Virus record (IMG/VR): IMGVR_UViG_3300030107_005298
Location: 1-56,792 of that record
Strand: one strand, 5' to 3'
Source: a virus
Taxonomy: Duplodnaviria; Caudoviricetes
Length of the DNA stretch: 56,792 nucleotides
This document shows positions 1 to 56,792 of this stretch, piece by piece. Under the pieces are notes generated by a model that was given only the letters and a program-made list of their open reading frames with translations, had not been told where the DNA came from and ran no database searches. Numbering within the stretch: the stretch's first letter is position 1; the number at the start of each line of letters is the position of its first letter. The position numbers were made by a program, and so were the translations under genes.

Positions 1-28
1 CCTTGACCAGCATCAGCTTCATAGGGAG

Positions 29-54
29 GAGCAGTTTTATGTCTTGCTCAGGAC
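29..54 (-). ncRNA. Putative H-type pseudoknot 3' of early gene (GUC-CUGAGCAA-GAC-AUAAAAC-UGCUC)
   Basis: P1 GUC/GAC, P2 GAGCA/UGCUC; the same architecture with compensatory P1 occurs at 54905-54931. Confidence 0.6.
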
Positions 55-68
55 GATTGACACACTGC

Positions 69-413
69 CTATGCCTTCAATTTCTTGAAGACCGGCTTGA
101 CTTCCAGACGCCCAGCATTAAACTGAGCAAGGACATTATCCTTGTGGGCTGTAAGGCCCCACTTAGTGCCGTCCTTCTTAAGGCCACCTTTCCTCCACTT
201 CTTGCCTGCTTTACACTTAGGTGCTGGACAGGAACAAGAGTAAAGTTCTTGGTTGCTCTTGGTCTTTCTAGTCTTACTACCTTTCTTTCTGTCATTGCTT
301 AAAGCTCTTGAAAGATTACCCTCTGAACGCTCTAACAGAGCATCCAGATGGGCCACAACTGTTTTGAGCTGACGCTCAATTTTGTTGAGTCTAGTTTCGA
401 CTTTTGTTGCCAT
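69..413 (-). CDS. Basic early protein, N-terminal coiled coil and C-terminal CxC..C..H putative Zn-binding domain (copy 1)
   Basis: Strong SD (AAAGGAGGT) upstream; homologous to 56346-56696 with the frame conserved. Confidence 0.85.
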   Translation of the reverse strand: MATKVETRLNKIERQLKTVVAHLDALLERSEGNLSRALSNDRKKGSKTRKTKSNQELYSCSCPAPKCKAGKKWRKGGLKKDGTKWGLTAHKDNVLAQFNAGRLEVKPVFKKLKA

Positions 414-548
414 TGGTTTTACCTCCTTTCGTTGGTGATGGTGACTAAACCTTGACTAGTCACACGTAGGGTAGGCTTTTCCATACCACTTTCTCAGCTC
501 CAGCTTCACTGCTTCAACTCGGCTTTTGCAAAACTACATCAACGACAC

Positions 549-564
549 TTCTTATATACTTTAC
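549..564 (-). promoter_or_regulatory. Putative archaeal TATA/BRE early promoter
   Basis: Minus strand GTAAAGTATATAAGAA resembles the repeated AAGCAAAGSTTTATAAAGAA motif. Confidence 0.5.
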
Positions 565-786
565 TCTTAAGGCTAACATCGAGGATAGAACACTTCATTA
601 GATAGAGATGGGTATATAAACCAAAAAATTCCGATTGACATCTTTAAAATTAGTCTTGATACTGCCTCATCGGTCCTCGTGACTGTGCTTGGGACGTGCA
701 TAGGTGAGTTCGGAGCCGACCAGAAATTTTGAAACCTATTTTTAATAGCTAAGCATTTGGCAGAGCGATATTTGAGGGTATTCACC

Positions 787-801
787 AATAGACTTATATA
801 G
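787..801 (+). promoter_or_regulatory. Putative TATA box for the packaging operon (leaderless transcript)
   Basis: AATAGACTTATATAG about 26 nt upstream of ATG 827, typical archaeal spacing. Confidence 0.45.
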
Positions 802-826
802 TTCCAAATATGTATATAGGGTAACT

Positions 827-1294
827 ATGCCTAACAAAGAGCACGGTTTGAAAAAGTACAAGATAGTTAACGCACTTACAATGGATAACCCATTGTCGTT
901 AGTAGAGAAAATTAAACAAGTTCCTGAAGACTATGAGCGCTATAAGTTCTACTTATGCGAACTTGACCAGGACCCTGGATTATCTTTGAACATTATCGAG
1001 ACCAGCCGCGTTGCTGCAATGTTAATGCAATTAGAACGTTATGATTCTTGGTCGTATGATAAGAGCATAGACGAACTTCTTAATTTTGAAACGACTAACG
1101 AACGTATGCGAAAAATGAATGAGTACGTACTCAATTACTTACAACGTGCACGTAATACCACTATAGTACAAGACAGTATTGGAGCTGCTAGAGACCTTCT
1201 AAAGGAGCTTAAAGGCGAAGATGGTGACTTAGACGTAACGTGGAAGAAACAACCAGAAATAATAGACATAGAGGTAGAAGAAAATGACAAATAA
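827..1294 (+). CDS. Putative terminase small subunit / hypothetical protein
   Basis: Helical 155-aa ORF heading the operon, two genes upstream of TerL; positional inference. Confidence 0.4.
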   Translation: MPNKEHGLKKYKIVNALTMDNPLSLVEKIKQVPEDYERYKFYLCELDQDPGLSLNIIETSRVAAMLMQLERYDSWSYDKSIDELLNFETTNERMRKMNEYVLNYLQRARNTTIVQDSIGAARDLLKELKGEDGDLDVTWKKQPEIIDIEVEENDK

Positions 1295-1712
1295 TACAAC
1301 AGCAGATAAGAATTTGACTGCAACAAATGAGACAGGTAATATGACTACAGGAGATGACTCCGACACAATGTTGAGTGGTCTTATTGACGTTCTCATAGGT
1401 TCGCCAGTACTAATAGGTCTTCTTTTGGTAGTCGTTGGTGCAGGGGCTGTAGCTTACTACAAAGTTCCTGCTTTCAAGATGTTCGTAGATGTTTATGCGT
1501 CTAAGCTTTTAAGCAAGCACGAAGCAGAGATATTAGAACTTATTGAAAAAAATCTAACGCCCAAAATGAGAGAGAAGCTCTCTGTAGAAGCTGAAAAGCA
1601 TCTAAAGAACGAGATTCTTGTACAGGTTATCTTAAGCAACTTTGACCACACGGAAAAGAAAGCTCAAGGTACTGTCAAAAAACTTATACGAGATTTAGCT
1701 AAAGAAGCATAA
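1284..1712 (+). CDS. Single-pass membrane protein with sequon-rich N-terminus
   Basis: Hydrophobic segment LIGSPVLIGLLLVVVGAGAVAYY; N-x-T sequons in the first 22 aa. Confidence 0.7.
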   Translation: MTNNTTADKNLTATNETGNMTTGDDSDTMLSGLIDVLIGSPVLIGLLLVVVGAGAVAYYKVPAFKMFVDVYASKLLSKHEAEILELIEKNLTPKMREKLSVEAEKHLKNEILVQVILSNFDHTEKKAQGTVKKLIRDLAKEA

Positions 1713-3418
1713 TGTTCGATTTGGCTACCGTTCTCGTAGAAGCCAAGAAGACTTTAGAGGAGGATTCCGCTACGGACGTACGATTTACTCACAATTACGA
1801 GATATTTAAGAGGTTCGTACACGTTGCGGAGTCGTCTTCAACAGACGAAGAGTTTCATAGGCGCATATTGACTGATTTTGATTTGTTTTGTGTAGCGTAT
1901 GTGAGACTAGATAACCGCAAGCCTATGTTTCCTGCCCCCTGGCAGACTGAGGCTGTGGCTATTTTTGAAACTAGAGAGATTAATTTATTTATTGAACCTC
2001 GTAAAATAGGTAAGAGCGCGGTCTTGAGTGCATATATTCTTTGGAAGATGTGTAAAGAGGCCACGACTAGAGCAGTTATATTTGCTCCTACCCAGGACCA
2101 GCTTTTCATTATGGAAGATATATGGAAGGCATTAAAGCGATGTGATTATCTAATGCAGACTTATGTGCAACCACAGGCTAAGATGGGTGATAGAGGTACT
2201 TATGGTAAGGAATATATTCGGTTCGGTTTTAACGAATCCGAGGTTGTAGCTAGTAATTTAGCGCAATCACAGAAAGCAGACAGTAAAAGAGGTAACAAGG
2301 GGTCTCTTTTCGTCGTGGATGAGATAGAGTTGGTTACAAAGGAAGTAAGAACTACGGTTATTGACGATATGATGGCCGATACTTACACCGAAAAGAAGAT
2401 GATAATGGTAGGAACACCTAAGACAGTGGCCAATCCAGAGCTAGAAATAGAGTGGGAAGCCTACTTAGAAGAGCCCGAAGAGTACGGAACACACCACATT
2501 GACGTCTGGGACGCCATAAAACAGGGTGCAATCACCCGTAGCTATATAAAAAACCGTTTTAAACGTCTAAACATACCCTGTCAGTGGGTTTTGAAGAAGG
2601 GATTATGTGCCCCGCGCGACCTAACAGAGGAAGCGGAGATAGATGGGTGGAAGTGTAACAAGTGTTGTATGCTAAATGAGGACTTTGTTGCGGAAAATAT
2701 GGGAGAATTCCCTAAATCTGCAGGTAAATTCTTTCCGAAACTGTTTTTGCAGGAGTGTGCTAACGAATCTTGGGACTTAAAAATCAAACCAGAGGCAGGT
2801 AGAGAGTATATTATGGGGATTGACTACGGTTTGTTGCTAAACCCTACGCAAATAACGGTGTTCGAGGTAACAGGGGACCGCGCACGTCTAGTATTTTGGG
2901 AAGAAATAGCCCCCACGCCCCCAGAATCAGGCACAAGAGACTATGACCCTATTATAGAACGTATAAAGACTATATATCACGCGTATAAAGATAAAATAGT
3001 AAGAATATATCCAGATGCTACTGCAGTAGGTATACAAATAACAGCTGACCTTACTAAAGAACCTAGAAGAATACCTTCGGTGAAGATATATTCCAACGAA
3101 ACAGCAGCAAAGAAGGAAGTTCTTGGAGTATGGATGACTGGTCCTTTCAAGCACGATATGTTACAGAACTATCGTAAGATTATTATGGACGGACGTTTGA
3201 AAGTTCCTAAGAGTGAACCGTTTTACACTAAATTTTTACTAGAGCACGACGGAGTTGTAGTTCAGAAAGTACAGGGTACTTCTAACTATTTAAAATTTAA
3301 AGAACCTGTAGGTGGGACTATCGATTTACTCGATAGTATGGGATTAGCCCTTCTACATCTATCGAAAGATGTAAGTCCACCCTTTTTAGGTTTTGGAGTA
3401 TCGAAATTAAAAATATGA
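1712..3418 (+). CDS. terL: Terminase large subunit
   Basis: PWQ Q-motif, Walker A PRKIGKS, FAPTQDQ, Walker B FVVDE, GTP coupling motif, RNase H-like nuclease GIDYG ... DLLDS. Confidence 0.92.
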   Translation: MFDLATVLVEAKKTLEEDSATDVRFTHNYEIFKRFVHVAESSSTDEEFHRRILTDFDLFCVAYVRLDNRKPMFPAPWQTEAVAIFETREINLFIEPRKIGKSAVLSAYILWKMCKEATTRAVIFAPTQDQLFIMEDIWKALKRCDYLMQTYVQPQAKMGDRGTYGKEYIRFGFNESEVVASNLAQSQKADSKRGNKGSLFVVDEIELVTKEVRTTVIDDMMADTYTEKKMIMVGTPKTVANPELEIEWEAYLEEPEEYGTHHIDVWDAIKQGAITRSYIKNRFKRLNIPCQWVLKKGLCAPRDLTEEAEIDGWKCNKCCMLNEDFVAENMGEFPKSAGKFFPKLFLQECANESWDLKIKPEAGREYIMGIDYGLLLNPTQITVFEVTGDRARLVFWEEIAPTPPESGTRDYDPIIERIKTIYHAYKDKIVRIYPDATAVGIQITADLTKEPRRIPSVKIYSNETAAKKEVLGVWMTGPFKHDMLQNYRKIIMDGRLKVPKSEPFYTKFLLEHDGVVVQKVQGTSNYLKFKEPVGGTIDLLDSMGLALLHLSKDVSPPFLGFGVSKLKI

Positions 3419-3732
3419 GCTTTTACGGCGGTAATTTAGAAAATGATTGTATAGCCATCTTAAATTGGTGTTATAGAAATCAAAGTAAGAAGCAGAGCTA
3501 TAGGGTGTTCGCAGATGAACTTGGGATACCTTTAGGTACGTTACATCGTATTATAACAGGATTCAAGTACTTTGGCGAAAGCCACTGGGCTCTAGCAACG
3601 TACGCAAAGAAATACGGATATGATATTACGTACGTAGGAAAACGTGGTTGCATTATCTGGGTAGATAAACGCAGACCATATTTAGAAAATCCCGCACTAT
3701 ATGAAGACAATGGAGATTTGTTCCAAATCTAA
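3415..3732 (+). CDS. Helix-turn-helix DNA-binding protein
   Basis: SYRVFADELGIPLGTLHRII HTH pattern. Confidence 0.6.
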   Translation: MSFYGGNLENDCIAILNWCYRNQSKKQSYRVFADELGIPLGTLHRIITGFKYFGESHWALATYAKKYGYDITYVGKRGCIIWVDKRRPYLENPALYEDNGDLFQI

Positions 3733-3748
3733 ATAATGGAGAGTCGCT

Positions 3749-5179
3749 ATGACAGAAGATAACAATAAATCACCATTTTTTGGCGGATGGTTTTCATCCG
3801 CAGACAGTCCACTGACTGATTCTTCAGAAACCTTTGACGTATATGATACGAACATAGGGGACTACAGGGACAAAGAAGTTACAAAGTTTTACGACCATTA
3901 TCTATTAGAATATCAAGAAAACGAGTGGTTCTCCTTTTTAGTAGATTACGTGGTTGGAGAGTTATTCACCGATTATCAATTTGTAGGTGAAGGAGCCGAT
4001 GAGGTTCGTAAATTCTTTGAAAATGTTGACCCACTAGCATACGACGAAATTGAGATGATGGGTCTCAATGTCGTACGGGAGGGTACAGGTGCGTTGAAGA
4101 AGTATTGGTCTGATGGACAATTGACGCAACTTAAGGCTATGAATGGTCGTCTTTTACGTCTCGATACGATGGCAAATGAAAGAAAGGTTGCTTCTAATAA
4201 ACCTGTAAATCGCTTAGGTTCTGAAGCAAAGCTACCTTCTACTGTAGAGGGTGTTAAGCAAACTTATTCAAGAAGTTTAGGAGCTAAAGTTAATGAGGTC
4301 GAAGATACTCAATTTTTACAAGTTTCTGTCGCATCAGACTCTAGATTTTTAGTTAATATGAGAACCTGGAGAATAAACGACTTCGGTGATTATAGGAACG
4401 AACAAATAGCCTTGTGCCGTATCAAACGTGATGCAAGGTCGCCTTACGGCATACCATTTGGTCGGTCTAGTTTTCACGTTATCAAATCATTAAAGGGTGT
4501 CAACCGAGATATTCTTGCATCTATAAAACAGAATGCTAATAATTTAAAAGTTATAAGCGCTGACTTAAGTGGCCTCGATTCAGAGAACGATAAGAAGACT
4601 GCGTTAGAAAATCTCGCTAGAGCCTACGATAAAATATCTTCGGCTACTCAAGGAGTCGTGGCGATTGATAATCATCACGAAGTCGGTTATATGGGAACAA
4701 CCGGCGCTGGCTCTAGGGACAGTCGAGTATTAGAAGTTATGGGACATCTGGAGCCTGTTATATCTGCTCTCCTAATGAATTACTTGTTTTCTATAGGGTT
4801 GATAGAACAGTCGGGTGCCAATAAATCTATTATATCTCGACAAGAAATAAGAGCAGAGAGACAAATAGAACGATATAGGAGGGCAGTTGCCAGGTTTTTC
4901 GAAACACAGATATTCCCTGACATCACTGAACAACCTTGTCGTTTAGTATTTAGAAAATATTACGAACCTGAAATATGGTTACAATTATTTCAAACGAACG
5001 TCATATCAAGAGAAAAACTATTAGAACAAATGTCTATTATTGATGATGGTCAAACATACTTCAAAGACGTTTCTATGGTGAACGTTGGGGGTGAAGGGGG
5101 AATAGGTAGAAGTGCTAATTCCAAAGCCGACACAAGCAATGATGATTCTTCTGATATGCGAAGAAGAGAGGATAAATAA
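3749..5179 (+). CDS. Portal protein
   Basis: 476 aa downstream of TerL; SPYGIP motif typical of portals. Confidence 0.8.
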   Translation: MTEDNNKSPFFGGWFSSADSPLTDSSETFDVYDTNIGDYRDKEVTKFYDHYLLEYQENEWFSFLVDYVVGELFTDYQFVGEGADEVRKFFENVDPLAYDEIEMMGLNVVREGTGALKKYWSDGQLTQLKAMNGRLLRLDTMANERKVASNKPVNRLGSEAKLPSTVEGVKQTYSRSLGAKVNEVEDTQFLQVSVASDSRFLVNMRTWRINDFGDYRNEQIALCRIKRDARSPYGIPFGRSSFHVIKSLKGVNRDILASIKQNANNLKVISADLSGLDSENDKKTALENLARAYDKISSATQGVVAIDNHHEVGYMGTTGAGSRDSRVLEVMGHLEPVISALLMNYLFSIGLIEQSGANKSIISRQEIRAERQIERYRRAVARFFETQIFPDITEQPCRLVFRKYYEPEIWLQLFQTNVISREKLLEQMSIIDDGQTYFKDVSMVNVGGEGGIGRSANSKADTSNDDSSDMRRREDK

Positions 5180-5265
5180 TGTTAGTAAACAAAAGCGAAG
5201 AAATGAAAAAGAAAAAGAAAAAGAAATCTTACCCTGGCACAATGGCAGGAAAAAGAAGTTATTGA
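5179..5265 (+). CDS. 28-aa poly-Lys micro-protein (MLVNKSEEMKKKKKKKSYPGTMAGKRSY)
   Basis: TAATG coupling to the portal stop; translated by hand. Confidence 0.4.
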   Translation: MLVNKSEEMKKKKKKKSYPGTMAGKRSY

Positions 5266-5275
5266 GTGGGTATGA

Positions 5276-5773
5276 GTGAAATGGATGACAATGTTGTTGG
5301 AAATTGTTGCAATTGCTGCTGTAATTCTAGGCCTAATGATAATCCTAGTGATGATAGCTGCGGTTGTGAAACAAGTAAAGAATAAATTACCGAGGAGGAA
5401 ACCAGAAGTGAGGAAAGACACGGCAAGTGAAGGAGTAACATTCAACGACATTTTTATGTTTATGATAGCTGTGCCTTTAGTTCTACTTTGGGTTGGTTTC
5501 GCAGGATTTGTTATACACAGTGGATTGCAGGACGACTCTGTTCTTGAGCAAATAGAAGGATATACAACTTTGATAGCTATATTAGGTGGGCCAGCCCTTC
5601 TAATTATTAAAGATGCTCTGGATGTTTGGAAACAAGAACAAGCTGAGAAGACTGCGTTCTATAAGGTAAAAGCACAAGCTGTTATCGATTATAACGACCA
5701 CGCTCAGAAACAAGCTCAAATGATAGAAGCTAAAGCACAAGAACAAGAACATAAAATGGAAAACAAGAAATAA
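5276..5773 (+). CDS. Multi-pass membrane protein (possible holin-like)
   Basis: Three hydrophobic segments and a charged C-terminal tail. Confidence 0.6.
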   Translation: MKWMTMLLEIVAIAAVILGLMIILVMIAAVVKQVKNKLPRRKPEVRKDTASEGVTFNDIFMFMIAVPLVLLWVGFAGFVIHSGLQDDSVLEQIEGYTTLIAILGGPALLIIKDALDVWKQEQAEKTAFYKVKAQAVIDYNDHAQKQAQMIEAKAQEQEHKMENKK

Positions 5774-5787
5774 ACGGAGAATAAATT

Positions 5788-6024
5788 ATGGAAAAGCAAG
5801 AAATGATAGATTTTCTCAAAGCTAGAGGATTATTCGAAAGAGGAATGAAACAACTAGTAGGATGGGAATTAGCTGAATTAGTAGAAGAAGCTATGGAAGC
5901 TGGAGTACCTACCAAAGAGGAAGAAGAAGAAATAGAAGAATTAACTAAACCTAAAGCAAAGCCAAAAGCAAAACCAAAGGCAAAGCCTAAGGCAAAACCT
6001 AAACCAAAAAAAGCAAAGGCTTAA
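5788..6024 (+). CDS. Small protein with histone-H1-like PKAK repeats
   Basis: KPKAKPKAKPKAKPKAKPKPKKAKA C-terminus. Confidence 0.75.
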   Translation: MEKQEMIDFLKARGLFERGMKQLVGWELAELVEEAMEAGVPTKEEEEEIEELTKPKAKPKAKPKAKPKAKPKPKKAKA

Positions 6025-6034
6025 ATACTTAGAA

Positions 6035-6217
6035 ATGGCTAAGAAGACTAAGTCTAGAGTTAACGAAGCTGGAAACTATACTAGACCTACTATGAGAAAG
6101 ATGTTATTTAATAAAATCAAATCAGGTGGAAAGGGAGGTTCTCCAGGACAATGGTCTGCAAGAAAAGCACAAATGTTAGCTCGAGAATACAAAAAACGCG
6201 GTGGAGGTTACCGTTAA
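6035..6217 (+). CDS. Small basic phage protein
   Basis: GQWSARKAQ..REYKKRGGGY pattern recalled from marine phage basic proteins; TAATG coupled to the next gene. Confidence 0.75.
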   Translation: MAKKTKSRVNEAGNYTRPTMRKMLFNKIKSGGKGGSPGQWSARKAQMLAREYKKRGGGYR

Positions 6218-6462
6218 TGGCTCTAAAAAAATCTCAAAAGTCTCTTCAGCGATGGGGAGTACAAAAATGGGGTTACGTCACAAAGGCTGACGAAAAAAAG
6301 CCTAAATCAAAAAGAGGACGTTACCTTCCTGAGAGTGTTAGAAAGGGTATGACAGCGGCAGAAAAAGCAGCATCAAATCGAAAAAAACGTAAAGCTGGCG
6401 GAGTCGGTAGTCGTGCTAGATATTCTAAAAAGGTAAGAAAAGCAGTAAGGAGAGCTAAATAA
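6217..6462 (+). CDS. Small basic phage protein (MALKKSQKSLQRW...)
   Basis: Start reassigned to ATG 6217, which overlaps the upstream stop; K/R-rich. Confidence 0.75.
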   Translation: MALKKSQKSLQRWGVQKWGYVTKADEKKPKSKRGRYLPESVRKGMTAAEKAASNRKKRKAGGVGSRARYSKKVRKAVRRAK

Positions 6463-6725
6463 TGGTTACATACAGAGGAGAAAAATTTTCAGGTTATAAT
6501 AAACCAAAGAAAACACCTAACGCAAAAAAATCTCACGCAGTTTTAGCGAAAGAAGGCGGCAAAGTAAGACTCATTAGATTCGGGCAACAAGGTGTATCTG
6601 GAGCAGGTAAGCGAACAGATGCTAAGTCTAAAGCTAGAAGAAAGTCGTTCAAAGCTAGGCACGCTAAGAACATAAAGAAAGGGAAAATGTCCGCAGCTTA
6701 CTGGGCAAATAGAACAAAATGGTAG
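6462..6725 (+). CDS. Small basic phage protein
   Basis: LIRFGQQG...RRKSFKARH...SAAYWA pattern recalled from marine phages. Confidence 0.75.
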   Translation: MVTYRGEKFSGYNKPKKTPNAKKSHAVLAKEGGKVRLIRFGQQGVSGAGKRTDAKSKARRKSFKARHAKNIKKGKMSAAYWANRTKW

Positions 6726-6901
6726 TTAAAAAAATAAAAGGAGTTGATGTGTCTAAGTTAACAACTAGACAGCAAACATCACTTGCAAAACATTCAGAAC
6801 ATCATTCCAAAGAACATATGAAGTATATGGTCAATGCAATGAAAAATGGAACTACATTTTTAAAATCTCATACAGAAGCAATGAAAAAGGTAGGTAAGTA
6901 A
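6719..6901 (+). CDS. Small basic, His-rich protein
   Basis: ORF in the coupled chain; KHSEHHSKEHM. Confidence 0.65.
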   Translation: MVVKKIKGVDVSKLTTRQQTSLAKHSEHHSKEHMKYMVNAMKNGTTFLKSHTEAMKKVGK

Positions 6902-7035
6902 TGGCTAAAACTGTTTCTTGGATGTGGAAAGGTAAAAAGTACTCTGGTACTTTGATACGTGAAACTGCAACACATAAATACGCTAGAACAAAAAGCGGCA
7001 AAACAAAAACTATTGTAAAAAAGAAGAGGAAGTAA
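6901..7035 (+). CDS. 44-aa basic micro-protein (MAKTVSWMWKGKKYSG...)
   Basis: TAATG coupled at both ends; translated by hand. Confidence 0.65.
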   Translation: MAKTVSWMWKGKKYSGTLIRETATHKYARTKSGKTKTIVKKKRK

Positions 7036-7184
7036 TGGTTGTCAAAAAGAAAGGAAAGGGTTATCAACTTAGAACTAAAAATGGCAAACGTTTGTTAGGA
7101 AAACACAAAACTAAAGCTGGTGCTATGAAACAAGAAAGAGCCATTCACGCAGCTAAAGCGGCTAGAAGAAGGAGAGGACGATGA
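7035..7184 (+). CDS. 49-aa basic micro-protein (MVVKKKGKGYQLRTKNG...RRRRGR)
   Basis: TAATG/ATGA coupling; translated by hand. Confidence 0.65.
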   Translation: MVVKKKGKGYQLRTKNGKRLLGKHKTKAGAMKQERAIHAAKAARRRRGR

Positions 7185-7300
7185 AAATAAAATTCGACGA
7201 TGAACGCGAGGATATATTAATAAAGGAAGAGGAAAAAGATGTCAAAAAACTCAAAGTTAAAAAACCTAAAAAAGGAAAGAAAGCAAGTAAAAAGCAATGA
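7181..7300 (+). CDS. 39-aa charged micro-protein (MKIKFDDER...)
   Basis: ATGA overlap with the previous stop and GGAG upstream. Confidence 0.5.
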   Translation: MKIKFDDEREDILIKEEEKDVKKLKVKKPKKGKKASKKQ

Positions 7301-7465
7301 AGATACGGTCATCGTTAGTGACAGCGGTGATGAAATGGAGCCTATTCGTGCTCCTATTAAAAACCCTAGAAATGCTAAGCCATTGGTTAAGTCCAGTGGA
7401 GTCCTAGCGTTTAGAGTAAAGGATGTGCAAGTTTAGTTCCACATATACTAGATGGATATTTTTAA

Positions 7466-8644
7466 ATGAGTGATATCGTAACAAAACCAGTCCAAAAGCG
7501 TTGTGCAACTGGCAAAATGCCAGCTTGGATGCGCAAAATGAAAAAGTCAAACGGCTATTCTTGTGAAGAACTAGCTACTGCTGTTACTGACCTCGTAGTT
7601 AATAAACGAAACAGGGCAAGAAGAGTAGAAGCTGGGGAAAAGAAAACTAGTGTCCTTTCATTATATGGAGGAGACGATTGGACTTGGATACTCGCTACTG
7701 AAAATGACACACGATTACGTGGTCTGTCAGGCGATAGATATCTCATTGACCCTACAGCACATATGGCAGCTTTGCCAACTTGGACTAAAATAAATAATGG
7801 ACACGTTGACCACAACCGTGAAAACCGTGTCGATATTGAAGTTGGAGAGGCTAGATACGATATAGATAAAGGTTTATACCTTAAAGTACGTACGAATGAT
7901 AACGAAGTTAATAAAGAACTTAAGAGAGGAGATATACTACCTTCTATAGAAGTAGATGTTGAATCTGAAGACGTACTAGATAAGAACATTATTGATTATT
8001 ATGTACCTACTGGTTTAGGACTTATGAAAGATAATGAACCGATGGGCAATTCTGTTGGACCCGAAAAACCATCAGACAGATTTTCTGTACCAATATTTGC
8101 AGGAGAAATAGATATGACAAAGGAAAAGGAAGAAGTCAAAGAAGAAACACAAGAAGAAGAAGAAGAGGTTGAAACACAGGCCGAGCCTGCTGTGGAAACT
8201 CCAGCTAAATCTGAAACCGAGGAAGAACCTAAAGAGGAGTCGGTTGATGAACTTACAATGGCAACTAACAAAGTTGCTGAACTCGAGAAACGTCTCGAAG
8301 AAGTTCTAAATCAGGTTGATAGCAAAGCCTCAGCTGAGGATGAATTGAAAAAGATATATATGAGCAAAATACCAGAGAGCATTCATACGGATGTTAACTC
8401 TTTGGATTTACCAACGCTCAAAGCATTTGCTAAATTATCTGACCACTTCAACTCTCAGATTGAGGACAGCTCCGCTCGATTAGAGGAAGCTCCAGTAATT
8501 AATGAGACCGATTCGGTCGGCTTAGACGCAGGGATTGATTCCAACGGAAGAATGGAAGATAAGCTCTATTATAGTCTGAAGATTAAACACGCAGAAGCGA
8601 ATGGAATGAAATACCCCGACGAGTGGAAGCAATATATTAGTTAG
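7466..8644 (+). CDS. Prohead protease/scaffold protein
   Basis: Position before capsid genes; N-terminal globular part (HVDHN, PSIE) followed by an acidic coiled coil. Confidence 0.65.
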   Translation: MSDIVTKPVQKRCATGKMPAWMRKMKKSNGYSCEELATAVTDLVVNKRNRARRVEAGEKKTSVLSLYGGDDWTWILATENDTRLRGLSGDRYLIDPTAHMAALPTWTKINNGHVDHNRENRVDIEVGEARYDIDKGLYLKVRTNDNEVNKELKRGDILPSIEVDVESEDVLDKNIIDYYVPTGLGLMKDNEPMGNSVGPEKPSDRFSVPIFAGEIDMTKEKEEVKEETQEEEEEVETQAEPAVETPAKSETEEEPKEESVDELTMATNKVAELEKRLEEVLNQVDSKASAEDELKKIYMSKIPESIHTDVNSLDLPTLKAFAKLSDHFNSQIEDSSARLEEAPVINETDSVGLDAGIDSNGRMEDKLYYSLKIKHAEANGMKYPDEWKQYIS

Positions 8645-8665
8645 AAAAAGAGGTAAATAAAAAAT

Positions 8666-9271
8666 ATGGTAGACAAAGCAGGACAATACGGCGGTGGTTT
8701 AGAAATCACCTGTATTCTTTTCGAAGGAACATTAACTGCAACTGCTGGTACCTCAGTATTCGTCGAGAACGGCGCACTAGGAAAATTATCATTTGCCTTT
8801 ACAGGAGAACTCAAAGAAGGAGACCTCGTGGGAATTCACGACTCTACCGACAATGATTACGACGCCTGTGAAGGACTACCTGTAATGGCTGCAGCAGCAG
8901 CTACCAATGGGTGGATTGGTATTATTAAATCACAGCCTGTATGGCACAAATTGCCTGCATCAGCTGGAACTTATAATACCCACGCAACTAACTTGTCCAA
9001 TGGACATTACAGAGTTGCAACAGTGGTAATGCCTGGTGTACAAATGGCTCTGAGAGGAGTTTGCGAAGGAACAGATATAACATCTGGTTCTCCGCTAGCT
9101 TGGGATGTCTCAGCAGACGGTTGGAAAGATGCCGGTACAACTATGACCGGTGTATTCTCTTTCCACGATGGCGGTGTCGATGCACAAAATGTCTTAATTG
9201 GTGTTGGTGCAGTCGGACAAGCTGCTGGTGGCTCTGAAGGAGACATTTGCTCACACGGAGTAGTGGCATAA
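8666..9271 (+). CDS. Capsid decoration/cement protein
   Basis: Gly/Ala-rich beta-type protein between scaffold and MCP; GAGGT SD. Confidence 0.55.
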   Translation: MVDKAGQYGGGLEITCILFEGTLTATAGTSVFVENGALGKLSFAFTGELKEGDLVGIHDSTDNDYDACEGLPVMAAAAATNGWIGIIKSQPVWHKLPASAGTYNTHATNLSNGHYRVATVVMPGVQMALRGVCEGTDITSGSPLAWDVSADGWKDAGTTMTGVFSFHDGGVDAQNVLIGVGAVGQAAGGSEGDICSHGVVA

Positions 9272-9281
9272 GGAGTATAAT

Positions 9282-10325
9282 ATGGCAGAAAGATACGACC
9301 CATACAATACGCTTGCTGCAACTTTGCCTAAGGAATCTTTCCTTAGACCAGAGTTTCAGGCCCGCGACTTAGACGAATTACTAGACAGCTTGTTGATTTT
9401 CGATGACATTTTGCCAAAGCAAACAGTCGATGCAACAACTTTCTCGTACCAGATTGAAACAGATGGTGCAGGCACGGGAACCCGTGGCAGCGCTAGTTCT
9501 GATGTAAAGAAAGAATACGCCCCACTTAGGGCTGACGGCTCAGAGTTCTCCTACGTAAGTGTATCTCCACTAGAGATGGCTGTAGGCGTTCTTCAAGCAA
9601 GAGGTGTTGCATTCAAATTGACAGAAGCAGCAAGGCAAGACCACGAGAGACTAATGATAGACCCTCTCGCAAGGACTCGCAAGCGCGTTGCTTACTGGCT
9701 AGCTGAGCAAATCAACGCAGAAATGGTAACAACTTTGACAAATGATTTCAGCGTCACTAACACAGATGACACTGGAATGGAAGACATTATGTCTCAATCG
9801 TCAGACTTCGGTACCGAAAACACCGTTGGGCACTTAGCTGGTGCATTAGACTCAACCTATTATTGGGATGAGGCAGATGCAAACCCAGTCAGGACAATTC
9901 TAGACCTTCAGACTGTCTTTGAAGACCAAGATGGTTACAACTATAGTTTAACCGACGTTTATATGAGATACCGCGATTTACACTTACTAAGTACATTTAT
10001 TACTGAAGTAGGTGCAGATTGGGCAATGGACCCACTTGGCGGATTCACAGCATCTAACATCGCTGGAATTACATTCCACGGTTTAAAGAACGTTGCTGGA
10101 TTCCCAACCACAGTAGGTGACGGATATATTATGGGACTTGACAGGAACAACCCTGTAGGACAAACTTATCAAAGTTTCTCCAAGGAATTCCCACAAGTCA
10201 ACAATATGTCTTTCCACTCTTATATGGACGACGCTACGCACGACTTCCACTATCAAATGTTCTACACACGTGGAACTGTGGTTGTTGAGCCAAAAGCTAT
10301 GGCCGTCTTGAAAGTCAGAGACTAA
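9282..10325 (+). CDS. Major capsid protein (HK97 fold)
   Basis: 347 aa, canonical position, C-terminal VVEPKAMAVLKV typical of HK97-fold MCPs. Confidence 0.85.
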   Translation: MAERYDPYNTLAATLPKESFLRPEFQARDLDELLDSLLIFDDILPKQTVDATTFSYQIETDGAGTGTRGSASSDVKKEYAPLRADGSEFSYVSVSPLEMAVGVLQARGVAFKLTEAARQDHERLMIDPLARTRKRVAYWLAEQINAEMVTTLTNDFSVTNTDDTGMEDIMSQSSDFGTENTVGHLAGALDSTYYWDEADANPVRTILDLQTVFEDQDGYNYSLTDVYMRYRDLHLLSTFITEVGADWAMDPLGGFTASNIAGITFHGLKNVAGFPTTVGDGYIMGLDRNNPVGQTYQSFSKEFPQVNNMSFHSYMDDATHDFHYQMFYTRGTVVVEPKAMAVLKVRD

Positions 10326-10340
10326 GGAAGACAATAATTT

Positions 10341-10396
10341 GGGAAGTACTATCCGTCTTGCTTTGATTGCATTGCGAGAATGGATAGTGCACGCCC
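10341..10396 (+). other. Long RNA hairpin immediately 3' of MCP
   Basis: GTACTATCCGTCTTGC pairs with GCGAGAATGGATAGTGC (one bulge, G-U pairs only valid on the + strand). Confidence 0.6.
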
Positions 10397-10425
10397 TTAC
10401 AAAAAAATAAGGAGGAAACTCAAAA

Positions 10426-10893
10426 ATGGCATTAGACACAGATTACGATGACTACAAAAAGATTAGTGACGTTAGATTAAATAAAATCAACACACGAAGA
10501 ACATTAGCAAACACAATAGAAAGAGCATCTACAATCGTTTACACACGTGAAATCGCAAACTCAAACGCAGGAGACCACTCAATGGGTGTTGCTGCATTTG
10601 ATATGGAGCTTATAAAAGCTTACGTAGAATTCCGTGGAGACGAAGGTACCAACGGTACAGTTGCACTTGAAAAATGGGATGATGTTGGTGGTTCTACACA
10701 AGCAGCAATGACCGCAGCAGCTACAGTTAGCGCAGGCGCAGCAGCTATTGTAACACTTACACCAAACAGTGACGGAACCGAAAAAATGACCGCTGGCGAA
10801 AAATTAAATATCGTTACAGCAAGCATTGACGGTGGAGTTGCAGCTATTGTAACACTAGTTTTCAAGTTAGTCGATAACGTAGATAATAGTTAG
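10426..10893 (+). CDS. Putative virion (head-associated) protein
   Basis: GGAGG SD; Ala/Thr/Gly-rich beta composition; follows MCP. Confidence 0.6.
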   Translation: MALDTDYDDYKKISDVRLNKINTRRTLANTIERASTIVYTREIANSNAGDHSMGVAAFDMELIKAYVEFRGDEGTNGTVALEKWDDVGGSTQAAMTAAATVSAGAAAIVTLTPNSDGTEKMTAGEKLNIVTASIDGGVAAIVTLVFKLVDNVDNS

Positions 10894-10918
10894 ATAACAT
10901 AATTTAGGGAGGATAATT

Positions 10919-11476
10919 ATGGCAGGAACTTGTACAGTATATAAAAGCAAAAATTTTGGACCAAGATGGTCTGGAACTAAAGAATTAGCAGCATATTTCG
11001 CTACAACTGATGGAGTGGCGTTAGGAACTGAATTGATTGGAGCAGGTGGTACATCCACTTACTCTGTATTAATAGACCCTTACGGCAGCGTTCAGACACA
11101 AACAGCTGAAGCAGATACATCTACTAACATTCTTACAATGGATAAGTATAAGAATGTTTCAGTTTATATCGTTCACCAAGGTGATACACATACACTGACA
11201 GCACAAATATGGTCTTGTCCGCCACAACCAACTATAGCAGACAGAGATGCAGCAGCCGCTGCAATTACATCTTCAACGCACAATAGATTGGATACGGCAG
11301 CAGGATTACCATACGGTTGGACACAAGAAGGTTCAGATATAACAATCGCCGCAGGCGCTAATGATATATCTAAATTGACTGCAACCGGTGGAATGATTGC
11401 AGTAGCAGTTAAGTCAGCCGGCGCTTTAGATTCAGATGATGTTGTAAAAGTATACGTAGTTGGCGAATACGCCTGA
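10919..11476 (+). CDS. Putative virion protein
   Basis: GGAGG SD; beta-rich composition. Confidence 0.6.
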   Translation: MAGTCTVYKSKNFGPRWSGTKELAAYFATTDGVALGTELIGAGGTSTYSVLIDPYGSVQTQTAEADTSTNILTMDKYKNVSVYIVHQGDTHTLTAQIWSCPPQPTIADRDAAAAAITSSTHNRLDTAAGLPYGWTQEGSDITIAAGANDISKLTATGGMIAVAVKSAGALDSDDVVKVYVVGEYA

Positions 11477-11486
11477 GGTATTTTAA

Positions 11487-11765
11487 TTGGATTCCTCAGA
11501 GCTGGCCGAATGCGTCATACGAATGGACGAACGTCTAAAGATAATTAGCGAAGATTTTCACGAGTTAAGAGGCGATTTCGTAGACGTTAAAAAAGACACT
11601 ACAGTCTTACGCACAGAGATGACCAATCACTTGGCTCATCATCAGATGTTCGAAGAGACTATACCAGCTTTATCCAAACAACAACTTATAGCATATACTG
11701 GCGGAACTGCGGCAATAATAGTCGCAGCAATTGAAATAATATTAAACTCTGTGGGTGGTGCATAA
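11487..11765 (+). CDS. Coiled-coil protein with C-terminal membrane anchor
   Basis: TTG start with GAGGT SD; heptads followed by LIAYTGGTAAIIVAAIEIIL. Confidence 0.6.
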   Translation: MDSSELAECVIRMDERLKIISEDFHELRGDFVDVKKDTTVLRTEMTNHLAHHQMFEETIPALSKQQLIAYTGGTAAIIVAAIEIILNSVGGA

Positions 11766-13801
11766 TGGCGGTCAACACTTGGGATGGTGCATCAGATACG
11801 AATTGGAACGATGCAGCTAATTGGAATACTACTGGCGTAACAGATAGAGTTCCTACTGCTGATGATGATGTAGTTATTGCAAACGTATCAAACAACTGCG
11901 TTATGCCTGATGGATTAAATCCAACTATCAATTCATTATTGGTAGAAAGTAGTGCAAGTCTTACAGCAGGTAATAACAACATAACAATAGACAGTCATCC
12001 TGCAAGTGGAACAAATAGGCCGATTGACCTTAGTGGAACTTTTGTCAAAGGCACATCAACTTTAACTTTTACTTACAGTGCAGCCGAAACTAAATATTTA
12101 AATTTTAGAGGTGTGGAAGTTCATAACGTAGTTATAAATGGTGCAAATACAACCTTTGCTATTGGTAATGGTGCTTTGACGGCAACAGGTGATGTTACAG
12201 TAACGGCAGGAACATTGGACACTTACTCTGCACAAAATAATGCACTTACAGTAGCAGGAAATACATTAGTAGACGGAACATTAACAGGCAATAATTCTAC
12301 ATTAACGTTTGGAACAGATGGAGTTCACGGCAGCACAGAAGGAGGATGTTTACTTGTTAATTCTTCAGGAACATTTACTTTTGGTTCTGGTGATGTAACT
12401 ATATTTAGTGGATTTACAGCTAAAGGGACTGAAGGTTCCCCTAATGTAACAAGCACGGGTGGTGGTGACATTTTAATTAAAGGTAGAACTAATAATGGTT
12501 TTATGAATAGTCACAGTCATCAAGGAACTAACATTACTGGAGACTACATTATAGATTATGACAATAATGCTATTTTTGATAATCGAAGTGGAACTACTAT
12601 TGCTTGTGGAAAATTTATAATTAAACACGGTGGGCGAACTTATGAGCCGTGGAATAATTCTGCACAAGCTACATTTAAAATAATAGGAGATATGGATATT
12701 CAGAATGGAACTTTTGATACAGAATATTCAGGACAAAGTAGTCAGCACCTTACAGTAACAGGAAATGTAGATATAACAGGAACATTAACTTGTAATGCTT
12801 CAGCAGTTAGTTTTGGTAGTCTTAAATGTCAAGGAAGTAGCACGCTTACTGCAACAAGTGGGACAACAACTATTACATCAGAAAATAGTAGCGGTCAAGC
12901 AATAATTATGAATAACTCGATGACTTTTAACAATAGTGATGGGACATTTTTAATTACTACTCCAGCAGCAACTAACATTTATTTTAAATCAGATAATGCT
13001 TTGCATCATTTAACAATTAATCACTCAAGTGCAGACATAGTTTTAGCAGGCAATCCTGATGATTTGAAATGCGAAGGAGACCTTACAATAACAGCAGGAA
13101 CTTTGCAGTCAACAACTTCAGGAGCTACTTTAGAAGTAGACGGTGATGCAAGTGTAACTGGCACACTTAATTGGTCTGGAACGTCAGGCGGTGCAGTTGA
13201 GTTAGGAAGTCTTGAAATAGCAAGTGGAGGAACATACAATGCAACAAGCGGAACTACTACTATTACAACAGGAGCTGCTACATATAGTTCAGAAGGTAGT
13301 TTTGCAATAGTAGGGGGTGGAACATTTACACACAATAATGGCACTCTCGTTCTTGATAGCGTAGGCCAACGTTTACCAAAAGGAGGAACCTTTTACAATG
13401 TAACACTAACTGGTTCACAATCTACAGGTGGACTTTATTTATACAATAGCGTTCTTTCACCAGCAGGTATAATGCCTGATGGAACAACAGGAGCTAATTA
13501 CGTTTCAATATTAGGGACTTTATCTATAACTGATGATGAATTTAGACCTTACAATGCAGATAAAGTATATGTTCATAATTTAATTATAGGTGACGGCACA
13601 GGTTCTGCAAACGAAGCTAAGTTTGATATGAGTGAAGCGGACACATTTGATGGGACTGTTTTTGTAGATAATGTTACTATAAATTCAGATGGTCAGTTAT
13701 TGTTTGGAGATGGGGACGAAACTTCATCTACTGTTGGTTCTTCAGCACTTAATATATATGGTGCGTTTAGAAATATTGGAGGGTCAGTAGACATAACATA
13801 A
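11765..13801 (+). CDS. Beta-helix/autotransporter-like adhesin (virion fibre/spike)
   Basis: N-terminal WDGASDTNWNDAANW...PTADDDVVI motif; recurrent LTVTG.V.ITGTL repeats. Confidence 0.7.
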   Translation: MAVNTWDGASDTNWNDAANWNTTGVTDRVPTADDDVVIANVSNNCVMPDGLNPTINSLLVESSASLTAGNNNITIDSHPASGTNRPIDLSGTFVKGTSTLTFTYSAAETKYLNFRGVEVHNVVINGANTTFAIGNGALTATGDVTVTAGTLDTYSAQNNALTVAGNTLVDGTLTGNNSTLTFGTDGVHGSTEGGCLLVNSSGTFTFGSGDVTIFSGFTAKGTEGSPNVTSTGGGDILIKGRTNNGFMNSHSHQGTNITGDYIIDYDNNAIFDNRSGTTIACGKFIIKHGGRTYEPWNNSAQATFKIIGDMDIQNGTFDTEYSGQSSQHLTVTGNVDITGTLTCNASAVSFGSLKCQGSSTLTATSGTTTITSENSSGQAIIMNNSMTFNNSDGTFLITTPAATNIYFKSDNALHHLTINHSSADIVLAGNPDDLKCEGDLTITAGTLQSTTSGATLEVDGDASVTGTLNWSGTSGGAVELGSLEIASGGTYNATSGTTTITTGAATYSSEGSFAIVGGGTFTHNNGTLVLDSVGQRLPKGGTFYNVTLTGSQSTGGLYLYNSVLSPAGIMPDGTTGANYVSILGTLSITDDEFRPYNADKVYVHNLIIGDGTGSANEAKFDMSEADTFDGTVFVDNVTINSDGQLLFGDGDETSSTVGSSALNIYGAFRNIGGSVDIT

Positions 13802-16800
13802 TGGCAATTAATCTTAATTTTTTAGGCACGGGCGGAATAATAGAAGGTAATTTAGGAACAGCAAACGTTGATGTAAATCTCGACAAGTCTTTGATGTTTG
13901 ACGGTACTAATGATTTTATTGATTGTGGCACTGATACTGACCACGACTTTACTGACCATTTTACTTTAGCTTGTTGGGCCAAAAACGACAACGCAACAAC
14001 TACAGGTGGCGACAGGGAACACATAATAGCTAAATATGAAGGAAGTAATGGTAAAAGAATATTTAGATTATATCTTCACGGCAGCACGTTAAGATTTGGT
14101 GTAGGATATAACAGTGGTAACAATTCAGTAGAGATTACACATAGTATGACAGGCTTAGCTGAACATTGGAATCACTATGCAGCTTCTTTTGATGGTGGAG
14201 TTATGAAACTTTACGTTAATGGTGTTTTAGTTACTAACACAGACAACAGTGGTACACTTACAGCTATTCACGCGAACAATGCCATTGAATTAGAAATTGG
14301 AGCATATCAAAGTGGTTCACACACTTGGACAGGCCAGATAGCTGACGTTAGGATTTACAACGCAGTACTTACGGATGCTAATGTACAATTCTTAGCAAGT
14401 AAGATTAATACTGACAAATCATTAGGAGCAGGTACTACAAATCTAAAAGGATACTGGAAGTTAAATAACGAAACAGCATCAGGTGGTGGTAGCGGAACAG
14501 GTTTTGTTGTAGATGAATCAGGTACAGTAAATCAAGGAACTTTAACTAACTTCTCAGGTACTTACTGGGATTATGACGCTTACTATGTAGATATATATGA
14601 TAATAGTACAACGACAGATGGAACGTTTACAGTAACACAAGGAAAGGTAGAGGGTAAGGCTTTGTCTGCTGCCGATTTTGACGGCAGTTCAGATTATTTT
14701 ATTCAGACAGATTCGGCTTTAAATTACACAAACAATTTTACTTTAGCAGCTTGGATTAGACCTGATTCAGTAAGCACTCAATTAGTTGTATTAAGTAGAG
14801 GTGTTACAGATAACTCATCGAGTCAATATACGTTTGGTATTAATAGTCAACAAATAAGGTTTACAAAAGAAGGAGTAGATAATTTAGACAGCGGAACAAA
14901 CGTTCTTGTAGCAGATAAATGGAATCATATAGCAGTTACAATAAGTAGCACAGATGGAGTTACATTTTACCACAATGGTGTAAATGTTGGAACTAACGCT
15001 AACACTACAAATTGTAATGCATCGTCTGGAGGATTTTATGTGGGAAGAAGATGGAATGGCGATTACGATTTTGACGGAGAAATTAAAGAAATAAAAATAT
15101 TTGATTATGTAAAAAGTGCAGACCAAGTAGCTTCTCTTTACTCTAACACATATCCACAAACACCTGAGCATTATTGGAAATTTGACGAAGGTTCAGGAAA
15201 TGCAGTTAATTCAGGAACGTCAGGAATTGGAGTATTATCTGAAGCAGGAAGTTGCGGAAGAGTAAACGGCACTCTTGACCTTGACGGAACACTTACGACT
15301 ACAGCAACCACTTCTAAACTTTCAGCACCAAGAGGTTTATTAGAAGTACAAGGAGCTGTAACATTTGGAGCAGATACATTTATTCATAATAATGGGACAG
15401 TTTCGCCAACTAATTCAGCAACAACAGAGTTTCAATTTAGTAGCGACCACGCAGGTTCTGATAATCCACTTTATAATCTTGGCACAAATGCAACAGGGCA
15501 AATGAGATTTACTAAAGGATATACTGTAGAAAACCTACATTCTAATTTAGGAGGTAGTGGACAAAATTATTTGAATGCAGGAAGCACTTACAATTATGGA
15601 ACAACCAGTAGTGCAGCAAGTTGCACGGCATTACTCAGGTCTGTAACAGGAACTGCAACAAATTATGCTAACATATATGGAGTTAGTTCATTATATCCTT
15701 TAGATTTGTCAGCTTGGGATGACACTCCACTTATTACTGAAGTAGCTCTTAAAAATGTAAATGTTACGGTAGATATTCCAGCAGGTAGATTTGCACCATC
15801 AGGCAGAATAGTTCGTTTAGATGGAGATTGTGAGTTTGATGACGTGTTAGTAGAAGATGGAACAACTTTAGATTTGAATGGACAGAGGGCTGAGTTTGGT
15901 GGTAACTTTAGTCTTACAGGAACTTTATCAGATACAGGCAACGCAGGTATAGCAATATTTAAAGGAACATATACTCGTTCTGGAACTAAAGCAGATTTAA
16001 ACACGGGAACTGTGTTTATTGCTGAAGGTGCAGGTAGTTCAGATTATCACGACCCTGTTCCAGACAAATTCTTTGTTAATGCAGGTTCGGGAACAATCAC
16101 ACTTGGCAATCCATTAGAAGTTGCAGGTTCAGGAACGGCAGATGTTATTTTAGGTTCAGGAACTATAGATGCTAATAATCAAAACATAACAGGTAGAGAT
16201 AATATAACAATCGCTACAGGCGGAATATATACAGCAGGAAGCAGTACACTTACCTGTGCAGGAGATTTTACTACCAGTGGTGGTCTTATTGGTAAGAGTG
16301 CTGTTACGTTTGATGGCACAGGCGATTATGTTACAGTTGCAGATTCTTCAGATATAGAAGTTGGAACTAATTTTACAGCAGAGGTTTGGTATAAATCAAC
16401 ATCGAATCCAGACGATTATGATAGGATAATTGAAAAAGGAAATAGTGGTGCAAGAGAATGGGCCATAACTTTTGATAATAGTGGTAAAGTAGGAGCTTGG
16501 ATAAACAATGGTAGTTCTTTAATTTCAGTTGGAAATAACACAGTAGCTTCAAACGATAGTAAATGGCATCACGTAGCTTTGGTAAAAAGTGGCAATGATT
16601 TAAGTTTTTATCTTGATGGTAAATTAGATGGCACGGCTACTTTTTCAGGAACTCCTAATACAACAGGTAATACTTTGATTATAGGTGCAGAATATAGCAC
16701 ATCATCAAGCGATTATATTTATTTATTTACAGGTTCAATAGGTAGAGTATCCATTTGGAATGAAGCATTAACGGCAGGTCAAATTCGTAATATGTTATTT

Positions 16801-19053
16801 ATGGATTTTACAACAATGGCTGCTGATAATTATGATGCAAGTAGTAATCCAAACGGATTTACAGATGGTAATGCAAAGATGTGGCTTGAGTTTAATGAAG
16901 GAACAGGAAGCACAGTAGCAGATTCCTCAGCACAATCCAATACAGGAACAATTACAGGAGCATCTTGGGCAGGAGCAGGAACATTTAATCCTAACACTTC
17001 TACTGTTGTAATGGCTAAGTCTGGAACTCAAACTATTGCATACACACACCTAGACAATGATTTTAGCAATCTAACAATAAACGCAAGTTCTACTACACAA
17101 ATGTTATCTGTAGGTCAGAGTGGTAACAATGCGTTACAAGATATTAATAGAAGTTTTACAGTAAATGGAGTATTCAAATCACATCCAGATACTACAAGTG
17201 CTAGGGTAAGATTACGAAATCCAGCATATGCGTTTAGTGTAGATTCATCTGTAAAAGCAACAGCACTAGCAGATTTAGCTACATTAAAGTTTGACGGCAG
17301 CGGTACGTTTAATCTTCCAGAGTTTACTACAAAAATAATACAACCAACATCAAGCGGAACGATATTAGCATTAACAGGCCCACTCACAGTTACGGAAGAG
17401 TTGGACGTAGCAGACGGTACAACCATTAATACTAAAGGTCATAATTTAACTACAAAAGTAGTTGATTTAGTTTCTGGCGGAACTTTTAATATAGAAAAGA
17501 ATTCATCTTTAATATTTTCAGATGTAAGTGGAGCTGGATTCGGCTCTTCAGACGGAGCGTTAAATTGTAAAGGCGCTGCAGCTGCGTCATTTGACGGTGC
17601 CGACGACAAGATGGAGGATACTTCAAACCCACTTCCAGGCTCTGGTCCCTTTACGTTCACTATGTTCTTTAGAACGTCTACAACTGGAATCAGGCAAGGA
17701 TTGGTAGATTTTACGGCAAGTTCTGCTCGTGGAATGTTAGATGTTATGACAGACGATAAATTACTATTATATTTAGGTGGTAGTAATTATAGATATTGGG
17801 ACGCTATAACATCGTATTTAGATGGAGATTGGCATCACATAGCAGTGTATGTTCCTGGATATGCTCAAGCAGATGTAGAAAATATAACTGTACATATAGA
17901 TGGGAATCTAATTAATCCAAGCGCTACTGTTGCAAGTGGTGCTGCAGAGCAACCTACTATGGCAGACTTAAAGCTAGGGTGTGGATATAGTAGTGGTAAT
18001 GCTTGGGATGGAGACCTTGCAGACGCACGCATATTTGAAAAGGCACTGACTGCTGATAACTTAACTACGTTGCGCTCGGTGAACCCAAATAAAGCTAATG
18101 CGACAAGTTATTCAGATGCTAATAATGATATAGGAGCAACTCACTGGTGGAAGTTAAATGAAAGCAATTTCCCAACCGATAATGCAGCAGATAGTGTAGG
18201 TAGTATTGCTCTATCAGTTACAGGAGCGGTATCAAATAGAATTACAGTGACAAGCGCAACTGGTGGTACGCCAACTAATTTCTGGGATATGGAAACTACT
18301 ATGACAGTAACTTCTTCATATACTACTTGGTCCAAATACCACGATTTTATAATAGACAATGGAAGTTCAAATACAGTAACCATAGATAATTCTACATTTA
18401 CAGAATGGAGGGAAGCTGGTCAAGCATTCTGGGCAGACAATCCAATTACTTGGGGAAGCTTTACTCATAATACGTGGACACACAGTGGTGCACCAAGTTC
18501 TGGATTAAGATTTGATACAGCATATGCCGCCTTCGATAATATTGATTTATCTGGTTGTAATTTTTCTTCTGGGACACCTTACGACATTAAAGGACACGGA
18601 GTTAAACTAGAATTTATTAATAGTAATTTTAATATTGATAATGTATCTAATAGTTCTGGTGGTTCGGTTATTAGTAAAGACCACAATGATACAGCTAATC
18701 TGTATGAGATAACTAGCGATGGTACAGTCACATATTCTGCAGTTACCAATGAGTTTGATGTTGATGCAGATGTAAAATTACGCAAAGGAATATTAACAAT
18801 GGACGAAGATAATAAATCCTGTGACACGCTTAATGTTTTTGCTAATGGCACTATTAGAGTTACTGACGGCAATGATTTATACGTTCAGGGTGCTTTTGAT
18901 AATGACGGCACTTGGGTTCAAACAGCAGGATACGATGGGGAAATACACGTAGGAGACTTTACGCCTTTCGATAGTGGAGACATAATTGATAATAGAGACT
19001 TTGTAGATACTGGATTCCACGACACATCACACTACTTGGAGATGGACTTATGA
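13801..19053 (+). CDS. Giant adhesin with four LamG/concanavalin-A-like domains
   Basis: Four repeats of FDG..D....FT...W...WHHIA...LY.DG...G.I.D.RI(Y/F/W)...YWK(L/F)NE. Confidence 0.85.
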   Translation: MAINLNFLGTGGIIEGNLGTANVDVNLDKSLMFDGTNDFIDCGTDTDHDFTDHFTLACWAKNDNATTTGGDREHIIAKYEGSNGKRIFRLYLHGSTLRFGVGYNSGNNSVEITHSMTGLAEHWNHYAASFDGGVMKLYVNGVLVTNTDNSGTLTAIHANNAIELEIGAYQSGSHTWTGQIADVRIYNAVLTDANVQFLASKINTDKSLGAGTTNLKGYWKLNNETASGGGSGTGFVVDESGTVNQGTLTNFSGTYWDYDAYYVDIYDNSTTTDGTFTVTQGKVEGKALSAADFDGSSDYFIQTDSALNYTNNFTLAAWIRPDSVSTQLVVLSRGVTDNSSSQYTFGINSQQIRFTKEGVDNLDSGTNVLVADKWNHIAVTISSTDGVTFYHNGVNVGTNANTTNCNASSGGFYVGRRWNGDYDFDGEIKEIKIFDYVKSADQVASLYSNTYPQTPEHYWKFDEGSGNAVNSGTSGIGVLSEAGSCGRVNGTLDLDGTLTTTATTSKLSAPRGLLEVQGAVTFGADTFIHNNGTVSPTNSATTEFQFSSDHAGSDNPLYNLGTNATGQMRFTKGYTVENLHSNLGGSGQNYLNAGSTYNYGTTSSAASCTALLRSVTGTATNYANIYGVSSLYPLDLSAWDDTPLITEVALKNVNVTVDIPAGRFAPSGRIVRLDGDCEFDDVLVEDGTTLDLNGQRAEFGGNFSLTGTLSDTGNAGIAIFKGTYTRSGTKADLNTGTVFIAEGAGSSDYHDPVPDKFFVNAGSGTITLGNPLEVAGSGTADVILGSGTIDANNQNITGRDNITIATGGIYTAGSSTLTCAGDFTTSGGLIGKSAVTFDGTGDYVTVADSSDIEVGTNFTAEVWYKSTSNPDDYDRIIEKGNSGAREWAITFDNSGKVGAWINNGSSLISVGNNTVASNDSKWHHVALVKSGNDLSFYLDGKLDGTATFSGTPNTTGNTLIIGAEYSTSSSDYIYLFTGSIGRVSIWNEALTAGQIRNMLFMDFTTMAADNYDASSNPNGFTDGNAKMWLEFNEGTGSTVADSSAQSNTGTITGASWAGAGTFNPNTSTVVMAKSGTQTIAYTHLDNDFSNLTINASSTTQMLSVGQSGNNALQDINRSFTVNGVFKSHPDTTSARVRLRNPAYAFSVDSSVKATALADLATLKFDGSGTFNLPEFTTKIIQPTSSGTILALTGPLTVTEELDVADGTTINTKGHNLTTKVVDLVSGGTFNIEKNSSLIFSDVSGAGFGSSDGALNCKGAAAASFDGADDKMEDTSNPLPGSGPFTFTMFFRTSTTGIRQGLVDFTASSARGMLDVMTDDKLLLYLGGSNYRYWDAITSYLDGDWHHIAVYVPGYAQADVENITVHIDGNLINPSATVASGAAEQPTMADLKLGCGYSSGNAWDGDLADARIFEKALTADNLTTLRSVNPNKANATSYSDANNDIGATHWWKLNESNFPTDNAADSVGSIALSVTGAVSNRITVTSATGGTPTNFWDMETTMTVTSSYTTWSKYHDFIIDNGSSNTVTIDNSTFTEWREAGQAFWADNPITWGSFTHNTWTHSGAPSSGLRFDTAYAAFDNIDLSGCNFSSGTPYDIKGHGVKLEFINSNFNIDNVSNSSGGSVISKDHNDTANLYEITSDGTVTYSAVTNEFDVDADVKLRKGILTMDEDNKSCDTLNVFANGTIRVTDGNDLYVQGAFDNDGTWVQTAGYDGEIHVGDFTPFDSGDIIDNRDFVDTGFHDTSHYLEMDL

Positions 19054-19229
19054 AGATAGGTGAATGGGTTAGAAAGTTACAGATACTTCCTGGAAGTAAC
19101 AGGAGAAGAGTACACAATGGTATCAGAAATCAAATGAAAGCTGATGAAGATACGTTTGATGCTAAGTGGTGGGACACAGAAATAACAGAAAGTAAATGGA
19201 AAGAAATGCTAAAGGAGGCATTAAAATGA
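19050..19229 (+). CDS. 59-aa hypothetical protein (MKIGEWVRKLQ...)
   Basis: ATGA overlaps at both ends; translated by hand. Confidence 0.55.
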   Translation: MKIGEWVRKLQILPGSNRRRVHNGIRNQMKADEDTFDAKWWDTEITESKWKEMLKEALK

Positions 19230-19420
19230 AATTGGATTTGGAAGAATTTATAGAATTAGGAAACGGAATGGTAAAGAAACCTAAGTACTCTGAAGATATA
19301 GAGTATGGAAAGGTTTATATAGATAGTGATACATCACTATATGTAATAGTACACGACAATGGCGATAGAACTATATGGCACGCTAGCGAAGGTATGAAAT
19401 TTATACAGAGTAAGAAATAA
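19226..19420 (+). CDS. Hypothetical protein (start MKLDLEEF)
   Basis: GGAGG SD before ATG 19226. Confidence 0.55.
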   Translation: MKLDLEEFIELGNGMVKKPKYSEDIEYGKVYIDSDTSLYVIVHDNGDRTIWHASEGMKFIQSKK

Positions 19421-19863
19421 TGGCAGCAGACACAATATTAGTAAGGTTCAGAGATTTATCAAACATCACGACTGGTGTTTTGAGTGATAGTGATTTTACA
19501 GATAAGTCAGAAGCATTGGCAGTGCAAATGTACAATGAGATAATGGATACATCGGTAACTGTAACTTCACATACAACGGGAACATACCTTACAGATGAAG
19601 CTATATCTCAACTTGCTACGGCATTAGCGTATCAAAAAATACACAGAACTAAAATGTATAAAGATACTGGTATGTTAGAATATCACCGCTATATGCAGGC
19701 TGCATACGAAGTAATGCATATGCAAGACCCAACTAAGGTAGAATATGTAGAAGGTAGAGACTTATATATACCTAAACCAACGTCGGTAACAAGCAAGCCT
19801 TACACACATACTATATCAAGAGATAGCAGTGGTTCTTCAGCTAGCACAGTTGGGGGAGACTAA
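19420..19863 (+). CDS. Putative head-tail adaptor
   Basis: Size, helical character and position before tail genes. Confidence 0.5.
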   Translation: MAADTILVRFRDLSNITTGVLSDSDFTDKSEALAVQMYNEIMDTSVTVTSHTTGTYLTDEAISQLATALAYQKIHRTKMYKDTGMLEYHRYMQAAYEVMHMQDPTKVEYVEGRDLYIPKPTSVTSKPYTHTISRDSSGSSASTVGGD

Positions 19864-20336
19864 TGACCATATCAATGGTTGAAAAGATAGAAGATGATAT
19901 CAAAACTGCATTGAATGCAGAGAGTGGGTTTTTACAACCTAATTTTACATTCTTCAGCGCAGAAAACGACGATGATGAAGATGTAGATTTTGAGTACAAC
20001 GTTCCAAATATTATATATGGCAACGAAACAACGCCCGTGGACTATTTTATGGATGGTACGCGGATGTTTAGTTCGGAGTTCGTATTTCAGGTTAACGTTA
20101 ACGAATTTAATTCGATAGACGTTGGAGGAGACACCCTCACTAGAAAACGTCTGGTTAACTACACATTGGACAAACTCCAGAAAACATTGAACGATATGTC
20201 ATTCAGTAACGCTGATGTTATTGAGTTCAATACTACTACAGGAGAAACGTCCGCAAAAGTTCCTATAGGAGAAGATGAATTCCTCTATAGGGGTGGTTTA
20301 GGTATGAGCGTTACGTACATAGATGCAACAGGATAG
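19863..20336 (+). CDS. Putative tail terminator/completion protein
   Basis: Acidic 157-aa protein directly upstream of the tail tube genes. Confidence 0.5.
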   Translation: MTISMVEKIEDDIKTALNAESGFLQPNFTFFSAENDDDEDVDFEYNVPNIIYGNETTPVDYFMDGTRMFSSEFVFQVNVNEFNSIDVGGDTLTRKRLVNYTLDKLQKTLNDMSFSNADVIEFNTTTGETSAKVPIGEDEFLYRGGLGMSVTYIDATG

Positions 20337-20341
20337 ATAAT

Positions 20342-21367
20342 ATGGCAGAATACTTAGGACAGAGAACAAGAGTCGAATTTAATGGTCACGATGTATCACA
20401 TTTAACAGGATGTACAATAGGTACAATGAATCCTGTATTTGATACGTTTCAATCATTAAAGGACCCATTTGACCACGACATAGAGATAACAGAAGAAGCT
20501 ACAGGAACATTTGACTTTGTAGGTTCTGATAAGAGTGGTGACCAAAGGTTCAAAGAGATATTTAAACAAGTTACTGGGTTTGTAGATTTAGACTACACAT
20601 CTACTCCTACTACAGATACACTTACAATGACAGATGAGGACTTCACCAATCCCGATACACAGGGTAGTTATACAGGTAGTAGATTCTTAACTTCATTTAC
20701 GCAGATAGCTGATGGTGATGCTAATATTGTAATGGAAGCTGTTAATGAATCTGTCTGGTTCAAAATAGTAGCTATGGGAGAAACCATTGCCGGCCTAGCA
20801 TTTCCATTTCAAACATCTGGTGGTACAAGTGCAGATATGGAAATAGACTTATATGTCAATAATAGTGGCAAGCCTCACGGCTCTACTAAAGCAAATAGTG
20901 GTTCTGCTGCAACAATATCAACAACATTAGCGCAATCCGATTTTGGTTCTGCACTTAGGTGGAAAGACCTAACCGTACCAGCTACTTGGACAAACTTAAC
21001 GATAGGAGAGACCTATTGGGTTCGAATAAAATTTGACACCGAAACTGGTGTCGGTGTTGACCCAAAACTTAGAGTAAGAACAACTCTCCCACTAAGTAAT
21101 AACGCATCAACGTTCAATGCCGACAGTACATCTGTACCTGCAAGTGCTACAGCAAATACAGAAGTAATACATTATATAAAATATAAAAGCACAGAAGGTT
21201 TAAACGTCGTAGTTTATGACTACGCAGATTTAGCCGAAACAACTGGAGTGAAGTATACCTTCAATAAAGTAAAACTAGATTCAGTCATTCCAAGTTTCGC
21301 AGACAAACAAGCGTCGAGGAGTAGTGTTAGCTGGAAATGCAACGATTATTCCTACGACACAATATGA
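20342..21367 (+). CDS. Tail tube-like protein with inserted beta domain
   Basis: Shares DTFQ.L.D.FDHDIEI.E...G..DF and SFA..QA.R.S.SW with 21379-22059. Confidence 0.6.
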   Translation: MAEYLGQRTRVEFNGHDVSHLTGCTIGTMNPVFDTFQSLKDPFDHDIEITEEATGTFDFVGSDKSGDQRFKEIFKQVTGFVDLDYTSTPTTDTLTMTDEDFTNPDTQGSYTGSRFLTSFTQIADGDANIVMEAVNESVWFKIVAMGETIAGLAFPFQTSGGTSADMEIDLYVNNSGKPHGSTKANSGSAATISTTLAQSDFGSALRWKDLTVPATWTNLTIGETYWVRIKFDTETGVGVDPKLRVRTTLPLSNNASTFNADSTSVPASATANTEVIHYIKYKSTEGLNVVVYDYADLAETTGVKYTFNKVKLDSVIPSFADKQASRSSVSWKCNDYSYDTI

Positions 21368-21378
21368 GGTAAAAAAAT

Positions 21379-22059
21379 ATGGCAACTTTTCTAAAAGATG
21401 GCGTATATGTATATATAGCAAGAGAAAACGCACTCAGTGATGCATTCAGTGGCACCACTGGAAAGCACCTAAGTACATTAACAAAGACTGGAGTTCAAGC
21501 TTTAGGAGCAAGTACTGCAAACCAAGTATATCAACAGATAGAAGATGTTACAGGTGTTTCCATAGGTGGTTACGGATTAGAGTATGATACATTTCAAACT
21601 TTAGCCGATAACTTTGACCACGATATTGAAATCAAAGAGATGGGTAGTGGAAGCGTTGACTTTATCGTAAAGTCAGGCAATAACGTAAGTAATAACACCT
21701 TAGACCACTTAGAACTAAAAGCAATAGCAAAGGACTTTCCTAACGGATATAACGAAGTCGGTAGTAATATAGCAGGATTCGATACATCAATCGATACAAA
21801 AACTACTGTAGGAACCGATGACCGTGGCTATGCTATTTTAGTAAGACAGGTATATGGTAGTGATAATCTTTACTGGTGTTTCCACAACTGTAAAATATCT
21901 TGCTCCATTAGTTTTGCAAACCGACAAGCAACCCGAGGTTCAATGTCTTGGGAAGATGCACGGTATGTCACATTCGATACTGATTCAACTGCATTAGTAG
22001 TTGGAACACATCACCACAGTGACGCAAAAGCTAAAGGATTCCATACGTCAACTGAATAG
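21379..22059 (+). CDS. Major tail tube protein
   Basis: GAGGT SD; precedes the chaperone and tape measure genes. Confidence 0.65.
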   Translation: MATFLKDGVYVYIARENALSDAFSGTTGKHLSTLTKTGVQALGASTANQVYQQIEDVTGVSIGGYGLEYDTFQTLADNFDHDIEIKEMGSGSVDFIVKSGNNVSNNTLDHLELKAIAKDFPNGYNEVGSNIAGFDTSIDTKTTVGTDDRGYAILVRQVYGSDNLYWCFHNCKISCSISFANRQATRGSMSWEDARYVTFDTDSTALVVGTHHHSDAKAKGFHTSTE

Positions 22060-22127
22060 ATTTACGTACGTAACCGCATATGCAAACACCTTAGTGTAAA
22101 CTAAGACAAAAATAAGAGGAAAAGGAA

Positions 22128-22490
22128 ATGGGAAAATTATTAGAAAAATACACAAAACCAGATACAACAGTTGAATTACAACTACCCCTATCGGGGGACG
22201 TATTAAAATTTAAACGTCCAAGTATCGGAGAGATAAAACAATTAACAGAATTTTCAACTTCGTTAGAAGGAAACCCTGACGCAGACGTTCGTATCTGCGC
22301 CAAAGTTCTCAAAATGCTCTGCTTAGAATTTGCAGAGGAATCTGAGAAAGCATTACAAGAAGACTTAGCTAGTTTAGAAGCTCCTGATAGAGCAGCTATT
22401 CTACCATTCTATTTTGAATTATTGGGTATTAACAGAGATGAAATCTGGAAAACTATCTCTCAAAATTTAGAGACGACGACCAAGAACTAG
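22128..22490 (+). CDS. Tail assembly chaperone (gpG-like)
   Basis: Position, FKRPSIGE motif and a slippery site at its 3' end. Confidence 0.75.
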   Translation: MGKLLEKYTKPDTTVELQLPLSGDVLKFKRPSIGEIKQLTEFSTSLEGNPDADVRICAKVLKMLCLEFAEESEKALQEDLASLEAPDRAAILPFYFELLGINRDEIWKTISQNLETTTKN

Positions 22491-22759
22491 CCTTATTAAA
22501 CATCGCAAAAGAATGGTCGTTGCCGGTCGTTAGCGAGCCCTGGTTTAACTTACCGATAGTAACGGAATGGACCTGGGATAAGGCGGACGGAACAATCGCA
22601 GCCACTAGTATAGAGCAGAGAAAGGTACAGATTAGAGATATACCCTCGGTTTTTAACTTACCACCTGAGGTGTTGATATCTATGAATGCATTCGATGCAT
22701 ATGTCGCTGAGGAAAAACAGAGACAAATAGAAGAGGCTCAAGCAAACGCAAAAAGATGA
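22463..22759 (+). CDS. -1 frameshift extension of the tail chaperone (gpGT-like)
   Basis: A AAT TTA heptamer at 22463-22469; the -1 frame is open to the stop at 22759. Confidence 0.75.
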   Translation, partial: KFRDDDQELALLNIAKEWSLPVVSEPWFNLPIVTEWTWDKADGTIAATSIEQRKVQIRDIPSVFNLPPEVLISMNAFDAYVAEEKQRQIEEAQANAKR

Positions 22760-24342
22760 CAGTAGAAGAAGAACTAGCCAGGAAAACGCTTGCTCTAGAC
22801 GGTGCAGTCAGAGGTAGATTTGATGGTAAATTTGCTTCAAGTGCCGAAATACAAAGACAAATTGGGAGCATACCTAGAGTAGAGTATGTCGAATCTTCCA
22901 CTGTTAGAAGAAATCTCAGACAAATTAGTGCAAAAACTGGTAGAGACGCTGTCAATTCTTTGTTTAAAAACGAATTAAGCAAGCAAGGTAAGGCATTTGG
23001 AAACTTTGTTAATAATTTACCAAAAGGAACTCTAGATAATTTAACAAACTTGCCTGGAAGAGTTGCTTTAAATACTATAGAAGCTAATAATTCTGTAGGT
23101 AAGTTAGAAGCTAAAAAGAAATACATAGAATTAACAATGAACTATGTAAATCAACACGCTGGCGGAATCATTGGAGATGCAATCAAAGAAGAATATTTCC
23201 AAGCTGGTAGAATGAATTGGGAACCTTTGAATCCAGAAACCATAAAAAGAAAGGTAGCTAGAAACAAAAAATTTGGTGGTAGATATCCACGACCACATAT
23301 TCCATTGTTTGGTACTACATATACAGCTGGTTTACCAGACAATTGGTTACTTTACACATACAAATTAAATGATTTTCCAAAAAGAAGTCCATCTGCATTA
23401 CCGCATTATGGGATAAGTACATATATGGTAGCACCTGGACAATCAGCTACAGCCGGCGTGCAAAGTAGCTCTGGATTTTTTTCCCAGCCTTACAAAATGA
23501 AACTCCAAGGAAAGGAAACCGGCAAGACTGCATACCCACCTGAAATGAGAGGCGCCGCTTTGATGGACGTAGTGGCCCATTTAGCCCCTGTAGCTATGGT
23601 TACTAAGCCCTATGCAGGCAGAGGATATCAAGCAGCTTTAAAGGCCGCTGCTGCCAATCCTGATACAGCAAGAAGCGCCAATATGAAAATAGATGGAATT
23701 ATACAACCATTCTACATTACACCTTATGTTTTCTTTCACGAGACTGGTACAAGTACAATGCCCAAGAGAAGTTTCATAGAGCGTGGGCTAGCAGTTGGTA
23801 TGGGTAGAGTAGAACAATTAATACACGTATATATTGAAGAAGGAGCTAAAGCATTTAGAAAAGCTTACGCTGAAACAAACTTCGAAGGAATACGTGACTT
23901 AGATGAAATACAGGCATATTATAGAGCTGAGTCAGATAGAGCCGGAGATGCTGCACGTTTAGCTAAAATAAAGGGAAAAGCAGGTACACGTAAAGAACCA
24001 AGAACTTCTCTCATTGACCATCAATTTGATAATGTGTTAGTTAAACACAAGCAGATAAAGGGTATTATTAGACGACTTTTTGGTAATCACTTAGTATGGT
24101 GGTTTGTTCCACCAAGTAAATACTGGCACTACATCGGTATGGCTTCTGACATTAGAGGTTTACTCTTTGGTCAAAAAAATATGGGTACAGCTAAAGCATA
24201 CGTACAAGCTATGACTGTAGGTCTTGCTGGTGCACGTATGGGTTCACCAGTTCCATTTACACGTAAAGCAAGAAGACGTAAATTCCGTAAAGGTTTATAT
24301 ACTAGGGCTGGTTATCACAGAGCAACGGTGGGTGGTAGTTAA
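22756..24342 (+). CDS. Large basic virion morphogenesis/neck-type protein
   Basis: WEPLNPETIKRK and YVFFHETGTSTMPKRSF match the Mu gpG/P2 gpS/HK97 gp10-type pattern. Confidence 0.55.
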   Translation: MTVEEELARKTLALDGAVRGRFDGKFASSAEIQRQIGSIPRVEYVESSTVRRNLRQISAKTGRDAVNSLFKNELSKQGKAFGNFVNNLPKGTLDNLTNLPGRVALNTIEANNSVGKLEAKKKYIELTMNYVNQHAGGIIGDAIKEEYFQAGRMNWEPLNPETIKRKVARNKKFGGRYPRPHIPLFGTTYTAGLPDNWLLYTYKLNDFPKRSPSALPHYGISTYMVAPGQSATAGVQSSSGFFSQPYKMKLQGKETGKTAYPPEMRGAALMDVVAHLAPVAMVTKPYAGRGYQAALKAAAANPDTARSANMKIDGIIQPFYITPYVFFHETGTSTMPKRSFIERGLAVGMGRVEQLIHVYIEEGAKAFRKAYAETNFEGIRDLDEIQAYYRAESDRAGDAARLAKIKGKAGTRKEPRTSLIDHQFDNVLVKHKQIKGIIRRLFGNHLVWWFVPPSKYWHYIGMASDIRGLLFGQKNMGTAKAYVQAMTVGLAGARMGSPVPFTRKARRRKFRKGLYTRAGYHRATVGGS

Positions 24343-26309
24343 TGGCAAACACAATTGACTACATAGTAAGAACTGGACAGGCTCAGGCCTCATTAACGCA
24401 ATTACAAAACAGAATGATGTTGACATCTAGTGCAATATCATCTGGAGCAAGAATAGCAGATACTGCACTTATGGCAGTGTCAGCCTCTTTTATCGCAATG
24501 GGAGCTGGTGCCTTTGTAGCATATAATGCAGTTAAACAATTCCAAGAATCTCTTATGACTGTACGTGCTTTAGGTGGAATTACCGAAGCACAGATGTTTC
24601 AACTAGCTGATTCTATTAACGAAGTTGCTATGCAGTTTGGTGTATCTGGTGAAGAGATAGCCGAAGGTGCGGTTATGTTATCTAAAGCTGGTTTAACGGT
24701 AGACCAGATAAATGAATCTATTGGAGCAATGACTGCTCTATCTAAGGCAAACGGAATTGCCTTTGAAGAAGCTGCACGTATGACTGTATTCGCTGTTAAT
24801 ACGTTCGGCAAAGAGTTTAGCGAAGCCACTGACTTAATGGATGCTATGCAGGTAGCAACACAAGAATCTATTTTAGATATAGGTGACTTGCAGAAAGCAT
24901 TCGCATTTGCAGGTTCTACTGCAGTTATGTCGGGCGTAAGTTTCGAGCAGTTAGTATCTATAATGGCAGTTCTATCTAACCGTGCGTTAGAGGCTGGTAT
25001 CAGTGCACGTTCTGTAAACAAGATGTTCTTGGATATGATAATGAACACTGACGAACTTCAAGAGTTTATGAACAATATGGGTATGACTTTCCAAATCATA
25101 CGTGATGGTAAGTTAGATATTGACGCACTTATGCAAGCATTTGCTGGTGAACAACTAACGTTGGAGATGCTTCAGCAAGCTTCAGACGTGTTTACTGTAC
25201 GTGCGTTACGTTCGTTTGGTTTGTTACTAGGTGCTGCAGATGAATATAATACTATGCTCGCCAGCGTAACTAACTCACAAGGAGCATTACAAGAAGTTGT
25301 AGCAATACAGATGCAATCGTTTACGGCAATGTTCGCCAAGTTGCGTCAAGAGTTATTAGCTCCATTACGTTCGCCTGAAGTCATAGAACAAGTTGGTATA
25401 ATGGTTGACAGATTTATTGTAATGTTTCAAGCATTAAAACCAGATTTACTTAACTCAGTTATAACTGGATTAGTAGGTTTTAGTGATATAATTACATCAG
25501 ATACATTTTTAGCTGCGCTTTCATTTATGGGAGATGCATTATTTACAATTTTCCAAGCATTTAAATTTATTGGGGACTTGGCTAGTAGTCCAGCTGGATA
25601 TCTGTTGGGAATTGCAGTGGCATTTAAGTTAGCTCAAATAGCTATGATTCCATTACTTATGACAACACAGTCATATAATTTTACATTACAACAACAAAAA
25701 GAGAGGTATGTTGATTTACAGGTGGCTAAACTACAAGCCAAAACAGCGACCGAGAAAGAAGTTATTTCTCAAAATCTTCTATTTTTATCTACTCAAAGAG
25801 TTACTACAGCAATGAGTGCATTATTAGGTGCAATGGGTTCTATGCTTGCAATGGGTATGATATTAGGTTCTACAGATAATCCGGTAATTGCATTCTTTTT
25901 ATTGTTAACTACTGTTGTGCAAACTGCTAGTACAGCAATGATGGTTTTTAATGCATTACAGGCGGCAAAAATGGGAGGTCCCAGCGCTCCCGCAATATTT
26001 GCCGGACTATTAGGATTACAATTAGCTACAGCTGGAGCTTTTTATGCATCTAGACAAGCTCAAAAGGCTGAAATAGAAAGTCAATATGGAGTTTTTGATA
26101 ATGGTGGTATGATAGCTGGTAGTAGACACCAGTTGGTTTATGTGGAACCAGGCGAAACAATAGTGCCAAAGACACAGAATATGTTAGGAGGAGGAATGAC
26201 AGTAAACGTAGGAGATGTATACGCTCAGGATGGAACGGATTTCGCTAATAAATTAGCAGACGCATTACCATATGCATTAAGAAGGGTAAGCGATAGAGGA
26301 GGTATTTAA
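24342..26309 (+). CDS. Tail tape measure protein
   Basis: Ala-rich helical TP901-like core, hydrophobic segments, C-terminal FDNGG...EPGETIVP. Confidence 0.88.
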   Translation: MANTIDYIVRTGQAQASLTQLQNRMMLTSSAISSGARIADTALMAVSASFIAMGAGAFVAYNAVKQFQESLMTVRALGGITEAQMFQLADSINEVAMQFGVSGEEIAEGAVMLSKAGLTVDQINESIGAMTALSKANGIAFEEAARMTVFAVNTFGKEFSEATDLMDAMQVATQESILDIGDLQKAFAFAGSTAVMSGVSFEQLVSIMAVLSNRALEAGISARSVNKMFLDMIMNTDELQEFMNNMGMTFQIIRDGKLDIDALMQAFAGEQLTLEMLQQASDVFTVRALRSFGLLLGAADEYNTMLASVTNSQGALQEVVAIQMQSFTAMFAKLRQELLAPLRSPEVIEQVGIMVDRFIVMFQALKPDLLNSVITGLVGFSDIITSDTFLAALSFMGDALFTIFQAFKFIGDLASSPAGYLLGIAVAFKLAQIAMIPLLMTTQSYNFTLQQQKERYVDLQVAKLQAKTATEKEVISQNLLFLSTQRVTTAMSALLGAMGSMLAMGMILGSTDNPVIAFFLLLTTVVQTASTAMMVFNALQAAKMGGPSAPAIFAGLLGLQLATAGAFYASRQAQKAEIESQYGVFDNGGMIAGSRHQLVYVEPGETIVPKTQNMLGGGMTVNVGDVYAQDGTDFANKLADALPYALRRVSDRGGI

Positions 26310-29300
26310 TGGTATTAACACAAGGTGGACAAGTCGCAGGTGGCGGAATAACTCCAAATCGACCAACTGTAGATATAAGTAAACAGTTTAGTATTTATAC
26401 ACCAGCTACTGAGGGACAGATTATTTTAAATTCAGAGGGAAAAGGTAATCCAGGAACTGCTCCTGGTGGATTAAGAAAAACATCTAGAGTTTACTATAGA
26501 AAAGTAGACTTAACAGATGGAGCAGAATTAAAATCATCATTTGGAGATGTTAATGTCGGAAATAGTGCTAGTGCTACTATACAGGGAGGTCCATTTAAAT
26601 CTATTTTTTATTCTAATTATACATTACCAAGTAAACCTAAATACGGTGATGCTAAATTAGTCGGGTTACATTATGGGGTACCAGTTACAAACGTTACAAG
26701 AAAAACGTTAAGCTCTGTACCTAACTTTAATGTATGGAAAGGAAAACAAACATCTTTTACAGATGGTTCTTGTACTGTAGATAATACGCCAGTGGCCGCA
26801 TTTATGTCGCACATTGATGTTGCACCAAACGTATATGAAGGATTTGATGGTGGTTCTGCGGGTGCTACTGGCGTTACTAGGAGAATTGGAAACAGAGTTG
26901 TATCACATATGGATGAATATCTTCCAGCTGATTGGGCTTGGCGTAACATACAAACTGGAACCAAACAGGGGTTAGACAGCTATGAAGACTTTTTAGATAG
27001 ATATTGCGTAAAAGCTGAGGGTGTTATATCTGGATTTGCTTGTCCTGTTCGTCAGACTGCTTTTTCTCTCTTAAGTACACTAGGTACTGTAGTTAATCCA
27101 TTTAGATGGGGAGATATAGGAGATGGCGTTACTACGACATATGAACCTACACGAGGAAAAGCAAATATGGATTTAATAGAACCAGTCTGGGATACAATTG
27201 CAGTTAAAAATGCAGGATATCCATTGACTGAATTTGTAGAAGTAGTTTCTGAAGATGTAACAACGACGTCGGATGTCAATAGTAACAATAGTTTGTTTCA
27301 CATTTATTCCAACAATATTAACGCTGCTAGCGCTGATGATGCACCAATATACGAGGCATCTGTAAAGTATTCAGGAGAAAAAGTATTAACTGGAGCATAT
27401 TCTGCAAAAATGAGGACATATTGGTCAAATAGTACTGTTTCTATAGGTACTATGCCTGATATTAAAGATAGTGGAGCTACAGACAGACAAGAAGTTATAA
27501 TGCAGTATGGGCCAATGCCTTGTCCTACTGTACTAGATATGGAAGCAAGTACACATAATGAAACTGCGTATAGAATAGGATTTGATTTGTACATCGATAA
27601 ATTAGCGGCAGCTTGGTCTGGAGGTAGTGGTGTAGACGAAGATAGATTAACTAGAGGTTTTGTAGTTACAATTTCTGATAAACAATATACTAGATTAGAT
27701 GGAACTTTATATGATTGGATAAAAGCTGAAGATGACGATTCAGAAGAATTTGCGTATTTTGCTATTCTTAATTCATCTCAAGATTCATCTAATGCTGCGG
27801 ATGCTGACCACTCTGTATACTTAATAGGAAGCAATCAGTACCATTTAGCAGATGGTGGAGGCAATTCTAATTTTGACGAAGATGCTACTAATAAAATGAT
27901 TAGAGTAAAATCGGGAGTTGACCCATTCTCTACAGCAGGAATAGACCACACAGAATCTGCAGGTATACCTACTGGACAATGGCTACATTTTGATATATCT
28001 ACAGTTCCATTTTTATATGGTTACAGGTTAAGAGTTACAACTCCAACTCCAGATGGTAGTGAAAATGTATTATCTGCATTTCAATTGAGAACTACAGATA
28101 ATAGTCGCCAATCAGAAGTTACAAATTGGACTCCATATATACAGTTTTGGTTAGTTAATTATCCATCTGACCACGGTAATGATAATGCATATTCTGCAGC
28201 TCAAGATACAGAAAGCGTTGTATATTTAGATAATTTTAAAATTACAAACGCTAATTACACATTAGAAAATGCAACTATATGTGAAGAAAACATTGGACAC
28301 AAAAGTAAATTAACTTTTGGTGCAAACACAGCAAGAGATGAAAGTAATGGAACGCACGATTCTGCTAGAATATTATCTTTAGGATTTCAAGAAGTAGATG
28401 ATTTTCCAGATGGTACATTAAAAAACTTAATGTTTAGTTCTTATTCTACTACAAATATAAATGATGTCTCAGAACTGCCAGCATCTAATACTAAATTTGC
28501 CTTTAGTGCATTTAGCACTGCTAATGCAGGTCACTTAAAAATGGGATGGCCAATGGGACACGATTCAAATGGTCAAAGTACAAATGATGCAATTTACGCA
28601 TTTACTGATGGTACATCTCCAAATATTGGTTTGACTGATGGAGGAACAATAGGTAGCTTAGCACCAGATGGAGGCACGGGCACAGAAGTAGCTTGGAATG
28701 GCGTTAGCGGACTTCAAGGATTTAGTCAAAAAGGATTACTTCAAGTTTCGTTTGATGATGCAAACTATGCTAATTTTACAAAAACTAGAAGAGAAAATCA
28801 TTTTGTTAAAGCTAGAGTTTTAAAAATAATAGAATCATCTTCTAATGGCGGTAAATTTTTAATTGATAATCCTGAAATATTTAGATTGCCTTCTTTAGAG
28901 AATAATTTATATCCAACGACTTATAGATTATATATACACAATTCAGATTATGCTACAGATGGAGACCCAAATACAGGATTAAGAGACTTATTTTTAAAGA
29001 GTATAGAAGGAAATATAGTTGAATTAACTGGAAATGTATTACAAGATGCAGGAGGTACAGATTTAGCAATAACTGATAATATATCTACTCTATGTATTTC
29101 TCCAGTTATGTATTGGTTATGTATGTATTATAATTGGAATGATGGCACAGATAACTTACCAGATAGATATTACAATTCAGTGCATAATGTAAATAGCGGA
29201 GTTGCTGCAGGTATTAGCGCAGGCAACTATGGAGCTACTTGGAACGAACATAAATTTACTGATGCTTCAACTTACGACAATGGATGGTCGTGGGGAAAAT

Positions 29301-30670
29301 CAGAAAGCTCTAATTTAGTAATATCGACTGACTATGGATTTGGAGCATATGATTCTGAAACTAAAATGGGAGGATACTGTGGTAAATTTAATCCTTCTAC
29401 AGCAAGCCCAACGGGTTCTGCAACGACTGGAACTAGATATAATTTAGTTGATGTAAGTGGATTAGTTACAGTGGATGATGCTCAACCAGAATCTACAATC
29501 GCACTTGCTATAACACCAGAAGAAGATTTATTAGAACACACAGTAACAATAGATACTGACGAAGCTTCAGCAGGACAGAGACCATTTATCTTAGCAGGTT
29601 TTATGGATAATGTAGCTCCTGCACCACAATTGTCAGTAAGTCCTTACGAAAATGACCCAACTAAATACCAATTTGATTGGTCGGCGTCAGGAAAAGATTA
29701 TTGGTACGGATTTATTATAATAGACAAAGAACCTATATTAAATAAATATCACAAAGTTGGTATGCATATACCTAACTTTTTTACATTAGCTAATTACGAT
29801 GGTAACGTAGATTATGCTTCTGGTACAAGTTCTGGACTAAAATATTATAATTACCCAGAAAATAATACGTATGATTTAGAATTAGATAGTACATTTAGTG
29901 TCGATTTTGAAGGAATATGTGGGTTGACTCCTAAATTTGATGGTGATGCGTACATTAGAGCAGATGCAGACCATATGGAAATAGAAGACCCTGGAAGTCC
30001 ATCACCACCTACGACTAATGCTACCTTTATGGCACACGTTCGCATATCTGAATTACCAAGTTCGGGTACTGACGAGATAGTAACAATATCTGATAACTCA
30101 GGTAATGTAGCGTTTGAATTAGAAATAGGAACGACTGGTATACTTACAGCCACAGTTGCACCTGGAAGTGGTACAGCTGTAGCACTAACGTCCACCAAAC
30201 AACTCATAGCAGATAACGAAAGTCCTACGTCCGTGATTGTAACTCTAGATACTGAGATAGATTCTGGAAATGTAAAATTATTTATAGATGGTAGACTAGA
30301 AGACCAGAGTGGATTACGAACTGCGGCCGGAAGTGCAGACAATTGGAAAACTGGAGAAAGTTTAGATGACCCATCTAATGGTTACGTTTATTTAGGAAAC
30401 AACGATAGTAATGATGGGTTTCACGGAACTATTGAAGAATTCGTTGTGTCTCATAGAACTTTTTATCCAGTTGTAGTAAGCGACGGTAGTTTTGTTTTAG
30501 ATAAAGCATTAAAAGATTTAATTGCAGACTCAAGTGGAGTTTCGCAATCATATAGTGCTCGATTATTTTTGTGTGATTACCATAATATTTCTGGTAAGAC
30601 AGCTAGTGAAATATCTATGTCTGCTCCAGTATCTATGAGAAAAACAGCATTTAGAGTGAGAGGTGACTAA
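26309..30670 (+). CDS. Large tail-tip/receptor-binding protein with C-terminal LamG-like domain
   Basis: Follows the tape measure gene; VKLFIDG...YLGN...FHGTIEEF near the C-terminus. Confidence 0.6.
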   Translation: MVLTQGGQVAGGGITPNRPTVDISKQFSIYTPATEGQIILNSEGKGNPGTAPGGLRKTSRVYYRKVDLTDGAELKSSFGDVNVGNSASATIQGGPFKSIFYSNYTLPSKPKYGDAKLVGLHYGVPVTNVTRKTLSSVPNFNVWKGKQTSFTDGSCTVDNTPVAAFMSHIDVAPNVYEGFDGGSAGATGVTRRIGNRVVSHMDEYLPADWAWRNIQTGTKQGLDSYEDFLDRYCVKAEGVISGFACPVRQTAFSLLSTLGTVVNPFRWGDIGDGVTTTYEPTRGKANMDLIEPVWDTIAVKNAGYPLTEFVEVVSEDVTTTSDVNSNNSLFHIYSNNINAASADDAPIYEASVKYSGEKVLTGAYSAKMRTYWSNSTVSIGTMPDIKDSGATDRQEVIMQYGPMPCPTVLDMEASTHNETAYRIGFDLYIDKLAAAWSGGSGVDEDRLTRGFVVTISDKQYTRLDGTLYDWIKAEDDDSEEFAYFAILNSSQDSSNAADADHSVYLIGSNQYHLADGGGNSNFDEDATNKMIRVKSGVDPFSTAGIDHTESAGIPTGQWLHFDISTVPFLYGYRLRVTTPTPDGSENVLSAFQLRTTDNSRQSEVTNWTPYIQFWLVNYPSDHGNDNAYSAAQDTESVVYLDNFKITNANYTLENATICEENIGHKSKLTFGANTARDESNGTHDSARILSLGFQEVDDFPDGTLKNLMFSSYSTTNINDVSELPASNTKFAFSAFSTANAGHLKMGWPMGHDSNGQSTNDAIYAFTDGTSPNIGLTDGGTIGSLAPDGGTGTEVAWNGVSGLQGFSQKGLLQVSFDDANYANFTKTRRENHFVKARVLKIIESSSNGGKFLIDNPEIFRLPSLENNLYPTTYRLYIHNSDYATDGDPNTGLRDLFLKSIEGNIVELTGNVLQDAGGTDLAITDNISTLCISPVMYWLCMYYNWNDGTDNLPDRYYNSVHNVNSGVAAGISAGNYGATWNEHKFTDASTYDNGWSWGKSESSNLVISTDYGFGAYDSETKMGGYCGKFNPSTASPTGSATTGTRYNLVDVSGLVTVDDAQPESTIALAITPEEDLLEHTVTIDTDEASAGQRPFILAGFMDNVAPAPQLSVSPYENDPTKYQFDWSASGKDYWYGFIIIDKEPILNKYHKVGMHIPNFFTLANYDGNVDYASGTSSGLKYYNYPENNTYDLELDSTFSVDFEGICGLTPKFDGDAYIRADADHMEIEDPGSPSPPTTNATFMAHVRISELPSSGTDEIVTISDNSGNVAFELEIGTTGILTATVAPGSGTAVALTSTKQLIADNESPTSVIVTLDTEIDSGNVKLFIDGRLEDQSGLRTAAGSADNWKTGESLDDPSNGYVYLGNNDSNDGFHGTIEEFVVSHRTFYPVVVSDGSFVLDKALKDLIADSSGVSQSYSARLFLCDYHNISGKTASEISMSAPVSMRKTAFRVRGD

Positions 30671-33600
30671 TGCCAGCAGACCCAACAGATTACGTAATAA
30701 GAGTATATACAACTAAAGCGTTAGCAGAAGCAGGTGCAGATAATCAAGCAATTGATGTTGATGCATTAAATACAGGAAAAATAGCAGGTTACCAAGATGA
30801 CCAATATTATAAACAATATGAAACATATTTTTATAGAATTGATTTTAATGAACCCGCCATAGGTGTGGTAATTGACTGGGATGATGGTGAAGATAACTCA
30901 CCTGAGAAAGCAAATAGACAAAGAGTTATATTTGAAACTCCAAGATTACATACTGTATTAGAGCATATTTACACAAAAGCAGGAAGATTTTTTCCTTTGA
31001 TAAAAGCAATAAGCCCATTTGGTTATGAATCAAAATGGTATACTACATCTAATGCTAACAACGATTATAGTGCATTAGAATCAACTAGTCTTTCTGCTGG
31101 GCAAAATAATGGCTCTGTAGTTAGCGTAGATTCTACAACAGGTAATTTAAGAATACCATACTTCGCTCCAACTATATTTCCACCAAAGGCAATATTAAAG
31201 ACAGATAGAAAAACAATAATGTCTGGTATAGAGGGAGATAGTTTCTACGGCGCTGCTGGAGGAGCTGATACGGTATTACCTAACGAGGTTTACGCGTGGC
31301 ACTCTGCAGAATCATTGACATATCCATCTTCCGCGCTAAATGATGACGTGGAAGTCAAAGTTAAATATATGTCTACAGATGGGTATATAATAGAAGAGAC
31401 CATAGACACTAAATTTAGTGGTTATACAAAAGCCTTATCGAACCCAGTAAAGAAAATACTTAAAGCTGAATTAGTAAAAATGGCAACCTCAGGTAGTACT
31501 ACTGCATTAGGACCAGGTGAAAGAGTATATCTTAGAGTTCCTAAGTATGGTGCAACTACTACTTTAATGGGGAATGCAGCTGGTGCCCACGGAACTAATC
31601 CTATAACAGAAACAATAGCCGGTTCTAGTGGACAATTAGATGGACACATAGGAAACCCAGGCTCATATTGTATTACATTAAGGCGTGGTCAATTAGCAGA
31701 AGCGCTTGATGATAGCGAAACAGATATTGATGTTGATGATGGTACATTATTTGTCGCTACTGATAGAATATTAATAGACGCTGAAGTTATGACAGTAACT
31801 AACGTATCTACTAATACTTTGACCGTAACAAGAGAAACTGAAAATACTACAGCGGCCACACACGCTGATGATTCTTCGGTGTTTATATTATCACGAGGTA
31901 GTTTTAGTACGGCTTTTCTAGGAGCACACTTATGGTCAAACAATGGAGTTGTTTCTGCCTTTGGAACCGCTCCAAAAGTAGTTACTACTGGATTTTCAAC
32001 TGCAAGTAGAAATAGATTTGCAACAGCATATGGTTATCAAAGTATGACTAATGCTACAGCTAGTAACGATGGAGGTAAATTTAAGTTTACGCTCGCATCT
32101 GGTACACATCCATTTAGAGCTGGTTCGGTAATTAGAATTTCAGTGAACGCTTCTGCTGTAGATGGTGCTGCAGTGGTAACAGCGGTAGCTGGCGCAACTG
32201 CATTTACTATTAATAAAGCTTGGGTGAATAATAATATAGATGGAGCTGACAACGTAGTCAGCGAATCTGCAGCTTTTGCGGCACTAGCAGATGGGTTTGG
32301 ATTAGAAAATACCGTAGGTGTAGCTACAGCAGCTTCTCCAAATAGATTAGCCACGTGGTTCGTGCCTGACTTTGACGAAGATACGTGCATTACGAACGTA
32401 AGTCAAGGATGGCCTATACAAGAATATCAGGATTCTGCTTTCAGAACACAATATGATGCAAGTGAGTCTCGCACACGTTCGCCAAACCTTACCATACCAG
32501 AAAGTAATAGTAATTTATTTTTAGATGCGTCTAAAGGGTTTTCACAATCTACTACCGATTTAGATAATGCTACAGATAGGATAACTGCAAATAGTGTTAA
32601 TAAATATATAGGTCAGTTAAGATATACACAGTGTCCTTTTAGTACGTACGCAAACCCGTGGAATAAAACACGCTCGTACTTAGATGGTAATTTAGCTGCT
32701 ACAGCGGACGGTCAAGATGGATTAGCAACTAATAGATTTTATGATGATTATAAATTACTTAGGTTACAAGTTAAAGATGACCGCACAGGTGCTACAGATG
32801 CAGGTACAGGAAGTGGACCATTTTCACAATTAGAAAACTTTACTGATTACTCTCAAGCTACGAACGCAACTAAGAATTTATTTGATGAATTAGATTATGT
32901 AAATTTATTACAATTTAGTAGTAATTCTGGTACATCGTGGGCATCGAAAGAAGGATTCAATGATGATACTAGTGATGATGCTAGTGGCACATATCCATTA
33001 TTCGGTAACTTCCCTGGCTTTACATTAGTGGCAGGAGCTCACAGTGGAGGAGCTAAAAACTTTATTTTAGTTACAAAAGAATTAGAAAAGTTTGATAGAA
33101 TATATTTTAGTATGGCTAATAGGTTTGGTCAAGGGCAAGACCAACATACGTCAGGAGATGATAGAGCTCAAGGTGGTAAAGTTAAATTAACAGTTTATTA
33201 TCCGGCAAGAGATAATGAGTTAGCTCAAATACACTGGAAACCACTAGAGTTTATAGATAAAACTACTGCTGGAATAGAGGATAGTTCTTTATATGTTTCA
33301 GGTCCAATAGTGTTTGATGCTCCTGGAGATTGGGAGAAAACTAAAACTAGTAGCATAACTTGGCCTGATTTTGTAGGAAGTAATGCTAATTGGACTGTTG
33401 ATTCATATGGTTTACTTATAGGCATTGCTTGGGAAGCTACAGTGAGCTCTACCTTTGAAACCAACTCACCTGCTATAAATTATTTGTATCCCTACGATAA
33501 TAGACACTCGCAATTGATAAAAGTTAACGACCCAATGCACGTAGATATATCTGACATAACAGTTACACAATCATTAAGTTTTACACGTAATGGTAAGTAC

Positions 33601-33984
33601 GTACAGATAGATGATAGGTTCGGTAGAAGTGAACTAAGAAAGATAGGAGCGTCTGGAGGACGTATACGAATAGGAGGTGTAGCATTCGGAGATTACAGTA
33701 CATCTACAACTGGTGGATATACTTCTTTAAAAAAAATGCAGAAGTTTCAAAAAGAAGGAACCCCTCTCTTTTATGATTTACAAAGACCTAACGGTACATA
33801 TATGAGATTCTTTGGTAAAGCTGTGTCTTTAGCTGAAGATGTTCCTACAAAACGTATGTCAAACAAATGGTCAATTGACTTTATAGTCACCCACGTTCTC
33901 GAATATGATTCGTCTGGAAATATAACTTCAGATGGTATGGTATCGCTCGGAGGTAATATAGATGACAAACCAAAATATCTATAG
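30670..33984 (+). CDS. Tail protein with N-terminal PKD-like domain
   Basis: IDWDDG...HIYTKAGRF PKD pattern; IDAEVMTVT..NTLTVTR......AATH structural motif. Confidence 0.6.
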   Translation: MPADPTDYVIRVYTTKALAEAGADNQAIDVDALNTGKIAGYQDDQYYKQYETYFYRIDFNEPAIGVVIDWDDGEDNSPEKANRQRVIFETPRLHTVLEHIYTKAGRFFPLIKAISPFGYESKWYTTSNANNDYSALESTSLSAGQNNGSVVSVDSTTGNLRIPYFAPTIFPPKAILKTDRKTIMSGIEGDSFYGAAGGADTVLPNEVYAWHSAESLTYPSSALNDDVEVKVKYMSTDGYIIEETIDTKFSGYTKALSNPVKKILKAELVKMATSGSTTALGPGERVYLRVPKYGATTTLMGNAAGAHGTNPITETIAGSSGQLDGHIGNPGSYCITLRRGQLAEALDDSETDIDVDDGTLFVATDRILIDAEVMTVTNVSTNTLTVTRETENTTAATHADDSSVFILSRGSFSTAFLGAHLWSNNGVVSAFGTAPKVVTTGFSTASRNRFATAYGYQSMTNATASNDGGKFKFTLASGTHPFRAGSVIRISVNASAVDGAAVVTAVAGATAFTINKAWVNNNIDGADNVVSESAAFAALADGFGLENTVGVATAASPNRLATWFVPDFDEDTCITNVSQGWPIQEYQDSAFRTQYDASESRTRSPNLTIPESNSNLFLDASKGFSQSTTDLDNATDRITANSVNKYIGQLRYTQCPFSTYANPWNKTRSYLDGNLAATADGQDGLATNRFYDDYKLLRLQVKDDRTGATDAGTGSGPFSQLENFTDYSQATNATKNLFDELDYVNLLQFSSNSGTSWASKEGFNDDTSDDASGTYPLFGNFPGFTLVAGAHSGGAKNFILVTKELEKFDRIYFSMANRFGQGQDQHTSGDDRAQGGKVKLTVYYPARDNELAQIHWKPLEFIDKTTAGIEDSSLYVSGPIVFDAPGDWEKTKTSSITWPDFVGSNANWTVDSYGLLIGIAWEATVSSTFETNSPAINYLYPYDNRHSQLIKVNDPMHVDISDITVTQSLSFTRNGKYVQIDDRFGRSELRKIGASGGRIRIGGVAFGDYSTSTTGGYTSLKKMQKFQKEGTPLFYDLQRPNGTYMRFFGKAVSLAEDVPTKRMSNKWSIDFIVTHVLEYDSSGNITSDGMVSLGGNIDDKPKYL

Positions 33985-34993
33985 TGTCCCTAAGATTGTT
34001 TTAAATGGTCATATACTAAATAATGTAATGAATATCAGTTACAACAACCCAGGTAATAATCAGCTATCGTCTGTTAATTTTACTATACAGGACCCCGATT
34101 ATATAAATTATAGGCTACTAAATAAAGAAGTAGAATTTTTTGTAAATGAAGGCGGTGGAGAATCGTCATCAATTTTTTTAGGTTTTATAAGAGACGTTAA
34201 ACCATCTGATACAGCAGTACAGGTAACTGCATACGATTGTCGCACATTTATATCTGGTAGAGAATCATTACCTATTGTTATGACAGATAAGAATAATTAT
34301 GATGGATACACCGCAGTTCAATTTTTAGCCGATGTAATCAAAGAAACAGGAGTTGATATTTCTTTAGATATGTTAAGTGAAACACAACCACCTATACCAA
34401 TGGCCGGTTTAAGAAGCGTAAATGAAACAGCATACTCAGTATTTACAAATCTTTTATCAAGAATATCCGACGATAGTGACCCCCGGGACCCCCTAAATTA
34501 TATTGTAGACGTTGTAGGTAAAAGTATAGTTGTTACCAAAAAAAGAGTAAAGGGTGGTACTGGGATTAGGTTTAGTAGAAACGATGGTATAATTAGTATG
34601 CAAGTAAATAGACGAGCACCAATCACAAAGGCAACTGTCTACGGTGATAATAACTCGTCAGGTACATTCGAGATAGGAAACTCTCCTACAGGTTCTATTG
34701 GGACATCTATAACAGATACTCGATTTAAAAATAATGCAGAATGTACAGAGGCGGCTATACGATTAGTTATGGCCGAAAGAAATGAAATAGATGAAATAGA
34801 GATACAAGTGTCTAAAGGATATGATTTAGGTTTAAACAACGTTGTTTACTTAGATGTTGATGATATGGACGTTCGTGGAGAACATAGAATATCATCTAAA
34901 AGAATACAAGTATCGGATGATGGCATATCATACGTACTTGGTTTAGATAAGCTTGGTCCAAGAACATCTGATTATATATTAAAAGGAGGATAG
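33962..34993 (+). CDS. Baseplate hub/tail tip protein (gpD/Tal-like)
   Basis: IFLGFI...VTAYD pattern; about 340 aa; end of the tail module. Confidence 0.6.
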   Translation: MTNQNIYSVPKIVLNGHILNNVMNISYNNPGNNQLSSVNFTIQDPDYINYRLLNKEVEFFVNEGGGESSSIFLGFIRDVKPSDTAVQVTAYDCRTFISGRESLPIVMTDKNNYDGYTAVQFLADVIKETGVDISLDMLSETQPPIPMAGLRSVNETAYSVFTNLLSRISDDSDPRDPLNYIVDVVGKSIVVTKKRVKGGTGIRFSRNDGIISMQVNRRAPITKATVYGDNNSSGTFEIGNSPTGSIGTSITDTRFKNNAECTEAAIRLVMAERNEIDEIEIQVSKGYDLGLNNVVYLDVDDMDVRGEHRISSKRIQVSDDGISYVLGLDKLGPRTSDYILKGG

Positions 34994-34996
34994 GAA

Positions 34997-35395
34997 ATGG
35001 CACACGGAATACCAAATGAGGAATGGACAGAAAAGATTAAAGATGTAGGCTTAAAAAGCTCTGCAAAGATACACAAAGGAGACCCCTTCAAAGGAGTTAT
35101 TATGAGCGGAAGTACATCTAAAGGGACTGACTCGGTTCGCCAACGTTCGTTTAGAAGCGATATGTTTGGATATACTCCCGATGAATGGGAGATATGTTTA
35201 GATATGGTGAATCTTAGAAAGAATGGTCACACATACGGACAGATAGCAAAGTATCTGAACGATAAAAGCATAACTACCAAGGTAGGTAGACAGTGGAATT
35301 ATTTCACTGCGCGGTTCGTGACGCTTCGGACAGTTCAAGCCCTAACATTGAAAGATAACGAGTCAAAGTATACCGAAGTTCTTGGTATAGAATAG
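34997..35395 (+). CDS. Recombinase-type DNA-binding domain protein (no catalytic domain)
   Basis: GHTYGQIAKYLNDKSITTKVGRQW matches the serine-recombinase DNA-binding domain pattern. Confidence 0.6.
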   Translation: MAHGIPNEEWTEKIKDVGLKSSAKIHKGDPFKGVIMSGSTSKGTDSVRQRSFRSDMFGYTPDEWEICLDMVNLRKNGHTYGQIAKYLNDKSITTKVGRQWNYFTARFVTLRTVQALTLKDNESKYTEVLGIE

Positions 35396-36449
35396 ACCAA
35401 CCAAGCTTTGCTGCACGTTCTTGTAGCATAGGCTCTAAGAATGTATCTGGAAGTGGGAATATGTATCTAATACTTTTTTCTTGCTTCCACCATTCTAAAC
35501 TATCTACCCAGTTACAGGTCCAATTGATGTGATACATTGTCAACTTGACATTGCTTAAATCCTTCCAACCTGAATACTGCCACAACCACTCAGCGATTTC
35601 TTTTGGTTGCATACGTTCCCATATGTGCATATAGGTAATTAGTGGCCATTTAAGACAGTGGTCAACGTGGTCGCAATCAACTACACGTTTAAAAATCGTA
35701 GGCATTCGTTGGTATATTTTATTATCAGCGGCAACCTTTTTGTTATCTGGGTCCAAGTCTGGGAGTTCTTCTAGAAGTACACCTATATTATTTGTAGACG
35801 TTGTATATTCATATATAACATATTCATCATTATATTGAACTTCTGGGAATGTATCAAACATTATAGGGGGAACATCTAAGTTCATTCTTTTCTTTACTGT
35901 CTTAAAATCATCTTCGTACTTGTACGGAACGGAGAACATATTTGAACCTAAGTGTTTACAAAATGAACGAACCATCCTTTTCTTTGTGTACATTGCACAA
36001 TCTATCCCAGGTGTTGCGTCGAATCTAATTCTTTTACGTACTTCTGGTGTTGTTATCTTGTACAAAGTGTATGCTAGGTCACGCATATTCTTGAGAGCCG
36101 TATGTTCTTCTACGTTCTCATCGAACTTTAGTTTAAATATAAGCTGTACGCCTTTGCTTCCAGATGCTTTTAGAATCGGGACTACGTGCAGATAGTTTTT
36201 TATAGTGTCGTGTAGACCACGCGCAGCTAGGAAAACGTTTCTGTCAAATTTCTTTGTGTCAATATCTAAAACAAATAGAAATGCATTCTCATCTTTGTAT
36301 TTTATAGAACGTAACCAGCTTCCTTCATCAGGTTTTGGTTTTATGTCATTACTAAAAAAGAATCCATTACCATCTTGTTTTGGTACTACGTATCTCATTT
36401 CATCTGCGCCTTCACAGAATGTGAGATTTATTTCACTAATACTAGTCAT
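35304..36449 (-). CDS. Archaeo-eukaryotic primase (PriS-like catalytic domain fused to PriL-like C-terminus)
   Basis: LDID motif I, SGSKGVQL motif II, R..R motif, helical C-terminal domain. Confidence 0.75.
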   Translation of the reverse strand: MTSISEINLTFCEGADEMRYVVPKQDGNGFFFSNDIKPKPDEGSWLRSIKYKDENAFLFVLDIDTKKFDRNVFLAARGLHDTIKNYLHVVPILKASGSKGVQLIFKLKFDENVEEHTALKNMRDLAYTLYKITTPEVRKRIRFDATPGIDCAMYTKKRMVRSFCKHLGSNMFSVPYKYEDDFKTVKKRMNLDVPPIMFDTFPEVQYNDEYVIYEYTTSTNNIGVLLEELPDLDPDNKKVAADNKIYQRMPTIFKRVVDCDHVDHCLKWPLITYMHIWERMQPKEIAEWLWQYSGWKDLSNVKLTMYHINWTCNWVDSLEWWKQEKSIRYIFPLPDTFLEPMLQERAAKLGWSILYQELRYTLTRYLSMLGLELSEASRTAQ

Positions 36450-36455
36450 CTTTAC

Positions 36456-36551
36456 CTACTTGTTACAATTACAGCACTTCCAACTTCCATCGTATCTTAC
36501 AAGGATGCAGCGCTTCCAGCAGTGGATGCATTCGGTTTGGTATTTTATCAT
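36456..36551 (-). CDS. 31-aa zinc-ribbon micro-protein (MIKYQTECIHCWKRC...WKCCNCNK)
   Basis: Two CxxC motifs; fills the RNR-primase gap. Confidence 0.55.
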   Translation of the reverse strand: MIKYQTECIHCWKRCILVRYDGSWKCCNCNK

Positions 36552-38423
36552 TTATATATCGCATTTGTCACCACTACAGGCTAATTCTTTGGCACCTTCT
36601 GTGTTATCTTCGGTTTCATACTTACTGAGTTGACTATAATCGATAGTCGTATTGTATCCGTAAGCCATATATTCTTCCTTTGTTATCTCTTTGTAGGGGG
36701 CTAGTTTATACTGCCCACCATCATAAGGAAGGAAAGATACACCATTAATAATATCCCAATTTTGGTATACCCAGTTACCGACTTCAAACCATTCATCATC
36801 TTTAACATATACAGTAAGAGAAGCATTGTGTTCACACCAGTGTTCTTGAATTCTTTTATACAGTTCTAGTTGCTCAATAGCTCCGATATCTCGCCTAGTG
36901 AGACTATCACTAGGAGAACTAACAGCATATTCGCAAACATACGTAGTAGCGAGTCCATCTTTTTGTCCAACTTCGGGATAGAACTTGACTCCCTGGTCTT
37001 TTAACATATAAAAGAGTGGGTCAGTAGCCGAAATTCTATACCGGCGTAGATAGTATTTGGAATAACGTGGATGCATACCCGATGCTGAGTTCACTAATTG
37101 ACTGACTGTACCACTTGGTTTGATGCAAGTTGTAGCCTTTGAGTGTTGTACACCCAGTGTCTCAGCAGCCTTGCGAGAAATACGCAATACGCGCATTTTA
37201 AGGGCCTTTAAAGCGTCCGAAGTCAGTGCCGGTAGGTTATCACATATCCCAGTCAAACTGACGCCTAAAAGCCGTTCTACGTCACAATTCTTTTTCCACT
37301 TGGGTCTTAGGTATGGAAAGTCAGTAAATGTAGATTGTATAACTCCCATCCACGCAGCTGTCTCTACCTTATCAAGTAATGTATCTAGGTTATCGTAATC
37401 TTTTACTACTATCTCTGAAAGATTACAGAACTCCTGGTCTCTCAGCATAATCTCACCACAGGGGTTAGTTCCCTCTATTAAGTTACCATTGCGTCTATTA
37501 GGTGAGGAGTTGCGTGCGCCTTCTAGATTAAATATACCGCGCTCTCCTGTACCCGAAGCTGCTAACGTAGCCCATTCTTTGAGAAACTCTACCGCTGTGG
37601 GTTTAGATTCATATACTGCTGAGTTGTTGGCCATTGCTCTCCTAAGAGGAAAAGGCCATATCTTAGCGTCTCTCATCTTATCATCATCTAAGTCTGATAA
37701 TGATATCTGAGAACTTCTGCGAACTCCTCCTGATACAACTATCTCTGCTATCTGATTACAGATATCGTGACAGTCTATCGCTCGAAGTTTTCGTCCTTGT
37801 GCTTTACCAAAGACTTCTCTTATAAATTGATGCAGTCTTATAAGTGGTGCTGGACCAGAGGAACGACCTCCCATTGTCGCAAGACGCGCACCTTCTGGTC
37901 TTAACTCCGAATAATCGAAGTGTATATGTTTACCCTCGTACAGAGAGTTCATAAGCACCTTTACCGAGTCGGCCCAACCTTCTTTGGAATCAGGAACCAC
38001 ATAATCTGGTAACTCTTCTCCTGAAAGTTCAGGCACGACTGGAAGTTTGTTGACGTGTTTTTCCGAAACACTAAACCCAAAGCCGGTACCACACATTAGT
38101 ATATGCAAGCACTCTGCAAATGATTCTATAGAATCTATATTTGCAAATGAGCAATTGTATATACACGTGTTGTCTTTTTCGGCAGGTGGTCCAGCAGCCC
38201 ATAACATACGCATACTTGGCATAACCTCAAATGAGGTAACATACTTTTTTATCTTACGTATTGTCTTTTTAGGTATATCAGGTTGATGTTTAGTTATAAA
38301 CCCAATATATCTATCGACCGTTTCAGGCCACGTTTCTCTACGTTTTTTATCATCTATCCATCTTGAGTATGTCCTTACGTAGACAAACTCTGAACACGCA
38401 TTCGGAAAATTTACGTCAACCAT
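36552..38423 (-). CDS. nrdJ: Class II (B12-dependent) ribonucleotide reductase
   Basis: YNCS, GGVRRS, TNPCGEI, CNLSE, KPSGTVS, C-terminal ACSGDKC; no beta subunit nearby. Confidence 0.92.
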   Translation of the reverse strand: MVDVNFPNACSEFVYVRTYSRWIDDKKRRETWPETVDRYIGFITKHQPDIPKKTIRKIKKYVTSFEVMPSMRMLWAAGPPAEKDNTCIYNCSFANIDSIESFAECLHILMCGTGFGFSVSEKHVNKLPVVPELSGEELPDYVVPDSKEGWADSVKVLMNSLYEGKHIHFDYSELRPEGARLATMGGRSSGPAPLIRLHQFIREVFGKAQGRKLRAIDCHDICNQIAEIVVSGGVRRSSQISLSDLDDDKMRDAKIWPFPLRRAMANNSAVYESKPTAVEFLKEWATLAASGTGERGIFNLEGARNSSPNRRNGNLIEGTNPCGEIMLRDQEFCNLSEIVVKDYDNLDTLLDKVETAAWMGVIQSTFTDFPYLRPKWKKNCDVERLLGVSLTGICDNLPALTSDALKALKMRVLRISRKAAETLGVQHSKATTCIKPSGTVSQLVNSASGMHPRYSKYYLRRYRISATDPLFYMLKDQGVKFYPEVGQKDGLATTYVCEYAVSSPSDSLTRRDIGAIEQLELYKRIQEHWCEHNASLTVYVKDDEWFEVGNWVYQNWDIINGVSFLPYDGGQYKLAPYKEITKEEYMAYGYNTTIDYSQLSKYETEDNTEGAKELACSGDKCDI

Positions 38424-38427
38424 TGTA

Positions 38428-38808
38428 TCAGCCCTCTATTGCAACCTTTTTCATATCAGGTTTGGCAACCTTTTCTACTGATACGTTTAATACTCCATTC
38501 TTAAATGTTGCTTTAGCTTTGTCTGCATCTAAAGAAAACTTAAATGTCCTATTAAACTTATAGTTTCTCACGCCGTTCTTGGCGGTTATTACTATATTAA
38601 ATTCATCAACCTCTAAGTTGATGTCTGCTAGCTCTACTCCTGGCAAATCCATTGTTATATTAACAGCATCGCCAGTCGAATCAACCTCGACATTTCTATT
38701 AGCCGCGTCTTTCCTAGGTTTATATTTAGGTACATTGTTGTACATAATATTGTTTAGGCCAAACATTGATTCAATTAAATCTTGTAAATAATCTTCGTCT
38801 CTTCTCAT
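38428..38808 (-). CDS. Small heat-shock protein (Hsp20/alpha-crystallin)
   Basis: DLPGV...I.L.V and ATFKNGVLNVSV motifs. Confidence 0.9.
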   Translation of the reverse strand: MRRDEDYLQDLIESMFGLNNIMYNNVPKYKPRKDAANRNVEVDSTGDAVNITMDLPGVELADINLEVDEFNIVITAKNGVRNYKFNRTFKFSLDADKAKATFKNGVLNVSVEKVAKPDMKKVAIEG

Positions 38809-38816
38809 ATTTTGTC

Positions 38817-39104
38817 CTAGCCGTAGCTTTGGTTTCTTCCTCCACTTGTATTCGTGGTCCTTTTTCTTTCTCTTTGTTTTTCCATCATAAACTCATCTAG
38901 CCTAGACCAGAACCTTAGTAATTCATCGTTGAAGTCTACTAAAGGCATTGCCTCTGACGTACTCAAACAAATTCTAAAGCCATCAAATGATATCTCAGCG
39001 AAATGCTTTTTGTCTGATGACACATCTCCCTGCATATTTGTATGACTTGCTAACATATCTGGTGTAACACCAGTAATTTCATTTTGTTCTTCCAATCCAA
39101 TCAT
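38817..39104 (-). CDS. Hypothetical protein
   Basis: ORF in operon. Confidence 0.55.
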   Translation of the reverse strand: MIGLEEQNEITGVTPDMLASHTNMQGDVSSDKKHFAEISFDGFRICLSTSEAMPLVDFNDELLRFWSRLDEFMMEKQRERKRTTNTSGGRNQSYG

Positions 39105-39387
39105 CTCCTATAAATTGTTTCATATTTTCTACCGTTGTTAGGTAGTAGTGGTCTGCCTTATCTCTTCTGTAAAGAAAAGATGTAACACCACCCTGTCTCT
39201 CGCTATACCTCACTATAAATCCTAGCTGTCTATTGTTCATAGTCATCTTCTTGCCACGTCTGTTTACGTAGAATACGTTATCCAAAACATCTTCTCGTGA
39301 AACTACATTTCGTTCCGCGACATAATCTTCTAGTCTTTTCCTCATCTCATCAAAGTCACCCTTTGAAAAATAACATCTGTTGTACAT
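39079..39387 (-). CDS. Hypothetical protein, possible winged helix
   Basis: GGAGG SD; coupled ORF. Confidence 0.55.
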   Translation of the reverse strand: MYNRCYFSKGDFDEMRKRLEDYVAERNVVSREDVLDNVFYVNRRGKKMTMNNRQLGFIVRYSERQGGVTSFLYRRDKADHYYLTTVENMKQFIGDDWIGRTK

Positions 39388-39812
39388 TATAATATTACCT
39401 CCGTGAATTCTTTTAGCGTTAATCCATCATCATAAGACAATACTAATTGGTTGATATTTGATATGGGTACGAATCTCCATTTTCTTTCTTTCTTAGTAGG
39501 TCCACGTGTAATCTTTCTGAACGCATACCAAGTTACAATTTTGTGTCGTTTCCATATATTATCATACTTTTCGAATTGTTTCTTAACTCTAGGATTATAT
39601 GCTAAATTAATATTCGATGTGGTGCTTGACGTCTTAACCTCAATCGGTACGAATTTCTTACCGAATTTGTGGACAATAAAAATGTCCCATCCCTGAGTGT
39701 TACCTGACGGTGAAACATAGCAATCGGGACGCATTGTCCCTACTATCTTTACAAGCTCGCCCTCATATCGTGTACGATTTTTGGGTGGAGCTCTTGTTTT
39801 TTTCTTTCTCAT
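39387..39812 (-). CDS. Hjc-like PD-(D/E)xK nuclease (Holliday junction resolvase)
   Basis: RYEGELV...SPSG....DI...IEVK. Confidence 0.65.
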   Translation of the reverse strand: MRKKKTRAPPKNRTRYEGELVKIVGTMRPDCYVSPSGNTQGWDIFIVHKFGKKFVPIEVKTSSTTSNINLAYNPRVKKQFEKYDNIWKRHKIVTWYAFRKITRGPTKKERKWRFVPISNINQLVLSYDDGLTLKEFTEVIL

Positions 39813-39828
39813 ATAGCACCTTCTATAT

Positions 39829-42081
39829 TTAGAACAGTCTCAGCTGTTTTGTTCCGCTCCTCAGACCCATATCATCCCAGTCAAAAACACCGGCTATATC
39901 TGACATAGTTCTAACCAATCTATCCGCGTAGTAGTCCCTATCAAACTTAACATTCATATCAGTGGTTTCTATGTATGGTTCTACTTCCATCGGAGTTTGC
40001 TTAGAGTTAGATACTACCCAACTTATTTTTGTACCAGGAAGCCAAGGATATCCTCGGGCCTGAAGTTTAGCAGCAGCTTGAACACCCGCGTTTGAATCGG
40101 GATTTACATACTCGCTTGGAGACCTGACACTCTTGGTAACTATCAAGTCTTCTAAATCAACTTCTCCATTCTTTATTTCTTTTACTGCTTTTGTCACAAG
40201 TTTAAGTGCATCATCTGGGCGACTATCTAATATTAGACGTAACGATTGTTCTAATACTTCTCGTTGTCTTTTAAATGAGTCACCACGCTTGAGCTCATAA
40301 CCCTTGACGTAGAATTCTTTTTTGGGCCATTCTACTGTAGCAGCGTATCGTTTCTTTGCGCCGTGTGTAAAGAAAGAACTCAGAATTTTTTCTAACTCCA
40401 TCTCTAATCCACGCGCTGACAGTTCTTTGGCTAATTCGTGGGGGTCATCGTCCGTAAGTTGTACGAACACACTGTCTGTGTCCCCATATATAGTAGTGTA
40501 ATTCCTTGATTCTAACTCATCGTATACATCCTGTATACCCTTTCTAGCAAAGGCAGTAATACTACCACCTATGGATGGGTTAGTAAATCTATAGAAGTCA
40601 CTAGCCATAACTCCATAGAAAGAATTCATAAGAACCTTGATACTGTATTGCAGTCTATCGTTGTAATCTCCATTCTTTTCTATTTTGAGTTTAGTTGCAT
40701 CTCTCCATTCCCATAATGCTTTAAGAATCTTGGGAACGATTGATTCTTTGTCCAACCTGAAGTAAACCCCGAGGGGGGAGCGAACGCTATCACCGGTTTC
40801 AGTTTTAGTGAATGTTGTTGGACAAATGTTATTTTTAATCATAACACTGGGATACATTGATTTAAAATCAAATATACCAACGTTGTGATAAATACCTGGT
40901 TTGAAAACCTCAAAGACGGTCGCTCCTTTAATTTTCTTAGCCTTGTTATTCCAATTGTTTTGTGGAACTGCAAAGCCTTTCTTATCGAAACGTCTAATGA
41001 GTAGGGAATCGACGATGCGAGAAGTAACGGGGGCAAACGAATGTTCTAGGGGCAAGTCACTTGCAACGCTCAAAGCCATAGCTTTAGATATAGATGCAAT
41101 CTTATCGTGCATAAAAACATCGTAGGTAACCTTGACATCTTTCTTGCAATACTTGATTACAGATAAACGTCTGTTAGCCCACTCCTCTTCTATGCGAGAT
41201 GCATCAACGTTGTCTTTAGACCCGACACCCAGAAGTTCACCCACGAACCCAAGTGATTCCTGTATAGGTTTGAGTTCTTGTTTTACTTGTTGCCAAGTGT
41301 CAACGAATATTCGTCCTGACGCGAACCAAGACTTTATTCTTCGCTTGTTATCCTCACGCATCCACGGTTCATCACCCTCTCTACCAATTCCCATCTCTAC
41401 ATTTAGAGATTTAGCTTTCTTCATAAGAACTGGCATATCAAACCCATTACTATTGTAACCGGTTATGATGTCAGGGTCTACCGCGTTTATATACTCGACG
41501 AAGTCCTCTATCATTTTAGCTTCGCCACTAGCGTTGGTAAATACAACACCAGCGTTGTCGTTTAGTTGCGCAGCTATGCAGTACATCTCCTTAGTACGGA
41601 GACTACATTCAATATCAAACGTTAGAACGTCTAAGTTAACATCGAATGATTTACATCTCTGTATACTCTGTACCGAATAACTACTATCGTGTTCTATTTC
41701 TACAAATGCTCCTAAATCATTGTCGTACAGGTATCGTAACTGATACAGTATGTCTGCACTAAAAACTGTTCTACCTCTGTTTATCAGTTTCTCCCTGAGA
41801 CGAGGCATATGTTTAGGATGCCGTAAGTAGACTTTAACACAATCGTACTTCTCCTGATAGTGTTCTAACTCTACGTTTTCTCCTATCTGTGCACCTGCCA
41901 TTGCAAGTAAACGACGGTCGTGTGGGGAAGGTCTAGCTAGGTAAAAGTACGCTTTAAAGTTTTCCTGAAAGAATACTTTAGTTTCTCCATATTCAGTCTT
42001 ACCGTACAACCTAATGATAGGCTCGTCTGACACAGGGTCAGTAAAATAATCTACATTTGTCAAGAATACTTGCGTTCTCAT
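39829..42081 (-). CDS. polB: Family B DNA polymerase, archaeal type
   Basis: ExoI FDIE, ExoII GYNSNGFD, DFKSMYPS, K..MNSFYG, YGDTDS, KKRY; archaeal-like N-terminal AYFY and ADI..RYL.D. Confidence 0.95.
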   Translation of the reverse strand: MRTQVFLTNVDYFTDPVSDEPIIRLYGKTEYGETKVFFQENFKAYFYLARPSPHDRRLLAMAGAQIGENVELEHYQEKYDCVKVYLRHPKHMPRLREKLINRGRTVFSADILYQLRYLYDNDLGAFVEIEHDSSYSVQSIQRCKSFDVNLDVLTFDIECSLRTKEMYCIAAQLNDNAGVVFTNASGEAKMIEDFVEYINAVDPDIITGYNSNGFDMPVLMKKAKSLNVEMGIGREGDEPWMREDNKRRIKSWFASGRIFVDTWQQVKQELKPIQESLGFVGELLGVGSKDNVDASRIEEEWANRRLSVIKYCKKDVKVTYDVFMHDKIASISKAMALSVASDLPLEHSFAPVTSRIVDSLLIRRFDKKGFAVPQNNWNNKAKKIKGATVFEVFKPGIYHNVGIFDFKSMYPSVMIKNNICPTTFTKTETGDSVRSPLGVYFRLDKESIVPKILKALWEWRDATKLKIEKNGDYNDRLQYSIKVLMNSFYGVMASDFYRFTNPSIGGSITAFARKGIQDVYDELESRNYTTIYGDTDSVFVQLTDDDPHELAKELSARGLEMELEKILSSFFTHGAKKRYAATVEWPKKEFYVKGYELKRGDSFKRQREVLEQSLRLILDSRPDDALKLVTKAVKEIKNGEVDLEDLIVTKSVRSPSEYVNPDSNAGVQAAAKLQARGYPWLPGTKISWVVSNSKQTPMEVEPYIETTDMNVKFDRDYYADRLVRTMSDIAGVFDWDDMGLRSGTKQLRLF

Positions 42082-42083
42082 AC

Positions 42084-42971
42084 CTACTCCTTTTTATTTA
42101 ATCCCCAGCATTTATCCGCAAAGTTGCAGTAAAGACAGTGCCAGTCAGATTTGACGATAGTATCTCCTATCTTTTTCGTTTTCTGAAGTGCCGTTTTACC
42201 TTTGTTTGGGAATGCTTCGTATGGCCGCTCTGGTAAATTACCGAGAGCTATTTCGTCCATAACTTTCCACATCCTCTCAATGAGATTGTGGACGAACGTT
42301 TCATTCAGCTTGAGGACGTGAATCGCCTCTTCACTGTTGTTCTTATTATAGTAATGCAATACACCATATTTAACACTTTCGCCGTACATACCTAATTGCA
42401 GCTGTGCAAAGTGGTCGTACTTGGGAACATCTTTAGCACCAAACCAATATATGTTACCCTTCTTATTCTTTCCTGTACTATATGGAAAGTCTGCACTACT
42501 TTTAAACTCAGTGACCATACAATCGGTATCAATACCTAGTAACTTCTCGTCACCGAACTTTCTTTTTAATATACCATCTACTCTATAGTGTAGTAAGAAA
42601 TCTGTTTTATGGTCATCTTTCTTTGGTATAAATATCTCACCAGGAGCTTCTTCATAGAACTTCCAACCATCTACTTGTCTATATCTATCAGATATACCCT
42701 CGTGTATGGCATCTCCTAAAGCGAATATCTTTAATTGCTTTGGACCTATAGACGGGTTAGTTTCCTTCTCTCCCGAGACTGAGTAGAATAACTGACGTTC
42801 ACAACGTGTTGCGTCTGACGCATAAAACGTACGTCGTGTTCTATTACTCTTCCACTGGGATGGTTCGTCTAGATAGTTAAACAAAGTTTGCGTATCTTCT
42901 TTAGACAAATCCATTATACTTTCGTCGTATAGCCCTTTTATCTTATCAAATTCTTCTAATTTCATTACCAA
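42084..42971 (-). CDS. Cas4-like PD-(D/E)xK exonuclease
   Basis: C.R..Y, G.AIH, DG..EFK, QL..Y and C-terminal C..C.....C (1+3 Cys Fe-S pattern). Confidence 0.8.
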   Translation of the reverse strand: MVMKLEEFDKIKGLYDESIMDLSKEDTQTLFNYLDEPSQWKSNRTRRTFYASDATRCERQLFYSVSGEKETNPSIGPKQLKIFALGDAIHEGISDRYRQVDGWKFYEEAPGEIFIPKKDDHKTDFLLHYRVDGILKRKFGDEKLLGIDTDCMVTEFKSSADFPYSTGKNKKGNIYWFGAKDVPKYDHFAQLQLGMYGESVKYGVLHYYNKNNSEEAIHVLKLNETFVHNLIERMWKVMDEIALGNLPERPYEAFPNKGKTALQKTKKIGDTIVKSDWHCLYCNFADKCWGLNKKE

Positions 42972-43168
42972 TCAACCTCCTCGTGGTTAACAATTGTCTC
43001 TTGTTTGCATTTTATGCATTCATATATACTTCTGTCTATACTCTTGTATACTAATGTACACACAGAATAACAGCGTGGACACAATGTAGAACCATCGGGG
43101 TACCAATTCATAGCAGTGTCGCCCACGCGAGAAGTATGGCCAATCCTACAGATAGGATTGTAATCCAT
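42965..43168 (-). CDS. Zinc-ribbon protein
   Basis: CPRC...CIKC. Confidence 0.6.
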   Translation of the reverse strand: MDYNPICRIGHTSRVGDTAMNWYPDGSTLCPRCYSVCTLVYKSIDRSIYECIKCKQETIVNHEEVDW

Positions 43169-43187
43169 TCGGCTTCACTGAAGTACA

Positions 43188-43517
43188 TTATTTTGGGCCT
43201 TCCTTGCCGTAATATGGGTCATCTTGAATCTTAGTCTTACCAATAACATTACCAGCGTTTATGTTTGCCATATCGTGGTATTTCTGTAGTGTAGCGTTCA
43301 ATTCATCCACCCACTTGCTAATTATAGTTTCTCCAATGCGTTCATCATTTAAGTGAAACTCCATTATCTCTAGTGTCGCTTTAAATTTATCGAAATCGTT
43401 CATTCTCTTTCCTCCTTTTCCATCGCACGTACAATTATAATGTCCGTGTACACAGTTGCAGATGTATATCTTAGCTGGCTTGAGTGGTTCATTTACTCTA
43501 AAACCCTTTATTATCAT
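43188..43517 (-). CDS. Hypothetical protein with Cys-rich N-terminus (start uncertain)
   Basis: MIIKGF...CNCVHGHYNCTC; alternative start at MNDFDK. Confidence 0.45.
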   Translation of the reverse strand: MIIKGFRVNEPLKPAKIYICNCVHGHYNCTCDGKGGKRMNDFDKFKATLEIMEFHLNDERIGETIISKWVDELNATLQKYHDMANINAGNVIGKTKIQDDPYYGKEGPK

Positions 43518-44103
43518 CTGCCACCTGTAAATATTTTTTGTTTGCCTCGACAATTGGTCCGCGTAAATGTTTAGGTATAAACTGCAAACCAGTAGAAGCA
43601 AACGTCAACTCATTAATAAACATACGAATATAAAAGTTTTTATCTTCACCAATATAGTGATATCCTTTAGATACATCGTCGTCATAATCCCTGACAAAGT
43701 TTATTATTTGGTACGCTCTACCTAATGCTCTAGCGTATTCGTCACCATCTGGTGAACATCCTAGTATTCTTGAAACCATTAGACCGACCGATTCACCTGA
43801 ACCTTTACAATATTCTATCATAGTTGTAGTTGTGTGTTCTTTAGTTTTTAAATCAGTCAGCATAGCTTGGTGAAAGTCCATAAGCCACTGCCCCTCGAAG
43901 TTATGTCTATCACACACTTCGTAGAACTGTTCTATTATCTTTCTCCATTTCTTGAAATCATTCCAACCGGCATCGCCTTCTACCATTTCGTCTATGACCC
44001 TCAGATATGCATACAGTTTATATATGTCTTCTCTAATATTCTTAGGCCATTCTTGTACACATTCAAAGAATGTCGTGCTGTACTTTTCCATTATTTCTTT
44101 CAT
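43498..44103 (-). CDS. Phytoene/squalene synthase-like (CrtB/HpnD family) prenyltransferase
   Basis: YSTTFF, LYAYLRVIDEMVE, YC.G....VGLM, ALG.AYQ.INF.RD..DD; GGAGG SD before ATG 44103. Confidence 0.85.
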   Translation of the reverse strand: MKEIMEKYSTTFFECVQEWPKNIREDIYKLYAYLRVIDEMVEGDAGWNDFKKWRKIIEQFYEVCDRHNFEGQWLMDFHQAMLTDLKTKEHTTTTMIEYCKGSGESVGLMVSRILGCSPDGDEYARALGRAYQIINFVRDYDDDVSKGYHYIGEDKNFYIRMFINELTFASTGLQFIPKHLRGPIVEANKKYLQVADDNKGF

Positions 44104-44216
44104 AGTACTCCTCCTGCTAGATGCATATAACATTCCCTACAGTATGGATTACCATTGACATCTCGGTATCTAACATACTGCGGTGATAGTTTCCATCTAC
44201 ATAAGTTACATTTCAT
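44100..44216 (-). CDS. 38-aa zinc-finger micro-protein (MKCNLC...YCREC...)
   Basis: Two CxxC motifs; GGAGG SD; ATGA coupled to the synthase. Confidence 0.6.
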   Translation of the reverse strand: MKCNLCRWKLSPQYVRYRDVNGNPYCRECYMHLAGGVL

Positions 44217-44304
44217 ATTATCCTCCATATTATATTAAATATGCCACATAGTATATATACTCGTATCTGACTATTTAATGGAATCTCCATAGGTATGATA
44301 TCAC

Positions 44305-44433
44305 TCATCGTGGGTCTATCTCCCTGATAGGCCAATAGCTGTTCTTATAGAACTTACCATTCTGTATCAAATTGTGATAGCAATCACACTCAGGTTCTAA
44401 ACAGTACTGACATTTACCTTCAATTCTTATCAT
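44305..44433 (-). CDS. 42-aa Cys-rich micro-protein (MIRIEGKCQYCLEPECDC...)
   Basis: Translated by hand; GGTGA SD. Confidence 0.5.
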   Translation of the reverse strand: MIRIEGKCQYCLEPECDCYHNLIQNGKFYKNSYWPIREIDPR

Positions 44434-44501
44434 TCTTCACCTTCTTCTTTTTCTTTCGTTGTTGTTTAAACATCTCTTTTTTAGCCGCTATCCAACTCAT
44501 C

Positions 44502-45845
44502 TTACCCATCTATATGTCCTCCATATACCTGCAATGTCATAGGTATATTCTTATGTTCACCTGTAAAGGGGTCTGTATACATATGTAAATCATCCTTCTT
44601 ATATTCTTCTGCAATATGTTCTGAATTAGTTTCCATATTCGTAATACAGGCATCTACTAGACCTTTCCAATCGACTGAGCGACTGAAGTCAAAGTCTTGT
44701 GTTCTGTAATACTTGTTGGTTTTATTCAGACGCCTAACAAAATTAGTATCTACTAAACGATTCATTGTGTATTCAATCATCTTCTTTGTTCTGTTGATAC
44801 CCTTGCTAGATAGATGGTCAGTAATCTCATCTATATGTACTGCATCTGATTCGCTTTCGGTTACTAAATCACCCCATACTTCCGCCTTAGGTACGAAATC
44901 AATAATCTCTTTGCCAATTGGATTGATACCTATCGACATATCCCTGAATATATTACCTGCGAGTTGGAACCCAATAAAATTATCTGCGGGTGTAGAGTAT
45001 ATATAATCTAAATCTTGTACTCTCTCTCGGTGGTGGAATTTTGTGACTGCCTCTATAACATCGAAATAATAATCTATAAATGTATTAGACATTGTGTACG
45101 TCGCTGGTATAGTCGTACGTATTATATCTGCACCTGGATTTATAACTCGTTTCTCTAACTTCATAGCTTCTCTGATTTGATTTTTCAAACCACTAGTTTC
45201 TATACGTGTTAGTTTTACAAGCTTATCATCAGGTAACATACGACTAATTGCTTTTAAATGGTGAACCTTTTCGTTTAACTCCTTGCTAGAAAACGTAGGC
45301 AAACTTATTACTCTACGTCTCATTTCAACAGGAAGCTGTGGTAGACTTTCGTTTCCATCGGCAAGGTTCGTCATAATAGGCTTAGGGTCGAGTATGATTC
45401 TTACAGTGCGTCTACCCATCTCGTTTTTACTGTATATATATGGTCTATCCTCCATCCACAGCTTTATCATAGCTTCTAGATTTTGTGATGTCAATATATT
45501 CTGCAACTCAGGTATTACACAGCGTTTAGCTTGTGTTATAATAGTCGCACTATCTTCTGTAAGATGCCCTTTGGCTGATGATGAATTTAACCATAGTAAG
45601 TCAGAGTTGCGTCCCGCGAGTCCCTCGTCCCCGTATATCAACGCTGTAACTGCGTTTAATATCTTGGTCTTAGCACTGCCTGACTCACCTCTGATACATA
45701 CTGACTTACCAGCAATCGCCCACAATAATAATGTAAGTATTCGAGTTTCGTGGTTTTCTAATATAGGGTCACGTTTACCTAACACGAAACAACTTTCAAA
45801 GTATCGGTGTAAGTCGTTAAGACTGCTCTTTCGTTTCTGTATCAT
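44502..45845 (-). CDS. AAA+ ATPase, putative MCM-related replicative helicase
   Basis: Walker A GESGSAKT, degenerate Walker B (VIPE), Arg finger MRRR, C-terminal wHTH; start moved to the MIQK ATGA overlap. Confidence 0.65.
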   Translation of the reverse strand: MIQKRKSSLNDLHRYFESCFVLGKRDPILENHETRILTLLLWAIAGKSVCIRGESGSAKTKILNAVTALIYGDEGLAGRNSDLLWLNSSSAKGHLTEDSATIITQAKRCVIPELQNILTSQNLEAMIKLWMEDRPYIYSKNEMGRRTVRIILDPKPIMTNLADGNESLPQLPVEMRRRVISLPTFSSKELNEKVHHLKAISRMLPDDKLVKLTRIETSGLKNQIREAMKLEKRVINPGADIIRTTIPATYTMSNTFIDYYFDVIEAVTKFHHRERVQDLDYIYSTPADNFIGFQLAGNIFRDMSIGINPIGKEIIDFVPKAEVWGDLVTESESDAVHIDEITDHLSSKGINRTKKMIEYTMNRLVDTNFVRRLNKTNKYYRTQDFDFSRSVDWKGLVDACITNMETNSEHIAEEYKKDDLHMYTDPFTGEHKNIPMTLQVYGGHIDG

Positions 45846-45937
45846 AGCATCGCACACATTTGGCATAGCTTGTAATCATCTAAACTTGTTAGACTTTTAC
45901 ACTCTACACACATCCCTGTATCAGAATATTGCCACAT
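45842..45937 (-). CDS. 31-aa zinc-finger micro-protein (MWQYSDTGMCVEC...LCQMCAML)
   Basis: Two CxxC motifs; GGAG SD; coupled to the helicase. Confidence 0.55.
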   Translation of the reverse strand: MWQYSDTGMCVECKSLTSLDDYKLCQMCAML

Positions 45938-45939
45938 AA

Positions 45940-46320
45940 TTACTCCTTAGTCATCCCTCGTTGTTCAGAGATTATCTGACTTGCACTTTTTATTTCTGGA
46001 CCTTCTGACATAGCCTTTTCCTTTTCTGCTTCTTCACGTTTCTTTGTCAGGAACTCATCCCACTTCTCGCTCAATTCGTTTTCAGTCATAAATTCTTCAA
46101 CGGATTGTACGTTAGTGGTAAACTGCCCTTGCATATTTTGCATTTGCATACCCATTTGTTCCTGTCTATCAACGTATTCCTTTATTGCTTTGATTAAAAA
46201 GCTATAGTTTTCAAGCATATTAAGACTTGTCAGTAGTTCACTTTTCTCGTCTAGCCACTTCTCGATTGTATCGAGCCGGCTTTCTAACTCTTTATATTTT
46301 CTACTTGTTACGTTACTCAT
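45940..46320 (-). CDS. Coiled-coil hypothetical protein
   Basis: Heptad-rich ORF with SD. Confidence 0.6.
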   Translation of the reverse strand: MSNVTSRKYKELESRLDTIEKWLDEKSELLTSLNMLENYSFLIKAIKEYVDRQEQMGMQMQNMQGQFTTNVQSVEEFMTENELSEKWDEFLTKKREEAEKEKAMSEGPEIKSASQIISEQRGMTKE

Positions 46321-46756
46321 TTTTTTCTCCTATTTTTTTCAGCTCATCTACACGTAGGAACGCGTAGTGACCTAATTCTAATGCACCCCTGTCCGTACGT
46401 GCACTTTTGGCAAAGCGTACGGTGGCCTTCTCAAGGTCTGCGAAGTAAATTCCGTCAGTAAAGTTAAAAACAAAGTAAACTTTGTGGCCTAAACGTATCA
46501 GGTTTAGTGCCTTCTCTATCTTAATTGACGGGACCATAGTATCGTCGTACGCATCGTGTTTGTTACGTCGTGACTTAACTTCCACGAATGCAGAACGTTT
46601 ACGGTCCTTTGCGTGAGCACAATAATCGAAATGATTATACTCGCTCATCTTTGTGAACGTACTCCACTTATCTTTGGGTGCGTTGGATTGGAAAACTTCT
46701 ATAGCTTCCATCTCCTTATTAAGGCCCCATTTTACATCTTTTGTTGTATCTACCAT
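46313..46756 (-). CDS. PD-(D/E)xK nuclease
   Basis: E...FDY...FVEVKSR, FNFTDG. Confidence 0.7.
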   Translation of the reverse strand: MVDTTKDVKWGLNKEMEAIEVFQSNAPKDKWSTFTKMSEYNHFDYCAHAKDRKRSAFVEVKSRRNKHDAYDDTMVPSIKIEKALNLIRLGHKVYFVFNFTDGIYFADLEKATVRFAKSARTDRGALELGHYAFLRVDELKKIGEKNE

Positions 46757-46758
46757 AG

Positions 46759-47445
46759 TTATACTATTCCCATTTCAGTCCTATGTTTCCATAATCTACG
46801 AGCATCAGCGCGGGAAGGACTATCTTTTATCCGTTGCATATAGAACTCGATGAATTGATTCTCAGTGAGCGAACGCGGGAAACTAACAGCATACGCACGG
46901 AACTCACGTGCAACCGCACGTTGTTCATCTGTCCACGTATGACTGAACTCACCTGCGTACATCTCCGTAGGAGCAGGGCTATGTGCGTAACGTGGCAAAT
47001 CAATATTATGCTCACGTATAGTTATATCCCAATACGCAGGTATATCGCTACGACCGTATGTCGGTCGCCTGAAAATTCTAAATACATACTCGTGTATGTT
47101 ATTGTCATCAATACATTCCTTCCTAAAAAGGTTATCGATAACACGTTCAAATCTATCATCCACAGTCAGTTGTAACTCAGTTACATCGTGGATGCGTAGG
47201 TCATCATCATATGGTGGGTGAGGGTAGACGCTGAACGAATCAAAAGCTCCAAAAAGGTTACTTGGCGCAGGTGTTGGCTCAACGTTACCGAATCTCACGT
47301 GTACCTCGTTAAGAAATACAAACTCGACTACATCATCTACGTGCCTCACTTCGTGTAACCCTTTGTCGCCGTACGCTGGTAATCCTGCTGGGCGTTGGGC
47401 TTTAGTACCTACTCGTGGCTCGTATCGTATGTGTAATCGATTCAT
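46759..47445 (-). CDS. Hypothetical protein
   Basis: 228-aa ORF in operon orientation. Confidence 0.6.
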   Translation of the reverse strand: MNRLHIRYEPRVGTKAQRPAGLPAYGDKGLHEVRHVDDVVEFVFLNEVHVRFGNVEPTPAPSNLFGAFDSFSVYPHPPYDDDLRIHDVTELQLTVDDRFERVIDNLFRKECIDDNNIHEYVFRIFRRPTYGRSDIPAYWDITIREHNIDLPRYAHSPAPTEMYAGEFSHTWTDEQRAVAREFRAYAVSFPRSLTENQFIEFYMQRIKDSPSRADARRLWKHRTEMGIV

Positions 47446-47560
47446 TTCTTTTTAATTGTCATCCCTAGAAACACTAACCAAAAAATCATACCACCTAATG
47501 TTAATATTGTTAGTATGGTTGGCGTGTGCCAATCTATTTCAGACATATATACATCATCCA

Positions 47561-47791
47561 TTATTCTGACTCCGTTTGTTCTACGTCACCTTTCTCGAGT
47601 ATGATAACAAAGTTACCTGACATAAAATCTTCGAGATATTCTAACTCGTCACCCTTACGTGGCGTGTTATATTTTTCTCTAGTACCTACGTCATACTCGT
47701 GTGTTTCTTCGTGAAGTTCAACGTCATCGTACGTGAGTACTCTGCCATCCTTCAGACGTATCTGATTTGAATAAGCTATGTGATATCTCAT
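47561..47791 (-). CDS. Hypothetical protein
   Basis: ORF in operon orientation. Confidence 0.55.
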   Translation of the reverse strand: MRYHIAYSNQIRLKDGRVLTYDDVELHEETHEYDVGTREKYNTPRKGDELEYLEDFMSGNFVIILEKGDVEQTESE

Positions 47792-47863
47792 AAACTAAAT
47801 ACCAATACAGTGAATGTTATAAACCAACACACGTGTGTCAGTAACAATCCCTTATCGATATCC

Positions 47864-48031
47864 TCACTGTCCGTAAATAGCAGATGATAAACGCTCGAGA
47901 GCATCTTTCACCTCAGTCCACCTACTCATAGGTGAGGGCTTACTCATCACAGTTCTTAGGTTCTCGTACGCAGTAGTTATACTGTGCATCTCGTGAACCA
48001 TACCTGTACGAACATCTTTGCTTCTAGCCAT
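47864..48031 (-). CDS. 55-aa hypothetical protein (MARSKDVRTG...)
   Basis: Translated by hand; GGTG SD. Confidence 0.5.
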   Translation of the reverse strand: MARSKDVRTGMVHEMHSITTAYENLRTVMSKPSPMSRWTEVKDALERLSSAIYGQ

Positions 48032-48039
48032 CTATACAC

Positions 48040-48369
48040 CTAAGAAAATATCTTATCTAATGCACCGATGAAGCTATCGAGAAACTTATCGTCAGCAGGT
48101 AGCGTGAGGTTCTTCTGGTAGATAGGTGTGCCTTCATCTACATCACCGTTACCGGTTGCGTAGTAGCCACGTGATAGTGAATAAAATTCACCACTACCTG
48201 AGTTCTCACCCTTTGCGTCATAAGATTTGTGGGATATTTCCAAGAAATTATTTGGCTCCCAATCTACTCTCTCACTTTTAATTACGTTATACTTAACGTT
48301 TCCGCCTTGTTTGGCGGAGCTATCATTGGACCCACTACGGGCCCCCATTCTACTAAATCTGTTTGTCAT
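48040..48369 (-). CDS. Putative PC4/PUR-fold ssDNA-binding protein
   Basis: Beta-rich core (NNFLEIS, FYSLSRGYY, KNLTLP) then a C-terminal helix; strong SD. Confidence 0.4.
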   Translation of the reverse strand: MTNRFSRMGARSGSNDSSAKQGGNVKYNVIKSERVDWEPNNFLEISHKSYDAKGENSGSGEFYSLSRGYYATGNGDVDEGTPIYQKNLTLPADDKFLDSFIGALDKIFS

Positions 48370-48445
48370 ATTTATTAATCTCCTTTTTTTTTGTTATCAC
48401 ATAATGTAAATAACTACGTTTACTATGTTATTTACAGTATGTGTC

Positions 48446-48790
48446 TTAAGCATACAAGTCTCCAAAGTCAGATGGTAACGTATAGTTATCGCCTGTGTCT
48501 GGTTGTATACCTGCCTCCTTCATCGCACCGATGAATGTTTCAAATATTTTTAGCATAATCAATACGTTTATCTGTTGCGTATTGGTTAGCTCGGCTCCGT
48601 CTATTATCTTACGTATGCCTTCGTGTAGGTTATTACTCATAAACATATTGTTAATAACCTCTTCCATTTTTGTAAATTGCCTAAATTGTATAGGCGTGAG
48701 TATCTTCTTTATATCTATGTTAGACGCTTCAACCTTATGTGCCTCGTCTATCATATCGAGAAACTCTGTTAGTATTTTGTTTTGTTTCAT
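48446..48790 (-). CDS. Hypothetical protein
   Basis: ORF in operon. Confidence 0.6.
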   Translation of the reverse strand: MKQNKILTEFLDMIDEAHKVEASNIDIKKILTPIQFRQFTKMEEVINNMFMSNNLHEGIRKIIDGAELTNTQQINVLIMLKIFETFIGAMKEAGIQPDTGDNYTLPSDFGDLYA

Positions 48791-48928
48791 TTATATATCT
48801 CCATACATATATTTTCCATTGTAGCAGTACGGACACTTGTCCTCGTCTATTGTCTCTACTACCTCTCCGCAGTCGGGACATTCCACTATACCACTTCCAT
48901 CAACGAAATCGCATATGTCATATTCCAT
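48791..48928 (-). CDS. 45-aa zinc-ribbon micro-protein (…CPDCG…CPYC…)
   Basis: CPxCG motif; TAATG coupling. Confidence 0.6.
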   Translation of the reverse strand: MEYDICDFVDGSGIVECPDCGEVVETIDEDKCPYCYNGKYMYGDI

Positions 48929-49461
48929 TATTCTCTCCTACCTCCGCACTCAGGGTGTGTGCATCTCTCTGACGTAGACCGCCACGAGTAATCAGCATAC
49001 GCCTGATATGTCTTTCTAGCACTACAATCTTTACAGAATGTATGTCCGTCTATGTCTACCATACGTGGCACACCATCACAATCCATCTTCTTTCTAATAT
49101 CTGCGTACTCTATGTTCTCCTCTAACTGCCTCTCAACGTGTATCTTAGGTAATTGCTTACCTATTTCACACATAGGAACAGCCATACGTTTGGTTTCCAT
49201 AGCATACTTTCTAAATTTCTCAGCATCCGTGTGGTCACGTATGTGGTAGTCTATGTCTATGAATGCGTGTTGTGTAGGGTCATCGTCAGATTGTCCTTCA
49301 ATCTTTCCACCCCATTGTGGTTTTAGTTGCATACCTGCACCCTCGCACTTACTATCATCCGGATTATTTCCGAACACGCCTACCGGCCCGATTACGTTGG
49401 CACAGTGTGGACACATATTCTGAGGATGCTTAACTGCCTGAGCAAATGGATACGCACCCAT
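48928..49461 (-). CDS. Cys-rich multi-Zn-finger protein
   Basis: CPHC, CKDC, CTHPEC. Confidence 0.6.
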   Translation of the reverse strand: MGAYPFAQAVKHPQNMCPHCANVIGPVGVFGNNPDDSKCEGAGMQLKPQWGGKIEGQSDDDPTQHAFIDIDYHIRDHTDAEKFRKYAMETKRMAVPMCEIGKQLPKIHVERQLEENIEYADIRKKMDCDGVPRMVDIDGHTFCKDCSARKTYQAYADYSWRSTSERCTHPECGGRRE

Positions 49462-50150
49462 TAATCTTCACCACTCCATTCAGGTTGGTCGAGAAACATA
49501 GCTGTGTGTTGGATAGAATCCAATTCATCTTCGTGTCTATTTACCATAAACACTCTGTATCTTAGACGTGAGTCCTGTTCTCTATCATCCTCGTGAGAGT
49601 TAAACTTTTCTATCTTGCCATCATTCCATATGAACGAAGTATACGAACGTACAACGTGGTCACTATTACCATCTAACCTATGTGCATTGTTCCAATAATC
49701 AGGGAACTCAGCCCCTCTACGCTGTAAGTCATACCACATATTATATACTGCCATATTACTTGGTTCTCTTCTCGCACGTGCACTAGTGACCGCATTCCAC
49801 AGGTTCGATGCCCCAAATCCACCTAAGTGATAGAAGAACTTTGTGTCTGTAAGTTTAACCGGTATACGTTCACCACGTGGACTACATCGTCTTGGGTATG
49901 ATTTACTATGTAGTAAAGCGTAGCCCTTGCCCTTGTTACTCCAACGTTCGACTGCTTTAATCATCTTGTGAGGCATTATAGGTAGCTGTGAGCGTTGCCA
50001 TTGAGGAAAGTGCAACATATACGGCTGTCTATCCTCGAACGCAAATAAACCTGTCAGGTCACGCCCACCGTGTGGATAGAAGAATGCGTTTGCATCATCT
50101 AAGTTTTCTGTCCAACTCTTGTCGGCATCTAGTAACATTGTCCTCGTCAT
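49461..50150 (-). CDS. Hypothetical protein coupled to the amidotransferase
   Basis: ATGA overlap with 50147-51397. Confidence 0.65.
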   Translation of the reverse strand: MTRTMLLDADKSWTENLDDANAFFYPHGGRDLTGLFAFEDRQPYMLHFPQWQRSQLPIMPHKMIKAVERWSNKGKGYALLHSKSYPRRCSPRGERIPVKLTDTKFFYHLGGFGASNLWNAVTSARARREPSNMAVYNMWYDLQRRGAEFPDYWNNAHRLDGNSDHVVRSYTSFIWNDGKIEKFNSHEDDREQDSRLRYRVFMVNRHEDELDSIQHTAMFLDQPEWSGED

Positions 50151-51397
50151 TGATGGTCCTCTACGTACTTAACGATTTCTTGGTATTTAACTGTATAGTT
50201 GGAAACGTCACCTTTTCCTATATCATCCGTAGTAACCCACGCATCTGCATTTAGATAGCCTTCCAAGTATGTACCATACGCAATAGGAACATCACGTAGA
50301 ACCACCTGTTGGTGTCTATCCGAGTATGAAGATACGCAATCTAATATCTCGTGTGAAAATTGTCCATTGAATATAATATCCTCATCGTATACGCAGAAGT
50401 TTTCTATGTCCTCAAGCACTCCCGAAAATATATCATCTACGTCAGTGCTAAACTCAGACGTTAATGAAGTCATAGCTTCTTTGGAAGCTACACGTTCTCT
50501 ACGTTTAGTTTCGTTCTTCGATATCGAACAGCTATCGCTCACATCATCGAGTGAATCCCAATCATAGTAGTTGTAGCCATTTGCGTAGCCACCATAGTAT
50601 GTGACTCCTCCTCCTTTATATACGTAGGCTTTAGGTGTGAAGTCCTCTACATTTACAATGTCCATACCATTGTCCCCTTTATATACTACGTTGTATATAA
50701 CACCACCTTCGGGTGATGCTATGTGCCTTGCTTTAAATAGGTCTGCCCCGAATAGTCCGTCGCTTTTTATATACCCCATATCCTCTAAGCTGGACTTAGA
50801 CGTGCTACCGTATATACTTATGTTGTCCTGTGCATCTAAAGTTTTCATCATATAGAAACTTGTGCTGTTGTTCTTCAAGTAATACAGGTTCTCTGAGCTG
50901 TGCATATATATGAATATCGAGTATGACCCCGTCAATTCCTCTACGCTTTGCTTGATTGCGTCAAGCTCCTCACTGCCCTCACGTATGTAGTGGTCTACTA
51001 ACGCAGGAACAATCGCACTATCTGTAACAGCTTTGTAGTCAAAGCCATACTTAGCTTTCAATTCACCATCGTTATTGATGATACCGTTATGCACAATCGT
51101 GCAGGTATCATTCGAGAACGGGTGGTTGTTCTCATTGTCCTTCTCACTACCCTGCGTAGCAAGTCTATTGTGACCCACTAACCAATTACTTGGTAGTGCG
51201 GACAATACGTGCTTGATGCTCAAGTCCTTCTTGTCCTTGAGGTCATCGTATGCTTTGCCTACCTTCCATTGGTAGGAACTGCTGAATATACCGGTTGCGT
51301 CTGCGTTCGACCTAGAACCCTTCTGCAACATTTCAATGAAGTTATTTACGTTGTCATTGGCCAACGAATCGCTCATCACGAATTGTATCTCACACAT
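50147..51397 (-). CDS. Class II (Ntn) glutamine amidotransferase
   Basis: N-terminal MC, GHNRLATQG, NNHPF, HNGII, TDS. Confidence 0.9.
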   Translation of the reverse strand: MCEIQFVMSDSLANDNVNNFIEMLQKGSRSNADATGIFSSSYQWKVGKAYDDLKDKKDLSIKHVLSALPSNWLVGHNRLATQGSEKDNENNHPFSNDTCTIVHNGIINNDGELKAKYGFDYKAVTDSAIVPALVDHYIREGSEELDAIKQSVEELTGSYSIFIYMHSSENLYYLKNNSTSFYMMKTLDAQDNISIYGSTSKSSLEDMGYIKSDGLFGADLFKARHIASPEGGVIYNVVYKGDNGMDIVNVEDFTPKAYVYKGGGVTYYGGYANGYNYYDWDSLDDVSDSCSISKNETKRRERVASKEAMTSLTSEFSTDVDDIFSGVLEDIENFCVYDEDIIFNGQFSHEILDCVSSYSDRHQQVVLRDVPIAYGTYLEGYLNADAWVTTDDIGKGDVSNYTVKYQEIVKYVEDHQ

Positions 51398-52742
51398 TAT
51401 TTATCACCTCCTTTCGTGTTATATGTGTATCGTAGTTTGTAACTAACCAATCTCTCACCTGTGGTGAGAACTGTCCTGCAAAGTCCTTTATAGTAATCAG
51501 TCCGTGTGCGTCATCTCTGAACCTCAACGAACGTGGTCTGTAAGCGGACTTGCGTATGAACTCATTCCAAAACTGTATGAACAGTTTGTAATCCGAAGCA
51601 ACCTGCTTGTATGCATTCCTGCTCCAATACGTATCGTCTACGTAATTGCGTCTGTATGTTAACGGCCTATACAATCGGATTTCTATACGTTTGTTGTCAG
51701 GCAGTCCCATAGGACTCCAATTAATCCACGCATATCTACCCATCTCAGAGCCACGTGTAGCACGTGACCTGTGTCTATCGTAGGTGTAATCACGTTTCTT
51801 ATCCATCGCCCATTGACCTGCCCAAGCCACGTATGAATCTGTCCAACCACAAGCGTAAGACCTCTGCATTTCTGTGAAGTAATTGAACTCGTCAGACATA
51901 CGTATTAGGTTATCGAATCTTTGCATAGCCTTCCATACGTTTTTCTGTCGGTTCAGGCTCACGCCTTCCATCTCGTAGTGGAAGTGCCATCCTACGTTGT
52001 TGGTCATATTCCAACCATTGTTACCGAACAAGTTACACATCTCATCTATCGTGTCACCTAATAGGTCACCACGCATTGGATGTGTCACATACTCCGTGCC
52101 GTAGTTAAGAGAACCATCCTCTTTAGCCTCCGCAATACGATTGTATAATGCCGATGGCATTAACTCACGCATAGGTTCACCTTCTTCTGCCTCGAACTCT
52201 ACACCTACGTAGGTTCTGACAGGATACTTCCTGAACGTGTTTGTTTCAATCTTGGCGAATCTATTGTGCCAACGGTCAGCTCTGTGCTGATGTGAACACG
52301 CACAATCGTCACATACATATGCGTCTATGCTGTCAATCCACTCTGCATCATCTGTGTGGCCTACCCAACTACAATCGTGACAATGTGCCAACTCATCCGA
52401 GTAATACTCGTGGTTGACGCAGTCACCGTTGGATAACTCAGCCAAATTGTCATTGAATGCGTAGTCACCGCTCCAATCACAGGTGAAACAATGGTCATCC
52501 AGCGTATGTTGACCTACACGGTAGCCATCTACTGTTGCCACTAACTCCCTGACAATGTCACCACTCCACTCACACGTGGGTAGTTCCGTCAAACAGCAAT
52601 CACATATATCTACGTCATCGCCCTCGATGGACTCCACGTTAGTAGCTGGTTCATTTCTACATACATCACAAATGATGTCATCGTTTTCTGATTCCATATT
52701 TTTTATCTCCAAAGGTTTGTTAGGTTCATTCAAACTCTTCAC
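51390..52742 (-). CDS. Amidoligase (COOH-NH2 ligase, glutamine-synthetase fold) with N-terminal Cys-rich repeats
   Basis: GVEFE, EDGSL, EYVT, GWHFH, RY.WIN, IEIRL motifs; CxxC/CxWSG repeats. Confidence 0.85.
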   Translation of the reverse strand: MKSLNEPNKPLEIKNMESENDDIICDVCRNEPATNVESIEGDDVDICDCCLTELPTCEWSGDIVRELVATVDGYRVGQHTLDDHCFTCDWSGDYAFNDNLAELSNGDCVNHEYYSDELAHCHDCSWVGHTDDAEWIDSIDAYVCDDCACSHQHRADRWHNRFAKIETNTFRKYPVRTYVGVEFEAEEGEPMRELMPSALYNRIAEAKEDGSLNYGTEYVTHPMRGDLLGDTIDEMCNLFGNNGWNMTNNVGWHFHYEMEGVSLNRQKNVWKAMQRFDNLIRMSDEFNYFTEMQRSYACGWTDSYVAWAGQWAMDKKRDYTYDRHRSRATRGSEMGRYAWINWSPMGLPDNKRIEIRLYRPLTYRRNYVDDTYWSRNAYKQVASDYKLFIQFWNEFIRKSAYRPRSLRFRDDAHGLITIKDFAGQFSPQVRDWLVTNYDTHITRKEVINNV

Positions 52743-53206
52743 TTTGTGAAGAGGTTTGAATTAACCGTAAAGCCATTCTCAACAGGCCACCAATAAGGGT
52801 AGCTCTCTATCTCCTGCGTAGACAGAATGGCATCGTCTACAAAGAGTCGTGCGTAGAAATCGTAATCCTTACGCAGTAGGTTCACACGGTGTGACTTGTG
52901 TAACTCAGGTTGGTGTAACCACTTAGGTATACTTAGCTGAGAGTAATTCACATCGTAGAACTCCATCGTGTTTTTGTATCCACGTGACTTCCATTCGTCA
53001 ATCATCACGTTTACATACACACGTAGTGCTTGTTCGTAACCTTTCCACATCTGCGTAGCAGGGTGATTGACCCACCCCTTGTGTTTGTAGTCAGGTGAGA
53101 GTGCGTTGAGTATTTGCATACCCTCCACTCTTTGCTTACCGAGTCGTCGATAGTCTAACGCTTGTGCAGACCTTACAAAGTCTGCGTATGGTAGGAATGT
53201 TTGCAT
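52739..53206 (-). CDS. Pyrimidine-dimer DNA glycosylase-like protein (EndoV/MSMEG_6728-type)
   Basis: MQTFLPY.DF..SA..LD..RLGKQRVE, HPA..MW.GY, SHR.NLLRKD. Confidence 0.85.
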   Translation of the reverse strand: MQTFLPYADFVRSAQALDYRRLGKQRVEGMQILNALSPDYKHKGWVNHPATQMWKGYEQALRVYVNVMIDEWKSRGYKNTMEFYDVNYSQLSIPKWLHQPELHKSHRVNLLRKDYDFYARLFVDDAILSTQEIESYPYWWPVENGFTVNSNLFTK

Positions 53207-53208
53207 AT

Positions 53209-53418
53209 TTATTTACCTCGTTTTTTTCGTATTATACGCACGGGTTTACCGTGTGGGTTTATCCGCACGTTCTTGATTACCTCGTTCCAATCGATGAAGG
53301 GTTCCCCCTTCTCGCTCGACTTGGGTAGTTCGTAATTCTCGTATGGCGTACGTACGCTTGACCTACGTCTGCTCATTCGTGACTCCATAGTGTTGCCCCA
53401 CTCCCACACTTTACGCAC
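53209..53418 (-). CDS. Hypothetical basic protein
   Basis: ORF in early operon; start uncertain. Confidence 0.45.
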   Translation of the reverse strand: MRKVWEWGNTMESRMSRRRSSVRTPYENYELPKSSEKGEPFIDWNEVIKNVRINPHGKPVRIIRKKRGK

Positions 53419-53497
53419 ACTTCACGTGTCCAGCTAAATGATACGTGCCTACAGGATACGCATTCTTCATACGTATACTTATACTCGTCATCGAAAT

Positions 53498-53728
53498 TCA
53501 TTCTTCCTCATCCTCCAGACGTTCGTATATTCTTTCGTATACGTAGGAATGCACAAGCTCTCCTTTGGGGTTAACCTTCTTGGCCCCACGTATAACCTGT
53601 GCAATTAGTCCGTTCGCCAATGTTCCTTCATACGTGCCATCGTCAGTCAGGCACATAGGAAGTAGCTTCACCTCATCTTCGTGCAAACGCACGGTGACTT
53701 CAATCCAGCTCATAGGTTCCTCACCCAA
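53498..53728 (-). CDS. Hypothetical protein (probable start MSWIEV)
   Basis: ORF with GAGG SD. Confidence 0.55.
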   Translation of the reverse strand: MGEEPMSWIEVTVRLHEDEVKLLPMCLTDDGTYEGTLANGLIAQVIRGAKKVNPKGELVHSYVYERIYERLEDEEE

Positions 53729-53907
53729 TTTGCGTAAGGTTCGCAGAACGCACGTAGTGATTGCTCATCCTTCCAATCCTGATGCTCATCATACGCACGA
53801 CCTACGAGGCTGTCCTCGTGTATAAGGTCACGTTCTTCCTGCGTTAAGTCTACGTCACCGTAGAAGTCGTCGTCTATGCTCATATCTGTGTGTGTGTTTG
53901 TGTTCAT
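53710..53907 (-). CDS. Hypothetical acidic protein (start MNTNTH)
   Basis: GGAGTG SD. Confidence 0.5.
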   Translation of the reverse strand: MNTNTHTDMSIDDDFYGDVDLTQEERDLIHEDSLVGRAYDEHQDWKDEQSLRAFCEPYANWVRNL

Positions 53908-53912
53908 TTTGT

Positions 53913-54377
53913 TCACTCCTTTGTGTCCCATCCTGCATACTCGAAGGCACGTAGGATACCTGCCTTATCATCCTTCGCAGTCGCTATCGTGAAATCACGT
54001 AGTGATGCGTTCGTGAGGTTAAGTGGGTTCGATGTCCTGTCACTTACGTAGGCTTTGCGATAGTTACCCATCGCATCCGCATACTTACCTGCCATACGTT
54101 GGTGTTGAACGTGGAATGGGGACTCACGTGCATACGTAGACAGCTCCGAGTTTGCTACTGCTGGTTCTTCGTGGTTATACGCATTACGATACGAACACCA
54201 CGCATTACGCCACGCTAACACATCATCCGTAGACAATGCGTATTGCTCTGCTATTGCCCAACTGAATGGGCGGACAGGGTGAGGTGACCCTGCCGTAGCC
54301 CGTGCACACTCAGGGAGAGTGTCACCGACTGTCTGACACGGGGATGTATTATCCCTCAACGCTTCGTTTGGAAACAT
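53913..54377 (-). CDS. Early hypothetical protein
   Basis: Directly downstream of promoter 54397-54416. Confidence 0.65.
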   Translation of the reverse strand: MFPNEALRDNTSPCQTVGDTLPECARATAGSPHPVRPFSWAIAEQYALSTDDVLAWRNAWCSYRNAYNHEEPAVANSELSTYARESPFHVQHQRMAGKYADAMGNYRKAYVSDRTSNPLNLTNASLRDFTIATAKDDKAGILRAFEYAGWDTKE

Positions 54378-54396
54378 TAACCTCTCAGAATCAGGG

Positions 54397-54416
54397 TTCT
54401 TTATAAACCTTTGCTT
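54397..54416 (-). promoter_or_regulatory. Archaeal early promoter (BRE + TATA)
   Basis: AAGCAAAGGTTTATAAAGAA, 19/20 identical to 55601-55620, same 19-nt spacing to the start codon. Confidence 0.75.
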
Positions 54417-54429
54417 CCCTCGATGTCAA

Positions 54430-54850
54430 GGCCACAGGTGTGTGTCGCATAGCACACGCCACGCCCCCCGCATAACACCCGTATCACCCGCATCATACAC
54501 GCACGGCACACGCCTATAGCACATAGCATCTGTGTTTATTAGAGGACATACTTCTACGTATATATATATACATATATGTTCTATGTTTACAAACGTATGT
54601 GTATCCCCCCTCTCTCTCCTACGTACGTATATGTTCACATACGTATATGTTCGTATATGTATATACATACATACGTATACGTATACGCAACTGCAATAGC
54701 ACTTATTGTTCATACGAACGCACGAACGTAGAAGAACATCTGACCCCCCTCACTAACGTACGTGTACGTACGTATGCGGGATAGCACAGGTTCACAGACG
54801 TGCGTAGATTAGAAAGCCCACGCGCGTATACGCGGGTCCTACGTACGTAG
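54430..54850. repeat. Non-coding alternating purine-pyrimidine, TACGTA/TATA palindrome-rich tract
   Basis: For example tacgtatatatatatacatatatg, catacgtatacgtatacgc, cctacgtacgtagg. Confidence 0.75.
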
Positions 54851-54869
54851 GTATGGATAAAATAAAGTA
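54851..54869 (-). terminator. 19-nt repeated U-rich terminator-like motif, copy 1
   Basis: TACTTTATTTTATCCATAC on -, identical at 55798-55816, preceded by a hairpin (54874-54899). Confidence 0.55.
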
Positions 54870-54904
54870 GTCTAGTTCGCCCTACGTATGTAGGTGAACG
54901 TAGT

Positions 54905-54931
54905 GAGCAGTTTTCCTACGTGCTCAGGTAG
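54905..54931 (-). ncRNA. Putative H-type pseudoknot 3' of early gene (CUAC-CUGAGCAC-GUAG-GAAAAC-UGCUC)
   Basis: Compensatory P1 (CUAC/GUAG versus GUC/GAC) with conserved CUGAGCA and AAAACUGCUC. Confidence 0.6.
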
Positions 54932-54945
54932 TCAGGTGTGTGCGT

Positions 54946-55581
54946 CTAACCCTGTGGGTCGAACACCAAGTAGTCAACCTTCATACGTTGACCTTTGGTC
55001 GCTTTGTCTACGCTCTTGTAGAAGGGCGAAGTTTGTTTGAACGCCTGTGCGTCTTTCTTGCGTAGGGCCCCGATGATGTATCGTGTGCCTACCTTGTCGT
55101 CTTTGACGACAACCCCGAAGGCTTTGCCCTCGTATGTGCCTACCTGCTCAAGGAACAGCTTAGTCGTAAACCCTGTCCCCGTGTCTTTTCGCATACGTAG
55201 GTAGTCCCTGCATATGCTCAGTGCATCAGGTTCGTCTACGACGACACCCTGAACCACAGGCATTACGTTCGTGGACATACCGAGTATCTCGTGAACGCCT
55301 GAGAGATTCCCAAGCTTACGTGCGAAGTTCTTCACGTTACCCGAGATGAACTCACCGTTCCCACGTGTGGACATCTTCGTGATGCTCACGCTACGTCTGA
55401 CCCCGTCGAAGAACCGGTCAAGCTGTTTGCGTTGCTTCTCGCCCGAACACCCAGCACGTTCGTAAACGTCTGCGTAGGTGTCTTGTGTAGCCGACTTGCG
55501 ACTGACTAGCTCGGCTTGTAGCTGGGCATCCGTATACCCAGCTAAGCCCTGTGTGTCTGTGTTCGTTGTCACATTTTTCAC
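54946..55581 (-). CDS. Early hypothetical protein
   Basis: 211-aa ORF between promoter 55601-55620 and the pseudoknot. Confidence 0.7.
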   Translation of the reverse strand: MKNVTTNTDTQGLAGYTDAQLQAELVSRKSATQDTYADVYERAGCSGEKQRKQLDRFFDGVRRSVSITKMSTRGNGEFISGNVKNFARKLGNLSGVHEILGMSTNVMPVVQGVVVDEPDALSICRDYLRMRKDTGTGFTTKLFLEQVGTYEGKAFGVVVKDDKVGTRYIIGALRKKDAQAFKQTSPFYKSVDKATKGQRMKVDYLVFDPQG

Positions 55582-55600
55582 CGTTCCTCAGTAGGGGGCT

Positions 55601-55620
55601 TTCTTTATAAAGCTTTGCTT
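55601..55620 (-). promoter_or_regulatory. Archaeal early promoter (BRE + TATA)
   Basis: AAGCAAAGCTTTATAAAGAA. Confidence 0.75.
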
Positions 55621-55797
55621 ATCGACGATAACATCGACGACAACGACACGCGTATATCGTGAGGCGTGAGCGATTGCAGATGGTTCCGATGGCTGGGTTT
55701 CCATAGGCGAACGAGCGGGATTACTGCCTACGCAAGGTTTTTATTCCAGAAGGCCCCAGGCGGGCGCGCGCGGGCGCGGGAGCGGGATAGATAGTCA

Positions 55798-55844
55798 GTA
55801 TGGATAAAATAAAGTAAGTAGAGCCTGTGGGGGCCGAAGCCCCC
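55798..55844 (-). terminator. GGGGGC-UUCG-GCCCCC hairpin plus 19-nt U-rich motif, copy 2
   Basis: cUUCGg tetraloop hairpin (55829-55844) followed by TACTTTATTTTATCCATAC. Confidence 0.65.
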
Positions 55845-55862
55845 GACTCCCACACATTCTGT

Positions 55863-56054
55863 CTAAGACAATAGCTGGTCTAAGGTTTCACCCCAGATTA
55901 GCATATATTTTTTGTATTTCTCCAAACATCTTTTACAGTTTATGCGTTTTATGTCCCTGTCTTTTGCACAAATATACTCCTGTCGAGTCATTTCGTGTCC
56001 ACAGAAAGACATCTTCTTATCACTGAGTATGTCAGTCATATGTTTTCTTCTCAT
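55863..56054 (-). CDS. Small zinc-finger protein
   Basis: H...FCG...CKRC; GGAGG SD. Confidence 0.6.
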   Translation of the reverse strand: MRRKHMTDILSDKKMSFCGHEMTRQEYICAKDRDIKRINCKRCLEKYKKYMLIWGETLDQLLS

Positions 56055-56206
56055 AGTTCTTCCTCCTCTATGGTTTTTCCCGATTCTAATTTAGGTGAAT
56101 AAGTTTTCATAAACTCTCGGTATTCTCCACCTACATTCTTCCGTTCGTTATATTCACGAACTAAATCCAAGCCTTTATCTGTTATTTCCCACAGTTTTTT
56201 AGCCAT
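56051..56206 (-). CDS. 51-aa hypothetical protein (MAKKLWEITDKG...)
   Basis: Translated by hand; ATGA overlap with the downstream gene. Confidence 0.55.
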   Translation of the reverse strand: MAKKLWEITDKGLDLVREYNERKNVGGEYREFMKTYSPKLESGKTIEEEEL

Positions 56207-56305
56207 TTTCTATCCCGAGTATGCCGGAGCATAACTCTATAGGAAGACGAAAGTCGGATGCTCCCTCTACTGACCGGCCTTGACCAGCATCAGCTTCATA
56301 GGGAG

Positions 56306-56331
56306 GAGCAGTTTTATGTCTTGCTCAGGAC
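56306..56331 (-). ncRNA. Putative pseudoknot (same as 29-54)
   Basis: Identical to the left-end copy. Confidence 0.6.
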
Positions 56332-56345
56332 GATTGACATACTGC

Positions 56346-56696
56346 CTATGCCTTCAATTTACTGAAGACAGGCTTCTTCGGATGTTTCCCAGCTTTCCAT
56401 TCAGCTAGGACAGTGTCTTTGTGGGCTGTAAGGCCCCACTTTTCACCGTTATCCTTCACACCACCATACCGCCATTGCTTAGTCTTGCATTTTTCACGAG
56501 AACAACTGCAAGAATAAAGTTCCTGACTTTTCTTGGTGCGAGGCTTCGAAGAACGCTTACCCTTTTTCTTACTGTCATTGCTTAAAGCTCTAGTAAGATT
56601 ACCCTCTGAACGCTCTAAAAGAGCTTCCAGATGAGCCACAACTGTTTTGAGCTGACGCTCAATTTTGTTGAGTTTGGTTTCGACTTTTGTTGCCAT
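56346..56696 (-). CDS. Basic early protein (copy 2), homologue of 69-413
   Basis: MATKVET... N-terminus nearly identical; ELYSCSC and KWGLTAHKD conserved. Confidence 0.85.
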   Translation of the reverse strand: MATKVETKLNKIERQLKTVVAHLEALLERSEGNLTRALSNDSKKKGKRSSKPRTKKSQELYSCSCSREKCKTKQWRYGGVKDNGEKWGLTAHKDTVLAEWKAGKHPKKPVFSKLKA

Positions 56697-56792
56697 ATTT
56701 GTATACCTCCTTTCGTTGGTTTTTTGTGACTAAACCGTGACTAGTCACACGTTGGGTAGGCTTCTCCATACCACTTTCTCAGCTCCAGCTTC

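Follow-up and report, generated by a model that had tools for sequence, protein, structure and literature searches.

A predicted miniaturized squalene/phytoene synthase-family enzyme in a tailed virus of the surface ocean

CrtM of Staphylococcus aureus is an all-helical enzyme of 287 residues, in which F26 restricts the enzyme to C15 substrates. Its residues D48, D52, H18 and R45, R171, R265 are given as metal- and diphosphate-binding in PMC13304436, where the last helix in the C-terminal part of phytoene synthase (CrtB/PSY) is described as amphipathic and is suggested to face the membrane. PSY performs the first committed, rate-limiting step, according to PMC9039723. Bacteria also possess a three-step squalene route, to which HpnD (presqualene diphosphate synthase) and HpnC (PDB 4hd1) belong. 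Among viruses, the giant ChoanoVirus of the sunlit ocean carries a carotenoid/rhodopsin gene set that includes a virus-borne phytoene synthase (PMC6789865). This giant virus of a eukaryote was the only viral match in the full-text literature searched, to which the gene lists in the supplement of PMC11706807 (Poseidoniales viruses) are external; no published carotenoid or isoprenoid accessory gene in viruses of prokaryotes was found there.

Here, we describe a shortened member of this enzyme family in a stretch of viral DNA (the window, 56,792 bp). The record is a virus genome, 93% complete by CheckV, with TerL, tape measure and family B DNA polymerase (PolB) genes. Whereas the ChoanoVirus combines a whole pathway with rhodopsin, the window represents a ~57-kb tailed virus of prokaryotes with a single shortened gene. 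We judge the chances to be evenly balanced that this gene encodes a working, miniaturized class-I enzyme of the squalene/phytoene synthase (SQS_PSY) family, that is, a head-to-head synthase feeding the carotenoid enzymes of the host. The gene and its immediate features are as follows.

43498..44103, minus strand: compact SQS_PSY-fold gene (P0001), 201 aa, from ORF and translation, Pfam PF00494, AF2, CrtM alignment and dN/dS
43978..43992, minus strand: Asp-rich motif 1, R35-V-I-D38-E-M-V-E42, DxxxE and not DxxxD, read from the sequence and aligned to CrtM D48..D52
43675..43689, minus strand: Asp-rich motif 2, N135-F-V-R138-D139-Y-D-D-D143, read from the sequence and aligned to CrtM D172..D176
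44100..44228, minus strand: zinc-ribbon-like mini-ORF of 42 aa (CxxC...CxxC), found by a script on the window, whose TGA overlaps the synthase ATG (ATGA)

An earlier note, made from the letters of the window, had described this reading frame with both Asp-rich motifs in 201 residues, and both were recovered on the minus strand. A strong ribosome-binding site, AGGAGG, stands immediately 5' of the ATG at 44103. An alternative in-frame ATG at 44133 would give a 211-aa product; the 44103 start is preferred because relatives begin with MKEIM. The mini-ORF is also present in two related loci (L093 and L094); at the other loci its place is taken by different small ORFs, which likewise close in an ATGA overlap with the synthase.

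The family assignment, which the note had based on the motifs, was borne out by profile search (PF00494, 87.3 bits with the cut-off at 26, E 1.9e-24; 80.8 bits in a six-frame search), the match joining protein residues 6-154 to profile positions 2-175 of 263 only. The isoprenoid-synthase fold was likewise predicted by AF2, from an alignment that included canonical homologues, with confidence throughout the chain (pLDDT 94.9, pTM 0.91). The best 13 Foldseek matches (E up to 1.1e-4) were CrtM or CrtM-like enzymes and HpnC, and the BFVD viral structure library gave no match at E<=1e-3. In structural alignments the model shares its all-helical fold with CrtM (PDB 2zco, 3ae0, 3adz) and CrtM-like enzymes (8is6-8isa, 5iys), with Z 21.8-22.5 and rmsd 2.3-2.9 A over 194-201 residues; against 3ae0_A, VIA-align gave Z 22.5 and 2.6 A with 201 residues aligned, the model covering CrtM residues 11-260. 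HpnC (Z 20.6), human SQS (Z 17.7) and polyprenyl synthases (Z ~14) also matched.

This likeness of fold goes with only ~20-24% identity to CrtM and with the absence of three segments that enzymes of the usual 270-330 aa possess, two of them internal (~15-25 aa each) and one comprising the C-terminal ~30-35 residues. The short C-terminus is real and conserved: the viral protein stops at about CrtM residue 258-260, and so lacks both the last helix and any equivalent of R265. The same truncation separates it from CrtB/PSY, with which it shares the Pfam family and both motifs, and whose C-terminal part holds the amphipathic helix mentioned above.

Within the remaining core, residue-by-residue alignment in native numbering equates CrtM S19/S21/F22 with S9/T11/F12, Y41 with Y31, R45 with R35, D48 with D38, D52 with E42, Y129 with Y98, Q165 with Q132, N168 with N135, R171 with R138, D172 with D139 and D176 with D143; CrtM Y183 also has a viral equivalent. 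R35, D38, Y98, Q132, N135, R138, D139, D143 and Y191 are among the 48 columns that are invariant in 35 family members, and the catalytic Tyr, Y98, is invariant in a second alignment of 60 sequences as well. At D52 of CrtM, the change from Asp to Glu already remarked upon in the note is a family trait, as E42 occurs in at least 90% of the 35 members; a related viral clade (P0122/L119-L121), whose L119-L121 proteins measure 218-222 aa, has DNIVD in motif 1. E42 would be a conservative departure from DxxxD and no loss of the motif, since Glu is also able to bind Mg2+. The position of H18 is occupied by a nearly invariant Tyr, and that of F26 by Val, a smaller residue, which, by analogy with CrtM, may allow C20 substrates.

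The proposed enzyme would bind two all-trans prenyl diphosphates, presumably GGPP or FPP, hold Mg2+ through D38/E42 and N135/D139/D143, and carry out catalysis with the conserved S9-T-T-F12 flap, R35, R138, Y98 and Y191. Head-to-head joining would yield prephytoene or presqualene diphosphate and probably proceed to phytoene or dehydrosqualene, a full reaction that would have to run without the C-terminal arginine region. Since desaturase, cyclase and GGPP synthase are all missing from the virus, the carotenoid enzymes of the host would have to take over the product, and the gene, in an accessory metabolic role, would increase flux via the committed step. If active, the protein would be smaller than any known member of the squalene/phytoene-synthase family, would reduce the minimal catalytic core to ~200 residues lacking the third diphosphate-binding arginine, and would represent the first described accessory gene of the carotenoid or isoprenoid pathway in viruses of prokaryotes.

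Outside viruses, the nearest sequences are of archaea and Patescibacteria (Thermoplasmatota, Poseidoniia including MGIII-labelled bins, Sulfolobales, Nanohaloarchaea and Saccharimonadia), at 27-38% identity, but 85 of 86 cell homologues have at least 267 aa compared to the 201 aa of the viral protein. The compact family of ~200 aa was not found in the cell genomes searched. A phylogeny, one of the checks that the note had suggested, grouped the 15 viral sequences in a single clade with support of 100 on a long branch; among the 86 cell sequences it yielded no specific sister, and no donor lineage could be named from this tree.

We regard it as rather unlikely, if far from negligible, that the fold serves a different chemistry, with an HpnD-like stop at the cyclopropyl diphosphate, a YisP-like hydrolysis to an alcohol, or a transfer of the prenyl group to a non-isoprenoid acceptor, as carbazole prenyltransferases perform. 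Enzymes of this kind fit the model nearly as well as CrtM: YisP aligns at Z 20.6 with the lowest rmsd of all (1.9 A), and the carbazole prenyltransferases LvqB4/CqsB4 at Z 18.3. These scores count against a carotenoid-type synthase, as do the partial Pfam coverage, the sub-cut-off equivalog scores, the two missing internal stretches and the loss of the R265 region; the last of these, the Glu at D52, the nearly invariant Tyr at H18, and the long, well-supported viral branch apart from all 86 cell homologues are all points in favor of another reaction. Also on that side, the best NCBIfam models are HpnD (57 bits, cut-off 279) and HpnC (49, cut-off 250), above the CrtB models (NF042419, NF045686 and NF045921), which gave, in descending order, 33/550, 31/480 and 27/500; the lowest score in the equivalog set, which comprised CrtB, HpnD, HpnC and squalene synthase, was 19/287. 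The order of these scores is little informative because all lie far under cut-off, and for that reason none of the names CrtB, HpnD and HpnC applies to the viral protein. Unlike the HpnD/HpnC route, the virus has no HpnE-type oxidase (PF01593, found in none of five whole records searched). Against a changed chemistry stands that both Asp-rich motifs, Y98, the S-x-T-F flap and the Tyr of the Y248 region (Y191) are invariant, the full complement expected for condensing two prenyl diphosphates. YisP, moreover, is not known to have a second Asp-rich motif, and the viral protein has one. JGI automatic annotation labels relatives of the gene 'phytoene synthase'.

The surroundings of the gene bear on its purpose. 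The replication setting that the note had proposed is real, the synthase being part of a block of genes on one strand that also includes PolB, a Cas4-like nuclease, a class II ribonucleotide reductase and a prim-pol-like gene.

36552..38423, minus strand: class II (B12-dependent) ribonucleotide reductase (phrog_367, E 2.1e-157; Pfam)
38428..38808, minus strand: Hsp20 small heat-shock protein (PF00011, E 5.8e-11), <=10 kb from the synthase in 23 of 29 loci
39829..42081, minus strand: family B DNA polymerase (PF00136, E 1.7e-45; phrog_262, E 5.5e-64)
42084..42971, minus strand: Cas4-domain (PD-(D/E)XK) exonuclease (phrog_1990, E 5.4e-17)
44502..45866, minus strand: P-loop protein of 454 aa conserved beside the synthase (phrog_12057, E 6.2e-14; tblastn match in 19 of 29 loci)
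52739..53206, minus strand: pyrimidine-dimer DNA glycosylase of the T4 endonuclease V type (PF03013, E 1.2e-23)

No PDB relative was found for the neighboring P-loop ATPase or for the prim-pol-like protein. The synthase is the sole isoprenoid gene, and the note was right that no other carotenoid gene accompanies it: among the 61 of 71 window ORFs scanned there is no second Pfam family of this kind, and CrtI-type oxidase (PF01593) and polyprenyl synthase (PF00348) are both absent from five whole records, one of them that of the window. In 18 of 29 loci the pyrimidine-dimer glycosylase is found no more than 10 kb from the synthase, with a median identity of 61%. Together with Hsp20 it may form, with the synthase, a sunlight-stress gene set kept by surface-ocean viruses; the link is thematic only, because marine viruses commonly carry Hsp20 and UV-repair genes.

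The same chemistry might instead harm or rebuild the host cell, GGPP or FPP being drained from membrane-lipid or lipid-carrier synthesis, or the membrane being loaded with apolar isoprenoid, for take-over, superinfection exclusion or release, a purpose that we hold to be improbable. It would suit a gene that lies among replication and not late genes, in a virus that brings no downstream carotenoid enzyme and that shows no recognizable lysis enzyme in the 61 of 71 window ORFs or the 67 ORFs scanned of a related genome (G404). GGPP is also the precursor of archaeal ether lipids. Against this, the co-occurrence of a UV-repair glycosylase and Hsp20 suits cell protection better, and the domain of the host is not settled for the window's virus.

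On this last point, the note had spoken of a probable archaeal virus. An archaeal-type aIF-1A is encoded in four of five near-complete related carrier genomes (NF003084, E 3.4e-31; TIGR00523), one of which has 17 of the 71 window ORFs in common with the window; it was found neither in the window's own record (G000) nor in five related records of its lineage. In an aIF-1A tree, the viral clade fell outside Poseidoniia and had no firm place among archaea. An archaeal host is thus supported only indirectly, by what the genomes of relatives suggest. No link to an MGII host emerged: the window's TerL had no match in 401 Poseidoniia genomes, the synthase reaches no more than 38% identity with homologues in Poseidoniia, and no tRNA gene was found in the window. 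A Poseidoniia host would in fact count against a role in feeding carotenoid enzymes, because such a host already has full-length SQS_PSY genes (199 of 201 genomes searched, with 1-5 each). Magroviruses are described, in Philosof 2017 (PMC5434244), as having a genome of ~100 kbp and MCM, sliding clamp, RFC, AEP and RadA in all members. The window's virus was rejected as a magrovirus so defined: MCM (PF00493) and PCNA (PF00705) were found in none of five records, in which positive controls worked, and the genomes measure 57-70 kb. Chaperonin was likewise absent from five relatives. In the ESM Atlas, TerL led to virus clusters, two of which have Bathyarchaeota-labelled members, an observation that serves as a lead only.

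Downstream of the synthase, a second reading frame carries a conserved Cys/His-rich motif.

43188..43517, minus strand: downstream ORF P0271, 109 aa, with a 20-nt overlap between its start and the synthase stop, opening with the Cys/His-rich motif
43416..43472, minus strand: conserved motif K-I-Y-I-C-N-C-V-H-G-H-Y-N-C-T-C-D-G-K, from comparison of loci

P0271 had no match in Pfam, PHROG, PDB or Atlas. The motif, [YW][IV]CNCxxGHxNCxCDGK, occurs once each in 10 of 30 sources (the window and 29 loci), always downstream of the synthase and on the same strand, and synonymous third-base changes indicate its translation. Two loci (L106 and L109) have it joined in frame to the synthase C-terminus; in the window it lies in the +1 frame relative to the synthase and begins across the UUU-UAG stop at 43498-43503, where a +1 slip could, from the sequence context, produce a fusion protein of ~300 aa. 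These arrangements raise the very improbable alternative that the compact enzyme is a viral protein or peptide prenyltransferase and not a carotenoid enzyme, lipidating the Cys motif on itself or on small motif-carrying proteins, which, if true, would mean a virus-made lipid anchor. Complex prediction for the synthase and the downstream Cys-motif protein scored 0.02, a value that is neutral on binding.

Finally, the gene is distributed over viral contigs and seawater metagenomes, and not over the cell genomes searched. A total of 244 clusters match at E<=1e-3, and the best 120 of these, all of 194-237 aa (most within 194-206 aa), are 59-98% identical and of marine source. As to the prevalence among related viruses that the note had wished to see established, the gene is present on 29 IMG/VR contigs. 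Purifying selection is evident from a median dN/dS of 0.13 (maximum 0.26; 94 pairs with 0.05<dS<2), the value for P0001 versus L095 being 0.035. The gene is thus a viral auxiliary metabolic gene, as it lies inside a bona fide virus genome, has viral flanks and is kept by selection. Its carriers are highly divergent, with PolB ~24% identical as opposed to ~60% for the synthase. Surface-ocean metagenomes commonly contain the family, and a ~60%-identical gene recurs in unrelated viruses; whatever the gene does therefore appears to be repeatedly useful to viruses of sunlit waters. It would offer a direct handle on viral reprogramming of isoprenoid flux in marine hosts that are uncultured and may be archaea, with pigment, retinal or membrane lipid as possible outcomes. 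Cultured phages provided no close relative: tblastn with the synthase and with TerL found no match among 50,697 phage records, PolB matches (haloarchaeal viruses, E. coli Pol II, cyanophages, Salinibacter phages) reached only 21-26%, and PHROGs has no family for the synthase or for eight structural or unknown proteins.

That the gene is an inactive relic of a gene captured from a host, or else a product of misassembly, is scarcely credible and already contradicted by the conservation data: it falls short of 85 of 86 cell homologues by ~70-130 aa, and contigs from three runs contain a joint that skips 182 nt within it (43823 to 44006), with only 26 letters on the shorter side, but the low dN/dS, the 48 invariant columns, the constant length and the model that is confident throughout all speak against decay, and the same locus recurs on independent contigs and runs. 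In particular, a chimeric insert, which the note had named as a possible refutation, is contradicted by five further IMG/VR contigs with the same gene order around the synthase, and independent contigs from seawater runs span its 3' junction (X5, X7) and its 5' junction (X11). Contigs from RNA libraries cover positions 44508-44668 and 45845-46188 only, none of them over the synthase, and may reflect DNA carry-over. The window's virus itself was recovered in 19 seawater runs from at least 13 studies.

The synthase is encoded by an open frame with an AGGAGG a few bases 5' of its ATG; an alternative in-frame ATG at 44133 would lengthen it by 10 residues, and relatives start at MKEIM. The locus comprises:

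43498-44103, minus strand: synthase ORF, 201 codons, open frame
43416-43472, minus strand: Cys/His-rich motif [YW][IV]CNCxxGHxNCxCDGK, also found at L098, L100, L106, L108, L109 and L117 (IMG/VR loci carrying the synthase family)
minus strand: synthase block, with class II RNR, Hsp20, PolB, Cas4-like nuclease, small zinc-ribbon ORFs and the synthase
minus strand: synthase block, continued, with a P-loop protein, PDDEXK nuclease, amidoligase-GATase pair and pyrimidine-dimer glycosylase

Both Asp-rich motifs claimed in the earlier note read the same in the sequence, as R35-V-I-D38-E-M-V-E42 and N135-F-V-R138-D139-Y-D-D-D143, and the SQS_PSY search that it proposed gave a Pfam match (E 1.9e-24, 87.3 bits, cut-off 26) spanning only profile positions 2-175 of 263. 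Scores for the named enzymes of NCBIfam were all far under their cut-offs (HpnD, 57 bits against 279; HpnC, 49 against 250; CrtB, 33 against 550), and the nearest solved structures by sequence were 5iys (E 8.8e-8), a phytoene/dehydrosqualene synthase of CrtM type, and CrtM of S. aureus. The isoprenoid-synthase fold, on which the earlier note had staked its reading, is what AlphaFold2 predicts from a 60-sequence alignment (mean pLDDT 94.9, pTM 0.91, eleven helices); the best 13 Foldseek matches of this model in the PDB were CrtM, CrtM-like enzymes and HpnC. With VIA-align, the model superimposes on CrtM over 201 residues (Z 22.5, rmsd 2.6 A) and extends from residue 11 of CrtM to about residue 260 (of 284). 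Lower scores came from YisP and HpnC (both Z 20.6), the carbazole prenyltransferases (18.3), human squalene synthase (17.7) and, at about Z 14, chain-elongating prenyl synthases.

A HMMER alignment to the CrtM chain, in native numbering, pairs CrtM S19/S21/F22 with synthase S9/T11/F12, Y41 with Y31, R45 with R35, D48 with D38, D52 with E42, Y129 with Y98, Q165 with Q132, N168 with N135, R171 with R138, D172 with D139 and D176 with D143, while H18 is replaced by Tyr and F26 by Val. A modelling paper (PMC13304436) assigns metal and diphosphate binding in CrtM to D48, D52 and H18, and counts R45, R171 and R265 as its three diphosphate-binding arginines; the synthase ends ahead of R265. Compared with homologues of 270-290 aa, it is short of three stretches: some 15-25 residues following motif 1, some 25 following motif 2 (missing likewise from some cell forms of 236-261 aa) and, at the C-terminus, 30-35 residues comprising the R265 region and the last helix. 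A second related viral clade (P0122, L119-L121), 218-222 aa long and about 42% identical, retains a short amphipathic tail and the canonical DNIVD.

Judged by sequence, the family is virus-only in the data searched. At E<=1e-3, a word-indexed search with the synthase returned 244 clusters. Those ranked in the best 120 were all 194-237 aa long, 59-98% identical and marine; their contigs did not exceed 73.7 kb, and some are labelled 'phytoene synthase' by JGI. An exhaustive search of 1.84 billion representatives gave 1146 proteins at E<=1e-3 and just three at E<=1e-30, namely the family's own representative (65% identity), an intermediate clade (45%) and a fragment; the following full-length protein had 264 aa (39% identical, E 4.6e-26), and no close full-length or fused form was found among these representatives. 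Cell genomes, scanned at one per species over 185,579 species with a pattern to which most of the compact family conforms as well, yielded 384 relatives, the best 80 of which were 27-37% identical, and 85 of the 86 cell ORFs recovered were at least 267 aa long. A tree drawn by a quick search from 15 viral and 86 cell sequences, and subject to a long-branch warning, unites the viral rows in a clade (support 100) whose branch is long and which has no specific sister among the cell sequences. Among 35 members, 48 columns are invariant, all aligned active-site residues included, and E39 and E42 are kept in at least 90%. The median dN/dS was 0.13 and the maximum 0.26 (94 pairs with 0.05<dS<2, from 22 viral coding sequences); between the window and L095 it was 0.035.

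The complete set of condensing-enzyme residues, the strong purifying selection, the hundreds of variants and the confidently folded core argue for an active enzyme, predicted to use prenyl diphosphates. The simplest reading is head-to-head condensation, which would supply the host carotenoid pathway at its committed, rate-limiting step; PMC9039723 describes the phytoene synthase step in these terms. Of 29 loci, 23 have Hsp20 close to the synthase and 18 have the UV glycosylase there; because UV-repair and Hsp20 genes accompany it, protection of the infected cell in sunlight is suggested as its purpose. The purpose could equally be the draining of GGPP/FPP or a membrane change, and neither a CrtI-type oxidase nor a polyprenyl synthase was found in five near-complete genomes. 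There is also real room for altered chemistry: the R265 region is lost, motif 1 has a Glu, and in the structural comparison YisP and the prenyltransferases score nearly as high as CrtM. As to precedents for a carotenoid role, full-text searches returned no paper pairing phytoene synthase with magroviruses, nor, among the matches listed, any linking it with archaeal viruses or MGII. For carotenoid genes as AMGs, in phages or virus-encoded, the matches were the giant ChoanoVirus paper alone and unrelated ones, and the main text of two Poseidoniales-virus papers mentions neither squalene, phytoene, carotenoid nor isoprenoid.

The locus itself is real. The window record is a virus genome of 56,792 bp, 93% complete according to CheckV, and 19 seawater runs from at least 13 studies contain near-identical DNA, matching at least half of the words sampled. 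Contigs from independent seawater runs (X5, X11) cover all 30 bins of 41500-46500; the 3' end of the synthase is bridged by X5 record 12 and X7 record 21, and its 5' end by X11 record 4. Both ends being spanned, the chimeric insert that the earlier note had envisaged can be set aside. Inside the gene, at 43823-44006, a contig joint skipping 182 nt occurs in three seawater runs, its shorter side just 26 letters long; it could be an artefact or reflect a divergent allele, and such joints often come from other organisms.

The gene lies on 29 IMG/VR contigs of 19-70 kb, and all but one of them have PolB at most 10 kb downstream. On 23 of those 28 contigs, PolB is just 21-26% identical to that of the window, as against 40-65% for the synthase. 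L106 and L109 come from close relatives of the window's virus (PolB 82%, neighbouring ATPase 90%), but their synthases are only 57-60% identical to that of the window. The complete 67-kb carrier genome G404 has 17 of the 71 window ORFs in common. Six are 59-78% identical (synthase, RNR, UV glycosylase and three small structural-module ORFs). Identity is 24-30% for PolB and the tail genes, and no tblastn match was obtained for TerL, portal or capsid. Since the three structural-module ORFs (5276-6725, plus strand, against G404 7135-9042) are 67-78% identical while TerL, portal and capsid are unmatched, mosaic exchange extends past the synthase. This mosaic pattern suggests that the synthase gene moves among co-occurring viruses. 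Upstream of it, at 44134-44501, contigs of other strains end (loose ends at 44031-44179; X5, X7, X11) and relatives carry differing small ORFs; the site looks like a gene-replacement hot spot.

Evidence on the host comes mainly from an aIF-1A-type protein of 110-118 aa, encoded in four of five near-complete genomes examined, the window being the exception:

G404 31917-32249, also in G403, G405 and G406: aIF-1A gene, between P-loop protein and PolB

These four carriers, 67-70 kb in size, are tailed viruses whose capsid is of HK97 type, and no report of aIF-1A in tailed viruses was among the full-text matches listed. The viral protein matches archaeal/eukaryotic models (NF003084, E 3.4e-31; TIGR00523, 2e-25), with no bacterial IF-1 model among the families listed for it. 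Its identity is 45-56% with Poseidoniia proteins (144 of 151 genomes), 48% with a Thermoplasmatales genome and 33-46% with four further archaea. A tree groups the viral copies in a single clade that lies outside the Poseidoniia clade and has no firm placement among archaea. Peptidoglycan hydrolase families were absent from the 61 of 71 window ORFs scanned and from 67 G404 ORFs scanned. The 'probable archaeal virus' of the earlier note has indirect backing from the relatives but not from the window's own lineage, where aIF-1A occurs in none of five records, two of which reach 90% completeness or more. We regard an archaeal host for the window's virus as somewhat favoured, and a Poseidoniia host as considerably less probable. 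No link to an MGII host emerged: TerL has no match in 401 Poseidoniia genomes, and the best Poseidoniia match to the synthase (301 genomes, frames of at least 303 aa) is 38% identical. Full-length SQS_PSY genes occur in 199 of 201 Poseidoniia genomes, in 1-5 copies, so a Poseidoniia host would already possess them. MCM, PCNA and chaperonin are each absent from five synthase-carrying genomes, unlike the original magroviruses (about 100 kbp), for which PMC5434244 reports MCM and sliding clamp in 26 of 26, chaperonin in 12 of 26 and no accessory metabolic genes. The CobT-VWA and GT4 genes of G404 recall, as a resemblance only, the magrovirus group E description in PMC11706807.

The end of a 42-aa CxxC...CxxC ORF overlaps the synthase start in ATGA, and other loci have different small ORFs with the identical overlap. 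The Cys/His-rich motif, found in 10 of 30 sources, once per locus and invariably downstream of the synthase, matches no known family and is conserved at the protein level, third-base changes being synonymous. It is carried by the synthase C-terminus (L106, L109), the next gene (window) or a zinc-ribbon ORF (L098, L100, L117). In the window, the synthase 3' end (43498-43510, minus strand) reads ...AAA GGG UUU UAG A, with the motif in the +1 frame. A candidate slip of Phe-tRNA on UUUU at the stop would give a fusion with the downstream 103 residues, and we take the UUU-UAG end to resemble the prfB +1 site.

At 50147-52742 (minus strand), a glutamine amidotransferase (PF13522) adjoins an amidoligase-like protein (phrog_7469); such a pair is discussed for Vyasavirus in PMC11706807. 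Finally, ORFs at opposite record ends (69-413 and 56346-56696, both minus strand), each with an AGGAGG, encode proteins 73% identical to each other; they could be paralogues, or else a terminal repeat that has diverged.

Follow-up and report, generated by a model that had tools for sequence, protein, structure and literature searches.

The element at positions 54905 to 54931 of the DNA analysed here, a viral record of 56,792 nucleotides (the window), is an H-type RNA pseudoknot and a genuine member of a large family that extends across unrelated phages and bacteria of many phyla. The H-type fold follows from the covariation of both of its helices, P1 and P2, and the wobble pairs observed on the gene-sense strand mark it as an RNA-level element. 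The knot is oriented with the genes, lies between them, is anchored to the stop codon of the upstream gene and stands in a number of genomes shortly ahead of RNA cleavage sites. The family is absent from the RNA catalogues searched (Rfam) and from the searchable papers.

Pseudoknot copies in the window

The plan of the element comprises about 27 nt, namely a P1 of 3–6 bp closed by a C-G pair, an L1 of 2 nt (CU), a P2 of 5 bp (GAGCA/UGCUC), a single-nucleotide junction and an A-rich L3 of 6 nt with AAAC at its end, which gives the family consensus NNNC-CU-GAGCA-W-GNNN-NNAAAC-UGCUC. Three minus-strand copies that fit this consensus are present in the window (Table 1), and direct reading of the DNA reproduced the sequences given for them by an earlier, sequence-only reading. 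The core pattern CTGAGCA-N(3-14)-AAAACTGCTC occurred three times in the window and not once in 100 shuffles, and a relaxed geometric scan of the whole window added no other convincing copy. The P1 of copies 2 and 3 has just 3 bp, and a rival 6-bp helix (UAUGUC/GACAUA) competes for the same 3′ strand. Nested ViennaRNA folds of the window copies were unremarkable (z of –0.9 to –1.5), this program being unable to fold pseudoknots.

Table 1. Positions of the pseudoknot copies, of neighbouring features in the window and of related elements on other contigs (L numbers).
Feature	Position	Strand	Sequence or remark
Pseudoknot copy 1	54905..54931	minus	CUAC-CUGAGCAC-GUAG-GAAAAC-UGCUC, read at 54931..54905; row of alignment A1
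Copy 1, P1	54931-54928 + 54919-54916	minus	CUAC + GUAG
Copy 1, L1	54927-54926	minus	CU
Copy 1, P2	54925-54921 + 54909-54905	minus	GAGCA + UGCUC
Copy 1, junction	54920	minus	C
Copy 1, L3	54915-54910	minus	GAAAAC
Pseudoknot copy 2	56306..56331	minus	GUC-CUGAGCAA-GAC-AUAAAAC-UGCUC, read at 56331..56306
Copy 2, P1	56331-56329 + 56320-56318	minus	GUC + GAC
Copy 2, L1		minus	CU
Copy 2, P2	56326-56322 + 56310-56306	minus	GAGCA + UGCUC
Copy 2, L3		minus	AUAAAAC
Pseudoknot copy 3	29..54	minus	Same sequence as copy 2, read at 54..29; in the diverged left-end copy of the gene at the right end
ORF, 211 aa	54946..55581	minus	TAG ends 14 nt before P1 of copy 1; no confident family
ORF, 116 aa	56346..56696	minus	TAG ends 14 nt before P1 of copy 2; no family
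Diverged paralogue of the 116-aa ORF	69-413	minus	Precedes copy 3
Terminator-like hairpin with T-rich tail	54817..54836	minus	About 70 nt downstream of copy 1; uncertain whether part of the element
Possible long variant	L035:6625-6670	plus	CCUGAGUA-U-GGAGGAAAUCCUUU-AGUGU-CUAAAC-UGCUC
Second compact H-type knot	L169:40-80 and 625-665	plus	CCCAG-UUA-GAGCU-CUGGG-UUACCAAA-AGCUC; 7 nt after a TAA stop
Repeat of about 45 nt	L169:340-390, 2550-2600 and 3150-3200	plus	..CUGCAUGGGCUU..CCGUUGAAACACGAAAAG..; after knots or terminators
Mini-gene	L159:7517-7579	minus	20-codon ORF
tmRNA-family match	L051:11486-11558	plus	47.3 bits (threshold 47)

The window (56.8 kb) is estimated to be 93% complete and encodes a tape-measure protein, a large terminase, a family-A DNA polymerase and a ribonucleotide reductase. 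No tRNA was found in it, and its terminase protein and the DNA at 54400-56792 had no match in the phage collection. The 211-aa ORF gave only a weak PHROG match (E = 0.0038) and no Pfam match. The placement of these genes at the head of early transcription units, proposed in the sequence-only reading, is putative: a sigma-70 scan of 53800-56792 returned one weak site, compared with a mean of 3.8 in shuffled sequence. Downstream of copy 1, a 190-nt gap (54720-54900, minus strand) is dense in CTACGTA/TACGTAGG palindromes (CCTACATACGTAGG, CCTACGTACGTAGG, ACGTACGTACACGTACGT) and holds the terminator-like hairpin. The P1 words of copy 1 (CUAC/GUAG) recur in these palindromes, and the gap looks like a putative operator set or regulatory region.

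The element had also been described as unchanged between two otherwise diverged terminal copies. The sequence is the same in copies 2 and 3, but the identity already starts 8 nt before the element and continues for 31 nt past it, as far as the end of the window, and is thus not specific to the element, since the flanks are identical too. The segments 1-507 and 56286-56792 are diverged direct copies (89% mean column identity) of a 114/116-aa gene with its flanks, with an indel within the coding part and near-identity on both flanks. They could be a true diverged terminal repeat, or two variants of one circularly permuted genome could have been assembled together.

Covariation and spread of the family

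Each helix was assessed in copies chosen without regard to it. Among unique viral copies picked by core sequence only, P1 was paired over 3–7 bp in 128/140, against 1/140 and 12/140 in registers shifted by one base, and more than 35 different P1 sequences were found. Conversely, among 151 unique candidates picked on P1 (4/4 pairs), an L1 of CU and an L3 ending in AAAC, all five pairs of P2 were formed in 125, with 12 pair types that include G-U wobbles. The type GAGCA/UGCUC accounted for 93 of them, followed by GAGUA/UGCUC with its G-U wobble (12), AAGCA/UGCUU (6), GAGCA/UGCUU (5) and GGGCA/UGCCC (2), and seven other types were seen once each, including GAGUA/UACUC, GAACA/UGUUC, GGACA/UGUCC and AGGCA/UGCCU. 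The compensatory change of P1 proposed from the window copies is therefore real, and the covariation within the family is far stronger than the window alone reveals.

Alignment A1 was built from these candidates, one being left out (150 rows). Its paired cells amounted to 94.4%, versus 68.8% after shuffling (a value that none of 500 shuffles raised to that of the alignment) and 28–39% in slid registers; P1 had been pre-selected to pair, so that for this helix only the covariation counts in A1, and not the percentage. The C-G pair closing P1 was kept in 125/150 rows, and the A of P2 in column 11, which had not been selected for, was conserved in at least 90% of rows. The invariance of columns 5-6 (the CU of L1) and 19-22 (the AAAC of L3) is uninformative in this alignment because selection had fixed them.

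The scan of viral contigs with the core pattern returned at least 118 loci. The gap was exactly 6 nt in 108 of the 146 viral matches listed, in contrast to chance matches, which would be spread evenly over gap lengths. The same scan of one genome per prokaryotic species also returned at least 118 loci. P1 was in register in 65 of the 119 prokaryotic matches listed, corresponding to at least about 65 bacterial or archaeal genome contigs. Among the matches listed, these in-register copies belonged to Saccharibacteria and other CPR, Aminicenantes, several families of Clostridia, Thermodesulfobacteriota, Spirochaetota, Bacteroidota, Actinomycetota, Cyanobacteria and one DPANN archaeal bin, with Nocardia nova and Butyrivibrio sp. 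INlla21 among the isolates. The pattern, which contains AAAAC, caught only part of the family, because L3 reads NNAAAC in the consensus. A possible long variant, in which a hairpin of about 14 nt separates the junction from the 3′ strand of P1, was noticed inside a 270-nt non-coding gap (Table 1).

No Rfam 15 family matched the window at gathering threshold, and permissive Rfam scans (E up to 10) of 54700-56792 and of L035 5950-8000, the latter holding three copies, returned only Ocean-V RNA (RF01714) at the knots. The 3′ hairpin and GAAAaCU tail of this family align with the P1 3′ strand and L3 of copy 2. The match nevertheless scores 20.4 bits (E = 0.47), with the gathering score at 75, the Ocean-V 5′ hairpin generally has no counterpart, and copy 1 is not matched. 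Hence, the Rfam comparison advised in the sequence-only reading found no characterised family at the copies. Its view of a structured cis-RNA pseudoknot outside the named families agrees with the covariation of both helices, with the Rfam result and with copies that lie just upstream of RNA cleavage sites; an exonuclease block and a processing signal were among the roles it had considered. No paper naming the motif was found in the searchable literature; the 2023 catalogue of 10,006 viral candidate RNAs (PMC10690425) may contain it in its tables.

Genomic neighbourhood of the knot

In viral copies, the nearest upstream ORF was co-oriented with the knot in 135 cases and opposite in 12, and the nearest downstream ORF was co-oriented in 121 and opposite in 18, while 2/156 copies lay inside a same-strand ORF of at least 80 aa. 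The distance from the stop codon to P1 was never below 4 nt in the viral set, peaked at 4–8 nt and was shorter than 20 nt in 67/135 cases, whereas the distance to the next ORF start was broad. This contrast indicates that the element is anchored to the upstream stop. Read against published ribosome footprints, the 4-nt minimum would fit a knot placed as near to the terminating ribosome as possible without being unwound. Considering all copies, the position of the stop ranges from well upstream of the knot to inside it. Among 75 non-redundant cases, the stop was TAA in 51, TAG in 20 and TGA in 4, and it ended 9–13 nt before CUGAGCA in 41/75, the window copies standing at 17–18 nt. The placement 14 nt after a UAG stop, noted earlier for the window, holds for its three copies and does not extend to the family: neither UAG nor the 14-nt spacing is a family feature, because TAA dominates and spacings are mostly shorter. 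The neighbour genes are diverse and mostly of no known family. A DUF932 gene was common to 38/118 loci, and all-against-all clustering of 2572 ORFs gave no protein family common to the window and the other knot loci.

A same-strand tRNA followed 4–14 nt downstream in 32/153 viral copies, 25 of them with tRNA-Asp, and in 0/153 did a tRNA end within 100 nt upstream of the knot. These tRNA-adjacent cases come largely from one phage lineage, marked by the DUF932 gene. When the loci of this lineage were gathered by the DUF932 protein, with the knot disregarded, a canonical knot was found between the DUF932 stop and tRNA-Asp in 53 of 56 non-redundant loci and a variant in the other three, and P1 changed many times among DUF932 proteins that are 89–100% identical. 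Streptomyces phage Jay2Jay, the closest named DUF932 phage, has no knot behind that gene, ordinary terminators being found there instead. A link to queuosine through tRNA-Asp was rejected, the upstream gene being DUF932 and not a gene of the Q pathway. A tRNA-like ACCA tail was likewise rejected: ACCA follows 14/140 viral copies, and by uncounted inspection these lie mostly before the tRNAs of one lineage, while bacterial copies are without it.

More generally, knots often lie 2–14 nt ahead of cleavage sites or structured RNAs, i.e., tRNA 5′ ends and, on one contig, twister-like elements; for most viral copies, no cleavage site is recognisable downstream. The contig in question (L169, Selenomonadaceae) carries seven knot copies within 4 kb and three twister-P1-like elements that score 36–41 bits (E = 2e-6 to 3e-5) and fall short of the gathering score (67.2). 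One of these (40.6 bits, E = 2e-6) begins 2 nt after a canonical knot, the two others (36.4 bits) begin 4 nt after a different compact knot (Table 1), and knots and twister-like elements alternate between small genes. The repeat of about 45 nt on the same contig had no Rfam match at E of 0.1 or below. No hammerhead was found in 13 multi-copy loci (135.7 kb), where only tRNAs and one tmRNA-like match were returned. A tmRNA-family match marginally above threshold lies on a viral contig with several knots (Table 1).

In bacteria, the knot can be part of a stand-alone mini-gene. This comprises a promoter, a ribosome-binding site and an ORF of 20 codons that stops at the UGA contained in CCUGAGCA of the knot, and an intrinsic terminator follows about 20 nt after the knot. 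This mini-gene is spread over Aminicenantes, Clostridia, Thermodesulfobacteriota, Spirochaetota and Acidimicrobiia (Table 1; further loci on L131, L151, L157, L164, L172, L185, L188, L189, L211 and L230). Its product is a conserved 20-aa Cys/His peptide (..PRxAHCxxGC..) that has no Pfam or NCBIfam match, and variation at third codon positions supports real coding. In Saccharibacteria, a 5′ leader holds an upstream ORF of 14 codons whose end falls in L3, and 22 nt separate the end of the knot from the ATG of the next gene.

Possible function and comparison with known systems

We tentatively favour, at a level of confidence that falls somewhat short of probable, a role of the knot as a compact 3′-end cap, or punctuation mark, that would protect the upstream message after processing. 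Cleavage of the polycistronic RNA a few bases beyond the knot, whether by RNase P (at a tRNA 5′ end), a self-cleaving ribozyme or an endonuclease acting in an A/U-rich leader, would create a 3′ terminus 3–10 nt away from the knot. A single-stranded 3′ tail of about 7–10 nt is needed by PNPase, RNase II and RNase R. Hence, a short tail beside a tight fold, in which L3 presumably lies in the groove of P1, may deny 3′-to-5′ exonucleases a foothold, and since the tail would be too short for them, the upstream message would keep its stop codon and last longer. Several observations count against such a cap. A recognisable cleavage site is lacking downstream of most viral copies, the twister example comes from a single contig with sub-threshold scores, and the tRNA cases come largely from one lineage. 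In the mini-gene, the intrinsic terminator makes an additional cap look redundant, and in Saccharibacteria the knot overlaps the end of an upstream ORF in a 5′ leader. Besides, the conservation of L1, L3 and P2 across phyla exceeds what a roadblock would seem to need, and would suit a specific partner, a ligand or a catalytic core. Exonuclease resistance cannot be assumed from the fold alone, because simple frameshifter pseudoknots did not stall the 5′-3′ exonuclease Xrn1 (accessible part of PMC10321173).

The same placement could be read from the other side, the knot stopping a 5′-to-3′ exonuclease such as RNase J, or a ribosome, and thereby shielding or insulating a downstream tRNA, ribozyme or cistron in the manner of an exonuclease-resistant RNA (xrRNA). 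This would agree with the structured RNAs that begin 2–14 nt after knots and with the resemblance to the coremin xrRNA of plant viruses (C-G-closed hairpin, ..AAACU.. spacer and, in its Watson-Crick variant, a GAG-CUC stem; accessible parts of PMC10321173 and PMC6546385), an element that also blocks scanning ribosomes and stimulates frameshifting according to the part of PMC10321173 consulted, while the accessible text of PMC11702639 places xrRNAs at the starts of 3′ UTRs. We consider it distinctly unlikely, given that the element is anchored to the upstream stop and not to a downstream feature, that only a terminator follows it in the bacterial mini-gene, and that the second hairpin needed by coremin is not enriched after knots. 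Less likely again is that the knot is itself the processing signal that divides operon RNA into units, be it as a new class of self-cleaving ribozyme or as a site recognised by a specific endoribonuclease. Its distribution resembles that of small ribozymes (many phyla and phages, several copies per contig, intergenic positions), its invariant unpaired core is flanked by covarying stems, and on L169 it shares a region with twister-like elements. However, at sites with a known cutter (RNase P at a tRNA, twister), the knot adjoins it and does not replace it, the knot overlaps the stop codons of small ORFs, and the window has no protein family in common with the other loci. With only 27 nt and two helices, it is also smaller, to our knowledge, than any natural self-cleaving class.

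An improbable role in translation, in which the knot would stand at the mRNA entrance of a ribosome with the stop in its A site and modulate termination, recycling, read-through, frameshifting or coupling, would draw on the 4–8-nt peak and 4-nt minimum of the viral stop-to-P1 spacing, on stop codons inside the knot in two bacterial families and on a geometry like that of luteovirus frameshift knots. Slippery heptamers 4–9 nt upstream were found in 14/262 copies, mostly as A-runs after the stop, compared with 55/2620 control positions, and in 193/262 copies all reading frames are closed no more than 30 nt past the knot, which leaves no extended product possible there; on these two counts a frameshift or read-through signal was rejected. 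The type of stop codon is not specific either, and its position varies from well upstream of the knot to inside it. That the shape of the knot is recognised by a small ligand or a conserved protein, as in a riboswitch-like aptamer or the site of a regulator or antitermination factor, has a similarly low probability. Such recognition would account for the conserved A of P2 and the C-G closing of P1, and the smallest riboswitches have the same topology. Against it stand the diverse neighbour genes with no co-occurring local partner, a 1-nt junction that leaves no obvious pocket, the lack of an Rfam riboswitch match at E up to 10 and a placement after genes instead of before a defined regulon. 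A signal in DNA, such as a hairpin promoter, an operator or a recombination site, is highly improbable. GAGCA/TGCTC is an inverted repeat, and promoters of N4-type phages are DNA hairpins with covarying stems, but the helices of the knot are interleaved, its G-T wobbles (12 GAGTA/TGCTC forms) are confined to the sense strand, its orientation strictly follows that of the genes, and it is located within transcripts, with a promoter-proximal small ORF on one side and the terminator of that ORF on the other.

If the knot does fix and protect RNA ends, it would constitute a new RNA-stability module, portable and very small, that works in many bacterial phyla and in their phages. It would account for the balancing of neighbouring-gene expression by phages on one transcript and for the survival of messages beside tRNA or ribozyme cleavage sites, and it would tie bacterial RNA decay to a kind of nuclease resistance, based on pseudoknots, for which only eukaryotic viruses have so far provided examples. 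A 27-nt stabiliser would also be a useful part for synthetic operons. That the knot is the first prokaryotic counterpart of eukaryotic-virus xrRNAs, a sequence-defined, nuclease-proof, portable module of 27 nt fixing RNA ends at gene boundaries across phyla and either convergent with or related to coremin, is, in our judgement, rather unlikely. In any case, the family merits an Rfam entry, so that annotation no longer treats such gaps as empty.

The resemblance to the coremin xrRNA (xrRNA-C) of plant RNA viruses and its Watson-Crick variant (xrRNA-WCC) is striking. According to the accessible parts of PMC10321173 and PMC6546385, these share with the knot a short first hairpin with C-G loop closing, an A-rich spacer with AAAC followed by U, and a second stem formed between loop and spacer, GAG-CUC in the Watson-Crick variant; the overall size and the placement behind the coding region are alike as well. 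The first hairpin of 3–5 bp with C-G closing is indeed recognisable in the knot (C-G in 125/150 rows of A1; P1 of 3–7 bp in 128/140 copies). Its loop departs from the coremin form YGAD (YGNNAD for 6-nt loops), being the 8-nt CUGAGCAW, in which only the first Y and the final AD agree, and its P2 has 5 bp with an L1 of CU. A second hairpin (hp2) directly after the spacer is required for the Xrn1 resistance of coremin, whereas a stem of at least 5 bp starting 0–3 nt after the knot was present in 25% of 268 copies, compared with 21–29% in shifted and random controls. Moreover, the hosts of the knot are bacteria and phages, without Xrn1. Taken strictly, then, the knot falls outside the coremin xrRNAs.

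The H-type pseudoknots that stimulate –1 frameshifting in luteoviruses (BWYV, PLRV) are similar in their short stem 1, 2-nt loop 1, 1-nt junction, A-rich loop of 6–7 nt spanning stem 1 and total of about 27 nt, as known in part from the accessible text of PMC10321173. They differ in lying inside a coding overlap, whereas the knot follows a stop codon and has neither a slippery heptamer nor an overlapping downstream frame. An intrinsic terminator was rejected, as no U tract comes at once after the hairpin (A follows P2 in 100/140 copies); terminator-like sites within 80 nt downstream were seen in 8/193 viral copies versus 27/965 controls and in 10/73 bacterial copies versus 17/365 controls. A preQ1-I riboswitch was rejected as well, on the basis of no PreQ1 match at E up to 10 and of a single-nucleotide junction in place of a multi-nucleotide L2 pocket, and a boxA or nut-like reading of UGCUC was discarded, the bases that follow not being conserved.

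No model of a known self-cleaving ribozyme matched any knot copy scanned, the twister-like matches on L169 adjoining the knot. Known bacterial 3′ stabilisers are plain hairpins without conserved sequence. Although the knot matches no ribozyme family, it shares with the ribozyme punctuation of phage and prophage operons, and with bacterial stem-loop 3′ stabilisers, an intergenic, gene-by-gene arrangement along one long transcript.
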